A DNA stretch of 25,688 nt from a virus. Taxonomy: Duplodnaviria > Heunggongvirae > Uroviricota > Caudoviricetes. Both the position numbers and the translations under genes were made by a program. This document shows positions 1-25,688 of this stretch, piece by piece (within the stretch, counting starts at the first letter, position 1; every line of letters starts with the position of its first letter). Where the stretch lies: IMG/VR virus record IMGVR_UViG_2925939204_000005. The stretch is one strand, 5' to 3'. The notes under the pieces were generated by a model that saw only the letters and a program-made list of their open reading frames with translations, was not told the origin of the DNA and did not search any database.

Positions 1-19
1 CTGTTTGATAAATATTAAA

Positions 20-1300
20 TTAATTTTTCATTGCTTCGTTATGGGGCATGGTTGGGGCAAACTCGCTTAACTGTGTATTTAACAAAGCTACCTGTGCATT
101 ATTGTTTTCAGACATCCATTTTCCGTATACCTGAAATACCATTTGCGCATCTGCATGGCCCATCTGGTTTGCTATAAATGCCGGGTTAGCACCAGCTGTC
201 AGCGACCAGCAGGCATAAGTATGTCTCGACTGATATGATTTTCGATGGCGGAGTCCGGCACGTTTTATCGCTGCGTCCCACATCTGCCTTATTGAGTCAA
301 CGGTAAAATGGTCACCATAATTTTTTACTCTCGCTGACACTTCAGGTTGAAAAACAAAGGTGCATTTTTGTTTTTCTGTTCTGCCATACTCTCTGAGGTG
401 AACATCAATGATATGCTCTTTGCTCAGTCTCGTTAATGTCATCTGACTCCGGAGAGCGTCGATTGCTGGCTTAATAAGATGAATGACCCGATTGGTTCCC
501 GCCTGTGTTTTTGGTACCGTGAAACGGTCTTTTGCTAAATTTCTCCTGATCATCATTGTTCCATTTTTCAGATCTATGTCCTCCCATCCAAGTGCACACA
601 GCTCACCAGGGCGAACGCCAGTATAAACAGAAACACACCATAAATTTTTGGCTTGCTGATTTCTGCACGCATCGATAAGACGGATGAATTCCTCCCGCGA
701 AAGAGGATCCGGAATGGTTCTTGATTCCTTTAATGGCGAGATCCCCTTAAACGGATTATCTGCCAGGTAACCGTTATCAACACCAAACTGGAACACGGCG
801 TTAAGATTTGTCATGTAATTATTTACAGTTACAGCCGATCTCCCTGGTTGTGTAACAATATAGTTACTTTTGGGGATCTGGTATCCAGTCAGTAGCTCTT
901 TACGAACCTCCAGTAATTTTTCTTTATTAATCGATGAGGCAAGATTTTTTTCACCGATTATGCTCAGGATATTTTTGATGACGGCACGGTATGTGTTGAG
1001 TGATGTTATGGCGACTTCAGTTTCTTTCAGTGCCAGAAATTTTTCAGCCAGTTCTTTTATGGTTAAATCTTGTCGGGCCTCACCAAATTTTTCCAGATTG
1101 CGTGAGGAGGGAAACTGTTTTGCATAGTCGAAAACACCAGTTTTTATTGCGTAACAAACAGAGGAGCGTAGTTCACCTGCAACGCGCCTGTTTTTTGCTG
1201 TGTCAGGAACCCCCAGATTTTCCCTGACTCTTACGCCTTTATAAACAAACCAGATACGTAATTTCCCTCCATGGTTTTCCACGCCTGTCGGATATTTCAT
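20..1300 (-). CDS. Phage integrase, tyrosine recombinase family
   Basis: ORF 20..1315; the C-terminus carries the tyrosine-recombinase signature (RHTYACW ... MGHADAQMVFQVYGKW, His-x-x-Arg plus nucleophile Tyr). The MKYP start at 1300 has a GAGAG/GAAG SD-like sequence upstream, while the ATG at 1315 has none, so 1300 is preferred. Sits at the prophage end with xis next to it. Confidence 0.85.
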   Translation of the reverse strand: MKYPTGVENHGGKLRIWFVYKGVRVRENLGVPDTAKNRRVAGELRSSVCYAIKTGVFDYAKQFPSSRNLEKFGEARQDLTIKELAEKFLALKETEVAITSLNTYRAVIKNILSIIGEKNLASSINKEKLLEVRKELLTGYQIPKSNYIVTQPGRSAVTVNNYMTNLNAVFQFGVDNGYLADNPFKGISPLKESRTIPDPLSREEFIRLIDACRNQQAKNLWCVSVYTGVRPGELCALGWEDIDLKNGTMMIRRNLAKDRFTVPKTQAGTNRVIHLIKPAIDALRSQMTLTRLSKEHIIDVHLREYGRTEKQKCTFVFQPEVSARVKNYGDHFTVDSIRQMWDAAIKRAGLRHRKSYQSRHTYACWSLTAGANPAFIANQMGHADAQMVFQVYGKWMSENNNAQVALLNTQLSEFAPTMPHNEAMKN

Positions 1301-1334
1301 TTCAACTTCTCTCATTAGTTAGTGTGGCTTTTAG

Positions 1335-1586
1335 TCAAGTAAGATGACGTCTTGGTCTCGCTGATGCCTGGCGCTCAATCCAGCGATCAATTTCTTCCAG
1401 GTTGTAAAAGCATGGACTGTTATCCCATGGCATACCGTCATGAGCGACATGCTTATATTCCCTTCCTTCCATAAACGATTTTTCCCGGGCCTTTTTTAAC
1501 GTACCTTTTTTTATTCCTTTCAGCGCAATTAACTGCTCTTCGGATACCCATTTGCCGGGAGAGACAATCATGATTACTTCGCTCAT
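1335..1586 (-). CDS. Putative excisionase / small recombination directionality protein
   Basis: 83-aa ORF immediately upstream of int on the same strand, the classical xis position. Small basic protein; assignment is positional and by size, not by a recognised motif. Confidence 0.5.
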   Translation of the reverse strand: MSEVIMIVSPGKWVSEEQLIALKGIKKGTLKKAREKSFMEGREYKHVAHDGMPWDNSPCFYNLEEIDRWIERQASARPRRHLT

Positions 1587-1658
1587 CGATTTCTTTATCT
1601 CTTACATCAGACGAGCGCCGGTTGCAGAATACCAGTCACAACCGGCGACAGTTGAACA

Positions 1659-4130
1659 TTAAGAATCAGCCTGACTCGGGATCAGTTTTTGCCAGATAAC
1701 TGAAACGTATTTTGCCTGGTAACGGGCGTCATCAAGTGCATTATGGCGCTCACCTTCGAATGGAATAGCCGTTCTGGCATCGAAGTCTATGGCTTTCCCC
1801 AGCTCAACGATTGTGCGTACATCGCGATCGTTGTAGTAACGCCACGGGCAGGGGATCCCCTGCCGTTCGTATGAACGGCGCAAAATCGTGTTGTCGAAGT
1901 TGGCTCCATTTCCCCAAACCTGAACAAAAAATTCACCGGAGTTTTCGTCGATAAATTCCCGTAATTGTAACAGTGCATCATCTAACGGGATTTCATCGGT
2001 CATAATGGCAGATTGCGCTTCGCGTGATTGCTTAAGCCACCATTTAATGGTGTCCCGATCAATGACTCCGCCAGCAGTTTCCAGATCGATAGTCTTACTA
2101 AATTCCGGTCCCATATCTCCGGTTTGCGGATCGAAAAATATTGCACCTATTGAGATGATCGGGGCATCAGGATTTTTTCCCATGGTTTCAAGGTCGATCA
2201 TTAGATGGTCACACGTCCTGCTGGTAGATGTGATTTCGTGATGACCGTTCACCTTAATTGAGTGATCTGCCGTCTCGCCAGTTTCATTATCGCTATTGTG
2301 ATGCTGATTGCCGCCAGTGTTCTCCTTGTGTGGATGTTCAGCGCCTTCCATTTCCTCCGGATCATCTTCCTGAACTTCAACCTGATACTCTTCATCGAAT
2401 GTTTCTTGGTATGTTGCGTCGCCCATCACCGCGCCACAATCAGGGCAGTTGCCGCCGCCGGTCTGACCGCAGGCGGTGCAGACTTTTTCCACTTCCTGTT
2501 GCGCCACTGGTTCAGGCTGTTTCGTTTCTGGCTCGTTTTGTAACGCATTTGTGCTGTTTTGTTCCGCTTTTTGGTAGTTCCGTTCCGATTCATGCTGGTT
2601 CTGGTTCACAGAATCGCGGGTCTGGATCCCCTTAACCCATTTCGGATCATTCGGGTCACTAATCCCTTCAACAAATTCACCACGTGATGCAGCAAGCAAC
2701 TTATCGGCGTCAGGCTGGCTGATATTGGCTGCCTGCATAATTTTGTTTACTTCGTCAGCGGTAACTTTTATCGGCTCTGGTTGTTCTGAATCTTCAGCGG
2801 TATCTACATATTGCGGTAAGCCCGTGTATGTGCCATTTTTTCGGGCAAAATATTCTTCTTTTGTGATTTCAGTGGCGCCAGCAGCCAGTGCCTTATCCAG
2901 ACCAGAAAGTTTGTTTGCGCGACCGTATTTTTCTCCGTCCTTATCTGCGAAGAGGAAATAGAACGGCCCCTCACGCTCTACAGATGGTTCAGCTTCCGGC
3001 GCGGTTTCATTTTTTGGGATATCAGATACCTCAGTTTCCACTGCATCAGTTTGTGTTTCTGATGACTGGAGAACATCAACAGTGCCCAGGTCTGTTTCTT
3101 CATTCTCAAACACGCCCTTTGTCGTCAGGTATTCGCAGATATATTTGTTCAGTGCTATGGGATCTTTGTGAATGTCGATCGGACGCTCACGGACAAGGCC
3201 AAAAATAGTCTGGCGGTCGTAGCGAAGGGCATCAGGCTGTTTGCGCATTGATGCCGAGATACGCTTCCAGTCTTCGCGGTCGTTGTCGATAACTTCTTTT
3301 TTTGCCCAGCGATGGATGCTGCCGTCAATGTTTCCGGCATCCACATCACCAGGCCAGAGAGCGTAGGCCAGTTCGTCATCCAGTGTTTTCCATGTCTGCT
3401 TGTATTCGCGATGAATGGCAGCAATGACCGGGCTGATTTTTCCTGTTGAATTTTCAGTGTACTGTTGATTGGCTCTGGCGCGGGCGAGATCAACAACAGA
3501 CGTGTATTTTCCGGTTTCCTTGCGTTCACCTTCGCGACGTTTTTTCCAGATGCGCATCTCTGCCTGAATTTCGGGCCATTTAGCACCAGGAATACATTTA
3601 TGCTTAACCCACCCAATGGCGTGCAACTTAAGCTCCGGATACATGGCGTTAACTTCTGGCATTTTCATCAACGCTTCAACGATATGTCCGTCGAATGTTG
3701 CCATGTCTTCCTGCAACAATTCCTGTGCGCTAATAACCATATCAACGGTGATGTTTTCACATGTGTCGAACTTAACCATGACAGCGTTCTGTACTTCAGG
3801 GGCCAGCTTGTCAAAAGTGACGTTCATCGGATCGGATTCAGTCTCAACCGGGACAAAAGAAGCAGACTCCTCATCCCAGCGGTTTTCCTGCATATATTCA
3901 GCATCCCATGAATCGAGGGCAGGGCGGGGTATGCCAGGTTTATCCTCGCAGACAATAAATTTATAAGCGCAGTCCTGAGCAGCCGGATAATGTTCCAGGA
4001 ACTGCCAGTGAAATTTTGCTCGAGCACGGCGTTCGTCGCCAGCTTCAATGGCTGTGGCTACAGCCACAGCGCCTTCTTCCCTTGTTGCCAGTTCGTCAGG
4101 AATAGCGGCGCAAATAAAGACTTTACTCAT
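1659..4130 (-). CDS. Large early-left protein (823 aa) with C-terminal DnaQ-like DEDDh 3'-5' exonuclease domain; positional counterpart of YdfE / 'exodeoxyribonuclease VIII-like' proteins of lambdoid prophages
   Basis: C-terminal about 180 aa contain the Exo I (MIDLETMG), Exo II (WGNGANFDNTIL) and Exo III (HNALDDARYQAKY) motifs. Central acidic low-complexity region and a CxxC...CxxC zinc-ribbon-like motif (CTACGQTGGGNCPDCG). Lies between xis and ydfD like ydfE in Qin. Confidence 0.75.
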   Translation of the reverse strand: MSKVFICAAIPDELATREEGAVAVATAIEAGDERRARAKFHWQFLEHYPAAQDCAYKFIVCEDKPGIPRPALDSWDAEYMQENRWDEESASFVPVETESDPMNVTFDKLAPEVQNAVMVKFDTCENITVDMVISAQELLQEDMATFDGHIVEALMKMPEVNAMYPELKLHAIGWVKHKCIPGAKWPEIQAEMRIWKKRREGERKETGKYTSVVDLARARANQQYTENSTGKISPVIAAIHREYKQTWKTLDDELAYALWPGDVDAGNIDGSIHRWAKKEVIDNDREDWKRISASMRKQPDALRYDRQTIFGLVRERPIDIHKDPIALNKYICEYLTTKGVFENEETDLGTVDVLQSSETQTDAVETEVSDIPKNETAPEAEPSVEREGPFYFLFADKDGEKYGRANKLSGLDKALAAGATEITKEEYFARKNGTYTGLPQYVDTAEDSEQPEPIKVTADEVNKIMQAANISQPDADKLLAASRGEFVEGISDPNDPKWVKGIQTRDSVNQNQHESERNYQKAEQNSTNALQNEPETKQPEPVAQQEVEKVCTACGQTGGGNCPDCGAVMGDATYQETFDEEYQVEVQEDDPEEMEGAEHPHKENTGGNQHHNSDNETGETADHSIKVNGHHEITSTSRTCDHLMIDLETMGKNPDAPIISIGAIFFDPQTGDMGPEFSKTIDLETAGGVIDRDTIKWWLKQSREAQSAIMTDEIPLDDALLQLREFIDENSGEFFVQVWGNGANFDNTILRRSYERQGIPCPWRYYNDRDVRTIVELGKAIDFDARTAIPFEGERHNALDDARYQAKYVSVIWQKLIPSQADS

Positions 4131-4223
4131 TTTGTTTTAACCTCATGACAGATTTAAGGATGAACAAATCCCTGCCATTGCTGGCATATAAGAATGAAAC
4201 CGGATATTTATTACGGAACTGTT

Positions 4224-4415
4224 TTAAAGACCTGCCGGGATTTCGATATTATCCTGGTGAATAACTTTATCGACCGGGTAACAGTTACCGGGAATTTTCT
4301 GTTCGGTTGCTGCAGTCATACACTCCTGCATTGTCCTGTGAACACTGACTGCAATATCAACTGGCTCTCCGGAAACAAGAAAAACTGTCAGAACAAGCGC
4401 AAATGCTGAATTCAT
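4224..4415 (-). CDS. ydfD: YdfD-like small lysis/membrane protein (63 aa)
   Basis: Internal Met (MNSAFALVLTVFLVSGEPVD...) of ORF 4224..4469; hydrophobic N-terminus; start overlaps the dicB stop (ATGA), the arrangement of the K-12 dicB operon. Confidence 0.7.
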   Translation of the reverse strand: MNSAFALVLTVFLVSGEPVDIAVSVHRTMQECMTAATEQKIPGNCYPVDKVIHQDNIEIPAGL

Positions 4416-4600
4416 TGTGCACATCCTTTTGGCATCAGACGTAAACGAGCCAGCATTGAAACAATGCATATTTTATTTAATAGCTCCCGTTCTTGTTTTC
4501 TCTTGTTAATGGCATCTTCAGTAAATACAGGGTTACTGATAGTGACACCAATTTCAAAACAACCTTCAGACGTATTAACGTTTGGTAATAACGTTTTCAT
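4412..4600 (-). CDS. dicB: Cell-division inhibitor DicB (62 aa)
   Basis: Internal Met of ORF 4412..4705 gives MKTLLPNVNTSEGCFEIGVTISNPVFTEDAINKRKQERELLNKICIVSMLARLRLMPKGCAQ, which I recognise as DicB; located directly downstream of dicF as in Qin. Confidence 0.85.
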   Translation of the reverse strand: MKTLLPNVNTSEGCFEIGVTISNPVFTEDAINKRKQERELLNKICIVSMLARLRLMPKGCAQ

Positions 4601-4769
4601 TATCGCGTCCTCAACAATGAATTTTGTGATGCAGTGCCTGGTGCCTCCAGGTGACGTTAACCAGTTAACAATTAACGCCGGATACAGAGAATCCACCCAT
4701 AACACTGTTTTTGGTTTTAACTGTTCCGCGTGCGCTTAGCCGCATTCACCGCATCACAAAATTCACTTT

Positions 4770-4827
4770 AAAAACGGCGGCAGAGCAGTCACGGAGTAAA
4801 ACTGATACCGCCAAACGTCACCAGAAA
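4770..4827 (-). ncRNA. dicF: DicF small regulatory RNA (ftsZ-targeting antisense sRNA)
   Basis: Reverse complement of 4770..4827 reads TTTCTGGTGACGTTTGGCGGTATCAGTTTTACTCCGTGACTGCTCTGCCGCCGTTTTT, matching the remembered DicF sequence including the terminal GC-rich hairpin plus U-run; sits between ydfC and dicB. Confidence 0.85.
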
Positions 4828-5167
4828 ATTGATAACAGAGGGCGTTGCAGCGGGGTTGTCACTTAAGCGTATGGTCAACCTGACAACCCGGTGTCCTCAA
4901 CGGGGAAGGAATAACCCCGCCATACTTACCGCCGCGCCATTTCGCGGAGTGCCACAACCGGAAGCGCACGGTCGACGAAAATTTAACGACAGGCTATCTA
5001 TGAACCAGCTACCTCGCCGTGCGCTTTCGCGTTATGGTCTGACTTTTCATGGAAATATCCTTTCAGTAAACTGTCAGTGCCGGATGCTCACCCGTGTCCG
5101 GCGCACGCACTCCACCTCACCCGTGGAGAACTCCTTAATTACCAACCTTAGCTTCGTTGGTTAGCTA

Positions 5168-5386
5168 TTAACGCGGGTATGTAATCATTCTGGCAATGCT
5201 TAATGCCGCTGCTTTTTCCAGCCTGGTGATATCCTGCTCCAGAGCGGACAGATTTTCAGCCTGCTTAGCCCTGGCTTCATTGGCCCATTTCAGATCCTGC
5301 GCTGCATTAATTTTCTGGTGCATCCACTCATAAAGTTCATCATCGGTATAGTCTGGCGCGATGATGACGGGTTCTCGTTTCTGCAT
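5168..5386 (-). CDS. ydfC: YdfC-like small protein (72 aa) of the dicB operon
   Basis: ORF 5168..5386 (MQKREPVIIAPDYTDDELYEWM...); size and position between ydfB and dicF as in Qin. Confidence 0.75.
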   Translation of the reverse strand: MQKREPVIIAPDYTDDELYEWMHQKINAAQDLKWANEARAKQAENLSALEQDITRLEKAAALSIARMITYPR

Positions 5387-5415
5387 ACTGATTCCTCGCG
5401 GTGCTGTTTCGCTTA

Positions 5416-5544
5416 TCAGCCGTTAGATTTTGCCGAACTGGAAAGCGCCTGTTTAAATTCGTTGAAGCTGAGAGCTTCTTCGCCTTCGGCAAGACCTTCG
5501 AAGTATTCTTCGTAAGCCTTTTCCATGATTGTGTCGAAATCCAT
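5416..5544 (-). CDS. ydfB: YdfB-like small acidic protein (42 aa)
   Basis: Hand-translated from the reverse complement (below the ORF-track length cutoff): MDFDTIMEKAYEEYFEGLAEGEEALSFNEFKQALSSSAKSNG, stop TGA at 5416..5418. Start lies 1 nt after the ydfA stop. Confidence 0.6.
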   Translation of the reverse strand: MDFDTIMEKAYEEYFEGLAEGEEALSFNEFKQALSSSAKSNG

Positions 5545-5545
5545 A

Positions 5546-5701
5546 TCACTCACCTGAGTTTCTTTCCAGCCAGCGACGGGCACCATTTTCGGTTTTAAAC
5601 GTTTTGCTTTTGGTATACGTCATCGCGGTGAACGTACCGTCCTGGTTGGGAAACACGCCGTACACCAGAGATTCGTTGTTGCCAAGATCGATAGTATCCA
5701 T
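5546..5701 (-). CDS. ydfA: YdfA-like small protein (51 aa)
   Basis: Internal Met of ORF 5546..5755: MDTIDLGNNESLVYGVFPNQDGTFTAMTYTKSKTFKTENGARRWLERNSGE; first gene downstream of dicA as in Qin. Confidence 0.75.
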   Translation of the reverse strand: MDTIDLGNNESLVYGVFPNQDGTFTAMTYTKSKTFKTENGARRWLERNSGE

Positions 5702-5867
5702 GCTGACCTCATTTCCCCTTAACGCTGGGGTAGCGGAACTGTTTGCTGAGAACACCGTGCGGTGTGTTGATGCAAATAAGATTAGCCATAGCTAACACAT
5801 AGGTCAAGTGATTTTGTATGTTATGGCTAACATGATTGATGTGGTAAAAGATAACTCATTGATGATG

Positions 5868-6275
5868 TTATCTTTTATTTGTCCGCTGACGGGCTTTTAG
5901 TAATTCTTCAAAGAGTTTATTGAAGTTTTTTACTCGAGCTCGCATTTCGGCGAGCTGGGTATCCTGTTCTGATTCTGGCAGTGCATTAAACAGCTCAAGG
6001 AGCTCTAGTTCTTTGGGGGATAAGGCAACTGGCTTCTCAACAGGTGGTGTTGGTTGCTTGTCTTCATCGCCAAATAGAATCCATGTTGGTGAGCATTGCA
6101 ATACTTTGCTGAGGGCAAAAAGGTTCTTCCCTGTAGGTTCACTATCATCCCGTTCCCATTGTGATACAGACACATGGGAGATTTTCAGGGCTTTAGCAAG
6201 AGACCTTTGGGTGTGTTTGAGGTTTTTCCGACGATACCTAATGCGTTCGCCGATAGTTAAATTTTTTGTTTCCAT
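5868..6275 (-). CDS. dicA: HTH-type repressor DicA (Xre/cI-like, 135 aa)
   Basis: ORF 5868..6275 with an N-terminal Xre-type HTH (QRSLAKALKISHVSVSQWERD); sequence recognised as DicA; divergent from the dicC-like gene. Confidence 0.9.
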   Translation of the reverse strand: METKNLTIGERIRYRRKNLKHTQRSLAKALKISHVSVSQWERDDSEPTGKNLFALSKVLQCSPTWILFGDEDKQPTPPVEKPVALSPKELELLELFNALPESEQDTQLAEMRARVKNFNKLFEELLKARQRTNKR

Positions 6276-6358
6276 AGTTAGCTAATGCTAAATCGTATTG
6301 ACTATGTTTTTGTTAACATCTATTTTGTTAGTCATGACTAACAATAAAGGTGTTTTAA
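6276..6358. promoter_or_regulatory. Divergent dicA/dicC promoter-operator region
   Basis: 83-bp intergenic spacer between divergent repressor genes containing a perfect 18-bp palindrome TGTTAGTCATGACTAACA (6326..6343) plus shorter palindromes TGTTAACA (6311..6318) and TTAGCTAA (6278..6285). Confidence 0.6.
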
Positions 6359-6589
6359 ATGCTTAAAACTGACGCTCTTTTGTATTTCGGTTCAAAAACA
6401 AAACTTGCACAAGCAGCAGGTATTCGTTTGGCTTCGCTTTATAGCTGGAAAGGGGATTTAGTTCCCGAAGGTCGCGCGATGCGTCTACAGGAGGCATCTG
6501 GCGGGGAGCTTCAGTATGATCCCAAAGTTTATGATGAATATCGTAAGACGAAGCGGGCGGGGAGGTTGAACAATGAAAATCACTCCTGA
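6359..6589 (+). CDS. dicC: DicC (Cro-like regulator, 76 aa)
   Basis: ORF 6359..6589, divergent from dicA; sequence recognised as DicC. Confidence 0.8.
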   Translation: MLKTDALLYFGSKTKLAQAAGIRLASLYSWKGDLVPEGRAMRLQEASGGELQYDPKVYDEYRKTKRAGRLNNENHS

Positions 6590-7094
6590 ACAGGCTCGTG
6601 AGGCTCTGGATGCCTGGATATGTCGACCAGGAATGACACAGGAGCAGGCGACGATATTAATCACTGAAGCATTCTGGGCTTTGAAAGAGCGCCCGAACAT
6701 CGATGTTCAGCGTGTCACCGATGAAGGTGGCGCGGTTGATCAGCGAGCGCTTGGCGTTAATCGAGTGAAGATATTCGAACGCTGGAAGGCTATCGACACC
6801 AGGGATAAGCGTGAAAAGTTCACGGCGCTAGTGCCTGCGATTATGGAGGCTATCCGGATTAGTGATTTCAGGTTGTATCGTGAGATCAGTGATGGAAAAA
6901 GTATTACGTACATGATCGCCGGGTTAAATAAAGAATATGGCGATGTGGTGGAATCCGGACTGCTTTTTGCAGATCCTGCCGTTGTAGATCGTGAAACTGA
7001 CGAACTTATAGAAAAAGCAATTGCTTTCAAGCTTGCGTATCGACAGCAATACCAACAAAAAGCTGGATGGAATTATGAGTCTTCTTTTTGCTGA
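6573..7094 (+). CDS. Hypothetical early-right protein (173 aa), in the cII/YdaT-like position
   Basis: ORF with GGAGG SD 8 nt upstream; start overlaps the dicC 3' end by 17 nt. No recognised catalytic motif; function unknown. Confidence 0.55.
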   Translation: MKITPEQAREALDAWICRPGMTQEQATILITEAFWALKERPNIDVQRVTDEGGAVDQRALGVNRVKIFERWKAIDTRDKREKFTALVPAIMEAIRISDFRLYREISDGKSITYMIAGLNKEYGDVVESGLLFADPAVVDRETDELIEKAIAFKLAYRQQYQQKAGWNYESSFC

Positions 7095-8040
7095 ACGCCC
7101 ACTGGTTATAAACACGCAGCTGGCAATGAAAATTGGCTTAAACGAAGCCATTGTTTTGCAACAACTGCACTACTGGTTGAGAGATACCAACTCCGGCATG
7201 GAATGTGATGGTGTTCGCTGGATTTATAACACAACGGAACAATGGCTGGAACAGTTCCCATTCTGGTCAGAGTCAACGTTAAAGCGCGCGTTTGCAAGTC
7301 TGAAAACGCTGGGGCTTTTGCGTTGTGAAAAGCTCAATAAATCAAAGCGCGATATGACCAATTTCTACACGATCAACTACGGGAGCGAGCTTTTAGATGG
7401 TGGCAAATTGAGCGAATCCATCGGTTTAAAATGCGCCGCTCCATCAGGTCAAAATGACACGATGGAAGAGGTCAAAATGAAACGCTCCATTGGTTCAAAA
7501 CGACTCAATGTCATCGGGTCAAAATGGCCTGATGATCTTACAGAGAATACAACAGAGATTACTACAGAGAATAAAAAGACTTCTCGTCCGGAAGCTTCGC
7601 AACCGGACCCGCAGACGGTTGAACAGGATTTTTTAACCCGACACCCTGACGCGGTTGTGTTCAGTGCGAAAAAACGCCAGTGGGGCAGCCAGGAAGATTT
7701 GGCGTGTGCGCAGTGGATCTGGGGGCGAATCGTGAGTCTTTACGAGCAGGCCGCCAGCGATGATGGCGAGATTTCGCGACCGAAAGAACCCAACTGGACC
7801 GCATGGGCCAACGACGTGCGCACAATGCGGATGCTGGATGGCAGAACTCACAGACAAATTTGTGAAATGTTTGGTCGGGTGCAGCGGGATCCATTCTGGG
7901 TAAAAAATATCATGAGTCCGTCAAAGCTTCGCGAAAAATGGGATGAACTGGTTATCCGCCTGGGGCGTTCGTCTGTACAGCGTTGTGTGAATCATATTTC
8001 TGAGCCGGATACCGAAATTCCGCCGGGCTTCAGGGGGTAA
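7075..8040 (+). CDS. Phage replication initiation protein (O-like replisome organiser)
   Basis: N-terminus (MSLLFAERPLVINTQLAMKIGLNEAIVLQQLHYWL) resembles the N-terminal domain of phage replisome-organiser proteins. The ORF-track start at 7021 is TTG; the ATG at 7075 is preferred. Position downstream of the cro-like gene. Confidence 0.65.
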   Translation: MSLLFAERPLVINTQLAMKIGLNEAIVLQQLHYWLRDTNSGMECDGVRWIYNTTEQWLEQFPFWSESTLKRAFASLKTLGLLRCEKLNKSKRDMTNFYTINYGSELLDGGKLSESIGLKCAAPSGQNDTMEEVKMKRSIGSKRLNVIGSKWPDDLTENTTEITTENKKTSRPEASQPDPQTVEQDFLTRHPDAVVFSAKKRQWGSQEDLACAQWIWGRIVSLYEQAASDDGEISRPKEPNWTAWANDVRTMRMLDGRTHRQICEMFGRVQRDPFWVKNIMSPSKLREKWDELVIRLGRSSVQRCVNHISEPDTEIPPGFRG

Positions 8041-8080
8041 GTGTTAATTTCTGGTCATGAGGTAATTTTCAGGAGGGCTT

Positions 8081-8503
8081 GTGGCAAAAGTTTTTACACA
8101 AGAAGAGCGGGAAAAAATTAAAGGGCAGGTTGTTGAACTCGTACGCCGGAGTGGGCGTGAGACGTTACGGCAACTGGAAGTCAAGACAGGTGCGACAAGA
8201 TATCTGATGAGCGTTCTCGCAAGAGAGCTGGTTGCCAGCGGCGATGTATACAACTCTGGTTACGGGTTATTCCCGTCTGAACAGGCGCGTAAGGACTGGC
8301 AAAATGCCCGTAAAAAGCTCTCAAGGGCAAAGCTGAAGGAACCATCTGCGGTTGATCCGGACCTTATCTGGTCATTACCTGACGGAGAAATACGTCGCTA
8401 CGACAGGCGTCAGAACATAATCTGTCGCGAGTGCCGGAAGAGTGAAGTTATGCAGCGCATACTAGCATTCTATCAGGGAAATGCTCGATATTTATTGAAG
8501 TGA
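8081..8503 (+). CDS. Hypothetical protein (140 aa)
   Basis: GTG start at 8081 preceded by AGGAGGG SD. Basic protein with a CxxC motif (CRECRK); no helicase-loader signature, so it is not an obvious P/DnaC analogue. Confidence 0.5.
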   Translation: MAKVFTQEEREKIKGQVVELVRRSGRETLRQLEVKTGATRYLMSVLARELVASGDVYNSGYGLFPSEQARKDWQNARKKLSRAKLKEPSAVDPDLIWSLPDGEIRRYDRRQNIICRECRKSEVMQRILAFYQGNARYLLK

Positions 8504-8755
8504 TGAGATTAAAGTTTATTAGTTCAGATATTGATTGGCTCTTTTGTGGAGTAGGGTAGAGTTAGTGTGTTTGTCTGCTTGGTGCCAGCAGCGGATATGT
8601 TTAACAACAGAAAGCATTCAGCATGGTTAGTGGGTTTGCAAAGTGGATTAGGATTTGAGAAACTTTGATGAAGTTGTAAAGCTTGTTTCTATAAAAATAG
8701 AAATTTAACTAATAGTTAAACACACCTCCAGCTTCATTGAAAAGGATTATTAGCT

Positions 8756-9655
8756 ATGATTGATCCACTTATTAGAAACTTACAGAGTGATATTGCACTA
8801 CTCCAGCTTTATATCGCGCAACGCAAACAGGCAGGCTTTCATGACATGGAAAGAATAATTGAGTCATTGACCATCTTTATGTTTCGCGCGCTGAAAATGG
8901 GTGAACTGGTAAACATGAATCAGATTAAAGTTAATTTTCCCGCCATTGATTTAGCTGATAATAAAAACATGATAGCAGTTCAAGTTACTACGAATGCAAG
9001 TCCAGCAAAAATTAAAAAAACTATCGAATCTTTTGAGAAAATAAATGAAATAGGAGAGAGTCTGAAAGATAAATACTCTACTTTATATATTTTTGGTTTT
9101 TGTAAAGCCTCAAGATACCTAACTCCAAGTTATTGTAAAATAATCGACCCCAGCTATTTCGTGAATGAACTTTGCGATAAAGCAGATGAAGATATGGTCC
9201 AGGATATGATTGACGCCATTCGACGCCATCATGATTATACATCATTACATCCATGGAGTGATAAAGATTCACTCGAAATTATACTCAATATTATTAATCG
9301 CAATGCAATAAAACATCGGATGAGTTGCGAAGGCAGTCTGTCTGATATGCTCACTGGTTTAAAAGAAATTAATGAAGTAATTACAAAAGGAACAATTCAA
9401 CGTAAGCAACGTTCAAAATCGATATCTGACTTCAAAGATCAAAGCATGGTGAAATTTATGAGAGGTGTAATGGATGATTTGTCTGTTATTCAAGCCATAG
9501 TGAACAAATCTAAAGTTAACCAAGGTGATATGGTTTATATAAGCCATGAAGATATGATTAATATTGATAAATTAAAAGCTAAAATAGCAAGTGATTCATC
9601 AGAGATTGCAAGGCTAAATAATATTGATATAACACTAAATGTTGTTGATTTATAA
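8756..9655 (+). CDS. SMEK-domain-like protein (299 aa), candidate defence/abortive-infection cargo
   Basis: AT-rich gene with AAGGA SD. N-terminal region (NFPAIDLADNKNMIAVQVTTNASPAKIKKTIESF) matches my recollection of the SMEK domain (PAID-LAD ... IA-QVT). C-terminal about 170 aa have no recognised motif. Confidence 0.6.
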   Translation: MIDPLIRNLQSDIALLQLYIAQRKQAGFHDMERIIESLTIFMFRALKMGELVNMNQIKVNFPAIDLADNKNMIAVQVTTNASPAKIKKTIESFEKINEIGESLKDKYSTLYIFGFCKASRYLTPSYCKIIDPSYFVNELCDKADEDMVQDMIDAIRRHHDYTSLHPWSDKDSLEIILNIINRNAIKHRMSCEGSLSDMLTGLKEINEVITKGTIQRKQRSKSISDFKDQSMVKFMRGVMDDLSVIQAIVNKSKVNQGDMVYISHEDMINIDKLKAKIASDSSEIARLNNIDITLNVVDL

Positions 9656-9969
9656 TTGTCGATTTAGCAAAACAGAGAATGCTTTGAAAGTTTCACCGAG
9701 AAATATTTATTGTGAACCTCCTTATTGTTTATCGACTTTTACTCTCCGCTCATTGCAGTACTGTCGGAGAAGGCTACTATGTACAAGAAGCAGCTAACAT
9801 AAGCGAGCATCACTATTGATATTAGGAAGAGTATATAAAAACTTCATGCTGAACCTTACAAAAGTAGGTAAACCGGCAATGGCCTAAGTGGCAGGGTCAT
9901 GTTGATCCGGCAATGCCGAGCTAATAATTAACAAGCAAATCACTCTTTCTAATAATTTGTTGAAATAAA

Positions 9970-10629
9970 CTAAATATGTATATGTTTACCAACAACCACA
10001 TATGAACTACCTGCTTTGCTCCATGATTTTATTATTTCTAAATTATTATCTGAGCATATTTTACTTACAGTATCCACATCTAATAAACCATAGTAGAAAG
10101 CATTACGAGAGTTTTGGTATATATACCCATGCAAATGTTTAATACCGCTCTCGTACCTCTTGAAATAAGAACTTTTGTATTGATTGACAATCAGTGCTTC
10201 ACCATCACTCTTTAATAATTCTCTAATCGCACTGAGGACTTTGTGAATTGTGGATTCACATGGAATTGCGGAAAGCACGTTTGCGCAAAGTATGAAATCA
10301 TAATGATTTGTTATTTTATCTATATTTTCATAAGAAACAATATTAGCATTCTTATAGTTATTTATCACGTAATCTGGAATCGTGGTTTGTACACCTCTGA
10401 TAATTTGCACTCTTTCTAGTTGTCTTCTGGAATCTAAAAATGTCACAGTTTCAAATTTATTTACTAATTGTTCTGAATATCTAAGTTTTCCACATCCAAA
10501 ATCAAGGGCATTGCCATTTTTATTAGTGCTTTCAATCTGTTTACAGAGATAGTTAGATGGCATAGTGTGCGGTTTCGCTGCATTTTCTGAACGTATGTTT
10601 ATTCCATTTATTTTGTAATTCAAAATCAA
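9970..10629 (-). CDS. Class I SAM-dependent methyltransferase (about 217 aa)
   Basis: Motif I LDFGCGKLRY, acidic residue ending beta-2 (VTFLDS) and motif-II-like DFILCANVL. The ORF-track start at 10629 is TTG; a TTG at 10623 with GAGG 6 nt upstream is an alternative. The gene starts 6 nt after the upstream membrane-protein stop, suggesting an operon. Confidence 0.65.
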   Translation of the reverse strand: MILNYKINGINIRSENAAKPHTMPSNYLCKQIESTNKNGNALDFGCGKLRYSEQLVNKFETVTFLDSRRQLERVQIIRGVQTTIPDYVINNYKNANIVSYENIDKITNHYDFILCANVLSAIPCESTIHKVLSAIRELLKSDGEALIVNQYKSSYFKRYESGIKHLHGYIYQNSRNAFYYGLLDVDTVSKICSDNNLEIIKSWSKAGSSYVVVGKHIHI

Positions 10630-10635
10630 CCTCGT

Positions 10636-11331
10636 TTAAAAAATATTGTTATTGTTAAAGAATTCTTTTATTTTGCTATCAGGTATTTGTCTTACTTGGC
10701 TTTCTGTTCTTGGTTTAACTGATGCTATGAAAATAAGGAAGTCAAATGCGACAAGAGAAATAATCCACAACCAAAGATTAATTAAAGAGCCAGTAACAGA
10801 GAATATATTTGTTAATTTGGCGATACTTATTATTAAAATAGTAACAAATGCGATTACTGTATGTTCAAAGAAAACCCAAAAGTAATAAACTTTGTTCCAG
10901 AAAAGTTCAACGTAATGTTTGTCTTTTAACTCTTTAACTTCTGGGTAATACAGTTTACTCATTACCTTGTGAGATTCATCAGTAGTTAATTTTCTCGTAA
11001 CGCCTGCAATTTTTGCTAATGGTTTAATAATTAAATGACTATCCCACATCTTCCTTATTCCAATAATTTTTGCTACATTATTATGTAGATCTAAAGCTCC
11101 ACTAATTACTGACCAAAAAACTGAAGATGCAATTGGTAATATGCCAAAGGTTAATATCCATTTAATAAATTCCTCGTAGTCTTTAACGGGGGGGATATAC
11201 TTGGCATTAATGCCAACCAATGGCATGTAGCCATAAATGACTAATGATAGGTAAAATATAAATGTAGTAATAAAAGTCGCCTTATGGAGCATAGGCAACA
11301 TTTCATTATAACTCTTTGGTGGTTCTAACAT
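10636..11331 (-). CDS. Integral membrane protein (about 231 aa, about 4 predicted TM helices), unknown function
   Basis: ATG at 11331 with GGAG SD (the ORF-track start at 11343 is TTG). Hydrophobic stretches at about residues 20-45, 65-85, 150-180 and 190-215; AT-rich codon usage; first gene of a two-gene operon with the methyltransferase. Confidence 0.6.
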   Translation of the reverse strand: MLEPPKSYNEMLPMLHKATFITTFIFYLSLVIYGYMPLVGINAKYIPPVKDYEEFIKWILTFGILPIASSVFWSVISGALDLHNNVAKIIGIRKMWDSHLIIKPLAKIAGVTRKLTTDESHKVMSKLYYPEVKELKDKHYVELFWNKVYYFWVFFEHTVIAFVTILIISIAKLTNIFSVTGSLINLWLWIISLVAFDFLIFIASVKPRTESQVRQIPDSKIKEFFNNNNIF

Positions 11332-12073
11332 TTTACTCTCCAAACACTCAAAAAAAAGCTAATCTTCTATAATAACGAAATTCAGCTGGCACAATTAAAG
11401 ATTAATTGCCACCAATTTCTTGATTTTATAATTTTATCTAAATGTTTTTGATTAATCTAGTCCTAAAAGAAACCTACTGCATAAATATTTATGCTGATGA
11501 CCCACTCCCTGTTCGTTAACACATAGCAACGTTAGTAATGCATCCTAAGTGATCAATATTTTTGCTAGCTTCATCTGCTCGCTCAAAGGGAACTATAATG
11601 TTGGCTTGCGTGTGACTTGGCATGTTTAAAGAAGTGCTGGTGGTGACTGGTTGCTGTTTTCCATTTCCACAGAACAAAATCATAGAAACTATACCCAGTA
11701 GTTGTATTGAATCACTGACGAGACAGCCTCATATTTATCAGGACTGGTGTACGTCCAATACAGGAGGTTGTGGTGCTGGTTCTCAAATGTGCGCTGGCTA
11801 TTGCTGCTGTAATGGCAATTTATTGTCTTGCTGTTGTTCTTATGGATCACCTTTCTGATTGATTTCATATTGGCGAGGTAACGGTAGTTAAGTAGAATTG
11901 CTGCGGGTGCTTGAGGCTATCTGCCTCGGGCATCAACACCAAAGGCAGATAGAGAAAAGCCCCAGTTAACATTACGCGTCCGGCAAGACGCTTAACATTA
12001 ATCTGAGGCCATATCTATGCTCTACACACGTAGGTTAGCCTCTTACGTGCCGAAAGGCAAGGAGAAGCAGGCT

Positions 12074-12229
12074 ATGAAGCAGCAAAAGGCGATGCTAATC
12101 GCCCTGATCGTCATCTGTTTAACCGTCATAGTGACGGCACTGGTAACGAGGAAAGACCTCTGCGAGGTACGAATCCGAATCGGCCAGACGGAGGTCGCTG
12201 TCTTCACAGCTTACGAACCTGAGGAGTAA
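12074..12229 (+). CDS. hok: Hok-family type I toxin (51 aa; HokD/RelF-like)
   Basis: MKQQKAMLIALIVICLTVIVTALVTRKDLCEVRIRIGQTEVAVFTAYEPEE: single TM helix followed by the conserved Hok periplasmic tail; AAGGAGAAG SD upstream. The ORF-track start at 12017 is an in-frame upstream extension. Confidence 0.85.
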   Translation: MKQQKAMLIALIVICLTVIVTALVTRKDLCEVRIRIGQTEVAVFTAYEPEE

Positions 12230-12298
12230 GAGACCCGGCGAGGGAGAAATCCCTCGCCACCTCTGATGTGGCAGGCATCCTCAACGCACCCGCACTTA

Positions 12299-12329
12299 AC
12301 CCGCTTCGGCGGGTTTTTGTTTTTATTTT
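12299..12329 (+). terminator. Rho-independent terminator downstream of hok
   Basis: AACCCGCTTCGGCGGGTTTTTGTTTTTATTTT: GC-rich hairpin (CCCGC/GCGGG) with a TTCG loop followed by a T-run. Confidence 0.65.
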
Positions 12330-12445
12330 CAACGCGTTTGAAGTTCTGGACGGTGCCGGAATAGAATCAAAAATACTTAAGTAGCGCGCAGGGATAAGAG
12401 GGATGGTCCCTTAAAGGGGAGAGCTAATTATCCGGAAGGATTCTG

Positions 12446-12697
12446 ATGATGAACATCGAAGAACTGCGTAAAATTTTTTGTGAAGATGGCCTCTATGCTG
12501 TGTGCGTTGAAAATGGAAATATTGTTAGTCATTACCGCATTGTGTGTTTGCAAAAAAATGGGGCTGCGTTAATTAATTTTGTGGATGCCCGAGTGACGGA
12601 CGGATTTATCTTGCGCGACGGTGAGTTTGTCACTTCATTACAGGCATTGAAAGAGATCGGAATAAAAGCTGGCTTTTCTGCTTTTTCAGAAGAATAA
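12446..12697 (+). CDS. Small hypothetical protein (83 aa), possibly Rem-like
   Basis: ORF with GGAAGGA SD; the same length (83 aa) and relative position (between hok and the DUF968 gene) as rem in Qin. I cannot confirm the identity from memory. Confidence 0.5.
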   Translation: MMNIEELRKIFCEDGLYAVCVENGNIVSHYRIVCLQKNGAALINFVDARVTDGFILRDGEFVTSLQALKEIGIKAGFSAFSEE

Positions 12698-12763
12698 ACT
12701 CATCTACAATCTTGCGCGGGGCTGAACTCCCGCTGAGTAACACCGTGCCACCGGAGAAAACCG

Positions 12764-13042
12764 ATGGCACGCAACGTAAAATATTACAATTCTGATAATT
12801 CGCCCGTTCTTGCCTGCACGCACGAGCGGTATTCTCACGCATTCAAGTCTGAATGGTTCCAGCACCCTCCATGCACTGAAGAGCAGGCTGAATGGATAAT
12901 TCAGTGTTACCGCAGGCGCGGATACGAGGTTAAGAAAGCTCTTAGTCTCGACTACCGTCACTGGATAATCTCAGTCAGATTGCCTTACTCCGAACGCCCA
13001 CCGCGTCCGTCCCGTACATTCCAGCAACGCATCTGGAGGTAA
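12764..13042 (+). CDS. Hypothetical protein (92 aa)
   Basis: ORF with GGAG SD 8 nt upstream; stop is 1 nt before the GTG start of the DUF968 gene, so compactly packed in the same operon. No recognised motif. Confidence 0.45.
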   Translation: MARNVKYYNSDNSPVLACTHERYSHAFKSEWFQHPPCTEEQAEWIIQCYRRRGYEVKKALSLDYRHWIISVRLPYSERPPRPSRTFQQRIWR

Positions 13043-13043
13043 C

Positions 13044-14093
13044 GTGCGGGTATTACTTCGACCTGTTCTGGTACCGGAACTCGGGCTGGTGGTCGTTAAG
13101 CCGGGCCGTGAATCCATGCCGGTATTCCACAATACCCGGGTACTGGTGGAGCCAGAACCGAAAAGCATGCGTAATCTGCCGTCCGGGGTCGTTCCCGCCG
13201 TTCGCCAGCCGCTGGTGGAAGACAAAACATTGCTGCCGTTTTTCAGTAACGCACGGGTAATTCGTGCTGCTGGTGGTGCTGGTGCATTGTCTGACTGGCT
13301 GTTGCGCCATATTAAATCCTGCCAGTGGCCACACGGCGATTATCATCACAGCGAAACCGTTATTCACCGTTATGGTACCGGCGCAATGGTGTTGTGCTGG
13401 CACTGCGACAACCAGCTGCGTGACCAGACATCCGAATCACTCGAGCAACTTGCTCATCAAAACCTGTCAGCATGGATGATTGACGTCATCGGTCACGCAA
13501 TAAGCGGTACGCAGGAGCGTGAATTATCTCTGGCTGAATTATCCTGGTGGGCGGTCCGCAATCAGGTGGCGGACGCGCTACCGGAAGCGGTATTACGTCG
13601 CTCGCTGGGATTACCAGCGGAAAAAAACTGCTCGGTGTACCGCGAAAGCGACATCGTACCGGGAGAGCAGACCGCCACCAGCATATTGAAACAGCGCACA
13701 AAAAATCTTGCACCGTTGCCTCACGCCCACCAGCAACAAAACCCATCACAGGAAAAGACGGTGGTAAGCATCACCGTTGATCCAGAGTCTCCGGAATCTT
13801 TCATGAAGCTGCCTAAACGTCACCGTTGGGTTAAGGAGAAATACACACGCTGGGTTAAGACACAGCCGTGTGCTTGCTGCGGTATGCCAGCCGACGATCC
13901 GCATCATCTGATTGGTCACGGGCAGGGCGGAATGGGAACCAAAGCACATGATCTCTTTGTGTTGCCTTTGTGCAGAAAGCATCACGACGAGTTGCATACG
14001 GATACCGTGGCATTTGAAGAGAAGTATGGCTCCCAACTGGAGCTGATTTTTCGATTTATCGATCGCGCGCTGGCAATTGGTGTGCTGGCCTAA
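13044..14093 (+). CDS. DUF968-family protein (YdfU/YbcN-like, 349 aa) with HNH-like C-terminal motif
   Basis: GTG start with GGAGG SD; C-terminus carries CxxC...HH...CRKHHDELH, a zinc-finger/HNH-like signature characteristic of DUF968 proteins that precede Q in lambdoid prophages. Confidence 0.75.
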
Positions 14094-14110
14094 TTTTGTG
14101 GAGTAAGTTG

Positions 14111-14488
14111 ATGCGTGATATTCAGATGGTTCTTGAGCGTTGGGGGGCATGGGCGGCTTATAATCATGAAGATGTGACCTGGTCGTCCATTGCCGCCGGT
14201 TTTAAGGGATTAATTCCTTCAAAAGTAAGATCTCGTCCGCAATGCTGTGACGATGACGTGATGATCATTTGTGAATGTATGGCTCGCCTGAAAAAAAACA
14301 ACAGCGATTTACATGATTTATTGGTGGACTATTATGTCGGCGGCATGACTTTTATGGCGCTTGCACGTAAGCATGGGCGATCTGATTGTTGGGTTGGCAG
14401 GATGCTCCAGAAAGCTGAGGGCGTAGTGGAGGGCATGCTGATGGTGTTGGATCTCCGATTGGAGATGGATGCTGATTGTTCGAAATAA
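14111..14488 (+). CDS. Late-gene antiterminator Q (QuuD/QuuQ-like)
   Basis: [16 protein letters not shown]...SRPQCCDDD...[16 protein letters not shown] resembles the remembered E. coli prophage Q proteins; ATG at 14111 with GGAG SD (the ORF-track start at 14096 is TTG). Confidence 0.85.
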
Positions 14489-14586
14489 TTAAAGGAAAAG
14501 TTGCTGTCTGATTTTCATTAGTCTAACATTTTAAATGTTGGAATCGCAACGTAGTTATTATCATATAACAGCTTGTTTCCTGATTT

Positions 14587-14618
14587 AGCCAGCCTCCCCA
14601 AAGGCTGGTTTTTTTTCT
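14587..14618 (+). terminator. Rho-independent terminator (tR'-like) downstream of Q
   Basis: AGCCAGCCTCCCCAAAGGCTGG followed by TTTTTTTT, about 100 nt downstream of Q, which is the expected place for the pR'/qut/tR' module. The promoter and qut themselves were not resolved. Confidence 0.7.
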
Positions 14619-14644
14619 AATAAGTATCATTTCGGGTGGGGATT

Positions 14645-15169
14645 TTATTGTTTAACCCATAATAGTTCATTGACATTGAATCCCAACTTTTGAGCGGTAC
14701 GCACATAGTCTGCTTTTACATTATCTGGAATAGTTTGGGTCCTTGCCAGAATCCATAGGTATTCTCTGTTCGGACCACTGACAAGAGCATACTTATACTC
14801 ATCATCCAGCTTGATTACATTATAGCCACCATAGAAGGGGCCAAAAAACGAAACTTTCAACGCTGCAGTTTTAGTATCTCCAGTAAAGTATGCTTTACCT
14901 TCGCTCTCGCTCCATTTGTTTTTCGTTGGATCGTATCCACGGTTAAGTACGCGAATCCCTCCGTCGTTCCGTTTTTCATAAGTAGCGCTGACCTGTTCCA
15001 GACCACGTTCGAACCAGTTCTCGAGGCGAGCTATTTCATACCATTTTCCGAGGTAGCGGTTGGCGTCAAAATTTGTAATCGGCTGCACACCTTTAGGTGG
15101 TGTCGGGGCCTTACATGCTATAAAAGTGAAAGAGAGTGCAATGCCAGTCAACACAGGCCATAACTTCAT
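14645..15169 (-). CDS. Bacterial lipocalin (Blc-like outer-membrane lipoprotein), moron
   Basis: 174 aa with a lipoprotein signal and lipobox (FTFIAC) and lipocalin motifs (NFDANRYLGKWYEIAR ... KVSFFGPFYGGYNVI), clearly homologous to but diverged from chromosomal Blc; opposite strand to the late operon. Confidence 0.85.
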   Translation of the reverse strand: MKLWPVLTGIALSFTFIACKAPTPPKGVQPITNFDANRYLGKWYEIARLENWFERGLEQVSATYEKRNDGGIRVLNRGYDPTKNKWSESEGKAYFTGDTKTAALKVSFFGPFYGGYNVIKLDDEYKYALVSGPNREYLWILARTQTIPDNVKADYVRTAQKLGFNVNELLWVKQ

Positions 15170-15361
15170 AATAAATCCTGTACTTTTGATAGTTGAGAGT
15201 AAGTATGAAAGATAGATGAGTACGACCGATCACTTAAAGAACTTTCCTACTATATTAGGAATAGTCAATAACAGAAAAATTGTCAGTGATGAAGCCAGAA
15301 AGGCAATTTAGTCCGTGCACTACAAAGTTTATGTGTTAATGAATTAGTCAAGGGGGAGGAA

Positions 15362-16321
15362 ATGATAAAAAAACCTGTGATTGGGATCAGCGGTTGTTTG
15401 GGCGGTTCTGCTGTTCGTTTTGATGGTGGTCACAAAAGAGATGACTTTTTAATGGACAAATTAGTGGAATGGGTAACATTCAGACCAGTATGTCCGGAAA
15501 TGGCTATAGGGCTGCCAGTTCCGCGTCCTGCTCTACGACTTGTGCGCTCGAAGCAAGGAAATATACGGATGTGTTTCAGCCACGACCAGAATGAGGATGT
15601 GACAGAGAGAATGACAGAGTTTAGTCGTTCTTATATGGACAAATTAAAGGATGTATCGGGGTTTGTGGTTTGTGCTAAATCTCCCAGCTGTGGCATGGAG
15701 CGCGTGCGTGTCTATGATGAAAATGGTAATCGAGGTCGTAAAGATGGAGTGGGACTATTTACGAGCACTTTGATGGAAAAGTTTTCCTGGCTACCGGTTG
15801 AAGAGGATGGGCGATTACATGATCCAGTGCTTCGTGAGAATTTTATTGAAAGAGTTTTTGCTTTGCATGAGCTCAATCATCTTTACAAGGAGAAATTATC
15901 AAGAAGAGAGTTATTAGCTTTTCATAGTCGTTATAAGCTTCAGTTGTTGGCGCATAGCCAGGCAGGCTATAAAGATATGGGACCATTTGTGGCTGCAATA
16001 CACGAGTGGGCGGACCTTGAATCATACTTTGAGGTGTATCGTGATAATCTGATGGCGATTCTCAGAAAACCAGCATCACGTAAAAATCACACGAATGTGC
16101 TGATGCATATACAGGGGTATTTTAGTAATTACTTAAGTACACGCCAGCGTAAAGAGTTGAGCGAGGTTATACTTAACTATCGCTTTGGCACATTGCCTCT
16201 TCTTGCGCCGTTGACTCTGCTGAAGCATTATCTGGGTGAGTATCCAAATGATTACTTGCTTACACAGAATTACTTCGATCCCTATCCGGAAGAACTGGCT
16301 CTAAGACTGATGGTGAATTAA
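15362..16321 (+). CDS. DUF523 + DUF1722 two-domain protein (YbgA/TudS-like), moron
   Basis: 319 aa with strong SD (AAGGGGGAGGAA). N-terminus has conserved Cys residues (GISGCLGG ... VCPE ... CAKSPSCG) typical of DUF523 (putative Fe-S, thiouracil-desulfidase-like) domains; C-terminal half resembles the YbgA-type DUF1722 domain. Confidence 0.75.
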   Translation: MIKKPVIGISGCLGGSAVRFDGGHKRDDFLMDKLVEWVTFRPVCPEMAIGLPVPRPALRLVRSKQGNIRMCFSHDQNEDVTERMTEFSRSYMDKLKDVSGFVVCAKSPSCGMERVRVYDENGNRGRKDGVGLFTSTLMEKFSWLPVEEDGRLHDPVLRENFIERVFALHELNHLYKEKLSRRELLAFHSRYKLQLLAHSQAGYKDMGPFVAAIHEWADLESYFEVYRDNLMAILRKPASRKNHTNVLMHIQGYFSNYLSTRQRKELSEVILNYRFGTLPLLAPLTLLKHYLGEYPNDYLLTQNYFDPYPEELALRLMVN

Positions 16322-16480
16322 CTGTATGCGATATCATCTGAAAGTGATGAGTTCCTGTATGCAGGATATTTACAATCGTAAAAACTACGCTATGATGCCC
16401 ATAGTGTCAGTTTGTATAAAAATGCGGTGATGCTGCCAACTTACTGATTTAGTGTATGATGGTGTTTTTGAGGTGCTCCA

Positions 16481-16756
16481 GTGGCTTCTGTTTCTATCAG
16501 CTGTCCCTCCTGTTCAGCTACTGACGGGGTGGTGCGTAACGGCAAAAGCACCGCCGGACATCAGCGCTATCTCTGCTCTCACTGCCGTAAAACATGGCAA
16601 CTGCAGTTCACTTACACCGCTTCTCAACCCGGTACGCACCAGAAAATCATTGATATGGCCATGAATGGCGTTGGATGCCGGGCAACTGCCCGCATTATGG
16701 GCGTTGGCCTCAACACGATTTTACGTCACTTAAAAAACTCAGGCCGCAGTCGGTAA
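16481..16756 (+). CDS. insA: IS1 InsA (91 aa)
   Basis: [40 protein letters not shown]...: canonical InsA with zinc-finger and HTH. Confidence 0.9.
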
Positions 16757-17178
16757 CCTCGCGCATACAGCCGGGCAGTGACGTCATCGTCTGCGCGGAA
16801 ATGGACGAACAGTGGGGCTATGTCGGGGCTAAATCGCGCCAGCGCTGGCTGTTTTACGCGTATGACAGTCTCCGGAAGACGGTTGTTGCGCACGTATTCG
16901 GTGAGCGCACTATGGCGACGCTGGGGCGTCTTATGAGCCTGCTGTCACCCTTTGACGTGGTGATATGGATGACGGATGGCTGGCCGCTGTATGAATCCCG
17001 CCTGAAGGGAAAGCTGCACGTAATCAGCAAACGATATACGCAGCGAATTGAGCGGCATAACCTGAATCTGAGGCAGCACCTGGCACGGCTGGGACGGAAG
17101 TCGCTGTCGTTCTCAAAATCGGTGGAGCTGCATGACAAAGTCATCGGGCATTATCTGAACATAAAACACTATCAATAA
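16675..17178 (+). CDS. insB: IS1 InsB frame (167-aa annotated ORF; expressed as InsAB' by -1 frameshifting)
   Basis: [21 protein letters not shown]...: canonical InsB reading frame; the A-run slippery site lies in the insA/insB overlap. Confidence 0.85.
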
Positions 17179-17252
17179 GTTGGAGTCATTACCCTTCTTT
17201 CCTTCTTCGAACCAAACCGTGTACACCATCCGTTATCTGCGGAGGTGAGGCT

Positions 17253-17468
17253 ATGAAATCCATGGATAAGTTAACAACGGGCATCGCCTACAGCACCTCT
17301 GCAGGCAGTGCTGGCTACTGGTTTTTACAGTTGCTCGATAAAGTCACGCCCTCACAGTGGGCGGCAATAGGTGTGCTGGGTAGCCTGGTATTTGGCCTGC
17401 TGACGTACCTGACAAACCTTTATTTCAAGATTAAAGAAGATAAGCGCAAGGCTGCGAGAGGTGAATAA
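17253..17468 (+). CDS. Class II holin (phage 21 S / EssD-like pinholin, 71 aa)
   Basis: [24 protein letters not shown]...: two TM segments, dual-start motif (Met1/Met4), charged C-terminus; GGAGGTGAGG SD. Confidence 0.85.
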
Positions 17469-17965
17469 TGCCTCCATCATTACGAAAAGCCGTTGCTGCT
17501 GCTATTGGTGGCGGAGCAATTGCTATAGCATCAGTGTTAATTACTGGCCCAAGTGGTAACGATGGTCTGGAAGGTGTCAGCTACATACCATACAAAGATA
17601 TTGTTGGTGTATGGACTGTATGTCACGGGCATACAGGAAAAGACATCATGTTCGGTAAAACGTATACCAAAGCAGAATGCAAAGCCCTCCTGAATAAAGA
17701 CCTTGCCACGGTCGCCAGACAAATTAACCCGTACATCAAAGTCGATATACCGGAAACAATGCGCGGCGCTCTTTACTCATTCGTTTACAACGTGGGTGCT
17801 GGCAATTTCAGAACATCGACGCTTCTTCGCAAAATAAACCAGGGCGATATCAAAGGCGCATGTGATCAGCTACGTCGCTGGACATATGCTGGCGGTAAGC
17901 AATGGAAAGGTCTCATGACTCGTCGTGAGATTGAGCGTGAAATCTGTTTGTGGGGTCAGCAATGA
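17468..17965 (+). CDS. SAR endolysin (T4-lysozyme-like muramidase, phage 21 R-like)
   Basis: N-terminal Gly/Ala-rich signal-anchor-release segment ([18 protein letters not shown]) and catalytic E-x8-D-x5-T triad ([16 protein letters not shown]); start overlaps the holin stop. Confidence 0.85.
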
Positions 17966-18423
17966 ACAGAGTAACCGCGATTATCTCCGCTCTGGTTATC
18001 TGCATCATCGTCGGCCTGTCATGGGCTGTTAATCATTACCGTGATAACGCCATTACCTACAAAGCCCAGCGCGACAAAAATGCCAGAGAACTGAAGCTGG
18101 CGAACGCGGCAATTACTGACATGCAGATGCGTCAGCGTGATGTTGCTGCGCTCGATGCAAAATACACGAAGGAGTTAGCTGATGCGAAAGCTGAAAATGA
18201 TGCTCTGCGTGATGATGTTGCCGCTGGTCGTCGTCGGTTGCACATCAAAGCAGTCTGTCAGTCAGTGCGTGAAGCCACCACCGCCTCCGGCGTGGATAAT
18301 GCAGCCTCCCCCCGACTGGCAGACACCGCTGAACGGGATTATTTCACCCTCAGAGAGAGGCTGATCACTATGCAAAAACAACTGGAAGGAACCCAGAAGT
18401 ATATTAATGAGCAGTGCAGATAG
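17962..18423 (+). CDS. Rz i-spanin
   Basis: [21 protein letters not shown]...: N-terminal TM anchor followed by a coiled-coil-rich periplasmic domain; start overlaps the endolysin stop. Confidence 0.8.
18182..18364 (+). CDS. Rz1 o-spanin (lipoprotein embedded in Rz in the +1 frame)
   Basis: 60-aa ORF wholly inside Rz: signal peptide with lipobox Cys (LVVVGC) and proline-rich mature region ([15 protein letters not shown]). Confidence 0.75.
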
Positions 18424-18454
18424 AGCTGCCCATATCGATGGGCAGCTCATGCAA

Positions 18455-18748
18455 TTATTGTGAGCAATACACACGCGCTTCCAGCGGAGTATAAATGCCT
18501 AAAGTAATAAAACCGAGCAATCCATTTACGAATGTTTGCTGGGTTTCTGTTTTAACAACATTTTCTGCGCCGCCACAAATTTTGGCTGCATCAACAGTTT
18601 TCTCCTGTCCAATTCCCGAAACGAAGAAGTGATGGGTGATGGTTTCCTTTGGTGTTACTGCTGTCGGTTTGTTTCCAACAGTAAACGTCTGTTGAGCACA
18701 TCCTGTAATAAGCATTGCCAGAGCGGCAGAAAACAACATTTTTTTCAT
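18455..18748 (-). CDS. bor: Bor lipoprotein (serum-resistance protein, 97 aa)
   Basis: Internal Met of ORF 18455..18796: MKKMLFSAALAMLITGCAQQTFTVGNKPTAVTPKETITHHFFVSGIGQ..., recognised as lambda Bor; lipobox LITGC; opposite strand downstream of Rz as in lambda. Confidence 0.85.
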   Translation of the reverse strand: MKKMLFSAALAMLITGCAQQTFTVGNKPTAVTPKETITHHFFVSGIGQEKTVDAAKICGGAENVVKTETQQTFVNGLLGFITLGIYTPLEARVYCSQ

Positions 18749-19440
18749 CTTATTATCCTGCATTGTTAAAAACGGCAGAATCCTATGTGACAACAATTAA
18801 ACGATAGTTAAATGGATTGATGAAAATTAAAACTATATAGGTGTACGCTCAGACTATTGGAGGAAGTTGGGGACACTCAGAATCCTGTGGAATGAAATAA
18901 ACCGGTCTATCCGTCTATTACCCTTTTAGCTGCGCTGTATCGTCGCCGTATTCCCGTATTAACAGAGACCGTAGCCCGACGGGGAACTCCTTCTGCGCGA
19001 GTATGCGGGAATAATCAAAAACGATGCACACCGGGTTTTTACCGCGTTTATGGTTCGCGGGTTTGTCCCTCATGCTCGCCAGTCCTGTGCGGGGGTGGAA
19101 GAAACAGGACACTTACACAGATTCTTGTGGGCACGATGCTATGCCTTTCTGGATTATCCCGATGCCATTCATGCAAGGCGTTGTATCAGACGTTCGTCAG
19201 AGCTGTCAGGCTGACGGGTCCTCCCGGTGGGGTGGCCTGCCACGGGGCGGGAGCGTCGCGGAAAAAGGCTAGTTTTTGCATTTCCATGGCGGCGGCAGCA
19301 TGTTTGGTAATTTATTGATAATTAAAAGTTATTTCTCTTTTCAGCTGTACAATATTTTTTTCTCCCTGTCATTAGACTAGTTTGCAATTAATTGAAATAT
19401 ATAAATAAACCTGATTTTCACCTGCCAGATGGAGTTGCTT

Positions 19441-19968
19441 ATGTCAAATGTGAGCGGGATCGGTGATGCTTATTACTGGAGTGTTTTTAAAATCGCCGAG
19501 GCCTTTGGGCTTCACCGGGACACAGTAAAAAAACGGCTCCTCGCGGCCAACACTCCTGTGGCTGCGACTGTCAGGGGGAACCCCGTTTACGCCCTGCAGC
19601 ATGTCGGGCCCGCCCTGTTTAGTGTGAAGCATGAGGCAGCAGACTCTGTTCATGATCCATCCCGTATGGAGCCGAAAGAGAGAAAGGACTGGTACCAGTC
19701 TGAAAATGAAAGGATCAAGCTGGAAAAGGAGCAGCGAAAACTCATCCCAGTTGATGAAGTAGTCATCGTCTATTCGTCCATGAGAAAGGCTGTCGTCCAG
19801 GTTCTGGAGACAATTCCGGATGTTCTTGAACGCGATTGCGCCCTGACTCCTCAGGCCGTCGGCGTTGTACAGCAGGCCATTGATGACCTGCGATACACTC
19901 TTCAGGAAAAATCCTACGAGGCTTGTGCTGCTGAATTAATTCCTGATGAGGAAGGAGAGAGTCTCTAG
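19441..19968 (+). CDS. Terminase small subunit (Nu1/gp1-like DNA-packaging protein)
   Basis: N-terminal HTH-like segment (YYWSVFKIAEAFGLHRDTVKKRLL), acidic C-terminus, immediately upstream of and translationally adjacent to the large terminase. GGAG SD favours the ATG at 19441 over 19429. Confidence 0.65.
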   Translation: MSNVSGIGDAYYWSVFKIAEAFGLHRDTVKKRLLAANTPVAATVRGNPVYALQHVGPALFSVKHEAADSVHDPSRMEPKERKDWYQSENERIKLEKEQRKLIPVDEVVIVYSSMRKAVVQVLETIPDVLERDCALTPQAVGVVQQAIDDLRYTLQEKSYEACAAELIPDEEGESL

Positions 19969-19976
19969 GAGGAATA

Positions 19977-21287
19977 ATGGGTTTTTCATCAGCCCGAAAT
20001 TTGGGAAGGGACATATCGGCAGGATTTTCCCCACCACGTCGCATGCCGATTTCGGAGGCTGTTAAAAAATTCATGCGTGTTCCCAAGGGGGCTGGTAACT
20101 CGGTGCCATGGGATCCTGAACTGACACCCTACATCATTGAGCCCATGAACTGCCTGGCATCGCGTGAATACGATGCGGTGATTTTTGTTGGTCCTGCGCG
20201 AACAGGGAAGACCATTGGTCTGATCGATGGATGGATTGTCTATACCATCGTTTGCGATCCTTCGGACATGCTCGTTGTGCAGATGACCGAAGATAAGGCC
20301 CGCGAGCATTCTAAAAAGCGCCTCGACAGAACGTTCAGAAGCAGTGCGGCGGTAAAGAAAAGAATGAGTCCACGTCGTAACGACAATAATGTCCATGATA
20401 AGACGTTCAGGGATGGCTCGTTCCTTAAAATTGGTTGGCCCTCGGTCAACATTATGTCGTCGTCGGATTACCGGTTTGTCGCCTTAACCGATTACGACCG
20501 TTTTCCGGAGAATATCGACAGCGAGGGTGATGGTTTCTCCCTGGCCTCAAAACGTACCACCACATTTATGTCCGCCGGGATGACTCTGGTGGAGAGCTCG
20601 CCGGGACGTGACATCTGCGACAGCAAATGGCGACGTAAGTCGCCTCATGAAGCGCCACCGACGACTGGTATTCTTTCCCTTTACAATCGTGGTGACCGCC
20701 GCCGCTGGTACTGGCCATGTCCGCACTGCGGTGAATATTTTCAGCCAGCTATGGATGCCATGACCGGCTACCGTAATGAACCGGATCCCTTTAAAGCCAG
20801 TGAGGCGGCGTATCTACTTTGCCCACACTGCAGCGGCATTATCACTGCGGAGAAAAAGCGTGAGCTCAATAGTGCAGGAGTCTGGTTGCGTGAAGGTCAG
20901 GTCATTGATCGTAACGGCAACGTTTCCGGTGAACCGCGCCGCTCCCGTATCGCCAGTTTCTGGATGGAAGGGCCAGCTGCTGCGTATCAGGCCTGGGCGC
21001 AACTGGTTTACAAATTACTGACTGCAGAACAGGAGTATGAAGCGACAGGAAGAGAAGAAACACTCAGGGCGGTTATCAACACCGACTGGGGATTACCTTA
21101 TCTTCCCCGCGCCAGCATGGAGCAACGAAAAAGTGAACTGCTTGAGCAGCGGGCAGAGCCAGTTCCTTCCCGCAGTGTGCCAGATGGCGTTAATTTCCTT
21201 GTGGCGACAGTGGATGTGCAGGCGGGACGTCATCGCCGTTTTGTGGTTCAGGTACCGGAGTCGGAAGTTGCCGGACCCTGCAGATGA
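19977..21287 (+). pseudogene. Terminase large subunit, C-terminally truncated (first about 425 codons only)
   Basis: AGGAGG SD; zinc-ribbon-like motif WYWPCPHCGEYFQ comparable to lambda gpA. The frame ends about 10 codons after [19 protein letters not shown], at the start of the expected nuclease domain, where the sequence switches to tail-fibre sequence. Confidence 0.8.
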
Positions 21288-22090
21288 AGGCGCATTACAG
21301 AAATGGTGGTCTGTTCTACCGTTCTTCAAGAGACGGTTATGGTTTTGAGGAAGGCTGGGCAGAAGTTTATACCTCGAAAAATCTTCCACCAGAAAGCTAC
21401 CCAGTCGGCGCACCAATCCCGTGGCCATCAGATACCGTTCCGTCTGGTTATGCCCTGATGCAGGGGCAGACTTTTGACAAATCTGCCTACCCAAAACTTG
21501 CAGCCGCTTATCCGTCAGGCGTGATCCCTGATATGCGTGGCTGGACGATTAAGGGCAAACCTGCCAGTGGTCGGGCCGTATTGTCTCAGGAACAGGACGG
21601 CATTAAATCGCACACCCACAGCGCCAGCGCATCCAGTACGGATTTGGGGACGAAAACCACATCGTCGTTTGATTACGGAACCAAATCCACGAATAACACC
21701 GGGGCGCATACCCATAGTATTAGCGGGACCGCAAATAGTGCCGGTGCGCACCAACACAAGAGTTCCGGTGCATTTGGTGGCACGAACACGAGCATTTTCC
21801 CTAATGGTTATACCGCGATTTCAAATCTAAGCGCGGGGATTATGAGCACAACAAGCGGTAGTGGCCAGACTCGTAATGCAGGGAAGACATCATCAGATGG
21901 TGCTCATACCCACTCGCTGTCCGGCACTGCTGCAAGCGCAGGCGCACATGCACATACTGTCGGTATTGGTGCTCATACGCACTCCGTTGCGATTGGCTCA
22001 CATGGACACACCATCACCGTTAACGCTGCTGGTAACGCGGAAAACACCGTCAAAAACATCGCATTTAACTATATTGTGAGGCTTGCATAA
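21284..22090 (+). pseudogene. Side tail fibre protein (Stf) C-terminal fragment
   Basis: 268-aa ORF with G-A-H-T/Q-H-S repeats and the conserved ending [14 protein letters not shown] typical of lambdoid Stf C-termini; the N-terminal part (typically several hundred codons) is missing. The true 5' boundary is the deletion junction near 21250..21285. Confidence 0.75.
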
Positions 22091-22671
22091 TGGCATTCAG
22101 AATGAGTGAACAAGCACGGACCATAAAAATTTATAATCTGCTGGCCGGAACTAATGAATTTATTGGTGAAGGTGACGCATATATTCCGCCTCATACAGGT
22201 CTGCCAGCAAACAGTACCGATATTGCACCACCAGATATTCCGGCAGGCTTCGTGGCTGTTTTCAACAGTGATGAGGCATCGTGGCATCTCGTTGAAGACC
22301 ATCGGGGTAAAACGGTTTATGACGTGGCTTCCGGCGACGCGTTATTTATTTCTGAACTCGGTCCGTTACCGGAAAATGTTACCTGGTTGTCGCCGGGAGG
22401 GGAATATCAGAAGTGGAACGGCACAGCCTGGGTGAAGGATACGGAAGCAGAAAAACTGTTCCGGATCCGGGAGGCAGAAGAAACAAAAAACAGCCTGATG
22501 CAGGTAGCCAGTGAGCATATTGCGCCACTTCAGGATGCTGTAGATCTGGAAATCGCAACGGAGGAAGAAATCTCGTTGCTGGAAGCCTGGAAGAAGTATC
22601 GGGTGTTGCTGAACCGTGTTAATACAACAACTGCACCGGATATTGAATGGCCAGTAGCACCTATAGGGTAA
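22090..22671 (+). CDS. Tail fibre assembly protein Tfa (193 aa)
   Basis: ATG overlaps the stf stop (TAATG); conserved C-terminal motif [29 protein letters not shown]. Confidence 0.85.
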
Positions 22672-23259
22672 ATTCGTAATGATTACCTAAATACGTTATT
22701 CTTTTGTTCAAAAAGTGATTTTGCTATAGGTAGGGAGTATGTTCTTGGATTAAGAATAAAAATCGCCATGAAAGAGCTTCATGGCGAGTACATAAACGTA
22801 CAAAATATGATGAAAGTAGAGTGGCGTAAGCCACTATATTAAGATATGACAATAGCGAAGAAAAGTAAATAACATTTTATGGGCGTTTAATTGTCAATTA
22901 TAAAAACTAGAGTGCCCGATATTGTTTATCTTGCTTTAAAATAATGTACTCAAACCAAATTTTTGAGCTAAAAGCTCAAATAATATAAATGCAATGATAA
23001 TGTTTAATAAGACAATTAGCTTGCTTTGTATTTTCATTTCGGAATACTGTTAAGTAACTTTGATGACACTAACAATAGATCGGAATTTTCTTAGAGTCAA
23101 TGGTCACTGTTTTTGCTTGCAAAGCAAATGTTTTTGGTGGTTATAAGTTTTCTTAATATAGTCACCTATGCAACTTGTTCCTTGTGGAGATTAAAGGTTA
23201 AAATTTAATGCGAAGATGGAATTATAATATATTTTTTTATAATTAATTTAACCTTAACA

Positions 23260-23358
23260 TCGTTGCTGGCGGCATGGAAGAAATATCGGGTCTTGCTGAT
23301 GTCGTGTTGGCACTTCCTTAGTGCGGTTATCGAATGGCCAGCTGTACCTGTGGGGTAA
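23260..23358 (+). pseudogene. Fossil tfa 3' end (C-terminal about 33 codons only)
   Basis: Aligns by eye to the 3' end of tfa (22566..22671) and translates to [32 protein letters not shown]-stop. No upstream tfa body; AT-rich flanks. Confidence 0.6.
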
Positions 23359-24014
23359 AAACTTTATATGGGTGCTATTTTTATAATAGCTGGTAAAAAC
23401 TGGCCGAACTGAAATTCACTGTTGATAAAAAAGATGTGTTTGAGTGTATGTCATTGTTTTCTTAATGGAATCCACTAGAATGCAGCGAATTTAAGAAGGT
23501 GGGTTTTTATTGGAATATAAACTACAATAATGCTCAACTCGTTCGTAGAATTGTTTTTTCTTATTTTTTGGAATGCTAACCATTATATGCATTATGGGGG
23601 CGATACTTCCTGATAATTTACATGATGCATACATTGAAGCAATAAATTCAATATCATTGTCATCAAAGTTAAAGCTTTCTCCGTCCATTTCAATTCCTTA
23701 TGTGTTTGGCACAACTGATGCTGTATCCCATGAGAATTTATGCAAGTTGTTATGTTTGATTTGATATTGCAATGATAATTGTAGCTAATTGTTTTCAATT
23801 GAGTGAAAGTTTATTTCGAGTGATTAAGTCGAAAAAAAAGATTTCTCACGGTTAGTAAGCGTATTAGGTTAGTATTCAGATATGAATGGTATTAATGACT
23901 AAATTTTCAATCATATATGGATTTTTATGCTGATGAAGATGTTTTATTTGGCGATTCGTCAAGCATCTTCACTTAAGTAATCGTATATTTTAAGAGTGCA
24001 AAAGAGAAAGGGAC

Positions 24015-24115
24015 AACGTTGCTCGCACTCTGGATTAAATATAGGGTGTTGTTAAACTGCGTTGATACATAATTGTACCGGATATTGAGTGGTCTGAAGT
24101 CCCAGTCATTAAGTA
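24015..24115 (+). pseudogene. Second fossil tfa 3' end (frameshifted)
   Basis: Nucleotide similarity to the tfa 3' end; translates in two frames to TLLALWIKYRVLLNCVDT-stop and VPDIEWSEVPVIK-stop. Confidence 0.55.
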
Positions 24116-24404
24116 ATCGTTTCGTGATATGCCGCAGAAACGTTGTATGCAATAACGTTCTGCGGTTGGCTGATGCACTTTCGAGAGTGTATTGAATAAT
24201 TTCAATCCGTTATTGTTTTTACGCGTAACACCATGAAAAGACTGCTTATCTGTTGGGGTATTTTTTGGGGCATATATGGGACAGAAATAGGCCACAGATA
24301 GATAGTAAGATCGAACTCAGGATGCTTTTGAAAAAATGTAACTATCTGAAAAAACCTAGAAAGCGCCAAGGAAACCACAGAATGAGAAAAAACATCTGTG
24401 AATT

Positions 24405-25688
24405 ATGGATTTCCAGTTATATTCGCTCGGCGCAGCGTTGGTGTTTCATGAAATATTTTTTCCTGAATCATCAACGGCAATGGCGTTAATTTTGGCAATG
24501 GGAACCTACGGTGCAGGTTATGTGGCGCGTATTGTCGGAGCATTTATTTTCGGCAAAATGGGCGACAGAATAGGGCGTAAAAAAGTGCTCTTTATTACCA
24601 TCACCATGATGGGGATCTGTACCACCTTAATTGGTGTGTTACCGACCTATGCACAGATTGGTGTTTTTGCCCCCATCTTGCTGGTGACGCTGCGTATTAT
24701 TCAGGGGTTGGGTGCAGGTGCGGAAATTTCCGGTGCCGGTACGATGCTGGCGGAATATGCACCAAAAGGTAAGCGCGGAATTATCTCCTCATTTGTAGCT
24801 ATGGGAACTAACTGCGGAACCTTGAGCGCAACGGCAATCTGGGCCTTTATGTTCTTCATTCTCAGTAAAGAGGAACTGCTGGCGTGGGGATGGCGTATAC
24901 CGTTCCTGGCGAGCGTTGTCGTGATGGTCTTTGCTATCTGGTTACGTATGAATCTGAAAGAAAGCCCGGTCTTTGAGAAGGTTAATGACAGCAACCAACC
25001 CACAGCAAAACCTGCACCTGCTGGTAGCATGTTCCAGAGCAAATCCTTCTGGCTGGCAACAGGGCTGCGTTTTGGTCAGGCGGGTAACTCCGGGTTAATT
25101 CAGACTTTCCTTGCAGGCTATTTAGTGCAGACGTTATTGTTTAACAAAGCAATTCCAACAGATGCATTGATGATTAGTTCGATTCTCGGCTTTATGACCA
25201 TTCCGTTCCTTGGTTGGTTATCCGATAAAATTGGTCGCCGGATCCCGTATATTATTATGAATACCTCCGCGATTGTGCTGGCATGGCCAATGCTTTCTAT
25301 CATTGTAGATAAAAGCTATGCCCCGAGCACCATTATGGTTGCACTGATTGTGATTCATAACTGTGCGGTGCTGGGATTATTTGCTCTGGAAAACATTACC
25401 ATGGCAGAAATGTTCGGCTGTAAAAACCGCTTTACCCGGATGGCCATTTCTAAAGAAATTGGTGGTCTTATCGCTTCCGGTTTTGGTCCTATCCTGGCGG
25501 GTATTTTCTGCACCATGACGGAATCCTGGTATCCGATCGCCATTATGATCATGGCATATTCAGTGATTGGTTTAATCTCTGCGCTGAAAATGCCAGAAGT
25601 GAAAGACCGTGATTTAAGTGCGCTGGAAGACGCTGCGGAAGATCAACCGCGTGTTGTAAGAGCTGCGCAACCTTCCAGAAGTCTGTAA
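24405..25688 (+). CDS. ydfJ: MFS transporter (metabolite:H+ symporter family, YdfJ-like), N-terminally disrupted host gene
   Basis: 427-aa ORF with MFS motifs (GKMGDRIGRKK, second-half LSDKIGRR). The ORF begins inside the conserved N-terminal N-x-x-E-W-x-D-F motif (MDFQLYS...), so the native N-terminus is missing or frameshifted. Confidence 0.8.
   Translation: MDFQLYSLGAALVFHEIFFPESSTAMALILAMGTYGAGYVARIVGAFIFGKMGDRIGRKKVLFITITMMGICTTLIGVLPTYAQIGVFAPILLVTLRIIQGLGAGAEISGAGTMLAEYAPKGKRGIISSFVAMGTNCGTLSATAIWAFMFFILSKEELLAWGWRIPFLASVVVMVFAIWLRMNLKESPVFEKVNDSNQPTAKPAPAGSMFQSKSFWLATGLRFGQAGNSGLIQTFLAGYLVQTLLFNKAIPTDALMISSILGFMTIPFLGWLSDKIGRRIPYIIMNTSAIVLAWPMLSIIVDKSYAPSTIMVALIVIHNCAVLGLFALENITMAEMFGCKNRFTRMAISKEIGGLIASGFGPILAGIFCTMTESWYPIAIMIMAYSVIGLISALKMPEVKDRDLSALEDAAEDQPRVVRAAQPSRSL

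Follow-up and report, generated by a model that had tools for sequence, protein, structure and literature searches.

A horizontally acquired two-module cassette, probably a defence islet, in the DUF977-hok slot of a Qin-like prophage

The analysed stretch of 25,688 nt (the window) carries, between the DUF977 and hok genes of a Qin-like lambdoid prophage of E. coli, a 3-kb AT-rich island. The evidence supports this island as foreign cargo whose slot is prone to swaps. We think it likely that the island is a horizontally acquired and probably H-NS-silenced defence islet in a hypervariable slot, made of two independently mobile modules. The first would be a two-gene operon, encoding a YmfE-like protein with four transmembrane (TM) helices and then a translationally close-coupled cytoplasmic YmfD methyltransferase. 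The YmfE-like protein would exclude superinfecting phages after adsorption, most likely at DNA entry (T5-like phages for the K-12 homologue), and YmfD would work with or on the membrane protein. The second module would be a single SMEK gene with its own upstream region, encoding a PD-(D/E)xK domain fused to a helical domain. The original prediction, made from the sequence of the window, was largely right in its interpretation of the island. Coordinates of the features are given in Table 1.

Table 1. Features of the island and its flanks, with positions in the window.
Feature	Position	Strand	Remarks
DUF977 / Ren-like exclusion protein gene	8081..8503	+	Left backbone flank; last conserved early-right gene before the variable slot
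Hairpin motif, left slot edge	8566..8604, core 8571-8600	+	Covariance model R1
Mobile 2.9-kb three-gene cassette	8577..11497	.	Single blastn alignments with the same ends
SMEK module	about 8577-9815		Limits from loci with one module only
SMEK-domain protein gene, 299 aa	8756..9655	+	Candidate stand-alone nuclease effector
Convergent spacer between modules	9656..9969	.	Join at ~9815-9890; one-module loci lose homology here
YmfE/YmfD module	about 9887-11497		Limits from loci with one module only
YmfD-like class I SAM methyltransferase gene, 217 aa	9970..10623	-	68% identity to YmfD; Pfam
YmfE (Kunado)-like inner-membrane protein gene, 231 aa	10636..11331	-	60% identity to YmfE
Non-coding region upstream of ymfE/ymfD-like operon, presumed promoter, 31% GC	11332..11497	-	Travels with the module
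Hairpin motif, degraded inverted copy, right slot edge	11568..11596	-	Aligned to the Tritos copy
hok/sok/mok type I toxin-antitoxin locus	11905..12229	+	Right backbone flank; Rfam, Pfam

An abrupt switch to AT-rich DNA had been predicted at about 8.5-11.6 kb and was confirmed. In 500-nt windows, GC was 0.49-0.51 at 7500-8500, fell to 0.30-0.36 at 8501-11750 and was 0.44-0.50 past 11750. By gene it was 0.49 for DUF977, 0.33 for SMEK, 0.315 for the methyltransferase, 0.306 for the membrane gene and 0.52 for hok, and the three intergenic stretches lay at 0.31-0.37. GC3 showed the same contrast, with 0.27, 0.26 and 0.28 in the island genes versus 0.48-0.56 in the flanking phage genes. The gene calls also agree with the predicted arrangement of three genes in two convergent units, SMEK on the plus strand facing the methyltransferase and membrane protein on the minus strand.

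The left-flank gene matches Pfam DUF977 (E=2e-30) and PHROG 142, 'Ren-like exclusion protein' (E=3e-46), and on the right sok is found by Rfam at 11905-12079 (114 bits, E=2e-26) and hok by Pfam HOK_GEF at 12017-12229 (E=5e-22). In blastn comparisons with other lambdoid phages, backbone homology stops at 8482-8606 and restarts at 11575-11730. The boundaries are sharper than the predicted ones: as shared with unrelated backbones, the cassette runs from 8577/8584 to 11488/11497. Sok was the sole Rfam match, with none for the hairpin described below or for the island, and PHROGs returned nothing useful for the island genes. A consensus scan for promoters and terminators gave sites no commoner than in shuffled sequence, and no terminator-like site in the convergent spacer.

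The island occurs in 151 of 5,426 complete E. coli genomes and its flanks in 4,827. This patchy presence argues for horizontal acquisition, as had been proposed, and so does the recurrence of the island, its ends unchanged, in other backbones and in the opposite orientation. The cassette ends are the same in six further loci (L002, L207, L209, L210, L211 and L212), which have different flanks and align to the cassette in single blastn alignments at 83-87% identity. The 2.9-kb cassette keeps its ends constant in at least four backbones, with four different contexts on the left and two on the right, and it is also present on a Citrobacter plasmid.

Because gene order and ends stay constant in at least four variants of the trio (13-17% nucleotide divergence), across different backbones and on the Citrobacter plasmid, and because all three genes are present in each of the 151 E. 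coli genomes that contain the island or most of it, it could be argued that SMEK, the membrane protein and the methyltransferase form an obligate three-component system, for example a membrane sensor, a modifier and a nuclease effector. We regard this as unlikely. The pair lacks SMEK at every divergence level examined, in e14, P2-like prophages, Vibrio, Pseudomonas and viral contigs, and in viral contigs with the pair at 80-85% identity a different convergent gene replaces SMEK. Conversely, SMEK at 69-82% identity is found without the YmfE/YmfD pair in six or more contexts, and ymfE alone is reported to protect (bioRxiv 10.64898/2026.09.05.749240). The predicted three-gene block is real but is not one unit: the cassette consists of two modules, each mobile in its own right, that are often carried jointly. 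The recurrence of the trio in several diverged variants may reflect a functional dependence to which this two-module reading gives too little weight.

The DUF977-hok slot is hypervariable, and known defence genes are among its cargo. In other prophages the interval holds cargo of at least 12 size classes, including AbiH, SIR2, DUF4209, QueH with a methyltransferase, NUDIX with HAD, an alpha/beta hydrolase and an FRG-domain gene, which bears out the expectation of an accessory hot spot; in about 40 of 80 viral loci a DUF977 gene lies upstream of the slot. K-12 has relBE next to hokD in Qin, as had been stated for this position, and homology between the window and K-12 begins only at 12060; no island protein matched a RelE or RelB family in Pfam. 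In the original prediction no counterpart of the three genes could be placed in Qin, lambda or phage 21. For Qin this stands, but the K-12 prophage e14 does have a ymfE-ymfD counterpart. None of the three is a conserved core component with a housekeeping phage function.

The membrane protein shares 60% identity with YmfE of E. coli K-12 e14 over 232 of 235 residues (E=1e-108), and a profile of the YmfE family recovers the Vibrio and Pseudomonas members (E=1e-52 to 1e-75). Hydropathy marks segments at residues 24-45, 62-84 and 152-212, the last of which comprises two helices, and an AF2 model (pLDDT 87, pTM 0.81) places helices at 12-36, 54-84, 142-178 and 187-218. We infer four TM helices, with the helical domain between TM2 and TM3 probably cytoplasmic. 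No family in Pfam, PADLOC or NCBIfam matched the protein.

YmfE is given the name "Kunado" in a preprint of September 2026, which describes it as a defence against T5-like phages that is under H-NS silencing (bioRxiv 10.64898/2026.09.05.749240). In that unreviewed work, deletion of ymfE restores infectivity of T5-like phages in an hns mutant, and ymfE cloned alone protects without a block of adsorption; ymfE is treated as a single gene and ymfD is nowhere mentioned (bioRxiv 10.64898/2026.09.05.749240). The suggested anti-phage cargo is supported by homology for the membrane protein, whose putative activity is drawn from this single preprint on a protein with 60% identity. The ymfE-like locus is AT-rich (GC 0.31) and prophage-borne, and the island is probably H-NS-silenced. 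A search of 50,697 deposited phage genomes found the YmfE homologue in none; the genes may serve the lysogen other than by defence. Only five loci were returned by a genome-contig search with the membrane protein; three of them are short contigs labelled with unrelated taxa (a MAG, Haemophilus and Streptomyces), which are taken to be contamination.

The methyltransferase has 68% identity to K-12 YmfD and shows the Rossmann-type motifs for SAM binding. Its start codon is TTG, 12 nt after the stop codon of the membrane gene, with a GAGG Shine-Dalgarno sequence 6 nt upstream. Within the YmfD family the N-terminal motif RSENAAKPHT, which is omitted from the 197-aa RefSeq model, is invariant, as are the motifs LDFGCGKLRYS and FxDS. 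In all loci examined that have a YmfE relative (16 loci and 27 viral loci) the gene lies ~10-55 nt after it. The pairing persists where identity is down to 35-40%, as in a cassette array of Vibrio cholerae and, next to Hachiman, in Pseudomonas. The upstream region of the operon is conserved with the module up to 11479-11495 in loci with the pair only. Since the pair is never separated in the Gammaproteobacteria loci examined, any Kunado mechanism must account for the methyltransferase. The conserved pairing suggests that the membrane protein is either a partner or a target of YmfD; YmfD itself is unlikely to be the restricting activity, and the methyltransferase may be unrelated to defence.

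A restriction-enzyme-fold protein convergent to a SAM methyltransferase is a layout common in Type II systems, and the island might accordingly be read as a restriction-modification-like unit, with SMEK as the endonuclease and the methyltransferase as the protective DNA methylase. This is highly improbable, since the methyltransferase is coupled to the membrane gene and not to SMEK, and in many genomes SMEK stands by itself, with no methylase of this kind. Moreover, at E<=0.1 the methyltransferase matches no DNA methylase family (N6/N4 or C5) in Pfam or NCBIfam, and the (D/N/S)PP(Y/F) motif is absent from both its sequence and the family alignment. Its family matches are of the small-molecule or protein-type class I only (Methyltransf_12/23, TehB, NodS); in Pfam it scores 35 bits for Methyltransf_12 (cut-off 30) and 34.2 bits for Methyltransf_23 (cut-off 27), and in the PDB it comes closest to TehB and a protein lysine methyltransferase (E about 4e-3).

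These nearest families, and the UbiG-like label that JGI gives to relatives, are what would be expected if the pair were a lysogenic-conversion or physiology moron, in which a membrane-anchored methyltransferase modifies a lipid, quinone or envelope precursor and resistance is a side effect. Coupling of the methyltransferase to a membrane protein whose helical domain is sizeable and presumably cytoplasmic would also suit a role in presenting a substrate at the membrane, and in the Vibrio cassette array the relatives are cassettes among metabolic genes. We nevertheless judge this explanation rather unlikely. Cloned ymfE is reported to protect with adsorption unaltered (bioRxiv 10.64898/2026.09.05.749240), a ymfD knock-out has no growth phenotype (PMC12096079), and defence genes dominate the genomic neighbourhoods: the pair lies beside lit in e14, after ogr in P2-like prophages and next to HamA/HamB. 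No function was stated in the papers on ymfD that were consulted. PADLOC lists the membrane protein and the methyltransferase in no defence system, and gave only a weak mad2 match for the latter.

The preferred reading of the other module is that of a stand-alone nuclease effector whose helical domain would sense or gate its activity. In the SMEK protein, an N-terminal Mrr-like PD-(D/E)xK domain at about residues 5-130 is followed by a C-terminal helical domain, for which only helical bundles match, without a specific fold. The SMEK_N family (PF21941 / NF033859) is matched at 79.9 bits in Pfam (cut-off 27) and 105.1 bits in NCBIfam (cut-off 30); the protein has the restriction-endonuclease core fold, and its N-terminal domain is homologous to PDB 26bh_D (E=3e-13). 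Across 54 sequences, E36, D65, Q76, T78 and K85 do not vary. At the lysine position of the triad there is an invariant threonine (Q76-x-T78), with an invariant lysine seven residues later (K85), which is possibly a relocated catalytic lysine. As the motif D65, Q76-x-T78, K85 is atypical against the canonical (D/E)xK, nuclease activity is not assured.

Relatives over the full length of SMEK are found on their own next to Lamassu and AAA_15/21 genes, Abi_alpha, AbiGi/ArdC and SymE/TacAT; close relatives are likewise alone in a P4-like satellite, a conjugative element and defence islands. In Pseudomonas, a 219-aa gene that follows SMEK was ruled out as a relative of the methyltransferase. PADLOC matches SMEK to its model of a pAgo-associated REase, and stand-alone SMEK is absent from it as a system. 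A reading as a short pAgo or SPARDA system was rejected, as SMEK_N was the only domain detected and there was no PIWI/APAZ gene among the annotated neighbours.

The edges of the slot carry a conserved 28-nt hairpin motif, in which the 10-bp arms of an inverted repeat enclose an 8-nt loop; the consensus is ATGTCCGCTT-TGTGCCAG-AAGCGGACAT. The left hairpin scores 39.7 bits (E=1e-12) with covariance model R1 and is the sole significant copy in the window; none of 100 shuffles matched, and 71 distinct versions with unrelated flanks were found. Cassette breakpoints fall inside the motif, inverted copies of which bracket the slot, and the left breakpoint of the cassette lies in the loop of the left hairpin. 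The right copy in the window is below R1 detection at E<=10. It was found as a degraded copy by alignment to phage Tritos, whose right-hand copy (L027, 3866-3904, 24 bits) is intact; backbone homology restarts at 11575, inside this copy, and its position agrees with the constant ~434-464 nt before mok/hok in most other slots.

Several identities for the hairpin were considered and rejected. Against an integron attC site, it has no consistent GTTRRRY, and the annotation around the copies examined shows no integron integrase. Against an intrinsic terminator, it is not among the calls of the terminator scan, and an ATTG-type sequence follows the stem. For an RNA structure maintained by covariation, the counts do not exceed those of shuffles, and the variable pair has more C-A mismatches than T-A. 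A comparison by eye showed no fit to the sigma-54, CRP, LexA or Ogr consensus sequences, and in the papers searched neither the sequence of the motif nor a description of it turned up. In one locus (L055) a canonical terminator lies directly upstream of a hairpin copy.

A tentative idea, which we consider doubtful, is that the hairpin serves enterobacterial prophages and other mobile elements as a site dedicated to cassette exchange, where recombination in the loop swaps or inverts cargo, with YmfE/YmfD and SMEK as exchangeable immune cassettes and the methyltransferase as an integral part of Kunado that has been overlooked so far. If true, the logic would resemble that of an integron, with no known integrase, in which inverted or tandem hairpin copies punctuate accessory and defence cassettes, and if the framing by hairpins is general, it would help to predict where defence genes swap in and out of E. 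coli prophages.

Under the explanation that we favour, the island would be a second natural Kunado allele, in a different prophage and at a different site, and the stand-alone SMEK protein of ~300 aa a candidate single-gene defence with the nuclease domain of a short-Argonaute effector, riding in P4-like, prophage, conjugative-element and defence-island hot spots. What the known kinds of system leave to be explained is the partnership with a methyltransferase, a SMEK gene that stands alone, and the hairpin.

Among the closest known systems, the one that shares the SMEK domain is the SMEK/Mrr-APAZ effector of short prokaryotic Argonaute systems, for example that of Kordia jejudonensis (PMC10810196, PMC12205087). 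The N-terminal domains are homologous and have the signature NFPAID...(V/I)A(V/F)Q(V/I)T...K in common, and in the Argonaute system this domain is the nuclease effector; the SMEK family of the island, however, is a stand-alone protein without APAZ and without an Argonaute gene. From Mrr-type or Type IV nucleases and AF1548-like PD-(D/E)xK proteins it differs in that the lysine of (D/E/Q)xK is replaced by threonine, and in having no recognisable DNA-recognition domain.

With the Kunado/YmfD locus of e14 the island shares the order of the two genes, which nearly abut in both; both loci are AT-rich prophage cargo, and both adjoin further conflict genes, lit in the case of e14 and SMEK and hok in that of the window. 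They differ in location, the DUF977-hok slot of a Qin-like prophage as against the att-proximal end of e14, and in the neighbouring gene, SMEK here and lit there. Unlike the published single-gene Kunado, YmfE relatives are never without the methyltransferase in the loci examined.

RexAB of phage lambda is a prophage-expressed pair, a four-TM membrane protein with a cytoplasmic partner, that protects the lysogen. The YmfE/YmfD pair resembles it in being a prophage-borne four-TM protein with a cytoplasmic partner, but there is neither a sequence nor a fold relationship, the partner here is a methyltransferase, and the mechanism reported for YmfE is exclusion after adsorption instead of the abortive membrane depolarisation of RexAB.

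Variable hot spots of accessory genes are reportedly found in P2/P4 phages and in the nin/moron regions of lambda. As in these, conserved flanks of the DUF977-hok slot frame alternative cargos, several of which are known defence genes, and related modules of the island are found in the P2-like and P4-like hot spots. Unlike these, the DUF977-hok slot is bracketed by inverted copies of the 28-nt hairpin, with the breakpoints inside them.

The window is an E. coli prophage of the lambdoid type, resembling Qin. Strain AR_0119 is 100% identical to it across the query stretch 8000-12300, and its genes run int-xis-exo-dicB-dicA/dicC-ydaT-repO-DUF977, then the island, then hokD-rem-DUF968-Q-lysis. Sliding-window GC is 0.49-0.51 at 7.5-8.5 kb, 0.30-0.36 at 8.5-11.75 kb and 0.44-0.50 beyond, and at third codon positions the three island genes have a GC of 0.26-0.28, the neighbouring phage genes one of 0.48-0.56. 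Both measures confirm the abrupt, foreign-looking AT-rich block of the original prediction, and its three open reading frames in convergent layout are real. The accompanying interpretation, horizontally acquired and possibly anti-phage cargo, holds for the most part, and the island is best described as a Kunado/YmfE-YmfD homologue together with a SMEK-domain gene in a prophage hot spot. We infer all functions of the window alleles from their homologues and gene neighbourhoods. The right end of the prophage has a second AT-rich stretch (GC 0.29-0.37), flanked by the gene for tail-fibre assembly and an MFS transporter gene that is truncated; its ORFs are all short, one of them 65 aa long.

Coordinates of the island genes, hairpin copies and neighbouring features
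Feature	Locus	Coordinates	Strand
Hairpin motif, left slot edge	window	8566-8604	+
SMEK gene	window	8756-9655	+
Methyltransferase gene	window	9970-10623	-
Membrane protein gene	window	10636-11331	-
Hairpin motif, degraded inverted copy, right slot edge	window	~11568-11596	
Cysteine-rich ORF	window	11622-11858	+
Weak isrK match	window	12238-12319	+
Second AT-rich stretch	window	22500-24400	
65-aa ORF	window	23491-23688	
Hairpin motif	L027 (phage Tritos)	2066-2104	+
Hairpin motif	L027 (phage Tritos)	3866-3904	-
ydfV	L026 (K-12 locus with relB)	5898-6203	
Hairpin motif	L026 (K-12 locus with relB)	5975-6013	

Backbone homology with other lambdoid phages ends on the left at 8482 (HannyBb) or 8606 (Tritos) and restarts on the right at 11575 (Tritos), 11730 (HannyBb) or 12060 (K-12 Qin). 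The island block, running from 8577/8584 to 11488/11497, recurs with unchanged ends in viral contigs and E. coli A42, where its nucleotide identity is 83-87%. Copies elsewhere have four left flanks and two right flanks, different from one another in each set; the A42 copy is inverted relative to the replication genes, and a 348-kb plasmid of Citrobacter koseri also carries the block. Most of the island is present in 151 of 5,426 complete E. coli genomes and the flanks in 4,827 of them; it was not found in deposited phage genomes. ISApl1 or IS3-family insertions interrupt the island in four E. coli sequences (NZ_CP196743, NZ_CM135826, NZ_CP100906 and NZ_CP151038; hits H17, H18, H20 and H64), and at L170 and L214 two overlapping pieces make up the SMEK gene match, suggesting a frameshift; together these suggest occasional inactivation. 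Some island-bearing prophages (L101/L189/L200, from IMGVR_UViG_2547132281_000005, and L186) have a second partial copy of the membrane-protein gene, 88-93% identical and about 1.1 kb past the first, in a slot lengthened to 4.7 kb, which suggests a partial duplication or the remnant of a second cassette.

In other strains the interval between the genes for DUF977 (a Ren-like exclusion protein) and hok holds AbiH, a SIR2 protein, DUF4209 or DUF5677, DUF7167, QueH with a methyltransferase, NUDIX with HAD, or an alpha/beta hydrolase; in Tritos it holds an FRG-domain protein and in K-12 Qin, as the original prediction stated, relBE beside hokD. The 43 distinct slots range from 1.5 to 7.3 kb and form at least 12 size classes. 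In the window, backbone DNA between the slot and sok contains a 78-aa cysteine-rich ORF (…CCCNGNLLSCCCSYGSPF) that RefSeq does not annotate, and just 3' of hok the Rfam isrK sRNA model matches weakly, with 25.7 bits against a gathering score of 50.

A 28-nt hairpin motif with the consensus ATGTCCGCTT-TGTGCCAG-AAGCGGACAT, that is, a 10-bp inverted repeat and a conserved asymmetric loop, recurs between accessory-gene cassettes in numerous prophages, islands and plasmids of enterobacteria. At least 120 viral contigs have it, in 71 distinct versions with unrelated flanks on both sides, as do 3,718 of 5,426 E. coli genomes, which carry 1-6 copies each, plasmids and CP4-like islands included; most copies are intergenic. 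DUF977-hok slots have a plus-strand copy 70-99 nt after DUF977, and most slots with other cargo have an inverted copy ahead of mok/hok at a constant distance of 434-464 nt; these two copies enclose the variable cargo, and large slots contain internal copies. At L055, a compared locus with at least four copies, same-strand arrays separate single cassettes (a CAP12-type TIR protein, a GNAT acetyltransferase), and additional copies stand between genes at L066 and L002. The left breakpoint of the three-gene cassette lies in the hairpin loop in all four contexts (flank, then GCCAnnAGCGGAYAT), and on the right Tritos homology restarts within the inverted copy, which is degraded in the window. The motif had no match in Rfam or the searchable literature, and its stem showed no covariation beyond shuffles. 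An intrinsic terminator was ruled out by a terminator scan and by the canonical terminator beside a copy in L055. Leading ideas for its role are that it binds a protein or serves as a site of recombination or cassette exchange. One copy, scoring 35.8 bits, overlaps the annotated K-12 gene ydfV some 100 nt from relB; ydfV may not be a real gene, or it may contain the motif.

Several diverged variants of the three-gene island keep gene order and ends fixed, as a true system of three mutually dependent components would, but such a system is improbable given loci with only the membrane protein-methyltransferase pair (80-85% identity; in one of them another convergent gene takes the place of SMEK) and loci with only SMEK (69-82% identity). 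Because such loci exist, we read the island as two modules frequently transferred together.

In the first module, the membrane protein belongs to no family in Pfam, NCBIfam or PADLOC but shares 60% identity along its length with YmfE of the K-12 prophage e14, where the ymfE-ymfD pair adjoins lit. According to a preprint of 11 September 2026, deletion of hns unmasks e14-dependent resistance, which against T5-like phages requires ymfE; cloned ymfE protects against phages that use different receptors and does not block adsorption. The protein is named Kunado there, and a block of DNA entry is suggested as its action (bioRxiv 10.64898/2026.09.05.749240). The close YmfE-like family is small, with 38 clusters among 5.8 billion; a family profile run against 1.84 billion representatives found 215 proteins at E<=1e-3, a number that fell to 15 at E<=1e-30, and a Pfam scan of ten of these members gave no family above threshold. 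A confident AF2 model (pLDDT 87, pTM 0.81) and the hydropathy profile indicate four predicted transmembrane helices. Between the second and third lies a charged helical domain (residues ~85-150), which we infer to be cytoplasmic because K and R are in excess. No structural neighbour was informative.

The methyltransferase, 3' of the membrane gene and 68% identical to YmfD, follows a YmfE relative in every locus examined: in P2-like prophages of Enterobacter and Providencia directly after ogr, in a relaxase-bearing element, in 27 viral contigs and, at 35-40% identity, in a Vibrio cholerae cassette array and, immediately beside HamA/HamB, in Pseudomonas. Conservation in the methyltransferase family is strong and includes a distinctive, invariant motif at the N terminus, RSENAAKPHT. 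This motif is left out of the 197-aa RefSeq model, which begins at an internal ATG; a TTG at 10623, 12 nt after the upstream stop and with a GAGG Shine-Dalgarno six bases 5', gives a 217-aa form that is also present in other records, and motif and start indicate a protein of 217 aa. It resembles small-molecule or protein methyltransferases (TehB, NodS, Methyltransf_12/23), and no likeness to DNA methylases was found among Pfam, NCBIfam or PDB relatives. We reject a restriction-modification reading of the island, as its methyltransferase is no DNA methylase by these comparisons and is linked to the membrane gene. The membrane protein and the methyltransferase probably form one unit, the methyltransferase either acting on or with the membrane protein or extending what it does. 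The enzyme probably does not itself provide the restriction, since the e14 deletion screen in the preprint reported only lit and ymfE as hits; ymfD is not mentioned there (bioRxiv 10.64898/2026.09.05.749240).

The second module encodes a SMEK protein of 299 aa that scores above the curated thresholds of both SMEK_N models. The ~300-aa family is kept at full length in Gamma- and Betaproteobacteria, and about 180 nt of upstream DNA are carried along with the gene. Its neighbours are variable and of kinds typical of defence islands: Lamassu LmuB and an AAA_15/21 pair in Citrobacter, Abi_alpha in Vibrio, SLATT_5 in Pseudomonas, AbiGi, ArdC and an N6/N4 methylase in a Yersinia conjugative element, integrases and resolvases with SymE and TacAT in Enterobacter and related islands, and an adjoining primase in a P4-like satellite of Pantoea. 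The YmfE/YmfD pair is absent from all six contexts. The C-terminal half is helical, with generic matches only. Residues E36, D65, Q76, T78 and K85 are invariant, and predicted nuclease catalysis is plausible but unproven because a threonine holds the usual position of the catalytic lysine.

A profile of 54 SMEK relatives matches the solved Mrr domain of Kordia jejudonensis Mrr-APAZ, a short-Argonaute partner (E=3e-13), and shares with it the signature NFPAID...QxT...K. The Mrr-type domain has been described as the nuclease effector of short-Argonaute systems (PMC10810196, PMC12205087). Those systems have APAZ and Argonaute, whereas the island SMEK protein has no APAZ domain and the island no Argonaute gene. 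Three features go beyond what is described: the hairpin-framed slot, the invariable methyltransferase partner of YmfE relatives, and the SMEK gene as a stand-alone candidate for defence.

Follow-up and report, generated by a model that had tools for sequence, protein, structure and literature searches.

A SMEK-domain protein with a family-specific helical C-terminal domain in a Qin-type prophage of Escherichia coli: a candidate single-gene defence nuclease

The window (the whole stretch of DNA analysed here, 25,688 nucleotides) encodes a 299-aa protein in which an N-terminal SMEK domain is followed by a helical C-terminal domain found in its own family alone. What is new is the occurrence of a known nuclease effector module in an Argonaute-free, single-protein architecture. 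By analogy with related systems, and with a confidence just short of even, we regard the protein as a self-contained two-domain defence nuclease that is carried on mobile elements and gated by its own helical domain. The defence role is one that we infer from genomic context. The SMEK domain call is not new in itself, since RefSeq already names WP_000566848.1 a "SMEK domain-containing protein"; this label (NCBIfam NF033859) covers the first ~95-130 residues only. Neither stand-alone SMEK proteins nor their C-terminal domain appear in the searchable literature, and none of the PADLOC models describes a SMEK domain joined to this helical domain.

Gene and local signals

The gene is an open reading frame with an ATG start, present exactly as the initial annotation had described it, and the motif quoted there, NFPAIDLADNKNMIAVQVTTNASPAKIKKTIESF, corresponds to residues 60-93 of the protein (Table 1). 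The same annotation had given the gene a Shine-Dalgarno sequence of its own, an AT-rich upstream region and a convergent orientation relative to a methyltransferase operon, and all of these were found: AAGGA precedes the ATG, the G+C content is 32.9% in the gene and 31-37% in the surrounding island as against 45-50% in the flanks, and the two genes that face it, for a methyltransferase and a membrane protein, both lie on the minus strand. A consensus scan of the 250-nt spacer upstream of the gene revealed no sigma-70-like promoter, and no terminator was seen around the gene in the promoter/terminator scan. Regarding RNA genes, Rfam independently detects DicF, sok and IS009 in the window, with no RNA family near the SMEK gene, and no credible small ORF adjoining the gene was found.

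Table 1. Features of the SMEK gene and its cassette, in window coordinates
Feature	Position	Strand	Basis
SMEK-domain protein gene, 299 aa, RefSeq WP_000566848.1	8756..9655	+	ORF list, RefSeq annotation of identical locus, homologues
Shine-Dalgarno-like AAGGA	8742..8746	+	9 nt 5' of SMEK ATG; direct sequence reading
N-terminal SMEK_N domain (aa 1-131), predicted restriction-endonuclease-like alpha-beta core	8756..9148	+	Pfam, NCBIfam, PDB 26bh, AF2
Candidate active-site codon E36	8861-8863	+	invariant 55/55
Candidate active-site codon D65	8948-8950	+	invariant 55/55
Candidate active-site codon Q76	8981-8983	+	invariant 55/55
Candidate active-site codon T78	8987-8989	+	52 T + 3 S among 55
Candidate active-site codon K85	9008-9010	+	invariant 55/55
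C-terminal family-specific helical domain (aa 132-299)	9149..9652	+	
Class I SAM methyltransferase	9970-10629	-	ORF list, annotation
Multi-pass membrane protein, 235 aa	10636-11343	-	ORF list
Low-GC cassette (31-37% GC), SMEK + methyltransferase/membrane pair	8573..11497	.	87.9% match to pK820-1; GC

N-terminal SMEK_N domain

Both curated libraries that hold the domain recognise the N-terminal part of the protein. Pfam PF21941 (SMEK_N) matches residues 10-120 with E=2.2e-22 and 79.9 bits (curated cutoff 27), and NCBIfam NF033859 (SMEK_N) matches residues 5-95 with E=1.3e-30 and 105.1 bits (curated cutoff 30). SMEK_N is also matched by all 30 aligned full-length relatives, and the profile search of the 299-aa protein gave no match to a housekeeping family. 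In PADLOC, the Argonaute-associated model Aga_REase-PNTD1-PNTD2 was matched at its REase part only (profile positions 9-143 of 463), while PHROGs gave a weak match to a family annotated as unknown function. A profile of the 30 full-length relatives matches one solved structure, PDB 26bh (E=3.7e-12), which is the Mrr domain from the Kordia jejudonensis Mrr-APAZ pAgo. The SMEK identity, first proposed from a motif, thus has the backing of two curated libraries as well as that of homology with a solved SMEK/Mrr domain.

Residue conservation was analysed in an alignment of 55 sequences, composed of the window protein and 54 representatives of 50%-identity clusters that are 17-49% identical to it (median 24%). 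The five candidate active-site residues of Table 1 align with identical residues in PDB 26bh, and the motif NFPAIDLAD...QxT...K is present in both. The AF2 model of the protein has a mean pLDDT of 86 and a pTM of 0.70, and in the N-terminal domain it predicts helix 31-45, strands 66-68 and 73-81, helix 83-94, and strands 109-118 and 127-130. Judged from this secondary-structure order only, the predicted domain has the alpha-beta-beta-beta-alpha-beta core topology of the PD-(D/E)xK class. Of the D...(D/E/Q)-x-K signature, D65 and Q76 are present without exception, whereas T78 stands at +2 in place of the lysine; the invariant K85, on the next helix, could replace the canonical lysine.

In published work SMEK is treated as an Mrr-like PD-(D/E)xK nuclease and is listed among the APAZ-fused effectors of clade S2B short-Argonaute systems, and the Kordia SMEK-APAZ/pAgo heterodimer showed weak, collateral DNA cutting in vitro (PMC10810196, PMC12205087, bioRxiv 10.1101/2023.06.08.544223). 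In November 2025 SMEK-type effectors were still called "tentative nucleases" (PMC12738770).

C-terminal helical domain

The C-terminal ~170 residues had been described as lacking a recognisable catalytic signature, and no known sequence or fold relative emerged for them. Residues ~150-299 are left uncovered by Pfam, NCBIfam, PHROGs and PADLOC alike, and searches of PDB sequences and PDB folds returned no relative; the domain matches its own family alone. Its core is predicted by AF2 as an up-down four-helix bundle (helices 169-182, 195-210, 229-251 and 264-287), and D169, R182, A184, E192, G212 and K221 are near-invariant in the 55-sequence alignment. A profile search with this domain against 1.84 billion representative proteins gave 94 matches, among which the sole long outlier is a repeat artefact. 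The near-full-length matches are mostly ~290-320 aa long with the domain at the same position, and all nine distant carriers tested also have SMEK_N. The dN/dS ratio is 0.14-0.20 in the C-terminal domain and 0.13-0.29 across both halves of the protein. Given this low dN/dS and the conservation of the full length across phyla, the C-terminal half is a real domain under purifying selection.

A HEPN RNase reading of R182-x4-H187 was considered and rejected, because the histidine is only 64% conserved (35 of 55 sequences, with Asp in 17 of 55) and neither profile nor fold similarity of the domain to HEPN was found; R182 itself is kept in 53 of 55 sequences. The hhalign comparison with a protein of DUF4145, a HEPN-type family, was likewise null.

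Distribution and other architectures of SMEK_N

Full-length homologues with both SMEK and the C-terminal domain are found in gamma-, beta- and alpha-proteobacteria, Campylobacterota and Bacteroidota, down to 17-49% identity. The island that carries the gene in the window is 100% identical to E. coli chromosomes. Of 5426 complete genomes, 150-151 contain it, 145 of them at an identity of at least 99%, so that about 3% of complete E. coli genomes have the cassette. It is absent at the DNA level from the phage collection searched. The gene is dispensable and occasionally lost, as indicated by two clinical E. coli genomes (FXCREC004 and FXCREC035) whose island is interrupted by ISApl1 (IS30-family), by another E. 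coli genome with a frameshifted SMEK gene, and by a truncated form of 119 aa with 15 database entries.

A homology search with the N-terminal domain only returned fragments alone, and the architectures of SMEK_N elsewhere were surveyed by tblastn on plasmids and phages. SMEK_N is joined there to other C-termini, in a TPR protein of 1105 aa and a protein of 344 aa from an SPbeta-like region, and also occurs as a solo form of 109 aa. Since its C-terminal partners differ in this way, the sequences are consistent with SMEK_N being an effector module with interchangeable partner domains. The 1105-aa TPR-annotated protein, which has a SMEK-like N-terminus, is encoded on the Herpetosiphon plasmid pHAU01 (L039 1824-7237) divergently from a reverse transcriptase gene, and the two may form a different SMEK-based conflict system. 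A SMEK_N-like fragment, 35% identical to residues 5-93, is also present in the P2-like Klebsiella phage ST15-OXA48phi14.1 (L042 3983-4270). It is the last feature of the genome as deposited, just beyond the integrase, under the name 'regulator of acetyl CoA synthetase', and is probably a cargo gene cut at the record boundary.

Proposed mechanism and comparison with known systems

The mechanism proposed for the SMEK protein is drawn by analogy from the SMEK/DREN-APAZ-pAgo systems, in which a partner module licenses a collateral nuclease. The SMEK domain would be a metal-dependent PD-(D/E)xK-type nuclease whose canonical lysine has shifted out of the beta-strand (T78) and onto the following helix (K85). 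For the helical domain we propose the role of APAZ-pAgo: it would hold the nuclease off until an infection cue is sensed and/or drive oligomerisation, and the cue could be a phage protein or a nucleic-acid structure. Once freed, the nuclease would degrade phage and/or host nucleic acid, and in the case of the window the outcome would be a lysogen with a Qin-type prophage protected against superinfection. A more specific version, possible but less likely than not, is a single-protein immune system whose new, family-only helical sensor directly detects a phage component and unleashes the Mrr-like SMEK nuclease. If so, the protein would represent a minimal Argonaute-independent counterpart of SMEK-APAZ/pAgo that prophages, plasmids and integrative islands have disseminated from Proteobacteria to Bacteroidota.

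The nearest known system is the SMEK (Mrr-like)-APAZ short-pAgo effector of Kordia jejudonensis (Kim et al. 2020, as cited in PMC12205087). The two have homologous N-terminal nuclease domains (E=3.7e-12) with an identical E...NFPAID...QxT...K motif, and in both the nuclease is followed by a non-catalytic partner domain. In contrast to the Kordia effector, the window protein has no APAZ, as its PADLOC match ends at position 143 of 463, and no Argonaute or PIWI gene is annotated in the window or conserved as a neighbour in 27 loci; its partner is instead a 170-aa helical bundle, by prediction, unique to its own family. SPARDA (DREN/DUF4365-APAZ + short pAgo) also has a PD-(D/E)xK-type effector with a D/Q/K site, and DREN, like SMEK_N, is joined to other partner domains outside pAgo systems. 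There the effector is inactive until a fused sensor is triggered, which leads to abortive infection, and the same logic is proposed by analogy for the SMEK protein. Unlike SMEK_N, the DREN of SPARDA has an Hjc-like topology and belongs to a different Pfam family; SPARDA is activated by RNA-guided DNA recognition and filament formation.

Mrr and the type IV enzymes (PF04471; AspBHI) are a further point of comparison, and the SMEK protein could itself be a direct restriction enzyme of this kind, with the C-terminal domain reading DNA or a modification and SMEK cutting foreign DNA, without any sensing or suicide step. Such enzymes are likewise partner-free single polypeptides whose fold is of the restriction-endonuclease class, they too occur in defence islands, and the one-gene organisation fits them. 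In published work SMEK is classed as Mrr-like and AspBHI is named as its nearest nuclease, SMEK-annotated proteins have elsewhere been called plain restriction endonucleases (PMC10318531), and the conserved basic or polar residues R182, K221 and K274 of the C-terminal domain could contact DNA. We nevertheless consider this reading unlikely. No sequence relationship is detectable: Mrr_cat (PF04471) was matched by 1 of 30 family members (E=0.095), and direct Mrr membership was rejected when the family profile gave an hhalign probability of 0.4% against E. coli K-12 Mrr. The order of the domains is reversed, the catalytic one being N-terminal in the SMEK protein, and the canonical ExK lysine is replaced. 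By prediction the C-terminal domain is a generic helical bundle that resembles neither a winged helix nor SRA nor any other DNA-reader fold known, and the characterised SMEK/DREN-type effectors are collateral, not targeted, nucleases.

The same replacement raises the question of activity. An inert nuclease-fold protein, serving as a DNA-binding regulator or a structural factor of the mobile element, would account for QxT in place of the canonical ExK, for the fold searches with the SMEK protein, which gave no significant nuclease match, and for the legacy names 'regulator' and 'regulator of acetyl CoA synthetase' on some records of homologues. But the Kordia domain, for which nuclease activity has been reported, has the same QxT...K pattern, and DREN, a proven nuclease, likewise uses D/Q/K. 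In addition, E36, D65, Q76 and K85 do not vary in any of the 55 sequences, as a catalytic site should not. The 'regulator' names were transferred from older records without support, and the domain searches turned up neither an HTH nor any other regulator domain. Inertness is therefore improbable.

If the gated nuclease is the true function, a compact 0.9-kb single-gene defence system would be added, and the SMEK module, so far studied only as a short-Argonaute accessory, would be seen to work with other sensors. Such a system would be easy to dissect experimentally, being composed of one protein that offers five invariant residues as catalytic candidates together with a small putative sensor domain. 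If the protein proves to be inert, or no more than a regulator, the finding is an ordinary one.

Genomic context

According to the annotated locus of strain AR_0128, the window spans a cryptic lambdoid prophage of the Qin/Kim type that is flanked by rspB and ydfJ. The order 5' of the SMEK gene is int, xis, exonuclease, dicB, DicF, dicA, dicC, a ydaT-like gene, a hypothetical gene and DUF977. It continues with SMEK, the methyltransferase, a hypothetical gene, hokD, rem, DUF968, Q, blc and a ybgA-like gene, followed by IS1, the lysis genes, iss, and terminase and tail remnants. Window positions 8504-12073 were compared with the Qin prophage that K-12 has at this chromosomal site (L044 15120-17324). 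Between the dicC-side genes and hokD, K-12 has flxA, ydfV and relBE where the window has the SMEK cassette, and the slot is therefore an exchangeable accessory position. The Qin-type slot between replication genes and hokD is thereby documented as a position for exchangeable cargo.

The cassette has a continuous nucleotide identity of 87.9% with the Citrobacter koseri IncHI2 conjugative plasmid pK820-1, where it adjoins a recombinase and an integrase. The SMEK, methyltransferase and membrane proteins are 90, 85 and 91% identical, respectively, to their plasmid counterparts. At the cassette ends, the repeats found were short AT-rich chance matches only.

The SMEK gene and its homologues are carried by a prophage, a conjugative plasmid and integrase-flanked islands, with integrases and resolvases on the flanks of some, in variable surroundings that are often rich in defence genes. 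Lamassu-like genes lie near the homologue in Citrobacter, a Gabija-like ATPase and a UvrD helicase in Xanthomonas, Abi_alpha in Vibrio and SLATT_5 in Pseudomonas. At 17 further loci, 109 ORFs within ±4.5 kb of SMEK were scanned, which gives a qualitative association without a background control. PADLOC identified a CBASS cyclase (6e-147), a 4TM effector (4e-164), DpdF in two members (best 2e-116), a defence reverse transcriptase (6e-108), ShosA (3e-67), IetS (1e-58), PDC-S05 (2e-132) and PDC-S19 (6e-130), together with AriA, PtuA, AbiLi and MADS components, so that PARIS- and Septu-type ATPases are among the neighbours. In the same 109 ORFs, Pfam identified two Mrr_cat nucleases and a pPIWI-associated nuclease beside ordinary metabolic genes.

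As a separate observation, the gene that directly follows SMEK in two unrelated genomes, of Enterobacter and Cupriavidus (L003 7407-7871; L015 7154-7369), encodes a SymE-family toxin, and the symE gene of K-12 (L043 4500-4841) is located within the hsd/mcr/mrr immigration-control region. This recurring proximity of SMEK and SymE might be more than chance.

The context also bears on whether the protein is an addiction toxin, stabilising the mobile element by post-segregational killing together with an unrecognised antitoxin. The slot is that of relBE in the Qin prophage of K-12, the SMEK gene is ~2.4 kb from hok/sok, genes of SymE and TacA/acetyltransferase-type TA systems adjoin SMEK at some other loci, and the gene is always on or near mobile DNA. 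On the other hand, neither a conserved adjoining ORF nor an RNA antitoxin, as judged by Rfam and by the search for credible small ORFs, accompanies SMEK, and an addiction role seems rather improbable. It cannot be separated cleanly from the gated defence nuclease, given that TA and defence functions overlap.

The neighbourhood of the gene was surveyed at six diverse homologues and in 21 species-representative loci, and the neighbours differed from one to the next. The ORFs of 27 non-redundant loci were then clustered all against all. Only SMEK is conserved across these loci, the next cluster being an AraC-type regulator present in three. The absence of a conserved neighbour makes the SMEK gene a stand-alone unit, in agreement with the initial annotation. 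In 37 other SMEK loci (~30-87% identity), no homologue of the methyltransferase or of the membrane protein of the window was found, and another SMEK variant of E. coli, with a nucleotide identity of 79%, stands by itself next to two integrases. Conversely, four other contexts contain the methyltransferase/membrane pair (60-79% identity) but no SMEK: in P2-like prophages of Enterobacter and Providencia the pair comes right behind ogr, and elsewhere it lies near a relaxase or next to icd. SMEK and the pair are thus two independent modules co-packaged in one low-GC cassette, and the trio was rejected as a functional unit. A supposed three-gene module shared with Pseudomonas was rejected as well: its 219-aa and SLATT_5 genes match the pair by size, and since BLASTP found no homology, the resemblance is a size coincidence.

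As for the neighbouring methyltransferase, its matches are to small-molecule-type families (Methyltransf_12/23, TehB) and not to DNA methylases, and it is not co-conserved with SMEK, which is not what a restriction-modification system would present. A three-gene system of SMEK, methyltransferase and membrane protein, with the methyltransferase preventing self-damage by the nuclease, for example, is largely refuted and very improbable, for although the genes share a low G+C content (31-33%) and the 2.9-kb block moves as one (88% between the E. coli prophage and the Citrobacter plasmid, and 80-90% in five further E. coli genomes), each part occurs without the other as described above, the convergent orientation implies separate transcripts, and the methyltransferase is not of the DNA-modifying type.

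The pair is a conserved two-gene operon in its own right. The membrane protein has no Pfam or PADLOC match; its family comprises 38 clusters, found in Enterobacterales only, and is always encoded directly upstream of the methyltransferase. The pair could be an uncatalogued defence or lysogenic-conversion module.

Other cargo of the prophage includes the non-phage genes for the blc lipocalin (minus strand) and a YbgA-family protein, located between Q and the lysis genes (14645-16321), an IS1 at ~16481-17178, and the serum-survival gene iss after the lysis cassette (18455-18748). Further on, the G+C content falls again to 32-35% in the interval that separates tfaQ from the truncated ydfJ (22700-24400); this interval is nearly devoid of long ORFs, RefSeq annotating in it only one hypothetical gene of 65 aa at ~23491-23688 on the minus strand.

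Follow-up and report, generated by a model that had tools for sequence, protein, structure and literature searches.

A prophage-borne membrane protein and methyltransferase gene pair related to E. coli ymfE-ymfD, a candidate anti-phage module

Two adjacent genes of an E. coli cryptic lambdoid prophage, which is Qin-like and sits next to ynfA/rspAB, encode a four-transmembrane (4-TM) protein and a small class I SAM-dependent methyltransferase. Judged by homology, they are an allele of the ymfE-ymfD pair (b1137/b1138) carried by the e14 prophage of E. coli K-12. Across bacterial phyla the two families occur as an obligate pair, which is mobile, lies beside known defence genes at some loci and in a prophage cargo hotspot here, and in some relatives has its membrane protein fused to a TIR domain. 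From this comparative evidence, we lean towards reading the pair as an anti-phage module of two genes, complete in itself and borne as cargo by prophages, that works by abortive infection or exclusion. Throughout, the window is the whole stretch of DNA that was analysed (25,688 nucleotides), and coordinates refer to it.

The gene pair and its prophage cassette

The G+C content of the window falls to 30-36% across 8500-11500, compared with ~48% in the prophage backbone (GC profile). In this region, the following features were delineated:

8596..11568, no strand assigned: low-GC cargo cassette of ~2.9 kb in the DUF977-hokD slot, holding the SMEK, ymfD-like and ymfE-like genes (GC profile and prophage homology breaks)
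8756..9655, plus strand: SMEK_N-domain protein, 299 aa (Pfam SMEK_N 2e-22, NCBIfam 1e-30, PADLOC Aga_REase-PNTD 1e-20)
9970..10623, minus strand, with an alternative TTG start at 10629: YmfD-like class I SAM-dependent methyltransferase, 217 aa from the RefSeq start (Pfam, K-12 YmfD homology, alignment, AF2)
10630..10635, minus strand: intergenic spacer ACGAGG, containing the methyltransferase Shine-Dalgarno GAGG at 10633-10630 (sequence read directly)
10636..11331, minus strand: YmfE-like inner-membrane protein, 231 aa (ORF, hydropathy and charge, AF2, K-12 YmfE homology, family conservation)
11338..11341, minus strand: GGAG Shine-Dalgarno of the membrane gene, 6 nt upstream of its ATG (sequence read directly)

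Comparison with other prophages defined the limits of the cassette. Homology between the window and a sister prophage with a RelA/SpoT-domain cargo gene stops at 8595 and restarts at 11569, and a different lambdoid prophage backbone, in strain EC28, has only 8584-11497 in common with the window, at 83% identity. SMEK and the pair therefore move as one 2.9-kb cassette. In this prophage the DUF977-hokD slot acts as a variable cargo hotspot, occupied in other strains by RelA/SpoT, a P-loop ATPase (Sll1717 family), QueH, DUF7380, DUF7167, or DUF1627 together with an ATPase. An Rfam scan returned sok and a sub-threshold isrK match, both outside the pair.

The two-gene block aligns with K-12 e14 ymfD-ymfE at 68.9% nucleotide identity over 99% of its length (blastn), and BLASTP against K-12 gives 68% identity for YmfD (4e-113) and 60% for YmfE (2e-108). 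The K-12 pair has the same layout, with E followed by D on one strand and a tight junction (a 0-nt gap in K-12), and the same status as low-GC prophage cargo next to another exclusion gene. It differs from the window in allele, prophage (Qin-like here, at ynfA/rspB) and slot, and its neighbour is Lit, whereas the neighbour here is SMEK. Pairs of the ymfDE type are present in 433 of 5426 complete E. coli genomes: 145 carry the window allele, 283 the e14 type and 5 a form at 80-90% identity. The view that such a pairing is unusual in a prophage, put forward in a first-pass annotation of this DNA, does not fit these counts. The identity with ymfE-ymfD had also escaped that first reading, although the pair is already present in E. 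coli K-12.

The family is thus known yet uncharacterised, and the window adds only a new allele to it. A ymfD knockout grows normally, and YmfD is not the mRNA m6A methyltransferase (PMC12096079). AZT induces e14 genes, including ymfDE, in a LexA-dependent manner (PMC11228462). Deletion of ymfD lowers early biofilm (PMC3105296), the only phenotype reported for ymfD/ymfE in the literature we searched. That literature yielded no functional study of either gene, nor any account of phylum-wide obligate pairing, defence-island context, TIR fusions or a mobile SMEK cassette, and neither the DefensePredictor paper nor its supplements gave a hit.

Both ORFs were confirmed, on the minus strand, and the first-pass description of a two-gene unit joining a 4-TM protein to a small class I SAM methyltransferase holds. 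The membrane gene starts at ATG 11331 and ends with TAA at 10638-10636. The junction reads TAA-ACGAGG-TTGATTTTG, leaving an intergenic gap of 6 nt from TTG 10629 or 12 nt from TTG 10623, and Shine-Dalgarno spacing is normal with TTG 10623, the RefSeq start. The 6-nt gap described at first reading holds for the TTG at 10629, but the Shine-Dalgarno, which had been placed inside the upstream gene, lies in the spacer after the TAA. Its position directly behind the membrane-gene stop is compatible with translational coupling. Promoter and terminator scans returned nothing above chance, and no hairpin was found between the convergent SMEK and methyltransferase genes. We rejected an internal ATG at 10563 as the methyltransferase start: the 20 residues before it are conserved in distant homologues, which keep the N-terminal motif YKIN..IR.ENAAKP, and the start is therefore an upstream TTG.

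Properties of the two proteins

Hydropathy resolves four hydrophobic segments in the membrane protein, at about residues 18-40, 56-80, 146-175 and 183-205. The central loop (81-146) is 65 aa long and is predicted to be cytoplasmic because it carries 12 Lys/Arg (positive-inside rule), which agrees with the cytoplasmic loop of roughly 70 aa initially proposed. The predicted topology is one of four TM helices, with both termini and the central loop in the cytoplasm. AF2 predicts helices throughout (pLDDT 86.9), and the four-segment architecture is kept across the YmfE-like family. Five residues of that family (Y8, H83, R93, Y129 and W152) hardly vary, and three others (D97, D137 and E156) reach 85% conservation or more; the predicted topology would put all eight on the cytoplasmic side. 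Searches of Pfam, NCBIfam, PADLOC and PHROG gave no family match for the membrane protein, and a fold search gave no solved or viral fold relative.

The methyltransferase carries motif I as LDFGCGKLRY (D41-x-GCGKLRY) and, by regular expression, no [DNS]PP[YFW] motif, in line with the first-pass reading of an intact motif I without DPPY/NPPY. Pfam places it in Methyltransf_12 (35 bits, cut-off 30) and Methyltransf_23 (34.2 bits, cut-off 27). Its AF2 model (pLDDT 88.6) has the class I (Rossmann) fold, in which beta and alpha elements alternate around a seven-stranded sheet, with a Foldseek probability of 1.00 to Trm9, NNMT, DnrK and others at a TM-score of ~0.6. These structural neighbours are generic class I enzymes only (Trm9, MfnG, NNMT, DnrK, DhpI) at 10-18% identity, and the best match in a PDB sequence search reaches only E ~1e-3. 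The family alignment shows invariant NAAKP, F-x-DS, C-x-NV-x-SAIP and NQ..SSYFK..E-x-G motifs, the second of which supplies the acidic residue at the end of beta-2 (F62-x-D64-S65). Invariance of the SAM-binding motifs across the family argues for a functional enzyme.

At 217 aa the methyltransferase has no extra target-recognition domain and no N6_Mtase or MethyltransfD12-type Pfam match; judged by motif IV and target-recognition domain, it would not be classed as a DNA amino-methyltransferase. A housekeeping identity, which the first-pass annotation had singled out as fatal to its proposal, was rejected, as the NCBIfam models, among them TehB, BioC, TrmB and NodS, give it 12-33 bits where 132-303 are required. 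We also set aside a relationship to NNMT, and with it a link to TIR chemistry; 14-18% identity and a TM-score of ~0.6 are values that many unrelated methyltransferases give.

Pairing, mobility and defence context

Scanning one genome per species with a methyltransferase profile recovered 53 loci from about ten phyla. At 52 of them an ORF recognised by the YmfE profile adjoins the methyltransferase on the same strand, and at the sole exception (L047) the methyltransferase gene lies within about 60 nt of a contig end. The first-pass proposal had been made to depend on homologues of the two genes co-occurring elsewhere, and they do so almost everywhere. The genes overlap or are separated by 14 nt or less at 49 loci, and the order is E>D in 39 cases and D>E in 13. 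Loci are found in Gamma- and Deltaproteobacteria, Planctomycetota, Acidobacteriota, Bacillota, Verrucomicrobia, Nitrospirota, Ignavibacteria, Acidimicrobiia and Gemmatimonadales. An exhaustive search with the membrane-protein profile returned 222 cluster representatives, and every contig examined from this side carries the methyltransferase, sometimes in decayed form. Pairwise identities of YmfE and YmfD are correlated (r=0.79; Mantel 0 of 999). We found no conserved third gene, the biggest cluster of neighbours being present at 4 of about 55 loci.

The pair has the marks of mobile cargo. Its G+C lies below that of the flanks in 58 of 59 loci, it is carried by 28 prophage-type contigs in IMG/VR, and the Pfam families seen most often among 132 neighbours are resolvases, recombinases and integrases. 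Only three plasmid matches were obtained, and neither megablast nor tblastn matched the family in sequenced phage genomes.

Known defence genes lie in the immediate surroundings at some loci. Within two genes of the pair, in unrelated genomes, we identified Olokun OloAB, Lamassu LmuB, Hachiman HamAB and Gabija GajAB, as well as PDC-S67, RmrA (two loci) and a second Hachiman locus. One further locus combines Lamassu-type LmuB_C, CTD7 and MC3 with two serine recombinases and an HSDR_N_2 (type I-like) protein; at another, the pair adjoins an island of PLD-helicase-DUF3427, NUDIX and RNase_T; and in e14, Lit stands beside ymfDE. As a raw count, a known defence system occurs within two genes at about 9 of 46 non-redundant loci, and several loci lie among housekeeping or metabolic genes. 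PADLOC-DB v2.0.0 (2023) gave no system-specific match for either window protein, the methyltransferase matching only mad2, weakly (1e-4), and PADLOC v2.0.0 likewise gave none for distant pairs.

In three relatives, out of roughly 60 loci, the YmfE-like domain is joined to a C-terminal TIR domain:

P0276/L006, 395 aa
L061, 390 aa
L060, 847 aa, also with an Lcl_C domain

These fusions came from two separate searches, and the methyltransferase is adjacent in each. Their TIR domains match Pfam TIR_2 (2e-20 to 4e-21), PADLOC PDC-S66 (about 6e-59) and ThsB (1e-35 to 8e-39). The window membrane protein has no TIR domain by Pfam, and a YmfE profile search for more domain fusions found none besides TIR. 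The C-terminal position of the TIR domain fits the predicted cytoplasmic C-terminus of YmfE.

The third gene of the cassette has a narrower association with the pair. The SMEK protein consists of a predicted restriction-endonuclease-fold nuclease domain and a C-terminal half without an assigned domain, and its gene, convergent with the methyltransferase gene, is a separate transcription unit. SMEK stands beside the pair in enterobacterial alleles (81-100% identity), and this linkage is confined to Enterobacterales; SMEK was not found at e14, at four other enterobacterial alleles or at any of 48 non-enterobacterial loci. It is therefore a linked cassette neighbour and not a core component of the pair. 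An undescribed defence system that includes SMEK had been one of the first-pass options. The defence part of that idea has the best comparative support, but SMEK belongs only to the enterobacterial cassette.

Proposed function, alternatives and known systems

The anti-phage module that we favour would have two parts made from one mRNA: an inner-membrane protein with four TM helices, whose conserved polar site is predicted to face the cytoplasm, and a class I SAM methyltransferase predicted to be catalytically intact. YmfE could serve as a membrane-anchored effector or scaffold, with the methyltransferase working at the membrane together with it. Methylation of YmfE or of a small ligand might keep the membrane protein inactive; alternatively, the methyltransferase might make or remove a signal. 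Infection would switch YmfE to an active, probably oligomeric, state that harms membrane function. In the TIR-fused relatives, the active state may trigger the TIR domain, an added output in some lineages, to act in the cytoplasm as an NADase or as a generator of signals.

A wider proposal, which we put forward only tentatively, is that YmfE/YmfD-type pairs constitute a phylum-spanning, unrecognised anti-phage system in which SAM-dependent methylation controls, or is monitored by, a 4-TM effector. In one form of this proposal, YmfE or a ligand would be methylated constitutively, and infection, for example through phage SAM-degrading enzymes, would free the effector; the TIR variants would add NAD+ chemistry.

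We consider it unlikely that the pair is a moron for envelope or small-molecule modification, in which a methyltransferase that YmfE holds at the membrane would, like that of TehA/TehB, act on a small molecule such as a lipid, quinone or toxic anion, and the benefit would be stress resistance or a change in biofilm or surface and not an immune response. The methyltransferase does fall in the small-molecule-type Methyltransf_11/12/23 group, it has a weak Pfam TehB match (24.4 bits, cut-off 20.4), and its structural neighbours are mostly small-molecule O-/N-methyltransferases (MfnG, NNMT, DnrK, DhpI). The conserved polar cluster of YmfE may serve as a substrate site or an active site, and the biofilm phenotype of the ymfD deletion and the loci among metabolic genes point the same way. 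Yet the NCBIfam equivalogs, TehB, BioC and NodS included, stay far under their cut-offs, and YmfE is unrelated to TehA or to any Pfam family. A metabolic role would hardly explain the TIR fusions or the repeated adjacency to defence systems, and it sits badly with a distribution that is patchy, low in GC and mobile.

Less probable again is a toxin-antitoxin or addiction pair, in which YmfD would neutralise a membrane toxin, YmfE, and so keep the prophage or island stable without sensing phages specifically. This would account for the tight translational coupling and strict co-inheritance; moreover, the cassette slot holds hokD/sok in the window prophage, several strains have ymfE disrupted by IS elements, and one partner is frameshifted or lost in three decayed copies (L007, L046, L099). 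In two of these copies (L007 and L099), however, ymfE is intact and the methyltransferase is decayed, a state that a lethal toxin would not tolerate, and a simple binding antitoxin needs no invariant SAM-binding site. A toxin-antitoxin reading also overlaps with abortive-infection defence more than it excludes it.

Restriction-modification-like immunity, with the methyltransferase marking host DNA or RNA against a SMEK nuclease, is highly improbable. In its favour, SMEK is a nuclease-type domain, listed among those of short-pAgo partner proteins (PMC10810196), it is kept beside the pair in a cassette that moved whole between prophage backbones, and the methyltransferase weakly resembles mad2 of MADS. 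Against it, SMEK is missing from e14, from some enterobacterial alleles and from all non-enterobacterial loci and forms its own convergent unit, and the methyltransferase has no [DNS]PP[YFW] motif or target-recognition domain. The universal partner of the methyltransferase is a membrane protein and not a nuclease, so the immunity/modification pair entertained at first reading is not supported either.

Should the defence reading be right, it would give a role to ymfD and ymfE, long-standing function-unknown genes of K-12. It would also mean a new combination of immune components, in which a SAM methyltransferase of the small-molecule type has a 4-TM partner of its own, and the TIR-fused relatives would tie the module to NAD-based immunity. 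The candidate is directly testable in E. coli, for which the genes, knockouts and phage panels exist. The 2.9-kb cassette and the DUF977-hokD hotspot could in turn be mined for more accessory genes.

Each known system that we compared with the pair resembles it in part. Mad2 of MADS has weak similarity in the methyltransferase domain (1e-4 for the window protein, 9e-11 for a Bacillota homologue), but it is 492 aa long, only the methyltransferase core aligns, and the other MADS genes are absent here. The TehA/TehB tellurite-resistance operon likewise joins a membrane protein to a class I SAM methyltransferase, with the weak Pfam TehB match noted above; it differs in that the TehB equivalogs score 28 bits against 218 (NF008405) and 29 bits against 303 (NF008992), and in that TehA, an anion-channel-type protein with 10 TM helices, has no relationship to YmfE. 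Thoeris ThsB and PDC-S66 match the TIR domain of the three YmfE-like relatives strongly, whereas the window protein has neither a TIR domain nor a ThsA-like partner, and a 4-TM domain with a methyltransferase is not part of Thoeris.

Further parallels in architecture come from two-component abortive-infection systems of prophages. Lambda RexA/RexB and Kiwa KwaA/KwaB are of the abortive-infection type and pair a 4-TM membrane protein with a cytoplasmic partner, as prophage or defence-island cargo. The likeness of RexB and KwaA to YmfE is one of architecture and setting; YmfE has no Pfam or PADLOC match. San Juan SjdA/SjdB is a validated two-gene abortive-infection system with four predicted TM domains in sjdB and no stated domain in sjdA (PMC12366544), and we liken it to the pair by its published description. 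RexA/RexB, KwaA/KwaB and San Juan share with the pair a small polytopic 4-TM protein and one cytoplasmic partner carried as cargo; what distinguishes the pair described here is that this partner is a SAM methyltransferase.

Cargo between the DUF977 gene and hokD

Qin-like prophages have a hotspot for variable cargo in the slot that separates the DUF977 gene from hokD. In other strains of E. coli, this slot contains alternative cargo: a RelA/SpoT-domain protein, an Sll1717-family P-loop ATPase, QueH, DUF7380, DUF7167, DUF1627 together with an ATPase, or a SAM methyltransferase in a decayed state. The slot and its neighbour occupy the following positions in the window:

8504-11900: slot between DUF977 and hokD genes
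11905-12229: hokD/sok type I toxin-antitoxin locus, directly adjoining the cassette
11905-12079: sok (Rfam match, 114 bits)
12229: end of the Hok ORF

Just beyond this locus, an isrK-like Rfam match (12238-12319) scored below threshold, at 25.7 bits versus a cut-off of 50. At the right end of the prophage, we observed a second low-GC stretch (31-39%) of ~1.7 kb (22672-24404), whose longest ORF encodes 86 aa and which is followed by a ydfJ-like MFS transporter gene.

Interrupted and decaying copies of the pair

In several strains, the ymfE-like gene is split by a ~1.1-1.4 kb insertion, which two genomes annotate as ISApl1. Such insertions could mean that the membrane protein is costly to carry. 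Split genes were found in two contigs and also in the search matches H1 and H2:

L068 4999-6905: split ymfE-like gene
L078 5967-7988: split ymfE-like gene

Copies of the pair are also decaying at three further loci. The methyltransferase gene is frameshifted in L007 (5728-6445) and reduced to 85 aa in L099 (8811-9068), each beside an intact YmfE-like gene; in L046 (1025-1390), it is the YmfE-like gene that is truncated.

The pair in other genomes

Three short contigs (L011, L012 and L013; 2.4-3.0 kb), filed as 'Candidatus Scatousia', Haemophilus sp. and Streptomyces sp., contain the E. coli-type cassette (86-100% identity), which points to probable contamination or mis-binning in the assemblies under those names. 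In a Neptuniibacter locus (L005), a strongly hydrophobic 96-aa ORF (4879-5169) lies directly upstream of the pair; comparing neighbouring genes across the pair loci revealed no conservation of this ORF elsewhere. In a further contig, the methyltransferase gene adjoins a gene for a three-domain fusion:

L060 671-3214: 847-aa protein in which the YmfE-like 4-TM domain is joined to a TIR domain and, at the C-terminus, to an Lcl_C (lectin-like) domain

Follow-up and report, generated by a model that had tools for sequence, protein, structure and literature searches.

Features of the locus

The DNA analysed here (the window) is a stretch of 25,688 nucleotides from a virus of the class Caudoviricetes. 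The part under study lies just upstream of a hok/sok locus and contains the following features, given by their position in the window:

10636-11343 and 9970-10629, minus strand: membrane-protein/methyltransferase genes, divergent from the small ORF
11576..11706, plus strand: leader segment, which accompanies the small ORF in most loci
11622..11858, plus strand: 78-aa Cys-rich ORF ending ...GGCGAGSQMCAGYCCCNGNLLSCCCSYGSPF, judged not to be a gene
11707..11735, plus strand: predicted sigma-70 promoter of the small ORF, from a phylogenetic footprint, with -35 TTGAAT (11707-11712), a 17-nt spacer and -10 CATATT (11730-11735)
11750..11755, plus strand: TACGTC box in the predicted 5' UTR
11762..11767, plus strand: Shine-Dalgarno sequence AGGAGG, read from the sequence
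11773..11862, plus strand: small ORF of 29 codons and a TGA stop (11860-11862), product (M)LVLKCALAIAAVMAIYCLAVVLMDHLSD
11870..11898, plus strand: hokD promoter TTGGCG-17-TAGAAT from a promoter scan, a neighbour outside the small gene
11905..12315, plus strand: hok/sok locus (Rfam RF01794, 114 bits; also annotated by RefSeq in E. coli 55989, where the locus is identical)
11905-12079, plus strand: hok mRNA leader with the Sok target, the mRNA 5' end at 11905 being taken from the Rfam model
12017-12229, plus strand: mok, from the ORF listing
12075-12229, plus strand: hokD, from the ORF listing, with a HOK_GEF profile match
12298-12315, plus strand: hok/sok terminator, from a terminator scan

A preliminary description of this DNA had placed a small protein here, next to hok and divergent from a membrane/methyltransferase operon, and had offered two overlapping frames for it. 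The arrangement is as described, with hokD downstream of the small ORF and the operon genes on the minus strand, and the coordinates given for the AGGAGG, the GTG at 11773, its stop codon and the 78-aa ATG ORF are all correct. A DicF RNA of the dicBF type is also present in the window.

The small ORF and its product

GTG codons are found at both 11770 and 11773, and an ORF listing that begins at the first of them gives an ORF of 30 aa (11770..11862). GTG 11770 is missing in most haplotypes, which have GTC, GCC, ATC or TAT instead. The codon at 11773 is GTG or ATG in all lineages, being ATG on the Shigella virulence plasmid (pINV). The Shine-Dalgarno sequence lies 5 nt ahead of GTG 11773 and has 36/42 identity to the window across seven diverged upstream lineages. 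The 29-aa ORF has the ribosome binding site and the conserved start codon of a small membrane protein gene.

The product is predicted to form one transmembrane (TM) helix at residues 6-24, where the top 19-residue hydropathy window reaches 2.70, followed by a short acidic C-terminal tail, in agreement with the single helix and polar tail described earlier. The charge bias (K5 versus D25 and D29) weakly suggests an N-in/C-out topology. The class-B homologue discussed below has an acidic N-terminus in place of K5, which makes the topology ambiguous.

Conservation of the coding frame

Taken alone, the 29-codon ORF is no more than what is expected by chance. It is lifted beyond chance by the integrity of the ORF, the conserved Shine-Dalgarno sequence and start codon, the codon-periodic variation and a dN/dS below 1. 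The frames have been compared in more than 100 related prophage loci and pINV, with 48 unique haplotypes. The ORF is unbroken in all 48 haplotypes and in ~130 loci, and the Shine-Dalgarno sequence and start codon are kept. Nucleotide diversity at codon positions 1, 2 and 3 is 0.033, 0.012 and 0.083, respectively. The pattern of the first collection scan was degenerate at third codon positions, which biased the periodicity within 11818-11846, and the test was therefore redone outside the search-pattern columns, where the values are 0.026, 0.013 and 0.099 (permutation p = 0.023). BLAST-derived and hok-anchored sequences have also been used beside the pattern-scan collection.

Between the window and the 78%-identical pINV copy, the 29-aa frame shows nine synonymous and eight non-synonymous changes (dN/dS 0.22, Fisher p = 0.005), and between the window and the class-B homologue of strain Sakai it shows a dN/dS of 0.40 at a dS of ~0.9. 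The ORF, the Shine-Dalgarno sequence and the start codon persist through 22% (pINV) and 36% (class B) divergence with synonymous changes in excess, a signature of purifying selection at the protein level, while the other two frames and the adjacent non-coding leader decay across the same divergence. The residues that are invariant across classes A and B are L3, A8, L9, A10, V14, Y18, C19, L20 and L24, numbered as in the 30-residue alignment A4 (the number in the 29-residue peptide plus one). These comparative data identify the hydrophobic frame from GTG 11773, pointed out earlier downstream of the AGGAGG, as the coding frame that is conserved, and it is a real, conserved small membrane-protein gene of E. 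coli and Shigella prophages.

The other frame has fared differently. It had been proposed that either reading would be a small protein, that the Cys-rich frame might be the out-of-frame shadow of hydrophobic codons, and that conservation across relatives should tell the two apart. The 29-aa frame is conserved and the 78-aa frame is not, so that only the first reading stands, and the suspicion of a shadow has been borne out. The 78-aa ORF is the longest ATG ORF at the locus, and the databases contain hypothetical proteins of 71-98 aa that are versions of it. However, its ATG occurs in 1/48 haplotypes, that of the window alone, and is mostly GTA elsewhere. The frame is disrupted in many of the 48 haplotypes by stops and by 1-nt and 13-15-nt indels, with a 2-bp insertion in DEC5A, and its N-terminal half is without counterpart in BL21, HannyBb and other lineages. 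No Shine-Dalgarno sequence is seen before ATG 11622, and the dN/dS of the frame against pINV is 2.25 (range 1.8-3.0). A Cys-rich gene is ruled out on these grounds, and there is next to no chance that the 78-aa protein is the true product of the locus.

A translated homologue in O157:H7 Sakai

The class-B homologue is XECs145/ECs_5710 of prophage Sp6 in E. coli O157:H7 Sakai, which has 50% identity over 28 aa (E = 4e-9) and is connected by intermediates such as P0079 and P0075. Its position is that of the small ORF in the window, within a lambdoid prophage and ~190 nt ahead of mok/hok, and it has a single TM helix with the shared motif Y-C-L...L-M-D-R-L. It differs from the 29-aa peptide in its length of 34 aa, its acidic N-terminal extension (MSDDISLAME) and its ATG start. 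It is also preceded by co-directional genes and another small TM ORF instead of its own footprinted promoter, and downstream it has a palindrome (CGATATGGGAATTCCCATATCG) that the window lacks. When the phage collection was searched with class-B DNA, this downstream palindrome was the only match, and tblastn with the class-B peptide gave none there, probably owing to low-complexity filtering.

In the RIBO-seq data of Hücker et al. 2017 (PMC5597208, S2 Table), XECs145/ECs_5710, there defined as an ORF 60 nt too long that overlaps the end of another small ORF, has an RPKM of 346, a ribosomal coverage value of 4.35 and an ORF coverage of 0.99 in LB, and a coverage value of 1.14 in BHI. The mean coverage value of short annotated genes in the same study is 1.55. 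XECs145/ECs_5710 is therefore well translated in uninduced Sakai cultures. That study covered ORFs of at least 30 aa, a length that the 29-aa class does not reach.

Promoter and leader

The predicted promoter matches the consensus at 4/6 positions in each hexamer, which is under the threshold of the consensus scan, and stands out by its conservation. Across otherwise diverged upstream sequences, the -10 is 42/42 identical and the -35 is 31/42 identical, against 60/119 in the spacer. Judged by this footprint, the small ORF is most likely transcribed from its own weak sigma-70 promoter with a start near 11742. The BL21-type allele is without the TTGAAT-17-CATATT promoter, and its homology starts just ahead of the TACGTC box. 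This box has 36/42 identity across diverged lineages and can weakly pair with the Shine-Dalgarno sequence. A small hairpin with GGAGG is present in the predicted mRNA fold, in which no more than a 5-bp hairpin touches the Shine-Dalgarno sequence.

The left end of the leader, at ~11575, is the commonest recombination junction with variable cargo genes (71 loci), and other junctions are found at ~11700, 11730 and 11840. The diversity of the leader (0.081) equals that of the third positions of the ORF, and hence no strong constraint acts on it. The transcription start site (TSS) map examined for a family member, that of pWR100 of S. flexneri M90T (PMC7132871, Table S3), lists no TSS near the pINV copy on either strand.

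Distribution and annotation

Of 5426 complete E. coli genomes, 1895 (~35%) carry the small gene. It is present in B strains of E. coli, BL21(DE3) and REL606 among them, as well as in E. albertii, E. ruysiae and 135 pINV-type plasmid records from Shigella and enteroinvasive E. coli. The earlier statement that it is unannotated is partly right. RefSeq leaves the ORF without a call in nearly all genomes, but the peptide has been deposited as a hypothetical or membrane protein, for example APK03751.1 and WP_000960667.1, the latter being the PGAP call in strain D6.

Searches of Pfam, NCBIfam, PHROGs and PADLOC with the 29-aa, class-B, class-C (a 27-aa peptide described below) and 78-aa sequences gave nothing above noise. 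The KdpF model matched the class-C peptide, which is apparently unrelated to the A/B family, at E = 0.024, below the cutoff. A sequence search of the PDB gave no match at E<=10. A concatenated A+B query returned only Escherichia hypothetical proteins, and a profile HMM run against 1.84 billion representatives returned 26 matches, all obvious family members. No relatives beyond Escherichia and Shigella have been found in the homologue searches. No paper has been found that contains the peptide strings or accessions, and the supplements of the 'Cryptic Bacterial Microproteome' hold no match to the peptide.

Linkage to hok

A strict regular expression places the small ORF directly upstream of hok in at least 84 of 108 loci, and inspection by eye in more. 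In at least 13 loci, the leader and the ORF are followed by a convergent DUF1971/YeaR-like gene and no hok, with the homology stopping at the stop codon. The pINV copy adjoins a hok relic that is cut after ~50 nt. Conversely, when the loci from the hok-anchored and ORF-anchored scans are pooled, 81 of the 189 loci anchored on hok have no small ORF. K-12 also lacks it and has relBE upstream of its hokD. The obligate linkage that would characterize a leader peptide is not seen, since each is found without the other and a complete hok promoter lies between them. The small ORF is thus an autonomous unit, present with hok, without hok, or beside a truncated hok on Shigella pINV. Where cargo replaces the rest of the ORF, its final 20-27 nt remain joined to the hok promoter.

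Alternative explanations

The most basic objection is that there is no functional gene, and that the ORF is open and similar because the DNA is young or otherwise conserved, for example as sequence upstream of the hok promoter, with a chance signature in 90 nt. With such a short segment and an identity above 90% among most copies, the coding tests have low power. The periodicity p outside the search pattern is only 0.023, the M90T table has no TSS at the pINV copy, and the RefSeq pipeline usually leaves the ORF uncalled. Nonetheless, the persistence of the ORF and its translation signals at 22% and 36% divergence, with the decay of the leader and the other two frames over the same divergence, is hard to reconcile with this objection, as are the independent upstream junctions, the right boundary fixed at the stop codon and the Ribo-seq support of the homologue. 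We consider the absence of a gene very improbable.

A type I toxin, as suggested in the preliminary description, is a more substantial alternative. In this case the 29-aa peptide would be a toxin-like or holin-like killer that depolarises the inner membrane, restrained either by the structure of its mRNA or by a small RNA, antisense or divergent, that has escaped detection, and would form a second killer module beside hok. The product is a small (<60 aa), hydrophobic, membrane-targeted peptide whose size and single helix resemble the Ibs, TisB, ShoB and Hok N-terminal classes, and a bona fide type I system adjoins it. The GTG start and the TACGTC/GGAGG hairpin could damp translation, and the absence of an M90T TSS at the pINV copy would fit tight silencing. 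However, the search of the opposite strand that had been advised revealed no sigma-70-like promoter or intrinsic terminator in 11300-12450 (a consensus scan, which weak signals can escape), and Rfam gave no match beyond chance level in 11575-11900 at gathering or E-value thresholds, with no family even at E<=5. The mRNA folds are no stabler than dinucleotide shuffles (MFE z of +0.21 for 11600-11905 and -0.38 for 11740-11905). Repeats are limited to chance-level arms of 11-12 nt; an 11-nt complementarity between 11721-11731 and the 5' end of the hok mRNA (11912-11922) is likewise judged to be at chance level. Hok/Gef (PF01848) and other type I toxin profiles of Pfam and NCBIfam did not match the class-A, class-B or pINV peptides at E<=10. 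A truncated Hok duplicate, considered for the shared 'I/Y-C-L', has been rejected because the PF01848 match is lacking. Furthermore, the conservation is motif-specific and goes beyond mere hydrophobicity, and strong toxicity is argued against by the class-B homologue, which in Sakai cells in exponential growth ranks with the better-translated small ORFs (coverage value 4.35). Together, these results speak against the suggestion, and we leave the toxin a small but real chance.

The position of the gene raises a further alternative, that the small ORF is an accessory of hok, either as an upstream ORF or transcription unit that tunes the hok promoter or mRNA, or as a peptide acting on Hok within the membrane (immunity or potentiator). 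In the window, the hok -35 follows the stop codon at a distance of 8 nt without an intervening terminator, and most copies lie directly upstream of hok, with the last nucleotides of the ORF staying with the hok promoter despite cargo replacement. In addition, two families of small TM ORFs occupy this slot, A/B and class C, and they stand in tandem in Sakai Sp6; the class-C peptide (27 aa, MTWPEAF.../MIWPEAF...) bears no resemblance to A/B by eye. Against this, the loci with only one of the two genes show that the ORF does without hok and hok without the ORF, hok is driven by its own promoter and is fully controlled by Sok and mok, and purifying selection at the amino-acid level is unexpected for a purely regulatory upstream ORF. 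Hok is almost invariant, and therefore no co-variation supports an interaction between Hok and the peptide. An accessory role appears unlikely. A bolder version, in which the A/B family and class C regularly add a third layer to the hok loci of prophages, acting as membrane partners of Hok (immunity or potentiator) or as combinatorial phage-exclusion effectors, seems decidedly improbable to us; if it were true, co-option would account for the intact copy that all Shigella virulence plasmids keep next to icsP.

Proposed role and comparison with known systems

The reading that we favour, with moderate confidence, is that the small ORF is the gene of a 29-residue single-pass inner-membrane protein, a prophage cargo gene with its own promoter whose product is a non-lethal modulator rather than a type I toxin. 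The gene is found at the right end of the variable cargo region in lambdoid prophages of the Rac/Qin type, where it immediately precedes hok/sok. Its transcription would start at the footprinted TTGAAT-17-CATATT promoter, with read-through from the early-right operon adding to it in lytic growth, and the transcript probably continues through the hok promoter, as no terminator precedes hok in the window. Translation would begin at GTG 11773 by means of the AGGAGG, as its conservation indicates, and the peptide would insert as a single TM helix. We infer that the non-lethal peptide binds a larger host or phage membrane protein through the conserved face A-L-A...V...Y-C-L...L(M)(D/E)(R/H)L, although toxicity at a higher dose would still be compatible with the data. 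Superinfection exclusion, or modulation of a transporter or receptor, may serve as examples of such a role, as opposed to a pore-forming killer peptide.

The annotation pipeline almost never calls this gene, and including it would put right the annotation of thousands of genomes. For small-protein research it offers a conserved, probably expressed phage-borne membrane peptide that is native in BL21(DE3). The gene also marks the right-hand limit of a hot spot of cargo exchange with candidate defence genes, beside a classic killer module, and its function may therefore be relevant to phage exclusion or to prophage-host physiology at the membrane.

The small gene is not a new kind of system, and its mechanism is a proposal. 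With the type I toxins (Hok/Gef, Ibs, Ldr, TisB, ShoB, DinQ and ZorO) it shares a small hydrophobic product, and it adjoins hok/sok, but it differs from them in having no family match, antitoxin RNA signals or structured mRNA, and in the translation of its homologue during normal growth. MgrB, MgtS, AcrZ, KdpF and PmrR are small single-pass membrane proteins that regulate larger membrane proteins. The 29-aa peptide resembles them in its length (<=50 aa), its one hydrophobic helix with short polar ends, its residue-specific conservation and, through its homologue, its expression in growing cells, whereas it has no sequence relation to them, is phage-borne and is confined to Escherichia and Shigella. 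HK97 gp15 is a small prophage protein, larger than the 29-aa peptide, that brings about exclusion via host membrane proteins. DicB of Qin, a soluble prophage protein of 62 aa, also acts in exclusion via host membrane proteins (PMC6832061). The 29-aa peptide has no homology to either, but like them it is encoded by a small cargo-type gene of a lambdoid or cryptic prophage that is plausibly expressed in the lysogen.

The prophage and its cargo slot

The window is an E. coli lambdoid prophage, Qin/Rac-like and degraded, with the gene order integrase, DicF RNA, cI/cro-like, replication genes, DUF977, variable cargo, hokD, rem, DUF968, Q, lysozyme, and a terminase fragment. The stretch 11400-11900 shows 100% identity with E. 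coli 55989 and ~140 further complete genomes, and carries no RefSeq features. The coordinates in the preliminary description all proved exact against the sequence and the ORF listing, and the membrane-protein and methyltransferase genes upstream do lie on the strand opposite to the small ORF, as its term divergent had implied. The following features are relevant.

4775-4826, minus strand: DicF sRNA (Rfam, 72.5 bits, above gathering score)
11622-11858, plus strand: 78-aa ATG ORF, overlapping the 29-aa ORF
11762-11767, plus strand: Shine-Dalgarno AGGAGG (read from sequence)
11770 and 11773, plus strand: GTG codons (read from sequence)
11773-11862, plus strand: 29-aa ORF, (M)LVLKCALAIAAVMAIYCLAVVLMDHLSD, TGA at 11860-11862 (read from sequence)
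11870-11898, plus strand: hokD promoter TTGGCG-17-TAGAAT (promoter scan), beginning 8 bases past the small-ORF stop
11905, plus strand: 5' end of the hok mRNA (Rfam RF01794, 114 bits)
22433-22631, plus strand: IS009 RNA (Rfam, 229 bits, above gathering score)

Three cargo genes occupy the interval from DUF977 to the small ORF (8756-11343); they encode a SMEK-domain protein (PF21941; also a match to the PADLOC Aga_REase-PNTD model, E=1.4e-20), a class I SAM methyltransferase with a weak PADLOC mad2 match, and a 235-aa multi-pass membrane protein that matched no family. The corresponding slot of related prophages is occupied by a DUF4145 protein, apparently a SIR2-like cluster and a QueH-type-looking gene (both by eye), and others. 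Such different genes in one slot suggest a cargo or defence hot spot with its right boundary at ~11575, the left end of the small-ORF leader and the commonest junction with swapped cargo. The segment downstream of Q (14645-17178) encodes a lipocalin (Blc-like; minus strand), a 2-thiouracil desulfurase/DUF1722 protein, and an IS1 transposase; this content and the terminase fragment, which adjoins tail-fibre genes, indicate a decayed, cryptic element.

The coding frame

Copies of the region have been gathered by BLAST searches of phages, plasmids, and complete E. coli genomes, with a degenerate DNA pattern within the ORF, and, against ascertainment bias, with a pattern keyed to the promoter and 5' end of hok. 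The preliminary description had left two readings side by side, the hydrophobic 29-codon ORF and the Cys-rich 78-aa ORF. At the level of sequence comparison, a seven-way alignment of the copies is by itself decisive between them. A 2-bp insertion between the Shine-Dalgarno and the start in DEC5A leaves the 29-aa ORF unharmed and shifts the 78-aa frame, while in BL21 and phage HannyBb homology starts only ~25 nt before the Shine-Dalgarno, with no counterpart for the N-terminal half of the 78-aa ORF. The copy on pINV, the Shigella/EIEC virulence plasmid, is 78% identical and keeps the length and the AGGAGG, with ATG as start; it differs from the window's 29-aa ORF by 9 synonymous and 8 mostly conservative changes. 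The resulting dN/dS is 0.22 for the 29-aa frame (Fisher p=0.005, synonymous excess) versus 2.25 for the Cys frame.

The 29-aa frame is intact in 48/48 unique full-length haplotypes, whereas the 78-aa frame is intact in 1/48; its ATG occurs solely in the window haplotype, and many of the others carry stops or frameshifts. On the minus strand, a 59-aa ORF is intact in no more than 23/48. By codon position (1/2/3), nucleotide diversity over 63 haplotypes is 0.033/0.012/0.083, the third position equalling the non-coding leader (0.081), and in columns not constrained by the search pattern it is 0.026/0.013/0.099 (permutation p=0.023). From alignment, ORF integrity, dN/dS, and codon-position diversity, the hydrophobic frame is therefore the coding one, and the Cys-rich frame is its shadow, as had been suspected. 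Since the first GTG (11770) is absent in strain D6 and most other haplotypes, the start is GTG 11773, giving 29 aa. Coding frame, start codon, Shine-Dalgarno, purifying selection, and a single strongly hydrophobic 19-residue segment are established, and the ORF is very probably a real, translated small membrane-protein gene.

Signals around the small ORF

The upstream sequences of 13 lineages, otherwise poorly alignable, have in common TTG(AAT), a 17-nt variable spacer, and CATATT. In the seven most diverged upstream lineages, identity to the window is 42/42 for the -10 CATATT, 31/42 for the -35 TTGAAT, 60/119 for the spacer between them, 36/42 for a TACGTC box, and 36/42 for the Shine-Dalgarno. 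These elements point to a candidate weak sigma-70 promoter at 11707-11735 with a predicted transcription start near 11742. In the far leader (11576-11700) diversity matches the neutral rate. The BL21 allele has no predicted promoter and lies directly behind a co-directional DUF977 gene. The published pWR100 (pINV of S. flexneri M90T) TSS table (PMC7132871) lists no start site near the pINV copy (CP037924_00134, a Prokka call in M90T) on either strand.

An 11-nt stretch at 11721-11731 (AGACAGCCTCA) is complementary, with one mismatch, to the 5' tac region of the hok mRNA (11912-11922), and perfectly so to the D6 hok allele. This is probably chance, and would matter if a read-through transcript exists.

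Relation to hok

The usual neighbour of the small ORF is hok. In at least 13 loci, one of them on the S. flexneri chromosome, the leader and ORF are followed by a convergent DUF1971/YeaR-like gene, and homology stops at the ORF's stop codon. On pINV the adjoining hok is cut ~50 nt into its mRNA and the small ORF is intact. Conversely, many prophages carry hok without the ORF, as does K-12, in which a truncated hok leader directly adjoins relBE. The small ORF is thus independent of hok, and its occurrence without hok, and of hok without it, argues against a leader-peptide or upstream-ORF role.

The pINV copy belongs to a prophage-module relic that lies upstream of icsP (sopA), ~250-480 bp from its start codon (L005:2488-2800, the locus of EIEC RMDEC364), also found in pINV-type plasmid records such as NC_004851.1 (219821-220048). 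Preserved in it, at 78% identity, are a portion of the leader, the small ORF in intact form, the hok promoter, and ~50 nt of hok mRNA from its 5' end. In Qin of K-12 MG1655 (L224, 1645000-1647000) 71 nt separate the end of relE from the start codon of hokD, so that the K-12 reference lacks the small ORF and the greater part of the hok leader; this absence may be the reason the gene escaped K-12-centred small-protein surveys.

Family and distribution

The slot directly upstream of prophage hok has several alternative fillings in hok-anchored loci. We use class A for the window-type peptide. Class B is its diverged homologue (MSDDISLAMEGALAVVAVVGVYCLVVFLMDRLGN, 34 aa, AGGAGG + ATG). Class C is a 27-aa hydrophobic ORF (MTWPEAFTTVGIAMAVALVVYSICRWG) with no evident similarity to A or B, whose ATG overlaps the stop of a DUF551 gene. 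In a fourth filling, cargo genes replace the ORF down to its last 20-27 nt.

Classes A and B share 50% identity over 28 residues (E=4e-9), are joined by intermediates, and diverge with dN/dS 0.40 at dS ~0.9. L3, A8, L9, A10, V14, Y18, C19, L20, and L24 are invariant and R27 nearly so (30-residue numbering; minus one in the 29-residue peptide, thus R26). Class C variants (MTWPEAFTTVGIAMAVALVVYSICRWG / MIWPEAFAITGVAIAIDFLVYVICRWG) occur upstream of prophage hok at L225:2345-2428 (Sakai Sp6), L141, L154, L158, and other loci; the ORF is in tandem with the class-B homologue in Sakai and fused to the DUF551 protein (121 aa) in Shigella. In the class-B loci L138, L149, L152, and L225:2575-2596 the gap from the small ORF to the hok promoter contains a perfect palindrome, CGATATGGGAATTCCCATATCG, which the window lacks. 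Having no T-run on either side, it resembles a protein-binding site more than a terminator. Where cargo substitutes (L135, L170, L216, others), the ORF's final 20-27 nt are always retained at the hok promoter (11840-11869); this AT-rich segment may be an upstream (UP-like) element of that promoter or the mark of a recombination hot spot.

The ORF is found at >=80% coverage in 1895/5426 complete E. coli genomes, and 135/144 matching plasmid records (Shigella, E. coli) carry the pINV-type copy (<80% identity). In a DNA-pattern scan of one genome per species, the pattern matched only in Shigella, E. albertii, E. ruysiae, one enterobacterial MAG, and a small number of MAG contigs of unrelated taxa. 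An exhaustive profile search of 1.84 billion representatives gives 26 matches, all obvious family members, and a word-indexed search of 5.8 billion proteins matches only E. coli and E. albertii proteins, all hypothetical.

Expression and proposed function

The class-B homologue of O157:H7 Sakai corresponds to a translated intergenic ORF, XECs145 (Hücker et al. 2017, PMC5597208), which is ECs_5710 in current RefSeq and lies in prophage Sp6, ~190 nt upstream of mok/hok and directly behind the class-C ORF. That study used a cutoff of >=30 aa, outside which the 29-aa class would fall.

Expression of XECs145 (PMC5597208; values are for the class-B homologue, not the window allele, and for an ORF drawn 60 nt too long)
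LB: RNA RPKM 79, RIBO-seq RPKM 346, ribosomal coverage value 4.35 (mean of short annotated genes, 1.55), ORF coverage 0.99
BHI control: RNA RPKM 121.3, RIBO-seq RPKM 150.1, ribosomal coverage value 1.14, ORF coverage 0.84
Cold/salt/acid stress: RNA RPKM 73.3, RIBO-seq RPKM 1.1, ribosomal coverage value 0.01, ORF coverage 0.37

In the proposed mechanism, the small ORF would be transcribed from its own promoter and the peptide would insert in the membrane, the window allele probably N-in/C-out on weak charge evidence. It would then act as a non-lethal small membrane protein, binding a larger membrane protein via a conserved helix face and a juxtamembrane LMD(R/H)L motif. The preliminary description had suggested a type I toxin, whose architecture of a single TM helix with a short polar tail the peptide shares. 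A non-toxic modulator is preferred because the homologue is well translated in healthy cells, conservation is motif-specific, and neither an antitoxin RNA, nor a structured mRNA, nor a toxin family match has been found. The proposed search of the opposite strand returned no antisense promoter or terminator around the small ORF in a sequence scan, Rfam has no family for the region, and folding gave no RNA stability in excess of expectation. The full statement, a real small membrane-protein gene including the non-toxic modulator step, is in our view slightly favoured.

Members of the family have been seen before: one has been flagged by Ribo-seq, and several have database entries as hypothetical proteins. 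Public databases already list the exact peptide, under the name 'membrane protein' or 'hypothetical protein' (for example APK03751.1, WP_000960667.1, and ACT39199.1 of REL606), and no mention of it was found in the searchable literature. Curated family libraries and PDB sequences gave no match above noise for class A, B, or C. The finding is useful for annotation and small-protein work, and in kind it is unsurprising: the family is uncharacterised, but a small single-pass membrane protein as prophage cargo is of a well-known kind.

Follow-up and report, generated by a model that had tools for sequence, protein, structure and literature searches.

An apparently complete hok/mok/sok toxin-antitoxin locus of the hokD/hokW subfamily in a defective Qin-like prophage of Escherichia coli

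Positions 11870-12329 of the window (the whole analyzed stretch of 25,688 nucleotides, IMG/VR virus record IMGVR_UViG_2925939204_000005) most likely encompass a complete type I toxin-antitoxin locus, hok/mok/sok, that belongs to the hokD/hokW subfamily, an assignment to which we attach a probability of about 0.9. The locus is an ordinary full copy of the hok/sok module, which is already known. It is located in an E. coli genome matching strain 165, within a Qin-like defective prophage that contains IS insertions and whose terminase and lysozyme genes are truncated. In strain 165, the identical DNA is labeled hokD in RefSeq, with no annotation for mok, the Sok RNA or the regulatory elements. 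An earlier note, made from the letters of this DNA, had proposed an autonomous hok/sok-type module with a structured leader, and this proposal is borne out by the presence of an own promoter, tac, ucb, mok, dcb, fbi and a Sok gene (Table 1; tac, fbi, ucb and dcb as defined in PMC9841398). The same note pointed to a comparison with R1 and the chromosomal hok loci and to folding of the mRNA ends: the comparison located mok, the Sok target, fbi and tac, and in the predicted fold the 5' tac pairs with the 3' fbi, a pairing that covaries across 39 related loci.

The leader matches the Rfam family RF01794 on the hok strand, over the full model (positions 1-157), with 114 bits (gathering score 59) and E = 1.4e-25; the corresponding scores are 118, 110 and 84 bits for hokC, hokB and hokE of K-12, respectively, 87 bits for R1-type hok and 113.5 bits for hokW of the prophage Sp5. 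The predicted fold of the full-length mRNA has a minimum free energy (MFE) of -177.3 kcal/mol (z = -7.9). Using a single Hok protein as the query, we collected related loci; across the 39 distinct ones, 88-90% of the cells are paired, versus 40-52% when the partners are slid, and 13-15 pairs are altered on both sides, with the observed values reached in none of 500 shuffles. As an ensemble, the RF01794 E-value, the fold z-score and the pairing over the 39 loci are far beyond chance. Every sequence element in Table 1, the predicted folds, the covariation and the near-identity to an experimentally validated locus are shown by the present analysis.

Table 1. Elements of the hok/mok/sok locus (positions in the window)
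Feature	Coordinates	Strand	Remarks
hok promoter	11870..11898	+	-35 TTGGCG (11870-75), 17-nt spacer, -10 TAGAAT (11893-98)
Full-length hok mRNA	11905..12322	+	~418 nt; predicted ends
tac (translational activator)	11905..11916	+	GGGTGCTTGAGG; pairs with fbi in the full-length MFE fold
Metastable 5' hairpin of the nascent transcript	11906..11934	+	nt 2-13 paired with nt 19-30, 12 bp
Perfect 10-bp hairpin	11917..11952	+	inner helix of the tac stem-loop
Sok antisense RNA gene	11949..12025	-	predicted, ~77 nt; both ends putative
ucb / anti-SD AAGCCCC	11957..11963	+	pairs with tac (open form) and with the mok SD (closed form)
Long hairpin (Sok terminator on the opposite strand)	11964..12004	+	~19-nt insertion compared with hokC, hokB and R1
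mok Shine-Dalgarno (SD) GAGG	12005..12008	+	invariant in 39 loci; 8 nt before the ATG at 12017
mok reading frame	12017..12229	+	70 codons; in frame with hok, common stop codon
sok promoter	12032..12060	-	-35 TTGCCT (12060-55), 17-nt spacer, -10 TAACCT (12037-32)
dcb GCCTC	12038..12042	+	partner of the mok SD once the mRNA is processed
hok Shine-Dalgarno AGGAG	12060..12064	+	strong; 9 nt before the hok ATG
hok (hokD-type) toxin gene	12074..12229	+	51 aa, stop included in the coordinates
3'-UTR hairpin	12237..12258	+	GGCGAGGG...CCCTCGCC; homologous to R1 GGCGGGC...GCCCGCC
fbi (fold-back inhibition)	12279..12291	+	CCTCAACGCACCC
Rho-independent terminator	12298..12329	+	stem 12298-12315, then T-run

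Judging from an alignment to the hok leaders of R1 and K-12, the 5' end of the hok mRNA would be at 11905, the nucleotide that corresponds to position 1 of the RF01794 model, and the predicted 3' end follows from the terminator. The latter had been described as strong in the earlier note, and its stem comprises 7 bp, including 5 GC pairs, followed by TTTTTGTTTTTATTTT. Other Rfam hits to the region 12233-12319 (isrK, rsmX and others) are below the gathering scores and were rejected as reflecting only the generic terminator hairpin. The tac/fbi duplex has an energy of -21.5 kcal/mol at the offset typical of the family, and in all intact relatives fbi lies 45-50 nt past the hok stop codon. At pair 4 of this duplex, 25 loci have UA and 12 have CG, and a G to A change at tac position 12 is matched by a C to U change in fbi. 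The column counts for tac/fbi under-count the 3' half in the Photorhabdus loci, because a bulged C is absent there and shifts the alignment by one column; the duplexes computed for each of these sequences show full pairing. One E. coli copy (L010) with a diverged 5' end, GACTGCATGTGG, which was kept in the alignment, has no convincing fbi partner and is probably degenerate.

At the 5' end, a 36-nt RNA folds in silico into the metastable hairpin with -21.4 kcal/mol (z -5.2, ensemble frequency 0.95), which also makes up the 5' part of the MFE fold of the first 146 nt. The 10-bp hairpin noticed previously is perfect, with CTATCTGCCT at 11917-11926 complementary to AGGCAGATAG at 11943-11952, and each arm can be lengthened to 21 nt (11906-26 and 11943-63), with 76% complementarity. 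The inner arms are CTATCTGCC/GGCAGATAG in the window versus CTTTCTGCC/GGCAGAAAG in R1. Given that the window contains 38 inverted repeats of at least 10 nt within 60 nt, the 10-bp repeat taken alone is within chance; over the 39 loci, 91.5% of its cells are paired and 3 pairs are altered on both sides. The pairing of tac with ucb appears in folds of 3'-shortened and short RNAs, and this helix is 98% paired in the 39 loci. The MFE structure of the 146-nt RNA includes the pairs G55-C105, C56-G104, C57-G103 and C59-G101 between ucb and the mok SD, which are conserved in the relatives. The helix formed by the mok SD and dcb belongs to the RF01794 consensus, is likewise 98% paired and almost invariant, and its hairpin energy ranges from -11.8 to -13.5 kcal/mol across 16 variants. 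Because tac/ucb, ucb/mok-SD and mok-SD/dcb, although 98% paired in the 39 loci, are nearly invariant, they contribute little evidence from covariation. In the MFE folds of the 3'-shortened mRNA (11905-12275 and 11905-12263), the tac/ucb stem appears, but the remainder of the fold has ensemble frequencies of at most 0.003 and was given no weight, and the textbook open form is not cleanly reproduced. The 3'-UTR hairpin is 94% paired, with 3 pairs altered on both sides, and under the R1 model (PMC9841398) would be the point at which the processed mRNA ends.

The predicted Sok RNA aligns with the annotated sokC, sokB and sokE of K-12 and with the R1 region. Its fold (-31.8 kcal/mol, z -4.65) consists of a terminator hairpin, with 15 bp followed by a U-tract, and a free 5' tail that is complementary to the region from the mok SD to the ATG. 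The insertion of ~19 nt that lengthens this hairpin recurs in hokD-type loci from E. coli, E. albertii, Shigella and Kluyvera, accompanied by compensatory changes; the extended hairpin of the hokD/hokW subfamily could alter the stability of Sok. The earlier note held that no sok promoter could be assigned by eye. One can be assigned on the minus strand, by homology rather than by consensus: its position is homologous to that of the sok promoters of R1 (TTGCGC/TATCCT) and of K-12 sokC, sokB and sokE, and the stretch is identical to the Sp5 sokW promoter. By consensus it is weak, with 7/12 matches (4/6 and 3/6 in the two hexamers), and our consensus promoter scan did not pick it up.

The mechanism that we propose is modeled on plasmid R1 by homology, and each of its sequence requirements was checked in the window. 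A moderate promoter would give rise to a stable hok mRNA, the 5' end of which would be locked by the metastable hairpin in the nascent transcript. In the finished mRNA, tac would pair with fbi and the ucb box would mask the mok ribosome-binding site, so that the RNA would be neither translated nor bound by Sok. Slow 3' trimming to the 3'-UTR hairpin would then remove fbi, upon which tac would switch to ucb, exposing the mok SD and the Sok target. Sok, a short, unstable antisense RNA predicted to run on the minus strand from about 12025 to 11949, would pair with the SD/start region of mok, block translation of mok and therefore the coupled translation of hok, and trigger cleavage by RNase III. 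Should Sok synthesis stop, because the element is lost or the prophage is induced, the processed mRNA would be translated and the 51-aa Hok peptide would damage the inner membrane. The relevant properties (synthesis and instability of Sok, mok-mediated repression of hok, the RNase III step and activation of the mRNA by 3' processing) have been shown for R1 (PMC9841398 and references therein) and in part for the near-identical hokW-sokW (PMC8621323). For the locus in the window, the ends of the transcripts, the processing of the mRNA at its 3' end, the expression of Sok and the toxicity in the strain are predictions of this model.

The hokW-sokW locus of the Sakai prophage Sp5 (E. coli O157:H7) belongs to the same subfamily and is also prophage-borne, with mok in frame and 70 codons long. 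The two loci are identical in the hok -10 hexamer, tac, the inner stem of the hairpin, ucb, the long Sok hairpin, mok SD, dcb, sok promoter, hok SD and fbi; between +1 and the hok ATG, the leaders differ only in 2 loop bases and in a 20-nt patch (12010-12029; 7/20 nt different) that covers the Sok 5' end and mok codons 1-5. HokW differs from the Hok protein of the window in 5 residues, 4 of which are within the C-terminal eight, and Sp5 lacks the terminator hairpin that follows fbi in the window. The gene is located near the right end of Sakai Sp5 (ECs_1245), and a search of the early and middle parts of Sp5 found no hokW. This locus behaves as a toxin-antitoxin system of type I: the sokW and hokW RNAs are seen on northern blots, HokW is toxic, sokW protects, and phage release falls by half upon deletion (PMC8621323). 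In contrast to Sp5, an inducible Stx2 phage, the prophage in the window is a defective Qin-like element, and the role of hokW in phage release may not apply to the window locus.

Among the K-12 loci, hokC (gef)/mokC/sokC has the closest leader, with the same tac sequence, an annotated sokC that aligns with the predicted Sok, and the annotated mokC in frame with hokC, the same layout as in the window. It differs in its short Sok hairpin without the ~19-nt insertion and in the sok -35 hexamer (TTGACC), and fbi has been removed in K-12 by an IS186 insertion. The experimentally dissected paradigm, hok/sok (parB) of R1, has every named element, with order unchanged and spacing similar (promoter, tac, ucb, SokT, mok SD, mok, dcb, sok promoter, hok SD, hok, 3' hairpin and fbi). 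Unlike the window locus, it is plasmid-borne, its mok is out of frame (58-nt spacing), and a long insertion lies in its first hairpin, within the loop, rather than in the Sok hairpin.

An intact anatomy does not imply activity, because intact chromosomal hok loci have been reported that do not cause post-segregational killing: a preprint (bioRxiv 10.1101/2025.08.07.668861) summarizes this for hokA (E. coli C), hokB (K-12) and hokC (ECOR24). Thus, the locus might look complete and yet be a functionally silent fossil that is weakly or never transcribed and never kills, a possibility that would fit the defective state of the host prophage and the weak consensus match of the sok promoter. We regard it as unlikely, given that all the elements, including the non-coding ones, are nearly invariant over many independent copies and the helices covary, which indicates ongoing selection on the RNA structures. 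Moreover, the near-identical Sp5 hokW-sokW is active (PMC8621323), and expression of the HokD coding sequence causes toxicity (bioRxiv preprint).

The toxin gene reported in the earlier note is present, with correct coordinates. Its 51-aa product matches the Pfam family HOK_GEF (PF01848) with 79 bits (cut-off 22) and PHROG 251, 'MokW-like host killing' (E = 2e-32), and is 98% identical to HokD of K-12 (T36I), 90% to HokW and 39% to Hok of R1. The upstream ATG described in that note is also there, 19 codons before the hok ATG, and opens a 70-aa frame, which scores 46 bits against the NCBIfam Hok model, under the 73-bit cut-off, whereas the Pfam match passes. This frame is designated 'MokW' or 'MokC' in phage and Sakai records, and in several records it is the only one annotated; it shares its stop codon with hok, and the in-frame spacing of 57 nt is kept in 12 of the 16 hokD-type loci. 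On these grounds, the actual product could be an N-terminally extended Hok instead of a regulatory mok plus the 51-aa protein. That the extended form is the sole product is, however, quite improbable. In 4/16 close relatives, as well as in R1, mok is out of frame (58-nt spacing), the ATG is lost in one relative, and mok codons 2-5 are hypervariable, so that the extension is free of protein-level constraint. Furthermore, hok has a strong SD of its own, the Pfam and PHROG profiles span just the 51-aa part, and HokW was examined, and found toxic, as a 51-aa protein (PMC8621323).

The hok promoter has 9/12 consensus matches in a promoter scan, with +1 near 11905. Its -10 hexamer is conserved in position in five reference loci, aligning at the same distance from +1 with TATGAT (R1 hok), TATAAT (hokC), TAGGAT (hokB) and TAAGAT (hokE). 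On the upstream side, the two closest annotated genes run in the opposite direction, which makes read-through from annotated genes unlikely. Just upstream of the locus, we noticed a conserved, unannotated ORF on the plus strand (11773-11862) that encodes 29 aa and is hydrophobic. This small ORF ends 8 nt before the hok -35 hexamer, and some read-through into hok is therefore possible; nevertheless, expression of hok solely by read-through from upstream genes, as in the relBEF operon of K-12, with the leader structures being incidental, is very unlikely in view of the promoter with its conserved -10 hexamer, the opposite orientation of the annotated neighbors, the homology among independent copies that often starts at ~11885, just upstream of the -10 hexamer, the covarying leader and the lack of relBE.

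The contrast with hokD (relF) of K-12 that the earlier note had drawn is real: homology with K-12 extends only from 12060 onward, and K-12 hokD has no RF01794 match. Both loci belong to the same chromosomal prophage, with the same downstream genes, rem and DUF968/ydfU, and K-12 retains the hok SD, fbi and the terminator. In K-12, however, relB-relE takes the place of everything upstream of 12060, with the junction ~14 nt before the hok ATG and hokD as the third, distal gene of relBEF; thus, every upstream element is missing there, namely the hok promoter, tac, ucb, the mok start, the Sok gene and the sok promoter. Neither the window nor the identical region of strain 165 contains relBE, and the relBEF arrangement was not encountered in them. 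As a new finding the contrast does not hold, since the truncation of K-12 hokD by rearrangement is already on record (PMC12214031, with reference to Pedersen & Gerdes 1999) and the commoner form in E. coli is the complete one, present in 3927 of 5426 complete E. coli genomes compared with 1173 for the K-12 junction.

A separate observation concerns the patch at the Sok 5' end (12010-12029), which is hypervariable: among the 16 distinct loci there are 10 alleles, and the median number of differences is 8 in 20 nt. The patch spans the 5' recognition tail of Sok, the first five mok codons and, in the mok-SD/dcb hairpin, both the loop and the 5' arm. The leader around it and the coding sequence hardly vary, and the energy of the hairpin is kept across the variants. 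Tentatively, and at somewhat less than even odds, the patch may act as a specificity code, subject to diversifying selection, that would bar cross-neutralization among co-resident prophage loci of the hokD/hokW type.

The importance of the locus beyond correct annotation is small. The K-12 hokD, the textbook case of a toxin without an RNA antitoxin, is a minority truncated allele, and the Qin-type prophage normally carries the full hok/mok/sok module, of which RefSeq annotates the hok coding sequence only. Therefore, studies of the function of hokD, of persistence or of prophage stability in natural isolates should assume the presence of a cognate Sok, and the allele-specific 5' end of Sok may bear on cross-talk between multiple prophage copies.

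The earlier note described a 51-aa Hok ORF, an upstream in-frame ATG that opens a 70-aa frame into hok, a 10-bp hairpin and a strong terminator after hok. All of these are present in the sequence: the hairpin arms are perfectly complementary, and the terminator consists of a GC-rich stem followed by a T-run. Using the definitions of the plasmid R1 hok/sok paradigm (PMC9841398), we aligned the locus with R1 and chromosomal reference loci, and every named element could be placed, including mok, tac, fbi and the Sok-target hairpin (see the table). The Rfam model RF01794 covers 11905-12079 from its first to its last position, with 114 bits and E = 1.4e-25 (gathering score, 59); on the hok strand, the same model scores 87 for the R1-type plasmid locus, 118 for K-12 hokC, 110 for hokB, 84 for hokE and 113.5 for hokW of the Sakai prophage Sp5. 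Although RF01794 bears the name of the sok antitoxin, what it describes is the leader in the hok sense: its matches fall on the hok strand at six loci (the one in the window and the compared loci L003-L006 and L070), and the annotated K-12 sokC, sokB and sokE genes lie on the opposite strand inside these matches. The full-length match and the aligned elements support the proposal of an autonomous hok/sok-type module with a structured leader. Given that the window contains 38 inverted repeats of the 10-bp size within 60 nt, the 10-bp hairpin is unremarkable by itself, and its significance comes from the ensemble of features. We identify the locus, by identity and anatomy, as an R1-type hok/mok/sok locus with a probability of about 0.9.

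Features of the hok/mok/sok locus (alignment, placed by alignment with reference hok loci; homology, placed by positional homology with R1 and the annotated K-12 sokC, sokB and sokE; SD, Shine-Dalgarno)
Feature	Coordinates	Strand	Basis or remark
hok promoter -35 TTGGCG	11870-75	+	alignment
hok promoter -10 TAGAAT	11893-98	+	alignment
hok mRNA +1	about 11905	+	alignment
tac	11905-16	+	alignment
Inner hairpin of the earlier note, arms CTATCTGCCT (11917-26) and AGGCAGATAG (11943-52)	11917-52	+	
ucb/anti-SD	11957-63	+	alignment
Long hairpin, Sok terminator on the other strand	11964-12004	+	alignment
mok SD GAGG	12005-08	+	alignment
mok ATG	12017	+	opens 70-aa frame, in frame with hok
dcb GCCTC	12038-42	+	alignment
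hok SD AGGAG	12060-64	+	alignment
hok, 51 aa, stop included	12074-12229	+	
3' hairpin	12237-58	+	alignment
fbi CCTCAACGCACCC	12279-91	+	alignment
Terminator, stem 12298-12315, then T-run	12298-12329	+	
sok promoter -35 TTGCCT	12060-55	-	homology
sok promoter -10 TAACCT, 17-nt spacer	12037-32	-	homology
Predicted Sok RNA, about 77 nt	12025 to 11949	-	

The 70-aa ORF is best read as mok because the frame is not conserved (R1 and 4 of the 16 close relatives have a mok-hok spacing of 58 nt, out of frame), codons 2-5 of mok are hypervariable among 16 hokD/hokW-type loci, and hok has its own SD. The earlier note held that no sok promoter could be assigned by eye, and a consensus promoter scan did not pick one up; nevertheless, both hexamers can be assigned by positional homology, with only 7 of 12 positions agreeing with the consensus. 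Sok transcription should start near 12025. In the predicted RNA (-31.8 kcal/mol, z = -4.65), an unpaired 5' tail is complementary to the mok SD/start region, and a 15-bp hairpin with a U-tract behind it would serve as terminator. This RNA would be longer than K-12 sokB, sokC and sokE (57-60 nt) because of an insertion of approximately 19 nt within 11964-12004, which in the hokD/hokW subfamily lengthens the Sok terminator/SokT hairpin to about 15 bp and is common to the E. coli, E. albertii, Shigella and Kluyvera loci, with compensatory changes. We adopt the R1-type mechanism as the one by which the locus would operate.

Fold prediction and conservation of the fold-back elements, both raised in the earlier note, point the same way. 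The predicted fold of the first 36 nt is a 12-bp hairpin (-21.4 kcal/mol, z = -5.2) that would represent the metastable structure; at 61 nt the fold is instead a tac/ucb stem around the 10-bp hairpin (-31.2 kcal/mol), and in the first 146 nt the mok SD (GAGGC) pairs with ucb (GCCCC), the closed form. In the minimum free energy structure of the full 418-nt mRNA (-177.3 kcal/mol, z = -7.9), nucleotides 1-12 pair with fbi, with one bulged C. Folds of the 3'-shortened mRNA contain the tac/ucb stem, the remainder being too ill-defined for reliance. With each species represented by a single genome, a scan recovered 54 loci, from Escherichia, Shigella, Kluyvera, Citrobacter, Pseudocitrobacter, Pantoea, Photorhabdus and Erwinia. 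Wherever the 3' end is intact, the first 13 nt find their best partner 45-50 nt past the hok stop. The tac/fbi pairing is maintained by compensation: GGGU with ACCC becomes GGGC with GCCC, GAGG in tac becomes GAGA where CCUC in fbi becomes UCUC, and in hokB U7 is replaced by C, matching a G in fbi. In a 39-sequence alignment, standard pairs occupy 88-90% of the cells versus 40-52% with the partners slid by 1-3 columns, and 13-15 pairs are altered on both sides; none of 500 shuffles attains the observed values. The tac/ucb, ucb/SD and SD/dcb helices hardly vary and are therefore compatible with the model while providing little covariation evidence. In L010, a hokD-type copy from E. coli ECMA0423 (CP178302.1), the 5' end has diverged to GACTGCATGTGG and the rest of the locus is conserved; a search for an fbi partner of this 5' end yielded none that was convincing. 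L010 may be a copy in decay.

In the set of 16 distinct hokD/hokW-type loci, leader variation is concentrated in 12010-12029: the two 10-nt bins there have summed minor-allele counts of 36 and 45, compared with 0-9 in most flanking leader bins (11960 to 12069) and most hok codons. This patch covers the spacer between the mok SD and ATG and the first five mok codons; it corresponds to the first 16 nt of the predicted Sok with their target, and to the SD/dcb hairpin's loop and 5' arm. It has 10 alleles among the 16 loci (median, 8 differences in 20 nt), the energy of the SD/dcb hairpin being held at -11.8 to -13.5 kcal/mol across the variants. CP178302.1 and CP182556.1 carry three copies each, with patch alleles that all differ within the genome. 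The patch may be a specificity determinant.

The Sp5 hokW-sokW locus (ECs_1245 region) is identical to the window over the entire 12030-12075 stretch, and the Sp5 Hok shows 44% identity and 69% similarity to R1 Hok, exactly the values quoted for HokW. HokW is toxic, sokW expressed from its own promoter protects, promoter mutations abolish protection, northern blots detect both RNAs, and without the locus only half as much phage is released after mitomycin C (PMC8621323). The contrast with hokD of the K-12 Qin prophage drawn in the earlier note holds. K-12-type genomes are homologous to the window only from 12060 on, with the relE 3' flank upstream of that point; K-12 hokD retains the hok SD, hok, 3' hairpin, fbi and terminator but has lost the promoter, tac, ucb, the start of mok and the entire Sok gene, promoter included, and RF01794 has no match in K-12 relBE-hokD. 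This loss agrees with the published view, given in the passage of PMC12214031 that cites Pedersen & Gerdes 1999, that hokD was inactivated by genomic rearrangement. Hok codon 36 (12179-12181) encodes Ile, whereas K-12 HokD and most relatives have Thr. The Tyr47 codon is TAC (12212-12214, context TTACGAA); at this position, A-to-I editing by TadA is reported to yield Cys in hokC, hokD (~6% edited) and hokE mRNAs (PMC12214031).

E. coli strain 165 is 100% identical to the window over the 481-base query (11860-12340). The surrounding element is a Qin-like defective prophage that adjoins ynfC-speG-ynfB-ynfA-rspA, with the gene order dicB, DicF RNA, dicA, dicC, then hokD, rem, a DUF968 (ydfU-like) gene and a Q antiterminator. 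IS elements or truncations have disrupted the lysis and terminase genes. Rfam matches to DicF (4775-4826, minus strand, 72.5 bits) and IS009 (22433-22631, plus strand, 229 bits) fit such a prophage. RefSeq annotates only a 156-nt hokD CDS at the locus, and the two nearest annotated genes upstream of hok are on the opposite strand. Immediately upstream is an unannotated 29-aa hydrophobic ORF, MLVLKCALAIAAVMAIYCLAVVLMDHLSD (11773-11862, plus strand), with a GTG start 5 nt past an SD (AGGAGG, 11762-67) and a stop 8 nt ahead of the hok -35. In all five diverse E. coli copies examined the ORF is open and conserved, even where upstream homology ends ~40 nt before its SD; it also adjoins hok in four phages, in none of which it is annotated. 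Searches of Pfam, NCBIfam and PHROG gave no match; the product could be a small membrane protein or a second toxin.

The locus is probably active in this strain, with our confidence lowered because the prophage is defective and post-segregational killing was not mediated by other chromosomal hok loci of intact anatomy, as summarised in a passage of bioRxiv 10.1101/2025.08.07.668861. The complete form is the commoner one in E. coli: at least 80% of 11860-12340 is found in 3927 of 5426 complete genomes, with up to 10 copies per genome, and the K-12 relE-hokD junction in 1173 of this set. The locus also appears in 110 phage records, where the annotation reads MokW, HokD or mok plus hok; the enrichment of hok in prophages (bioRxiv 10.1101/2025.08.07.668861) and an intact hokD homologue in strain NRG857c (PMC7232551) have already been noted. 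The locus is of a standard, widespread and already described kind, the closest relative of which has been experimentally characterised.

Follow-up and report, generated by a model that had tools for sequence, protein, structure and literature searches.

We analysed the interval between the antiterminator gene Q and the lysis genes in a 25,688-nucleotide stretch of DNA (IMG/VR record IMGVR_UViG_2925939204_000005; hereafter, the window). The window is a defective lambda-like, Qin-type Escherichia coli prophage with two intact passenger genes. Its terminase gene is truncated and abuts a tail-fibre fragment, and morphogenesis genes have been deleted, which leaves the prophage defective; positions 1541-25688 are 99.98% identical to E. 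coli strain 165, an extra IS3 in that strain excepted. The Q gene (14111..14488, + strand) encodes a late-gene antiterminator of the PF06530 family (Pfam Phage_antitermQ, 9.6e-50) and is annotated as such by RefSeq in the identical strain 165 sequence; the mechanically called open reading frame (ORF) runs from a TTG codon at 14096, and the RefSeq start lies at 14111. Downstream on the same strand are a candidate pR' late promoter (14501..14529), read from the sequence as a -35 element TTGCTG and a -10 element TAACAT with a 17-bp spacer, and an intrinsic terminator in the lambdoid tR' position (14587..14617; 9-bp GC-rich stem, 6-nt loop, U8), detected by terminator scans.

Two divergent genes come next, separated by an AT-rich spacer of 192 bp (15170..15361). 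The first, blc2 (14645..15169, - strand), encodes a predicted Blc-type outer-membrane lipoprotein lipocalin of 174 aa, and the second, rudS (15362..16321, + strand), encodes a 319-aa fusion of TudS (DUF523) and DUF1722 domains and is co-oriented with the late operon. An earlier note on this DNA had placed both ORFs exactly to the base, and its identification of a Blc-type lipocalin and a DUF523-DUF1722 fusion agrees with Pfam and NCBIfam. The same note had missed an IS1 element of 768 bp (16426..17193, + strand) between rudS and the holin gene, which we delimited by BLAST breakpoints against phages 1H12 and IdasGreatGrand and E. coli strain 98232, by the IS1 ends and by the RefSeq annotation IS1A. 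The element stands in place of 1,053 bp present in intact relatives, comprising an AraC-type ORF, the counterpart of 1H12 gp67 (HTH_18/AraC), and a second terminator (6874-6895 of record L002, terminator scan). The lysis cassette (17253..18423, + strand; ORFs, Pfam and the RefSeq names essD/rrrD/rzpD) consists of a P21-type holin S (17253-17468; Pfam Phage_holin_2_1, 2.1e-34), the endolysin R, a lysozyme (17468-17965; Pfam Phage_lysozyme, 2.4e-45), Rz (about 17962-18423; RzpD in RefSeq for strain 165) and the Rz1 ORF embedded in Rz (18182-18364). A bor/iss-type lipoprotein moron (18455..18748, - strand) marks the end of the lysis region, and its ORF is named 'increased serum survival lipoprotein Iss' by RefSeq in the identical strain 165 sequence.

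Family assignment of RudS and Blc2

Pfam assigns residues 7-149 of the 319-aa protein to 2-thiour_desulf/DUF523 (PF04463, 5.8e-40) and residues 192-309 to DUF1722 (PF08349, 9.4e-40), and the protein matches phrog_3275. Its alignment with TudS in the PDB spans the C-x31-CPE...PRP...SPSCG motifs and sets Cys12, Cys44 and Cys110 against TudS Cys10, Cys43 and Cys104, the Fe-S ligands of the solved structure, a correspondence on which the earlier note had staked its assignment in advance. Glu46, Arg55, Ser107 and Ser109 (motifs CPE46, PR55P and S107-P-S109-C) align with TudS as well, and these residues, with the three cysteines, are invariant across 24 homologues. An AF2 model (pLDDT 76, pTM 0.79), made from an input alignment that left out the 1H12 sequence, finds significant fold matches in the PDB to TudS entries only, with probability 1.00. 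Stand-alone DUF523 proteins of the TudS type (PDB 6z92-6z96, 6zw9) share the fold and the Fe-S and catalytic motifs with the N-terminal half of RudS, but they lack DUF1722 and are only 25-28% identical to it.

The model of E. coli YbgA (b0707), a stand-alone DUF1722 protein with no catalytic domain and no effect on s4U (PMC11417400), matches only residues 161-315 of the window RudS. The YbgA equivalog NF007549 calls for a single-domain protein of about 169 aa with a whole-protein score above the cut-off, and RudS scores 189.1 bits against a cut-off of 237. This low score and the extra catalytic domain make 'YbgA family protein', the RefSeq name of the window RudS, misleading, and the name conceals a characterised enzyme family. 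All the RudS family features that we checked by sequence were found, namely the two-domain fusion, the cluster cysteines and the catalytic Glu/Ser/Ser/Arg residues, and on this basis the 319-aa protein belongs to RudS, a characterised family of tRNA 4-thiouridine desulfidases.

RudS_vir (gp66, YP_009909557) of Escherichia phage 1H12, likewise of 319 aa, is 92% identical to the window protein with no gaps, and none of the 26 substitutions falls at a ligand or catalytic position; the RudS_vir ligands (Table 1, PMC11417400) occupy the same positions as Cys12, Cys44 and Cys110. Its neighbours in 1H12 are also those of the window (Q, an opposite-strand blc and the lysis genes after), with 91.4% DNA identity over the whole cassette, but in the window, unlike 1H12, the surrounding prophage is defective and IS1 has removed the AraC-type ORF downstream of rudS. 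Overexpression of RudS_vir in E. coli lowered tRNA s4U (Jamontas 2024, NAR, PMC11417400), as did every RudS variant assayed, the evidence for activity being plasmid overexpression throughout. In the same work, RudS_KT mutants of the catalytic Glu51, Ser111 and Ser113 and of the orienting Arg60 were inactive, Asn202, Asn203, Ser243, Arg244 and Thr246 were implicated in tRNA binding, and RudS_KT overexpression reduced the UVA growth delay. Within the DUF1722 half of the window protein, Ser239, Arg240 and Thr244 do not vary between the enterobacterial homologues. Homology to the assayed RudS_vir shows the window allele to be a predicted s4U-tRNA desulfidase. The suggestion in the earlier note that the enzyme might act on tRNA was correct, and needed less caution than the word 'speculative' conveyed, as the fusion is a published family with a closely similar phage allele already assayed.

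These assays also bear on a different emphasis, in which phage RudS, much like stand-alone TudS, would mainly recycle or detoxify free thiolated bases and nucleotides (4-thiouracil, 4-thio-UMP from tRNA turnover) and so feed pyrimidine pools in lytic growth, with tRNA erasure as a side activity. RudS_vir, though well expressed, desulfidated tRNA more weakly than the other RudS proteins, and on 4-thiouracil it rescued a uracil auxotroph best, with the shortest lag of them all (PMC11417400), which suggests that tRNA may be neither its sole nor its main substrate; PMC10611767 reports that TudS enzymes recycle 4-thio-UMP, and the RudS catalytic domain is TudS-like. No RudS, however, supported growth as TudS did, and all RudS proteins lowered tRNA s4U, whereas stand-alone TudS, whose substrates are free thiouracil and 4-thio-UMP, did not lower it in vivo (PMC11417400). 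Moreover, purifying selection acts on the tRNA-binding DUF1722 half, which is conserved throughout, and cellular s4U would be a small source of pyrimidine. We consider a salvage enzyme of this kind quite unlikely, and retain tRNA s4U erasure as the preferred reading.

The 174-aa product of blc2 belongs to Lipocalin_2 (PF08212, 7.5e-43, Pfam), passes the NCBIfam Blc subfamily model NF007786 (311.8 bits against a cut-off of 267), aligns end to end with the Blc structures 3mbt/1qwd (8.5e-67, PDB), matches phrog_2809 and is 95% identical to 1H12 gp65. Its N-terminus, read from the sequence as MKLWPVLTGIALSFTFIAC19-KAPTPP, has the features of a type II signal peptide, with Cys19 in the lipobox position and, at +2, Lys instead of the inner-membrane retention signal Asp, and Cys19 directly precedes the residues that align with Blc from position 20 onward. 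Family membership shows Blc2 to be a Blc-type lipocalin and a predicted outer-membrane lipoprotein; phage blc is already listed as a common lambda moron, found in >50% of intestinal lambda phages (Mathieu 2020).

The earlier description of this protein as a diverged paralogue of the chromosomal Blc holds at the family level, canonical E. coli Blc (chromosomal, ampC-linked) having family, size and the Cys19 lipobox in common with Blc2, but not as to descent. Blc2 is 61% identical to K-12 Blc and 60% identical to the Citrobacter-derived blc of CMY-2 plasmids, and its identity to rudS-linked chromosomal lipocalins is 75-79% for most and 68-70% for two. The phage Blc is nested among the rudS-linked lipocalins in a neighbour-joining (NJ) tree, and Blc2 did not come out as an ortholog of the ampC/sugE-linked chromosomal blc. 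Judged by these comparisons, Blc2 is a paralogous lineage distinct from canonical blc, derived from the rudS-linked lineage and not from the E. coli gene. The 61% identity, the tree position and the GC content led us to reject a recent duplication of E. coli blc. What points to a possible functional link between Blc2 and RudS is gene adjacency; a literature search for lipocalins in LitR or light-responsive regulons returned nothing relevant, and the supplement of the RudS paper (PMC11417400) contains no mention of a lipocalin or Blc.

Expression signals and late-operon context

The earlier note had credited both genes with independent expression signals, which is borne out for translation, ribosome-binding sites being visible for blc2 and rudS, but not for transcription. 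A sigma-70 consensus scan returned no promoter match in the 192-bp spacer, and matches in the region were at shuffle background (7 found against 5.1 +/- 2.2 expected); the 1H12 scan was also at shuffle background, and its 9/12 match is lost in the window allele. The consensus scan did not pick up the candidate pR' either, of which the -35 element is invariant and the -10 element keeps TAnnnT across five phage alleles. The spacer presumably holds promoters of its own for blc2 and rudS.

The hairpin in the tR' position has a predicted RNA fold of -26.8 kcal/mol (z = -4.0) and is invariant in the five alleles, where the surrounding spacer is 96% identical as against about 91% in the flanking genes. 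Over the cassette, an Rfam search at gathering thresholds and at E <= 1 gave one sub-threshold match, on this terminator hairpin (30.5 against 50 bits), and ARAGORN found no tRNA genes. The terminator at 14587..14617 separates Q and pR' from the cargo genes, which in intact relatives are flanked by terminators on both sides; in the window the downstream one was deleted, with IS1 in its place. A strong, conserved + strand terminator just after Q would place rudS within the Q-dependent late transcription unit, and blc2 lies antisense to the late transcript. Q-antiterminated late transcription would in that case read through rudS and run antisense across blc2, and expression in an uninduced lysogen would need promoters within the 192-bp spacer.

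Distribution, conservation and origin of the cassette

That the interval between Q and the lysis genes is a moron site, as first proposed from the window, is confirmed by relatives with the same gene order. The succession Q, blc(-), rudS(+), AraC-type ORF, S, R, Rz occurs in phages 1H12 and IdasGreatGrand, in E. coli 042 and strain 98232, and in 61 of 80 IMG/VR contigs, and the cassette lies between Q and S in every relative compared. It is inserted among conserved phage genes, is missing from other lambdoid phages and, at 43-44% GC, is atypical in composition beside Q and the lysis genes (47-49%); in these respects it is a moron. The blc2-rudS cassette is real and ordinary, and has already been described in near-identical phages. 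The classical lambdoid Q-S cargo, stx of Stx phages, occupies the same slot downstream of pR'/tR', where cargo expression can be coupled to Q-dependent late transcription, but it is a toxin, whereas the window cargo is a predicted tRNA-modification eraser and a lipocalin; lipoprotein morons such as bor are known too, and bor/iss is also present in the window. The paper on prophage phiv142-3 (PMC7724020) proved unrelated to the cassette.

Both genes are full-length in 78 of the 80 viral contigs from IMG/VR. Among 5,426 complete E. coli genomes, 1,152 (about 21%) are positive for the cassette, and 1,046 of these keep at least 80% of it in one place. Of 40 E. coli records drawn at even intervals from the match ranking, 10 had an IS insertion or a truncation, and one more was a trivial 5% match. 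E. coli B strains have a truncated copy, and the BL21/B lineage, the strain background of the published RudS assays (PMC11417400), keeps only a 49-codon rudS stump. Taken over alleles with DNA differences up to 8%, the dN/dS values of rudS (0.11-0.20) and blc (0.07-0.24) resemble that of Q, which argues for long-term purifying selection on both genes. Pseudogenisation in related prophages, which the earlier note had named as a danger to its reading, is accordingly not the rule, the genes being mostly intact. The occurrence in about 21% of E. coli, the rudS-linked lipocalin lineage and the purifying selection were not found in the literature searched. Papers up to July 2026, including recent reviews, state that E. 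coli is without RudS, a statement contradicted by a prophage rudS in about one fifth of its genomes.

The pair could also be silent leftovers of a decaying prophage in this strain, with intactness reflecting recent common ancestry. The state of the window fits such an account: the prophage is defective, with a truncated terminase and lost morphogenesis genes, IS1 adjoins rudS, the scan found no promoter, and disruptions occur among the sampled E. coli records. Silence is nevertheless hard to reconcile with the purifying selection, with the retention of the cassette across most positive genomes and nearly all viral contigs, and with its presence in inducible, plaque-forming phages, and we regard it as very unlikely. 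Maintained cargo is the reading that we carry forward.

Chromosomal RudS proteins (RudS_ST/ORF319, STM1389, of Salmonella; RudS_KT, PP_0741, of Pseudomonas) have the two-domain layout and catalytic residues in common with the phage protein, and those of enterobacteria are also 319 aa long and 66-76% identical to it. Chromosomal rudS usually follows a MerR/MlrA-type regulator, plus a transthyretin-like gene in the Enterobacter group; the phage copy lacks both and, unlike its chromosomal counterparts, lies behind a phage late promoter region and has a much lower GC content. We sampled 64 species-level chromosomal rudS loci, two of which are fragments of E. coli prophage that had been binned with another MAG. 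In 43 of the 64, blc2 lies divergently upstream of rudS, with merR and the transthyretin-like gene in between in 36 of the 43 and the two genes directly adjacent, as in the phage, in two. Aligned with the spacers of the directly adjacent pairs in Citrobacter sedlakii and Citrobacter sp. JGM124, the phage spacer is conserved only at the coding ends, and no MerR-type or other shared operator was recognisable.

The phage genes have a GC content of 43% (GC3 40%), below all the chromosomal orthologues sampled, whose minimum is 47% and median 58%, which implies that the donor is unsampled or the capture old. No other phage capture came up when IMG/VR was scanned with RudS of the Klebsiella and Enterobacter types, and the matches of an alignment-based IMG/VR scan all belonged to the E. 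coli prophage lineage, at 97-100% identity; the comparison points to a single capture of the pair by phage. It also supports a chromosomal origin en bloc, in which blc2(-) and rudS(+), arranged around a merR-type regulator and a transthyretin-like gene on an enterobacterial chromosome, would have been taken as a unit, the regulator being lost in the phage version.

This chromosomal setting weighs on a further possibility, which builds on the role in phage conflict raised in the earlier note: RudS may be used for attack or counter-attack between phage and host or between phages, for instance by altering tRNAs in a way that affects a tRNA-targeting defence or a superinfecting phage. Transfer RNA is a frequent target in phage conflicts, and rudS sits in a hotspot for lambdoid host-interaction cargo. 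Against a conflict role, s4U8 lies in the tRNA core and not in the anticodon loop recognised by known tRNA nucleases, the chromosomal orthologues lie not in defence islands but in a locus of the stress type that includes a MerR regulator, neither RudS nor Blc2 matches any PADLOC defence model, and no paper linking RudS or s4U8 erasure to phage defence was found in the literature searched. We therefore do not uphold the suggestion and deem it highly improbable.

A predicted prophage-borne tRNA-modification eraser

Taken as a whole, the evidence makes it likely, in our judgement, that the cassette is what survives of a three-gene moron block of chromosomal origin, wired into the late operon and encoding a RudS tRNA eraser and Blc2. 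Lambdoid E. coli phages of the 1H12/Qin type have such a block between Q and holin, with blc2(-) and rudS(+) as its survivors in the window and the third gene, the AraC-type regulator(+), deleted by IS1. In RudS, Cys12, Cys44 and Cys110 would hold a [4Fe-4S] cluster with a free fourth iron, to which the sulfur of 4-thiouridine at tRNA position 8 would bind, while Glu46, positioned by Arg55, Ser107 and Ser109, would activate a water molecule to convert s4U to U, the helical DUF1722 half holding the tRNA. Blc2 would bind lipid, anchored via Cys19 in the outer membrane. Lower s4U8 would remove the near-UV chromophore whose crosslink to C13 causes the UVA growth delay and the ppGpp burst, and its removal may keep translation going in a lysogen or in a sunlight- or UV-induced cell; Blc2 may add an envelope-lipid function to the same stress response.

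A stronger version, which we put forward as unlikely though conceivable, is a form of 'sunlight insurance', in which the pair, taken en bloc from a MerR-controlled locus, stripped of its MerR-type regulator and put behind pR'/tR', would free s4U8 erasure, and perhaps envelope protection, from the host signal and tie it to the prophage. Solar UV would induce the prophage by way of DNA damage while the accompanying UVA would cause no tRNA crosslink, ppGpp response or stall, and the burst would be secured.

The cassette offers a tidy example of how cargo genes can be captured en bloc, here from a conserved stress locus on the chromosome, and for phage biology it would place a tRNA-modification eraser in the late-operon slot of the Shiga toxin. 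How much s4U a strain contains, and how it responds to UVA in growth delay and ppGpp, could be prophage-encoded, and, should the insurance proposal be true, a prophage would set roughly a fifth of E. coli strains apart from K-12 and B in tRNA s4U level and near-UV physiology.

RudS, the lipocalin and their relation to assayed proteins

ORF calling finds both genes exactly at the place given in the earlier note: a lipocalin gene, blc2, on the minus strand at 14645-15169 (174 aa; Pfam Lipocalin_2, 7.5e-43) and rudS on the plus strand at 15362-16321 (319 aa), to which Pfam assigns a 2-thiour_desulf/DUF523 domain at residues 7-149 (5.8e-40) and then a DUF1722 domain at residues 192-309 (9.4e-40). 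The NCBIfam YbgA equivalog covers only the C-terminal half of the 319-aa protein and falls short of its cut-off (189 versus 237 bits). The DUF523-DUF1722 fusion is RudS, a characterised family of tRNA 4-thiouridine (s4U) desulfidases (Jamontas et al. 2024, PMC11417400). One of the enzymes assayed in that study, RudS_vir, is gp66 of Escherichia phage 1H12, whose cassette has the same gene order as that of the window and 91.4% DNA identity to it, the two RudS proteins being 92% identical over 319 residues without gaps.

The ligand positions of RudS_vir (Cys12, Cys44 and Cys110; PMC11417400) are all found in the window RudS. In a phmmer alignment to the solved structure of TudS, the stand-alone DUF523 desulfidase, Cys12 lies opposite TudS Cys10, and the CPE (Cys44, Glu46), PRP (Arg55) and SPSC (Ser107, Ser109, Cys110) motifs are aligned; these residues are invariant in 24 homologues. 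The conserved cysteines recognised in the earlier note are therefore in line with the Fe-S ligands of characterised family members. An AlphaFold model of RudS (pLDDT 76, pTM 0.79) gives significant PDB fold matches to TudS entries alone (probability 1.00; target-normalised TM 0.57-0.67), and its C-terminal half consists entirely of helices and has no solved relative among the PDB matches. Overexpression of every RudS variant in E. coli lowered tRNA s4U, mutants of the Pseudomonas enzyme RudS_KT at the equivalent Glu, Ser, Ser and Arg were inactive, and RudS_KT reduced the UVA-induced growth delay (PMC11417400). Homology to these assayed proteins shows the window RudS to be a predicted [4Fe-4S] desulfidase turning tRNA s4U into U. 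RudS_vir acted on tRNA less than expected from its protein level and was the best at sustaining growth on 4-thiouracil (PMC11417400), which leaves room for a role in thionucleotide salvage; we regard this minor alternative as unlikely and retain tRNA desulfidation as the preferred reading.

The lipocalin Blc2 passes the curated cut-off of the NCBIfam Blc subfamily (311.8 versus 267 bits), and its Cys19 directly precedes the stretch aligned with solved E. coli Blc structures, from their position 20 through to the C-terminus. Homology to assayed proteins again shows Blc2 to be a Blc-type outer-membrane lipoprotein lipocalin. Its identity is 61% to K-12 Blc over the mature part and 60% to the canonical blc that CMY-2 plasmids carry, which is Citrobacter-derived; it is thus no copy of E. 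coli blc. Phage blc has been described as a moron carried by over half of the lambda-type coliphages of the intestine, in a report that makes no mention of the gene adjoining it (Mathieu et al. 2020, PMC6969025).

Gene order and transcription signals in the prophage

The cassette follows genes for a DUF968/HNH protein and a PF06530 antiterminator Q, and precedes a P21-type holin, a lysozyme and then ORFs named RzpD and Iss/Bor by RefSeq in E. coli strain 165, whose Qin-type prophage is 99.98% identical to the window and has one extra IS3. Between rudS and the holin lies an IS1 (16426-17193), overlooked in the earlier note. Comparison with phage 1H12, phage IdasGreatGrand and strain 98232 reveals that it stands in place of 1,053 bp (5869-6921 in the intact relative L002), which normally hold a 243-aa AraC-type HTH gene (1H12 gp67, phrog_1450) and an intrinsic terminator just 5′ of the holin. 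The ends of the IS1 show no 9-bp target duplication, which fits a deletion mediated by the element itself. The usual order of Q, blc (minus), rudS (plus), AraC-type gene, S and R, intact in 61 of 80 IMG/VR contigs, includes the AraC-type gene, and the native cargo block therefore comprises three genes, this being the third and the other two surviving in the window. The prophage, whose first gene is an integrase, is defective, since at 19977-22090 a terminase large subunit shortened to 436 aa directly abuts a tail-collar/tail-fibre fragment; a single deletion therefore took out the head and tail morphogenesis genes.

An intrinsic terminator between Q and the lipocalin gene (14587-14617, plus strand; 9-bp stem followed by U8; fold z-score -4.0) is invariant in five alleles, and the Q-blc spacer is conserved at 96%, versus about 91% for the flanking genes. 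This terminator occupies the same position as tR′ of lambdoid phages, and a candidate pR′ (14501-14529, plus strand; TTGCTG, 17 bp, TAACAT) lies 5′ of it. Potentially, therefore, rudS belongs to the Q-dependent late transcription unit and is coupled to late transcription; it is co-directional with the lysis genes, and the lipocalin gene is antisense to the unit. Together, the candidate pR′ and terminator (14501-14617) would yield a short transcript of ~80 nt, comparable to the 6S RNA of lambda or to StxS, an sRNA of Stx phages; no Rfam family reaches gathering score in this spacer. Independent expression signals had also been proposed for both genes. Plausible ribosome-binding sites are present on each, but a consensus promoter scan gave zero matches in the 192-bp divergent spacer and promoter matches over the whole region equal the shuffle background (7 versus 5.1 ± 2.2), so that independent expression is no more than plausible for a moron. 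The spacer yields no alignment with its chromosomal counterparts.

Elsewhere in the window, a low-GC island in the early region (8500-11500; 30-36% GC) holds an SMEK_N-domain protein (8756-9655, plus strand) whose N-terminus matches PADLOC model PDLC02399 (1.4e-20), a class I SAM methyltransferase (9970-10629, minus strand) and a 235-aa ORF without family (10636-11343, minus strand), and may be defence-type cargo. For the cassette itself there is no PADLOC match and no literature link was found, and a role in conflict or defence appears highly improbable. Rfam hits above gathering score comprise DicF sRNA (4775-4826, minus strand), sok antitoxin RNA (11905-12079, plus strand; adjoining hokD) and IS009 RNA (22433-22631, plus strand), located where a second stretch of low GC (22500-24000) begins.

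Chromosomal relatives and origin of the pair

Our survey of species-representative genomes covered 64 rudS loci, of which two are fragments of E. coli prophage binned into another MAG. In 36 of the 64, blc2 on the minus strand is followed on the plus strand by a MerR/MlrA-type regulator, a transthyretin-like gene and rudS; three loci lack the transthyretin-like gene and one has it without the regulator. In two (C. sedlakii and Citrobacter sp. JGM124), blc2 and rudS are immediate, divergent neighbours, which is also the phage arrangement. The phage pair therefore looks like the chromosomal blc2-rudS unit minus its regulator. The 36 loci with the full set of four genes, L025 (4021-6960) among them, make up a cluster conserved on the chromosomes of Enterobacter, Leclercia and related genera, in which a transthyretin/HIUase-like gene adjoins rudS.

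The nearest relatives of Blc2 (75-79% identity) are lipocalin genes divergently upstream of chromosomal rudS, in hosts including Enterobacter, Leclercia, Pseudenterobacter, Citrobacter sedlakii and others, and the phage lipocalins nest among them in a neighbor-joining tree without bootstrap support. Phage RudS is 66-76% identical to chromosomal RudS proteins. The GC content of the phage copies (43%; GC3 40%) is far lower than that of the chromosomal ones (median 58%, GC3 70%; minimum 47%), so the capture was either old or from an unsampled donor. IMG/VR scans with Klebsiella- and Enterobacter-type RudS found no further phage-borne RudS lineages, and the alignment-based scan returned only E. 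coli prophage copies (97-100% identical), which points to a probable single capture followed by spread among E. coli lambdoid phages.

Beyond Escherichia, the phage-type allele occurs only on two short contigs (L056 and L061) of the Candidatus Nanosynbacter MAG D148_maxbin.008; these carry Q-blc-rudS-holin sequence of the E. coli phage type with 92-97% protein identity and are most likely E. coli prophage DNA misbinned into this Saccharibacteria MAG. A truncated, unannotated rudS-linked lipocalin (residues 1-110, 79% identity) is present on some E. coli and Enterobacter plasmids (CP042872.1, CP123602.1 and NZ_CP071862.1), and chromosomal loci L035 and L036 have the same truncation; the plasmid-borne fragment suggests that part of a rudS-linked chromosomal locus was mobilised.

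Maintenance and significance

The cassette is present in 1,152 of 5,426 complete E. coli genomes, 1,046 of which retain 80% or more of it at a single site; among 40 records taken evenly across the hit ranking, six have IS insertions and four are partial copies. Comparing the alleles of the window, 1H12 and IdasGreatGrand pair by pair gives dN/dS values of 0.11-0.20 (rudS) and 0.07-0.24 (blc), which resemble those of Q (0.07-0.11). General pseudogenisation in related prophages, envisaged in the earlier note, is thus not observed, and it seems improbable to us that blc2 and rudS are a silent leftover in a defective prophage. In the E. coli B lineage (NEBExpress, L070 5802-5948), blc is kept and rudS is reduced to its first 49 codons by an IS3-associated deletion. 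BL21(DE3), the host of the published RudS overexpression assays, belongs to this lineage with the rudS stump.

The finding is real, correctly located and already known, since RudS_vir of a near-identical cassette has been assayed and phage blc catalogued as a moron; both proteins have PHROG families of their own. Nothing in the literature searched reports the conserved chromosomal blc2-merR-ttr-rudS neighbourhood, and hence that the phage pair arose en bloc, the presence of prophage copies of RudS in about one fifth of E. coli genomes, or the placement of rudS behind a tR′-like terminator; published papers repeatedly state that E. coli lacks RudS. Neighbourhood, prevalence and tR′ placement constitute useful footnotes and testable predictions that will not surprise a specialist. 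Presumably uncoupled from the MerR-type regulator that controls the ancestral locus, phage RudS would lower s4U at tRNA position 8 and may thereby render the lysogen or induced cell less prone to UVA-induced tRNA crosslinking, growth delay and stringent response, with the lipocalin as the envelope-acting member of one and the same stress module.

Follow-up and report, generated by a model that had tools for sequence, protein, structure and literature searches.

Organization of the prophage and its late region

The DNA analyzed here, a stretch of 25,688 nucleotides that we call the window, differs by a single base from the chromosome of Escherichia coli AR_0128 (99.996% identity) and constitutes a cryptic prophage of the Qin type that lies in ydfJ, with rspB on one side and ydfJ/ydfI on the other. 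It is recognizable as Qin-type by the ydfJ site, by dicA, dicC and dicB, and by the DicF sRNA (4775-4826, minus strand). The early genes comprise those for an integrase, an excisionase and a recE-like exonuclease together with ydfD, dicB, ydfA-C, dicA and dicC, the prophage repressor being of the DicA type; beyond them lie hokD, rem and ydfU. DicF, the sok antitoxin RNA beside hokD (11905-12079, plus strand) and IS009 inside the tail-fibre assembly gene (22433-22631, plus strand) all score above their Rfam gathering scores. Given the near-identity to an E. coli chromosome, and since about 5,000 of the 5,426 E. coli genomes have IS1 ends, an origin in Shigella, at which the original prediction had hinted, is unnecessary.

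The late region opens with the gene for the antiterminator Q (14111-14488, plus strand; 125 aa; Pfam PF06530, E = 8e-50), which is annotated as intact in AR_0128. About 100 bp after it lies an intrinsic terminator hairpin with a T8 run (14587-14618, plus strand; -14.2 kcal/mol, z = -3.4), a candidate for tR'. It is followed by two morons, an antisense blc-like lipocalin gene (14645-15169, minus strand; Pfam Lipocalin_2; NCBIfam Blc with 311.8 bits against a cut-off of 267) and a ybgA-like gene (15362-16321, plus strand; DUF523/2-thiouracil desulfurase and DUF1722). Then come an IS1 and the lysis genes, all on the plus strand: the holin gene essD (17253-17468; 71 aa) and the endolysin gene rrrD (17468-17965; 165 aa), both intact open reading frames annotated in AR_0128, and the spanin gene rzpD (Rz; 17962-18423) with an embedded Rz1 open reading frame (18182-18364). 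The iss/bor gene closes the series. The IS1 thus lies where it had been placed from the sequence alone, between Q with the morons and the lysis genes. These features are the hallmarks of a lambdoid late operon, in which Q, a short leader and an intrinsic terminator are followed on the Q strand by genes for a holin, an endolysin and an Rz/Rz1 spanin.

Further downstream we find remnants, namely a small terminase subunit gene, a large terminase gene that breaks off at about 21287 and runs into the 3' portion of a tail-fibre gene, and tfaQ. In AR_0128, the truncated large terminase and the tail-fibre 3' part (window 19977-22090) are both annotated by PGAP as partial pseudogenes. Because the whole portal/head/tail module has been deleted, the prophage is unable to form particles.

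The Qin prophage of K-12 occupies the same site (rspB ... ydfJ, ydfI), shares dicA, dicC, dicB, DicF, ydfA-D, hokD/sok, rem and ydfU, and is likewise defective. In contrast to it, the window carries blc, ybgA and IS1, then a lysis cassette of the essD/rrrD/rzpD type and the iss/bor gene; in K-12 Qin, cspB/cspF lie between Q and essQ, and the lysis cassette is of the essQ/rrrQ type. A further difference is that the integrase and recE-like exonuclease genes of the window carry no pseudogene flag. The same late module, devoid of IS1, is present over at least 80% of the query in 11 deposited phage genomes, including 1H12 (NC_049947, Jouyvirus) and Lambda_2E9. This group has Q, the terminator, antisense blc, ybgA, the lysis cassette and bor in the same order as the window, with 93% identity over the shared parts; however, these are complete 46.7-kb phage genomes, which have a 243-aa AraC-type gene and a terminator between ybgA and the holin gene, and no IS1.

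A complete IS1 without a target-site duplication

The IS1 (IS1A-type) occupies the 768 bp from 16426 to 17193 on the plus strand of this decayed E. coli prophage, as delimited by its terminal repeats, a full-length alignment and the RefSeq annotation in AR_0128; the coordinates given earlier, 16417-17202, take in a 9-bp flank on each side. A repeat search recovered the left (16426-16448) and right (17171-17193) terminal inverted repeats, which are 23 nt long and imperfect (GGTGATGCTGCCAACTTACTGAT / GGTAATGACTCCAACTTATTGAT). Between them are two open frames on the plus strand, insA (16481-16756), which codes for 91 aa, and insB' (16675-17178). The A6C motif TTAAAAAACTC at 16730 provides for the -1 frameshift that yields the InsAB' transposase, whose reading direction is that of the phage late genes. 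The length of about 768 bp, the imperfect repeats of about 23 bp and the insA/insB' frameshift at A6C together place the element in the IS1 family. It aligns end to end (768/768, 99.6% identity) with an IS1 of the strain 19M19, the ends of which are fixed by a perfect target duplication. At the near-identical locus of AR_0128, RefSeq/PGAP assigns the transposase to the IS1A family, with a programmed frameshift, and does not mark it as a pseudogene. The IS1 is complete and apparently functional. Its size, its 23-nt repeats, its A6C site and its AT-rich target are those of the known IS1A and IS1B of E. coli; the element itself is ordinary, and only its location and the 1147 bp lost beside it (see below) are specific to the lineage.

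A simple insertion of IS1 is accompanied by a 9-bp, sometimes 8-bp, target duplication, and none is seen here. The left flank TAAAAATGC (16417-16425, plus strand) and the right flank CTTCTTTCC (17194-17202, plus strand) agree at 2 of 9 positions, which is the level of chance: among some 24,900 pairs of 9-mers spaced 768 bp apart in the window, 2/9 is the commonest value (30.6%), and 8/9 or 9/9 does not occur. No flank length from 5 to 12 bp gave a better result than 9 bp, and a search with 6-bp seeds for direct repeats of 5-12 bp flanking the IS1, short and offset ones included, found none. The original prediction of a complete IS1 with intact ends and no target-site duplication is therefore upheld on re-inspection. 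The missing duplication leaves the membership of the element in the IS1 family intact; what it shows is that the junctions as they now stand do not stem from a single simple insertion.

Comparison with IS1-free relatives

Between the two breakpoints, IS1-free relatives, including the deposited genome of phage 1H12, have extra DNA of about 1147 bp. In BLAST comparisons with 19M19 (locus L004), window 16327-16423 corresponds to L004 3930-4026 and window 17194-17469 to L004 5176-5451, so that the segment absent from the window is L004 4029-5175, or 1147 bp; this length is measured on the closest relatives and becomes roughly 1.05 kb with the 1H12-type allele. The left flank at 16417-16425, where IS1-free relatives read TAAAAATCC or TAAAAATTC, represents the last collinear bases and hence the left deletion breakpoint; alignment with 1H12 and ECCWS199 shows it tracking the relatives as far as ...TATAAAAAT(G/C/T)C. 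On the right, the match begins again precisely with CTTCTTTCC, the first collinear bases; this right-hand breakpoint of the deletion precedes the start codon of essD by 59 bp. Position 16424 at the left junction is G in the window and C or T in the relatives, and is read as a polymorphism.

The intact ybgA-HTH-holin stretch is found in 859 genomes. R32_14_1F, which among the IS1-free relatives comes nearest to the window in the right flank (98%), has the gene order Q-blc-ybgA-HTH-essD, and a gene for a 'helix-turn-helix domain-containing' protein of 237-243 aa lies between ybgA and the holin gene in ECCWS199, 19M19 and R32_14_1F alike. A precise empty site, which would have spoken against the original prediction and for which we searched with a 159-bp flank-to-flank query, is lacking: none of the 5,426 E. 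coli genomes covers the junction. Thus, flanks that are collinear with IS-free relatives up to the IS1 ends, with the intervening 1147 bp absent, mark an IS-associated deletion. This agrees with the expectation of a deletion or recombination as opposed to a simple insertion, and the alignment to IS1-free prophages that had been proposed as a check reveals the missing sequence to contain an AraC-type gene. Whichever IS1-linked route was taken, the sequences make it almost certain that the disappearance of about 1.15 kb is linked to the element. Because the DNA next to the IS1 was lost, its two flanks come from different sites and, therefore, form no 9-bp duplication.

The lost DNA has a G+C content of 32%, as against 45% for the window, and holds the gene for a 237-aa regulator of the AraC/XylS family together with the region upstream of it. 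Some 40 bp short of the right breakpoint it also has an intrinsic terminator, in which a T-run comes after the hairpin ACGCCAG-loop-CTGGCGT. The regulator matches the Pfam families HTH_18 and HTH_AraC. In the manner of the prophage AraC-like regulators AppY, the YdeO-like proteins, PatE and PsrA/PsrB, it is a prophage-borne protein of about 240 aa with a C-terminal AraC-type helix-turn-helix; the likeness to PatE, Psr and AppY is by description, and the best full-length NCBIfam match, to YdeO, has a score (113.8 bits) far under the equivalog cut-off of 348. Acid resistance and type III secretion are under the control of PatE and Psr, both of them AraC-like and encoded by prophages (PMC10877973). 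The certain consequence of the deletion is the loss of this AraC-type regulator. Just left of the IS1 there is also a promoter-like site (16369-16396; TTTACA, a 16-bp spacer and TATGAT; 10 of 12 matches), which in IS1-free relatives precedes the AraC-type gene by about 360 bp and in the window is directed into the left end of the IS1.

Spread and inheritance of the junctions

Among complete genomes, 36 show the exact left junction as a single piece and 35 the exact right one; the strains come from humans, chickens, pigs, a dog, fish and frogs. An assembly artefact can be ruled out, as dozens of independent complete assemblies share both junctions. The invariance of both junctions across these genomes shows that the deletion happened once and was then inherited.

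In two members, strains 165 (locus L008, 6643-8476) and CREC-591 (L009), an element of the IS3 family splits rrrD with both IS1 junctions unchanged; a nested or extended deletion was sought in these two strains, and only the added IS3-family element in rrrD was found. JX2 has an IS3 between the IS1 and essD (L001 7432-8594), and its Q gene is annotated as frameshifted. Sublineages with the window junctions have thus gained further IS elements, and the late region is still decaying.

The number of chromosomal places occupied by IS1 in the junction-sharing genomes ranges from 1 (SRY149/157/206, PEC301 and EH01-18-02) to 32 (ET791); the one place in JX2 is that at the left junction. The resident IS1 is annotated as IS1A in some of these genomes and as IS1B in others. 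The varying counts and annotations suggest recent, strain-specific expansion of IS1 and possibly gene conversion between copies. Instead of the usual 768 bp, MS6192/MS6193 have 764 bp from flank to flank and ET791 has 767 bp, which reflects either small indels in IS1 or homopolymer errors of assembly.

Other IS1 events in the same region

Independent IS1 events are observed in the stretch from Q to the holin gene in at least 7 lineages, made up of 3 simple insertions, 2 deletions, 1 large loss and 1 apparent inversion (IS1 at L004 3162-3929, L012 2813-3580, L013 2813-3580 and L005 1883-2650, and in L010 and L011). Three copies within the same ~1.3 kb are flanked by perfect 9-bp duplications, with no loss of DNA beside them: that of 19M19, inserted 15 bp after ybgA in the opposite orientation (TGCGATATC); that of 2017.10.01CC, in the T-tract of the terminator (GTTTTTCTT); and that of B1.H1.18, within the AraC-type gene (AGCAAAGTT). 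Two have no duplication: an IS1B of MLI104K1 between blc and the AraC-type gene (flanks AGAACTTTC / GAGTTCCTG), where ybgA is missing, and the IS1 of the window lineage between ybgA and essD. TUM2820 and ET490 show bigger IS1-linked losses and an apparent inversion immediately upstream of essD; the latter, in ET490, has corA/ysgD bracketed by two inverted IS1 copies.

That IS elements have entered the stretch between Q and the lysis genes so often is most simply explained by a preference for AT-rich targets. Selection for damping of the lysis cassette or for removal of the AraC-type regulator during domestication, which would make the window IS1 one case of recurrent adaptive silencing by IS1 and IS3, seems quite improbable to us.

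Origin of the deletion

The path that we favor would begin with the insertion of IS1 at one of the breakpoints, in an AT-rich stretch and with a normal 9-bp duplication, followed by intramolecular transposition into the other breakpoint. Such an adjacent deletion would keep the IS1 and remove the intervening DNA along with one copy of the duplication. It is favored because it needs fewer events, and we consider it the probable route. IS1 is also a classic source of adjacent deletions (Reif and Saedler, 1975). Missing duplications are generally put down to recombination between IS copies or to adjacent deletions, and in the long-term evolution experiment all 14 of 14 traced IS-associated deletions lacked a duplication and each followed an earlier insertion (PMC11708052).

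A precursor of this kind would have IS1 joined to TAAAAATGC+TGTTCACG or to TGTAACTTCTTTCC. Among the matches listed for 5,426 complete E. coli genomes, neither breakpoint is occupied by an IS1 in this orientation beside which the neighboring DNA has been kept, and hence there is no precursor with an IS at one junction and its duplication; for about 380 records, this covers the best 40 pieces per record, and a precursor in a very IS1-rich genome could be missed. The single full-coverage match to a precursor, in MLI104K1, proved to be the different IS1B-associated deletion described above. Since no precursor junction was found in the 5,426 genomes, an adjacent deletion is not separable from recombination between two IS1 copies, and we infer both the order of events and the choice of route.

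In the latter case, two IS1 of the same orientation, one per breakpoint and each with its own duplication, would have undergone homologous recombination that deleted one copy and the 1147 bp. This yields the exact end state of one IS1, flanks from two sites and no duplication, and such recombination is among the two usual reasons for a missing duplication (PMC11708052); moreover, the ~1.3-kb stretch has been repeatedly targeted by IS1 in independent lineages, and members of the lineage have up to 32 IS1 places per chromosome. Nevertheless, it takes two same-orientation insertions within 1.15 kb and a recombination, versus one insertion and one transposase-driven step, and neither a single nor a double insertion was found among the matches listed for the 5,426 genomes. 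Further, the IS1 at the window site is the sole chromosomal copy in several members, a feature of today's state and not of the ancestor's. Such a recombination is possible, but rather unlikely. We give still less credence to a one-step capture of IS1 at a DNA break, whereby insertion and the 1147-bp loss would have come about together with neither staggered cleavage nor duplication. This has been proposed for movements of IS5 and IS481 with large rearrangements that lack duplications, but every traceable case in the long-term evolution experiment was two-step (PMC11708052). The mechanism is not known to operate for IS1. It is compatible with there being no precursor among the matches listed, but that absence is weak evidence, because a single event in one lineage is concerned; overall, such a capture is very unlikely.

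It is scarcely credible that IS1 deleted nothing, be it that a simple insertion had its duplication decay or that a mosaic ancestor never carried the AraC-type gene. Lambdoid late regions are indeed mosaic, and the lysis-cassette allele of the window is at least 99% identical within its own lineage only. However, a decayed duplication would need 7 of 9 flank positions to have mutated amid flanks that are 98-100% identical to relatives, and both flanks diverge from the AraC-containing relatives at the IS1 ends, to within 1-2 bases on the left. Likewise, 0 of 5,426 genomes join the flanks directly, and all the examined Q-blc-ybgA relatives carry the AraC-type gene or an IS in its place. The preferred reading remains an insertion followed by an IS1-promoted adjacent deletion.

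Late transcription and the lysis genes

The region on which late transcription should depend is well preserved. The ~180 bp after Q, including the hairpin and T8 run, are 97% conserved relative to phage 1H12, and at 14587-14618 the stem and loop are identical in the window and three relatives, 1H12 among them, with a one-base difference in the T-run. In the ancestral layout, the late transcript crosses the antisense gene, the two morons and a terminator, since deleted, before reaching the holin gene; in 1H12 and ten similar Lambda_* records, the lysis genes lie about 3.4 kb downstream of Q, past the antisense gene and two terminator-like hairpins. A promoter-like site was found neither between the right end of the IS1 and essD in the window nor after the terminator in the relatives; therefore, the lysis genes rely on read-through in both states. 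A hybrid promoter formed by the right end of the IS1 and its flank was also considered and rejected: no promoter-like match precedes essD, and by eye a -35-like TTGGAG in the right repeat is followed 17 bp on by TTCTTC, a poor -10.

The original prediction held that the IS1 uncouples lysis from induction, and in its stronger form the element would block Q-dependent late transcription, leaving the holin, endolysin and spanin genes no longer switched by Q. The matter is one of consequence and is independent of how the deletion arose. The IS1 does lie between the candidate late promoter and the lysis genes, with no promoter-like site between it and essD, and IS1 insertions are classically polar; the decay of the cassette in sublineages, for example by the IS3-family element in rrrD, also fits genes that are no longer needed. 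On the other hand, read-through of IS1 by Q-modified polymerase is to be expected from what is generally known of Q. Q-loaded RNA polymerase resists intrinsic and Rho-dependent termination, and the Q protein of lambda is a documented suppressor of polarity (PMC12360218). Moreover, a terminator before the holin gene was already part of the ancestral state and was removed by the deletion, and the 1H12 and Lambda_* phages have their lysis genes about 3.4 kb from Q, beyond an antisense gene and two terminator-like hairpins. With Q and the region after it intact, we find a block unlikely and the uncoupling of lysis from Q doubtful. The lysis genes should instead stay Q-dependent, with transcription from just after Q now crossing the IS1 in place of the regulator gene and terminator, and their Q-dependent expression is probably somewhat reduced, not abolished. 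Classical induction of this prophage is doubtful in any case, because the head/tail module is lost and the repressor is of the DicA type.

Implications

The window IS1 represents an ordinary IS1-associated deletion in a decaying prophage, at a locus already annotated publicly and by a textbook phenomenon, and its significance beyond bookkeeping is small. It does offer a clean case from nature, with good controls, of a general rule: where an IS lacks its target duplication, DNA has been lost or rearranged. The stable pair of junctions could serve as a lineage marker for human and animal isolates of E. coli. Whether the lysis genes can still be switched through the IS1 bears on the safety of cryptic prophages for their hosts. 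For the bacteria themselves, the deletion has left a lineage without a prophage AraC-type regulator, a class that reaches into the regulation of acid resistance and virulence in EHEC.

Follow-up and report, generated by a model that had tools for sequence, protein, structure and literature searches.

A terL–stf junction in a defective Qin/Tritos-type prophage of Escherichia coli: the scar of what was very probably a single 19,812-bp deletion

The DNA analysed here, a stretch of 25,688 nt that we refer to as the window, is a defective Qin/Tritos-type lambdoid prophage inserted in the ydfJ gene of an E. coli chromosome. Judging from alignments to complete prophages, its whole virion-building module was very probably lost through one illegitimate deletion of 19,812 bp, running from codon 426 of the large terminase gene (terL) to codon 815 of the side-tail-fibre gene (stf). 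Low-homology end-joining or replication slippage would have joined the two codons at a shared TA dinucleotide. The junction itself is without function and is the scar of a low-homology deletion. The features on which this reading depends are listed in table 1.

Table 1. Features of the prophage and their positions in the window.
Feature	Coordinates	Strand	Remarks
Defective Qin/Tritos-type lambdoid prophage	1..24413	.	Collinear with Tritos, STEC719 and XH990
int	20-1300	minus	99% identity to Tritos and XH990
xis	1335-1586	minus	99% identity to Tritos and XH990
Q	14096-14488
IS1	16426..17193	+	Terminal inverted repeats at 16426 and 17171-17193; 60 bp upstream of the holin gene
Holin gene	17253-17468
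Endolysin gene	17468-17965		Rz/Rz1 also kept
cosN-like GGGCGGGAGCGT	19245..19256	+	Equals the first 12 bases of the Tritos record (left end)
Small terminase gene, intact, DUF1441 type	19429..19968	+	Pfam DUF1441, E = 1.7e-44; PGAP start 19441
Large terminase remnant	19977..21254	+	Native codons 1-426 of 699
Deletion junction, dinucleotide TA	21253..21254	+	From three-way alignments of window, intact terL and intact stf
Ten out-of-frame codons and TGA stop of the terminase frame	21255..21287	+	DNA stf-derived
Side-tail-fibre (stf) remnant	21255..22090	+	stf codons 815-1092 of 1092
Tail-fibre assembly gene tfaQ, intact	22090..22671	+	Pfam Caudo_TAP, E = 2.8e-42
attR core TTATGGATTTC	24403..24413	+	Start of the ydfJ 3' part; mapped via the STEC719 alignment offset

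Two open reading frames meet at the junction. The first, on the plus strand (19977-21287, 436 aa), ends exactly 10 codons past the terminase motif quoted in the initial annotation, with its stop codon at 21285-21287. The second (21284-22090, 268 aa) begins with an ATG that overlaps the TGA of the terminase frame as ATGA. The initial annotation had described this pair as a truncated terminase beside a tail-fibre C-terminal fragment of about 268 residues, had put the breakpoint within 21240-21290 and had asked for an alignment to an intact genome with a search for microhomology. The reading frames and Pfam agree with that description, and the alignment fixes the breakpoint inside the proposed interval, on the shared TA (table 1). 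The terL and stf frames are out of phase there according to the computed frame offset, so the terminase reads 10 foreign codons and then stops, and a fusion protein is not made.

The bases at the junction fit a deletion that needed little homology. The terL sequence ..GTGGTTCAGG-TA-ACGGGC and the stf sequence ..AACTTCTA-TA-CCGGAGTC have become ..GTGGTTCAGG-TA-CCGGAGTC; the exact overlap is TA only, and the hexamers TAACGG and TACCGG agree at 5 of 6 positions. The joint is seamless (zero filler bases), no repeat longer than 2 bp is present at the endpoints, and no IS element lies at the junction, the nearest being IS1 at a distance of 4 kb. Few shared bases and a seamless joint formed without an IS or a long repeat are the marks of a low-homology (illegitimate) deletion. 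In the phage collection, terL homology (Tritos and the cdtI phage, 99.3-99.5%) stops at 21258 and stf homology (ev099, 98%) starts at 21253.

Both genes at the junction are remnants. On the terL side, which is 99.4-99.7% identical to terL of Tritos and STEC719 up to 21254/21258, Pfam recovers a complete GpA_ATPase domain (PF05876; profile positions 2-247 of 247, E = 1.7e-81) and only positions 1-95 of the 294 in the GpA_nuclease profile, the domain being cut after about one third. Because the nuclease profile is partial and 426 of 699 codons are left, the window's terL is a pseudogene remnant and not a functional member of the gpA-type large terminases. PGAP likewise calls it a pseudogene without its C-terminus (‘terminase gpA endonuclease subunit’), ending at the base equivalent to 21254. 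On the stf side, identity to stf of STEC719 and XH990 is 99.9% from 21253 on, and the first ATG, at 21284, opens the 268-aa frame. This part carries the Phage Tail Collar domain and the phage fibre repeat (Phage_fiber) in Pfam and is followed by a Tfa chaperone gene, as is typical of the C-terminal end of a lambdoid Stf. Codons 1-814 of the 1092, which would encode the N-terminal tail-attachment domain and the long middle section of the protein, are missing, and PGAP marks the gene (‘phage tail protein’) as a pseudogene without its N-terminus. The protein of the neighbouring tfaQ, WP_000885571.1, is one accession across deleted and intact prophages.

The surroundings identify the element. E. 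coli strain 165 has a sequence identical to the window, which in the PGAP annotation is a prophage flanked by rspB and ydfJ and carries dicB, dicA/dicC, hokD, rem, the Q antiterminator, essD/rrrD/rzpD and iss, then the DUF1441 gene, the terminase remnant, the tail-protein remnant, tfaQ and the ydfJ 3' part, which begins at 24405. Rfam adds DicF at 4775-4826 (minus strand) and sok at 11905-12079; dicB, DicF, dicA/dicC, hokD/sok, rem and ydfU of the Qin/Tritos type thus stand in their usual order. The 11-bp core TTATGGATTTC is a direct repeat at both prophage ends in STEC719. The left core falls about 28 bp before the first base of the window, with attL itself just outside, which gives an att-to-att length of about 24.43 kb. 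Integration at ydfJ/rspB with a short att core repeat is that of the Qin/Tritos type; the complete morphogenetic module of a functional phage of this type is missing from the window element. Its length compares with 46.36 kb for both the STEC719 prophage and Tritos, and with about 44-46 kb for intact types.

The evidence for a single deletion comes from intact counterparts. Tritos, prophage 3 of strain LF82, is active: it yields siphovirus particles and forms plaques on K-12 (PMC9928086). Window positions 1-5739, from int to ydfA, correspond to Tritos 24860-30598 at 99% identity (the Tritos genome is circularly permuted), and 19245-21258 to Tritos 1-2014 at 99.4%. Tritos differs from the window in its stf/tfa type and in the presence of pinR. 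Neither Tritos nor ev099 could serve alone as the parent, since each matches one flank only, and the true parental type was therefore sought with the right end of the window (22650-24450, covering the end of tfa, an AT-rich segment and part of ydfJ). This right end is present in 577 genomes, several of which have an intact terL about 21.3 kb upstream. Two were fetched, STEC719 and XH990, and both hold complete prophages between rspB and ydfJ whose terS, tfaQ and downstream ORF protein accessions are those of the window type. The STEC719 prophage has int, xis, the DUF1441 gene, a 2,100-nt terL, a portal gene, a ClpP-like protease/capsid fusion, tail genes, J, lom, an stf of 1,092 codons and tfaQ; that of XH990 has the same gene set plus all accessory genes of the window and its IS1.

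Tritos, XH990 and STEC719 are all collinear with the window and share its cos, terS and terL (99.4-99.7%), and XH990 and STEC719 also share its attachment site and stf-tfa-attR region (99.9% identical). The difference is that these three are complete (44-46 kb), whereas the window is without 19,812 bp of head and tail genes. More precisely, the terS-terL region of STEC719 matches window 19216-21258 at 99.7% identity (6 mismatches in 2,043 bases), and its stf-tfa-attR-ydfJ region matches 21253-25688 at 99.9% (4 mismatches in 4,436); in both STEC719 and XH990 the distance between these stretches exceeds that in the window by 19,812 bp. Against XH990 the window shows 13 mismatches over 8600-21254 (12.6 kb) and 2 over 21255-23881 (2.6 kb), and one 19,812-bp gap is the sole structural difference near the junction. 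About 127 further mismatches are clustered at 6500-8500, a divergent 2-kb patch in the replication region, and XH990 has an extra IS903B. Outside this patch, identity of the window to the two intact prophages around the junction is about 99.9%.

What disappeared can be read from the intact prophages: terL codons 427-699, the head-tail joining gene, the portal gene, the ClpP-like protease/capsid fusion, the head-completion and tail genes, the tape measure gene, L, K, I, J, lom and stf codons 1-814. Two earlier proposals, that every gene between terL and stf is gone and that a single large deletion removed them, are thus upheld by prophages at the same rspB/ydfJ site. STEC719 and XH990 carry prophages of the parental type, neither of them necessarily the direct ancestor.

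The endpoints themselves say something about mechanism. A comparison of terL with stf gives 2,371 exact 6-mer pairs and three of 12 bases, none used by the deletion, and 37,705 position pairs whose 5-of-6 microhomology equals the one that was used. Given these numbers, microhomology is rejected as the reason for the choice of site. Long repeats left unused and so many equal pairs fit end-joining or slippage with minimal homology, a class assignment that follows from what is established about illegitimate recombination in E. coli. A deletion mediated by a Pin/Din invertase was also considered and rejected: the window has no pin gene, and AAACCNNGGTTT, which we take to be the consensus of the Din crossover core, does not occur with one mismatch or fewer near stf/terL in the window, K-12 Qin, Tritos, ev099, KSC64, MB06021 or ETEC4073.

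Seven other types of junction between a truncated terL and a truncated stf were met in related prophages, and where endpoints are shared they are shared on one side only. ET881, ETEC4073, NT1F34/MB06021, A30, MB06234 and NRZ99027-2 resemble the window in that the terL break falls in the second half of the gene and distal stf follows, with 2-6 bp of microhomology, and several sit at the same ydfJ site. They differ from it in their endpoints, which are shared on one side in some cases, and in their flanking alleles (73-95% identity versus about 100%). In A30 the product is annotated as one continuous pseudogene that runs from terL into stf.

On the stf side two positions recur. Site B (TA followed by CCGGAGTCGG) is joined to terL ..CAGGTA in the window, to terL ..CCAGCTA in ET881 and to gene Z ..CGTTACC in NRZ99027-2. 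Site C (TA followed by ACCGCGCTG) is joined to terL ..CCAGCTA in NT1F34/MB06021, to terL ..GCGGGCA in A30 and to nohA ..GAATATA in K-12 Qin. On the terL side, ..CCAGCTA is found with stf sites A, B and C, and ..GCGGGCA with stf site C in A30 and with a position inside gene Z in NRZ99027-2.

This pattern raises the question of whether the deletion was directed to its site, for example by topoisomerase, gyrase or another nuclease that cuts stf site B and a few terL sites. Site B is the right endpoint in the window, ET881 and NRZ99027-2, each time with another left partner, site C is so in three others including K-12 Qin, and two terL nucleotides are reused; moreover, microhomology alone does not pick these sites out of the many equal pairs. 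The sample is small, however, and may suffer from ascertainment bias, since the survey started from queries tied to the flanks of the window itself. Some of the reuse is also explained by secondary deletions between TACCGG repeats: the ET881 junction could have arisen from that of ETEC4073 by an in-frame deletion of 678 nt between such repeats. No recombinase site was recognised at the sites, and the lack of a Din-invertase core near them and of a pin gene in the window weighs on the same side. We consider directed cutting rather unlikely for the deletion in the window, and low-homology joining remains the preferred reading.

Whatever the cause, most junction types are probably independent events, to judge from their diverged flanks and from retained segments that exclude one another. 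The window keeps stf 21253-21365, which is absent in NT1F34, and NT1F34 keeps 110 nt of terL absent in the window; NRZ99027-2 keeps a fragment of gene Z. A nested series of deletions was rejected as a general model for all junction types, since several keep segments that others have lost.

In its broader form, the idea is that a breakage or recombination hotspot repeatedly turns Qin/Tritos-like phages into one kind of remnant, in which terS and half a terL stand before the receptor-binding end of stf and tfa. The endpoint comparison makes this an outside possibility. Because of the overlapping stop-start (ATGA) ahead of it, the stf end might be expressed and act on phage receptors, an action that has been reported for StfE2 of the cryptic prophage e14 (PMC12529663). 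With one genome taken per species, the 20-mer to the right of the junction has five matches: four from Escherichia/Shigella, where it sits in its native stf setting, and one from Actinoplanes, where the surroundings are unrelated. These matches speak neither for nor against a hotspot.

The shared site B also allows a route in two steps. The first would have been a deletion with its terL endpoint about 110 nt downstream of the present one (..CCAGCTA) and with an unchanged stf endpoint, as seen in ET881; slippage over 110 bp between GGTAACGG and GCTACCGG would have followed and left the junction now observed. ET881 and SW071610 do read ..GATCCGGCCAGC-TA-CCGGAGTCGG, with a stf-side endpoint identical to that of the window, and the two 8-mers match at 6 of 8 positions. 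On the other hand, the ET881 flanks are 88% (terL) and 95% (stf) identical to the window, against 99.7-99.9% for XH990/STEC719, and the ET881-type junction occurs in an XH990-like background in none of 5,426 genomes. No intermediate with that junction in a window-like background was found among them either, the junction being confined to ET881 and SW071610. Two steps are therefore very unlikely, and one deletion from an XH990-like or STEC719-like prophage is the reading we carry forward.

Apart from the lost module, the prophage is well preserved. The initial annotation had listed integration, immunity, replication, Q, lysis and packaging-recognition functions as retained, and int/xis, dicA/dicC, replication genes, Q, S/R/Rz, cosN and the small terminase gene are all in place; PGAP also names an exonuclease, a YdaT-family gene, a replication gene and a DUF977 gene among those kept. 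The sequence GGGCGGGAGCGT, presumably the cohesive end given its resemblance to lambda cosN, lies at the exact point of the window where homology changes from the right end of Tritos to its left end. That the small terminase is intact holds good: its protein, WP_001389340.1, is one accession in strain 165 (deleted) and in STEC719 and XH990 (intact). It is not of the Nu1 type of phage 21/lambda, as Pfam gives DUF1441, and the DUF1441 gene is the small terminase in the Tritos annotation.

The IS1 is older than the deletion, because XH990, in which the structural genes are still present, has the same element; it is annotated at the same place in XH990 and strain 165, and the alignment of the window to XH990 is gapless across it. 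This IS1 may already have weakened late gene expression, so that the prophage was possibly impaired before the deletion. After the deletion, particles can presumably no longer be made, nor can the element cut its own cos, since the TerL nuclease domain is gone. Excision, replication, late gene expression and lysis of the cell may still occur. The stf-tfa cassette and the cos/terS pair would also stay available to related phages, through recombination or through packaging in trans. Pick-up of stf-tfa type cassettes by related phages via recombination has been shown for defective prophages of K-12 (PMC3945230).

With its cos site and terS, the element could, from sequence, be packaged by a related helper phage. 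Such mobilisation would be constrained by size, because the element measures 24.4 kb against about 44-46 kb for an intact phage. A monomer, with some 53-55% of the intact genome length, is below the minimum for stable packaging in lambda-like heads, whereas a dimer (about 48.9 kb) would lie at the upper packaging limit.

One could go further and regard the element as a selected, helper-dependent, satellite-like entity that kept cos, terS, int, xis and replication for packaging by a related phage, and not as a product of decay. The intact state of cosN, terS, int, xis and the replication genes agrees with this, as does the dimer length (2 x 24.43 kb), which is near the 46.4-kb genome of Tritos. 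Yet the element is collinear with a complete prophage save for one apparently very recent deletion, still has Q, the lysis genes and half a terL, and reaches as a monomer only about 53% of the intact prophage length. No satellite-type genes were seen in the annotation, and, judged from it, the compact dedicated architecture and helper-hijacking genes of PICI-like satellites are lacking. Together with the presence of the junction in just 18 of 5,426 genomes, this makes a selected satellite most improbable, and decay by deletion is the reading retained.

Those 18 complete E. coli genomes, assembled independently, carry the junction with 100% identity and come from humans, pig, chicken, fish and frog. 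An assembly artefact (a collapsed repeat or mis-join), which the initial annotation had named as what would overturn its reading, can be set aside with near certainty, as the same junction was sequenced independently in different laboratories and from different hosts, no repeat longer than 2 bp exists at the endpoints, and the longest exact repeat between the two regions (12 bp) lies elsewhere.

The deletion appears to be recent, because its flanks are near-identical to intact prophages and the stf-tfa remnant shows no decay. The event is probably confined to one lineage that includes ST101. MS6192, MS6193 and CREC-591 are published as ST101 (bioRxiv 10.1101/860726; PMC5884925), which covers 3 of the 18 carriers; the junction may serve as a lineage marker. 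Strain 165 later gained an IS3 in its endolysin gene, a further step of decay.

The closest textbook parallel is Qin (Kim) of K-12. There too ydfJ is interrupted with rspB on the other side, and the early region holds dicB, DicF, ydfA-C, dicA/dicC, hokD/sok, rem and ydfU. The morphogenetic genes are likewise gone; a packaging gene stands directly next to a shortened stf, and tfaQ comes after it. The joint is a different one, however: in K-12 Qin the Nu1-type nohA is joined directly to stfQ (..GAATA-TA-ACCGCGCTG), and int function and more genes have been lost while pinQ-ydfK-ynfT is kept. In the window, by contrast, int and xis are still there, as are a DUF1441 terS and 426 codons of terL, and an AT-rich 1.7-kb segment takes the place of pinQ-ydfK. 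The deletion in K-12 Qin is ancient, whereas that in the window appears to be recent.

The window is thus a new allele of a well-known object, a Qin-type defective lambdoid prophage, and a case of ordinary prophage decay; its remnant state is already visible in RefSeq, where both gene remnants are marked as pseudogenes. Its value lies in how cleanly it documents the passage from a working temperate phage to a cryptic prophage in a single step. The states before (XH990, STEC719) and after the deletion occupy one and the same chromosomal site and differ in almost nothing else, which makes a useful worked example. The deletion itself matters little, and the reuse of endpoints is the sole part that may repay further work: if true, it would point to a mechanistic bias in the domestication of E. 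coli prophages.

The structural genes are still present in the complete prophage of E. coli strain XH990. This prophage carries the identical insertion of a complete IS1, and the IS1 is therefore older than the 19.8-kb deletion. The IS1 separates the Q/blc/ybgA region from the lysis cassette, and late transcription may be affected by it. Between 6461 and 21254, the window and XH990 differ by 140 mismatches, 127 of which are clustered in 2 kb within the replication region, leaving only 13 across the other 12.6 kb. Judged from this distribution of mismatches, the divergent stretch looks like a recombination patch. The three groups of genes listed as cargo in the table are dispensable for phage growth.

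Features of the window surrounding the deletion junction
Feature	Position	Strand	Content or context
Divergent stretch	6500-8500		YdaT-family gene, replication gene, DUF977
Cargo	8756-11343		SMEK-domain gene, class I SAM methyltransferase, unnamed ORF
Cargo	14645-16321		blc and ybgA-family gene, between Q and lysis genes
IS1, complete	16426-17193		768 bp; 60 bp upstream of holin gene
Cargo	18455-18796		iss/bor lipoprotein gene, after Rz
Rfam family IS009	22433-22631	+	229 bits, full length; within 3' part of tfaQ coding sequence
AT-rich segment	22700-24400		about 1.7 kb, 30-37% GC; between tfaQ and attR
65-aa ORF	23491-23688	-	sole annotated ORF of the AT-rich segment

Just past the junction, the truncated terminase frame stops in the tetranucleotide ATGA (21284-21287), which also holds the first ATG left in the stf remnant; such an overlap could allow translational coupling. 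The ATG at 21284 is the native Met825 of stf; thus, the overlap is a chance product of the frame shift.

Among independent junctions of terL and stf remnants in related prophages, the same nucleotides recur as endpoints. The positions compared were 21253-21254 in the window, 4190 in the ET881 locus (L009), 3456 in the A30 locus (L011) and, in four further related loci, 3228 and 3547 (L013), 3437 (L005), 3665 (L006) and about 8841 (L007). On the stf side, site B is the endpoint in three junctions (the window and related prophages) and site C in another three, including the nohA|stfQ junction of K-12 Qin, while two terL positions are reused, one twice and the other three times. The partner on the opposite side of a reused endpoint is different in every junction. 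Microhomology was considered as the reason for site choice and does not account for it.

Towards the right end, K-12 Qin has the pinQ-ydfK-ynfT genes, whereas the window has the AT-rich segment in their stead. Right ends of the window type were found in 577 of 5,426 complete genomes.

Relatives show additional decay. In strain 165 (L001, 15433-17266), the endolysin gene is interrupted by an IS3; in ET881 (4184-6138), a second deletion has taken the stf 3' end, tfa, the ydfJ remnant and the start of ydfI; and in A30 (2449-4359), one annotated pseudogene spans terL into stf.

Follow-up and report, generated by a model that had tools for sequence, protein, structure and literature searches.

Stacked 3' ends of tail-fibre assembly genes in the accessory region of a Qin-type lambdoid prophage

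Described systems around the lambdoid tfa gene

The closest described counterpart of the locus analysed here is the right end of the K-12 prophage DLP12, which is organised as tfaD-X-ybcY'-tfaX-appY-ompT, where X denotes a conserved hairpin and tfaX is annotated as a tfa fragment. It shares with the window (the whole analysed stretch of 25,688 nucleotides, IMG/VR record IMGVR_UViG_2925939204_000005) a tfa that is intact or nearly so, hairpin X, opposite-strand cargo, another tfa 3' fragment in direct orientation and AT-rich accessory genes. It differs in its methyltransferase cargo, in having one stub where the window has two, in a stub border at about -173 and in its attachment site. The viable phage 2G7b, with the order stub-X-methyltransferase-stub, presents an undecayed version of the DLP12 arrangement. 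Hairpin X comes after tfa in lambda and flanks cargo on both sides in related phages: it directly adjoins tfa or a stub in lambda, mEp460, 2G7b and DLP12, and cargo sits between it and tfa or a stub in Qin, Rac and HannyBb. Orphan tfa stubs are further found in mEp460, phage 21, Tritos and HannyBb.

Two broader classes of elements invite comparison. Morons, in the concept of Juhala and Hendrix, belong to the non-essential b region of lambdoid phages; they are AT-rich, have their own terminator and lie on the strand opposite the late operon. The units in the window resemble them in being inserted between elements (tfa and X) that are adjacent in lambda and mEp460, whereas, unlike classical morons, each terminates in a piece of the structural gene next to it. 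The Din invertible segments (G of Mu, C of P1, P of e14, Min of p15B; pinQ/pinR) occupy the same slot downstream of tfa and also feature multiple tfa, but, unlike the window, have copies in inverted orientation, full stf-tfa cassettes, an invertase and crossover sites of 26 bp. In Din-invertase systems these crossover sites lie within the fibre gene and not within tfa.

A precedent for exchange at tfa comes from the relaxed homologous recombination of infecting lambdoid phages with defective prophages (De Paepe et al., 2014; PMC3945230). Exchange points in that work lie in tfaQ of Qin and in stfR/tfaR of Rac, and recombination of Qin tfaQ with lambda was shown experimentally, at about 2e-6 and in a Red-dependent manner; the natural crossovers in L035 and L031 described below fall in tfa too. 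That study covers allelic replacement, whereas stacked stubs additionally need at least one non-homologous joint. In the literature searched, no explicit account of stacked tfa stubs was found.

Three tfa 3' ends between the fibre genes and ydfJ'

The whole window is a Qin-type cryptic lambdoid prophage integrated in ydfJ of E. coli, and the stubs lie in its accessory ("b") region, between the tfa and side-tail-fibre genes and attR. Its right part has the following features:

21398-22090, plus strand: stf', the C-terminal part of a truncated side-tail-fibre gene (RefSeq annotation of identical sequence)
22090-22671, plus strand: tfaQ, intact tail-fibre assembly gene of 193 aa (Pfam Caudo_TAP, E 2.8e-42)
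22672-23255, no strand: spacer 1, AT-rich accessory segment trailing tfa (GC 0.289 against 0.485 for tfaQ)
22763-22787, minus strand: terminator-like hairpin downstream of the 33-codon ORF, an 11-pair stem followed by a T-run, TTTTTATTCT
22936-23037, minus strand: 33-codon ORF for a candidate YncL-like small membrane protein (MKIQSKLIVLLNIIIAFILFELLAQKFGLSTLF), conserved in 8 loci
23072-23100, minus strand: weakly indicated promoter-like site, TTGACT-17-TATTGT, 35 nt upstream of the 33-codon ORF
23256-23358, plus strand: copy B, a stub comprising the last 103 nt of a tfa (nhmmer profile positions 480-582)
23359-23963, no strand: spacer 2, AT-rich and without recognisable function (GC 0.311)
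23491-23688, minus strand: annotated 65-aa hypothetical protein WP_000348576.1
23964-24116 (envelope), plus strand: copy C, a stub comprising the last ~130-150 nt of a lambda-type tfa (nhmmer)
24132-24165, plus strand: conserved hairpin X, CCGCAGAA A CGTT ... AACG TTCTGCGG
24166-24404, plus strand: conserved prophage end, with the rest of X and the attP arm up to the ydfJ' junction
24405-25688, plus strand: ydfJ', host transporter gene truncated by the prophage insertion (annotation)

The stf' fragment matches the Pfam Collar and Phage_fiber repeats and is joined on its upstream side to a truncated terminase gene, a joint which, going by the annotation, is another large deletion suffered by the prophage. 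The prophage end is 88% identical to that of K-12 Qin and 86% identical to phages HannyBb and Tritos, where it lies beside the integrase; in genomes without an end of this type the alignment starts only at ~24399. As an attachment site ydfJ is heavily used, with a prophage end present there in ~2575 genomes.

The intact tfaQ is 94% identical to lambda tfa, and its last ~100-145 nt (22529-22671), here termed copy A, shows 100% identity to the tfa of current prophages. The original prediction, made from the sequence alone, held that two more copies of this segment follow in direct orientation, and both are real. Self-blastn aligns 22573-22672 with 23260-23359 (74% over 103 nt, E 1e-10) and 22574-22650 with 24017-24092 (77%, E 5e-10), with the direct repeats at 22573-22612, 23260-23299 (88%) and 24016-24055 (73%). 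An nhmmer profile built from six intact tfa genes (Caudo_TAP, PF02413; 582 positions) recovers copy B at 46.6 bits (E 7e-15) and the core of copy C (23987-24106, profile 455-575) at 52.1 bits (E 1.5e-16), against a top score of 2.3 bits in 500 shuffles of the region. Copy B lies within ~4 nt of where it had been placed, whereas copy C starts at least 28 nt (up to ~50) farther upstream than claimed. With nhmmer --max, nothing tfa- or stf-like was detected upstream of B or C, nor any further decayed copy in the spacers; the left borders of both stubs are therefore sharp.

Copies B and C are tfa pseudogene fragments with significant homology and no complete ORF for a functional Tfa. On translation, B shows an internal +1/-1 frameshift pair with a stop codon positioned as in tfaQ, and C an in-frame stop and a 1-nt deletion; C is also AT-enriched (GC 0.37-0.40). 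Both are now inert scars that do not change how the strain works. They carry no annotation in the source genome; in L007 and L008 PGAP labels the counterpart of B as a partial, frameshifted tfa. Each of the three copies is the 3' end of a different tfa allele, and they are stacked one after another: the ending ...P(I/V)G plus stop is common to A and B, whereas C is of lambda type, with two extra codons and the joint to X. Divergence from the intact alleles is about the same for B and C, and the exact runs shared by the repeats reach at most 12 nt. A search of 5426 E. coli genomes for an intact parent of B found none, with no intact tfa exceeding 77% identity to it, and exact 23- and 24-mers are unmatched in the GTDB species representatives. 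The segment running contiguously from C into X (24017-24167) is 84% identical to lambda 22457-22608. As C adjoins X in the same way as does lambda tfa, it probably marks the original tfa-X joint of an older resident phage.

These features bear on several simple origins for the array. In-situ tandem duplication of a unit of tfa 3' end plus spacer, followed by divergence, would fit the direct orientation and the similar spacings (687 and 756 nt). The two spacers share no similarity in self-blastn, and the array is therefore not a tandem duplication; moreover, the lambda-type C with its extra codons and X joint is unlike A and B, and spacer 1 occurs without B in many phages and prophages, making this the least credible of the origins considered. 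The presence of pin at the equivalent position in K-12 Qin, Rac and phage HannyBb would favour a remnant of Din-invertase (Pin/Gin/Cin/Min) fibre switching with several alternative fibre cassettes. This is contradicted by the direct rather than inverted orientation of the copies and by the missing invertase and gix-like sites: no invertase gene is annotated or detectable in the window, the stubs lack accompanying stf-like sequence, and gix-like sites are at chance level (two with 3 mismatches, neither of them inside the region, where chance predicts 2.16), in agreement with the earlier remark that neither pin nor gix-like sites are present. We consider such a remnant very improbable.

No more plausible is the view that the stubs are selected functional non-coding elements, either an Rfam IS009 "sRNA" or regulatory sites, which would account for the weak IS009 (RF02111) matches at both stubs and for the conservation of B across three contexts, together with flanks of ~70 nt (left) and 30 nt (right). 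RF02111 matches all three copies, but its gathering score of 117 is exceeded only by the coding 3' region of the intact tfaQ (229 bits, against 32 for B and 40.8 for C). The stub matches cover mainly the unstructured 3' part of the model, its structured 5' half being skipped in B and weakly aligned, with low posterior probability, in C. Since the stubs score low and match mainly this unstructured part, IS009 is essentially tfa sequence. We discard the sRNA reading on score and alignment, and the frameshifts, stop and AT drift in B and C fit neutral decay.

Spacers and their coding content

The spacers are as AT-rich as had been noted (GC 0.289 and 0.311 against 0.485 for tfaQ), but the description of both as decayed cassettes with no credible ORF does not survive for spacer 1. 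This segment is present in 830 E. coli genomes, at 939 places, and the block 21900-23250 (stf'-tfaQ-spacer 1) is ~97% identical in the viable phages ev099 and mEp332 and in prophage L003, in each of which it stops at most 6 nt from B. Spacer 1 is thus ordinary tfa-trailing DNA of viable phages. Its minus-strand 33-codon ORF retains start, stop, length and frame in 8 loci at up to 19% nucleotide divergence, with 19 nt differences, no indels, and 8 synonymous versus 5 non-synonymous codons. Three allelic variants match NCBIfam YncL (NF000537) at 25, 23.5 and 22.5 bits (E 1e-5 to 8e-5), spanning 28 of the 30 profile positions and falling below the curated cut-off of 35. On this sequence similarity the product is likely a distant relative of YncL, and the small protein gene is probably real and absent from the annotation; a tblastn search of the 33-aa product against phages gave no match, for which its short length or the low-complexity filter is probably responsible. 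The terminator-like hairpin downstream of it is kept in L007. The promoter-like site matches at 9 positions out of 12, and the frequency of sites of this kind here does not exceed that in shuffles. Like a moron, spacer 1 separates elements that are adjacent in related phages (tfa and X) and has a deviant GC content; it may represent a live moron-like unit encoding a candidate YncL-like 33-aa membrane protein.

Spacer 2 occurs in 590 genomes at 604 places in all, with one and occasionally two per genome, and is absent from the phage records searched. Diverged copies at 80-90% identity also exist. Its annotated 65-aa ORF is probably not a true gene: the only relatives are near-identical E. coli orphans that vary from 45 to 83 aa in length, and it has no match in Pfam, PHROG or PADLOC.

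Cargo content at this site does vary between strains, as had been anticipated: at the ydfJ locus K-12 has pinQ-ydfK-ynfT, some other strains a DinI-type end, and L035 and L031 an S74-type fibre with a tfa stub where the intact tfaQ stands in the window. The accompanying expectation of pseudogene remnants of effector or defence genes in the spacers is not borne out. Searches of every stop-to-stop frame of at least 30 aa in both spacers recovered no such remnant and no PADLOC match, and nothing below E ~0.01 in Pfam, PHROG or NCBIfam except the YncL-like ORF.

Origin and spread of the stacked stubs

The stubs, whose architecture recurs in DLP12 and 2G7b, are ordinary mosaic scars of lambda-like module swapping, a pattern already annotated in K-12. 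The best overall explanation, which we hold to be reasonably probable, is the serial splicing of fibre modules upstream of an older tfa-X joint, each event leaving a stub. Copy C with X would constitute the oldest layer, upstream of which B with spacer 2, and later tfaQ with spacer 1, would have been spliced in, every incoming fibre module bringing along its own trailing DNA; position and decay are what support this order, against which stands the similar divergence of B and C from intact alleles. On the left, each join would presumably have been formed by homologous exchange within conserved late genes, while the right join would have been illegitimate, hitting the resident tfa in its final ~100-150 nt and leaving a stub behind. 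That the founding right-hand joints of B and C were non-homologous is suggested by the upstream DNA, which is not tfa-like; no microhomology is visible at the joint between spacer 1 and B. No intermediate, i.e. an intact B-type tfa with spacer 2 or an intact C-type tfa at ydfJ, was found in the genomes searched.

Once complete, the array moved between prophages as a block, presumably through homologous recombination by Red or RecA, in which the tfa 3' end and hairpin X would supply transferable homology where modules meet. Crossovers within the tfa 3' end are seen in L035 and L031: their sequence-type switch falls within the tfa 3' segment, at window positions ~22588-22595, beyond which they are 98-100% identical to the window in spacer 1 and 99-100% in spacer 2, C, X and ydfJ'. 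Together with the lambda exchange at tfaQ (PMC3945230), this largely supports the original prediction that the tfa 3' end acts as a recombination anchor. However, the anchor accounts for the spread of modules and not for the first origin of the stubs. Nor were there repeated events at the ydfJ locus, as had been supposed. The joint between spacer 1 and B is identical in three contexts, namely the window, L007 and the Rac-like prophage L008, where different cargo starts 30 nt after B; the segment B-spacer 2-C-X is ~98% identical in L007, at a different chromosomal site, where spacer 1 is only ~80% identical. This identity of joint and segment points to two old events, since inherited and moved as a block.

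The same distribution weighs against a quite unlikely scenario in which tandem or nested lysogens at ydfJ collapsed through large illegitimate deletions reaching from the accessory region to near the next tfa end. The heavy use of ydfJ and other large deletions in the prophage, such as the terminase'-stf' joint, would favour it, and the stacking order is compatible with serial occupancy. On the other hand, the array is also found away from ydfJ in L007 and L027, and spacer 1 with B in the Rac-like L008; the joints therefore predate the ydfJ site or are independent of it. Furthermore, it is improbable that two deletions would by chance both end in the final 150 nt of a ~45-kb prophage, and similar stacked stubs occur in viable phages such as 2G7b.

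Serial splicing itself leaves one feature to be accounted for. The four independent stubs (tfaX at ~-173, the S74-associated stub at ~-143, C at ~-130 to -150 and B at -103) all retain just the final 100-175 nt of the 582-nt tfa. This clustering is tighter than random illegitimate joints would give and is unexplained save by the survivorship of stubs that provide homology. It is accounted for, as the conserved part of tfa, if integrase-free cassettes, circular or looped out and consisting of a stub plus AT-rich cargo, entered by single or unequal crossover in the tfa 3' end, with hairpin X in the same role for other cargo. Such entry would yield an intact gene, then cargo, then a direct repeat that is truncated and sharply bounded on its left. 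Comparable bracketing is seen elsewhere: X flanks ea47 in lambda and sitABCD in L004 and L005, tfa stubs enclose the methyltransferase of 2G7b and DLP12, and tfa direct repeats enclose spacers 1 and 2 in the window. Red-mediated exchange at tfa is, moreover, experimentally real (PMC3945230). Against this, identity between the repeats is today no higher than 74-77% and no exact run exceeds 12 nt, so that a hybrid-repeat signature is unreadable, and the stub lengths are unequal, from 103 to ~173 nt. The loop-out product, tfaQ fused to spacer 2, was not seen in the 60 rows sampled from the 810 matching genomes, and neither a free cassette nor an empty/filled pair differing by exactly one unit was found. 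We view entry of this kind as unlikely.

A related and tentative proposal, to which we give slightly more credence while still doubting it, is that the tfa 3' end and X form a linker pair defining the cargo slots of lambdoid phages, in an integrase-free cassette system run by Red or RecA. If true, ea47, sitABCD, the methyltransferase, the pin cassette and the YncL-like unit would be gained, stacked and exchanged at linkers; the signature would be cargo between direct linker repeats, and the stubs of the window would be a stratigraphic record of such events.

For annotation, the lessons from this locus are that stubs B and C and a probable YncL-like gene were missed, that a 65-aa ORF is probably spurious, and that IS009 is in essence tfa. 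More generally, returning to the stubs as scars of module splicing, they are useful as markers: the last ~100-150 nt of tfa together with the next hairpin delineate the borders of swaps, and these borders bear on the exchange of host-range modules and on the spread of cargo such as sitABCD, ompT and iss-type genes.

Prophage architecture and the tfa 3' ends

E. coli chromosomes, that of AR_0128 among them, match the window at 100% identity, and the 25.7 kb span one complete Qin-type cryptic lambdoid prophage with the following features:

20-1300, integrase, followed in the prophage gene order by the dicB/dicA region, hokD, the Q antiterminator, lysis genes and iss
Upstream of tfaQ, the terminase and side-tail-fibre genes, each truncated, fused to one another
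22090-22671, tfaQ, whose 3' end is copy A
23256-23358, copy B, a tfa stub matching the final 103 of 582 profile positions (nhmmer, 46.6 bits)
23987-24106 (envelope 23964-24116), copy C, a tfa stub matching profile positions 455-575 (nhmmer, 52.1 bits)
24132-24165, hairpin X, directly after copy C, in the block 24117-24230, with conserved sequence running on to the ydfJ junction
24405, truncation point of the host gene ydfJ

As the gene order runs from tfaQ to the truncated ydfJ, the stubs belong to the accessory 'b' region, which extends from the last late gene to attR. The prophage lacks every head and tail gene; a deletion joint at about 21255-21400 links the C-terminal part of the side-tail-fibre gene to the truncated gene of the terminase large subunit (ORF 19977-21287). 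There is an IS1 at 16481-17178. Further accessory cargo within 8756-11331 and 18455-18748 comprises a SMEK-domain protein, a class I SAM methyltransferase with a hypothetical gene beside it on the opposite strand, and iss, a serum-survival lipoprotein gene adjoining the lysis genes.

The original prediction that two additional tfa 3' ends follow the intact gene in direct orientation was borne out: repeat search, self-blastn and nhmmer, the last using a profile built from six intact tfa genes, recovered both alike, against a top score of 2.3 bits among 500 shuffles of the region. Copy B carries an internal +1/-1 frameshift pair but retains its frame ends and stop codon, and copy C is AT-enriched with a 1-nt deletion and an in-frame stop. 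At maximum sensitivity nhmmer found no further tfa-like sequence in the spacers, i.e. the AT-rich DNA between tfaQ and B (spacer 1) and between B and C (spacer 2), which share no similarity in self-blastn and have GC contents of 0.289 and 0.311, respectively, versus 0.485 in tfaQ.

Copy A is part of a gene that is intact and has the same sequence as tfa in current prophages. Copy C, of lambda type, aligns over window 24017-24167 with lambda 22457-22608 at 84%, a stretch covering the tfa end with lambda's two extra terminal codons and then, uninterrupted, the hairpin trailing tfa. Copy B is present at 95% identity or more in about 580 of 5426 complete E. coli genomes, each inspected copy being a stub; these 5426 genomes hold no intact relative (next matches at most 77% over 100 nt), and its exact 23- and 24-mers have no match in GTDB species representatives. 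The three copies derive from three different tfa alleles, and duplication in situ is unlikely as their origin. With a present identity of 74-77% and longest exact runs of 7-12 nt, they are now inert toward one another; no product of looping out between A and B was seen in 60 rows sampled out of 810 matching genomes.

Spacers and the cargo slot

The AT-rich spacers had been read as decayed cassettes with no credible ORF. This does not hold for spacer 1, which is present at 939 places in 830 genomes. The block from the side-tail-fibre remnant through tfaQ and spacer 1 (21900-23250) is about 97% identical in the viable phages ev099 and mEp332 and in an intact prophage at serU, where spacer 1 is plain tfa-trailing DNA ending at most 6 nt from the window's B start. 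The ORFs of the two spacers are:

23037..22936, minus strand, unannotated 33-codon ORF (MKIQSKLIVLLNIIIAFILFELLAQKFGLSTLF) in spacer 1, with conserved copies at eight loci, some of them in viable phages
23491-23688, minus strand, 65-aa hypothetical protein WP_000348576.1 (RefSeq) in spacer 2

The 33-codon ORF is intact in all eight loci, with up to 19 nt differences (8 synonymous and 5 non-synonymous codon differences), and is free of indels although the flanking DNA has them; a terminator-like hairpin (22787-22763) lies downstream. The NCBIfam model of YncL, a small stress-response membrane protein, scores three of its allelic forms at 22.5-25 bits, under the 35-bit cut-off. This unit is probably a small-protein moron.

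Spacer 2 occurs at 604 places in 590 genomes, one or occasionally two per genome, and nowhere in phage records. The gene of WP_000348576.1 is doubtful: the protein matches no family, its relatives are all near-identical E. coli sequences 45 to 83 aa long, and in such AT-rich DNA the call is probably spurious. Effector or defence pseudogene remnants, also envisaged, were found in no frame of either spacer.

Hairpin X lies directly 3' of tfa or a tfa stub in lambda, mEp460, 2G7b and DLP12, whereas in K-12 Qin, Rac and phage HannyBb a pin-ydfK/ynaE-ynfT/ynaM cassette stands between tfa (or a stub) and X. Direct X repeats flank ea47 in lambda (22572-22606 and 24161-24195) and sitABCD in two prophages (in one, L004, at 5582-5668 and 9397-9473). 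The X stem shows compensatory changes (CCGCAG/CTGCGG vs CCGTGG/CCACGG), and as it lacks a T-run it is not an obvious intrinsic terminator. Since tfa or its stub adjoins X in some phages and cargo separates them in others, the tfa end and X delimit a cargo slot, which in the window contains spacer 1, B, spacer 2 and C, the original joint being that of C with X. That these contents are the remnant of an invertible segment is unlikely.

The tfa 3' end as a recombination site

The proposal of the tfa 3' end as a recombination anchor at a site of variable cargo proved sound. The evidence is direct in strains L035 and L031, both contigs of IMG/VR: at their ydfJ locus, an S74-peptidase-type fibre and a 143-nt tfa stub replace the intact tfaQ, with 98-100% identity to the window in spacer 1 and 99-100% in spacer 2, C, X and truncated ydfJ. 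The stub aligns with the mEp460/L007 type at its left and with the window type at its right, pointing to a crossover inside it; the switch lies near window 22588-22595 in L035, and L031 is mosaic. In experiments, lambda recombines with Qin tfaQ and with Rac stfR/tfaR at about 2e-6, chiefly via Red (PMC3945230). Breakpoints among related loci cluster at the anchor edges: 22672 (vs K-12), 23250 (ev099 and prophage L003), 23388 (L008) and 24117-24132 (K-12).

The S74-peptidase-type fibre does not require Tfa, and the 143-nt stub invariably comes after it (L035 1160-1420, L031, L007, L005, L008, and mEp460, L016 4233-4355); in some strains the module of this fibre took the place of stf-tfaQ at the same locus, with the crossover within the stub.

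The joints founding B and C were not homologous, because non-tfa DNA lies at their left, and each is a single old event. The window, L007 (a prophage adjoining intS/argW) and the Rac-like prophage L008 share an identical joint of spacer 1 with B; 30 nt beyond B, L008 continues with an MFS-efflux gene and sitABCD. L007 matches the stretch from B through spacer 2 and C to X at about 98% identity but the preceding spacer 1 at just about 80%, with a mosaic junction near 23185. In L007 (NZ_CM129869.1, strain PCP06235, 6048-7644) X closes the whole stub array, and intS and tRNA-Arg come immediately after it. Such adjacency of int and the b region is reminiscent of the vegetative gene order, which suggests that prophages were nested or rearranged; collapse of tandem lysogens is an unlikely source of the window's array.

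Orphan tfa stubs are common among viable lambdoid phages, including mEp460, Ayreon, Tritos, PhiR63_1, phage 21 and ev207. Independent stubs begin at different points on their left (about -173, -143, -130 to -150 and -103), all of them within the part coding the last third of the Tfa protein, and it is only within this part, over 35 nt, that blastn aligned tfaQ with an e14 tfa gene. This part reportedly matches the conserved C-terminal domain of Tfa proteins (North et al. 2019). The coding 3' part of the intact tfaQ (22433-22631) reaches 229 bits with Rfam IS009 (RF02111); this 'sRNA' family seems to represent tfa gene sequence, not a separate RNA gene, and an sRNA function of the stubs is unlikely.

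A probable layered origin of the stubs

The best-supported reading, which we hold to be fairly probable, is a series of mosaic joints laid down in strata. At the bottom would be an older resident phage with the lambda-type joint of tfa and X (copy C); a first overlay would have brought a module ending in the tfa of copy B and spacer 2, and a second an ev099-like module ending in tfaQ and spacer 1. Each overlay would have left a stub of the previous tfa, and the block would since have spread among prophages by homologous exchange. The main rival, which we hold to be rather doubtful, has each stub inserted with its cargo as a unit, through a crossover, single or unequal, inside the 3' end of tfa; it would explain the sharp borders and clustered stub lengths, and the present data do not separate it from the mosaic stack, as the repeats are too diverged for hybrid signatures. 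If such insertion did occur, the tfa 3' end and X would constitute a linker system for cargo exchange.

The window's architecture recurs, already annotated, in K-12 DLP12, with tfaD, X, ybcY' (opposite strand), the tfa fragment tfaX, appY and ompT, and the viable phage 2G7b presents the undecayed form of this pattern: fibre, stub, X, methyltransferase, stub, hydrolase, ompT and integrase. The stubs are ordinary prophage mosaic scars, with DLP12 as their annotated precedent.
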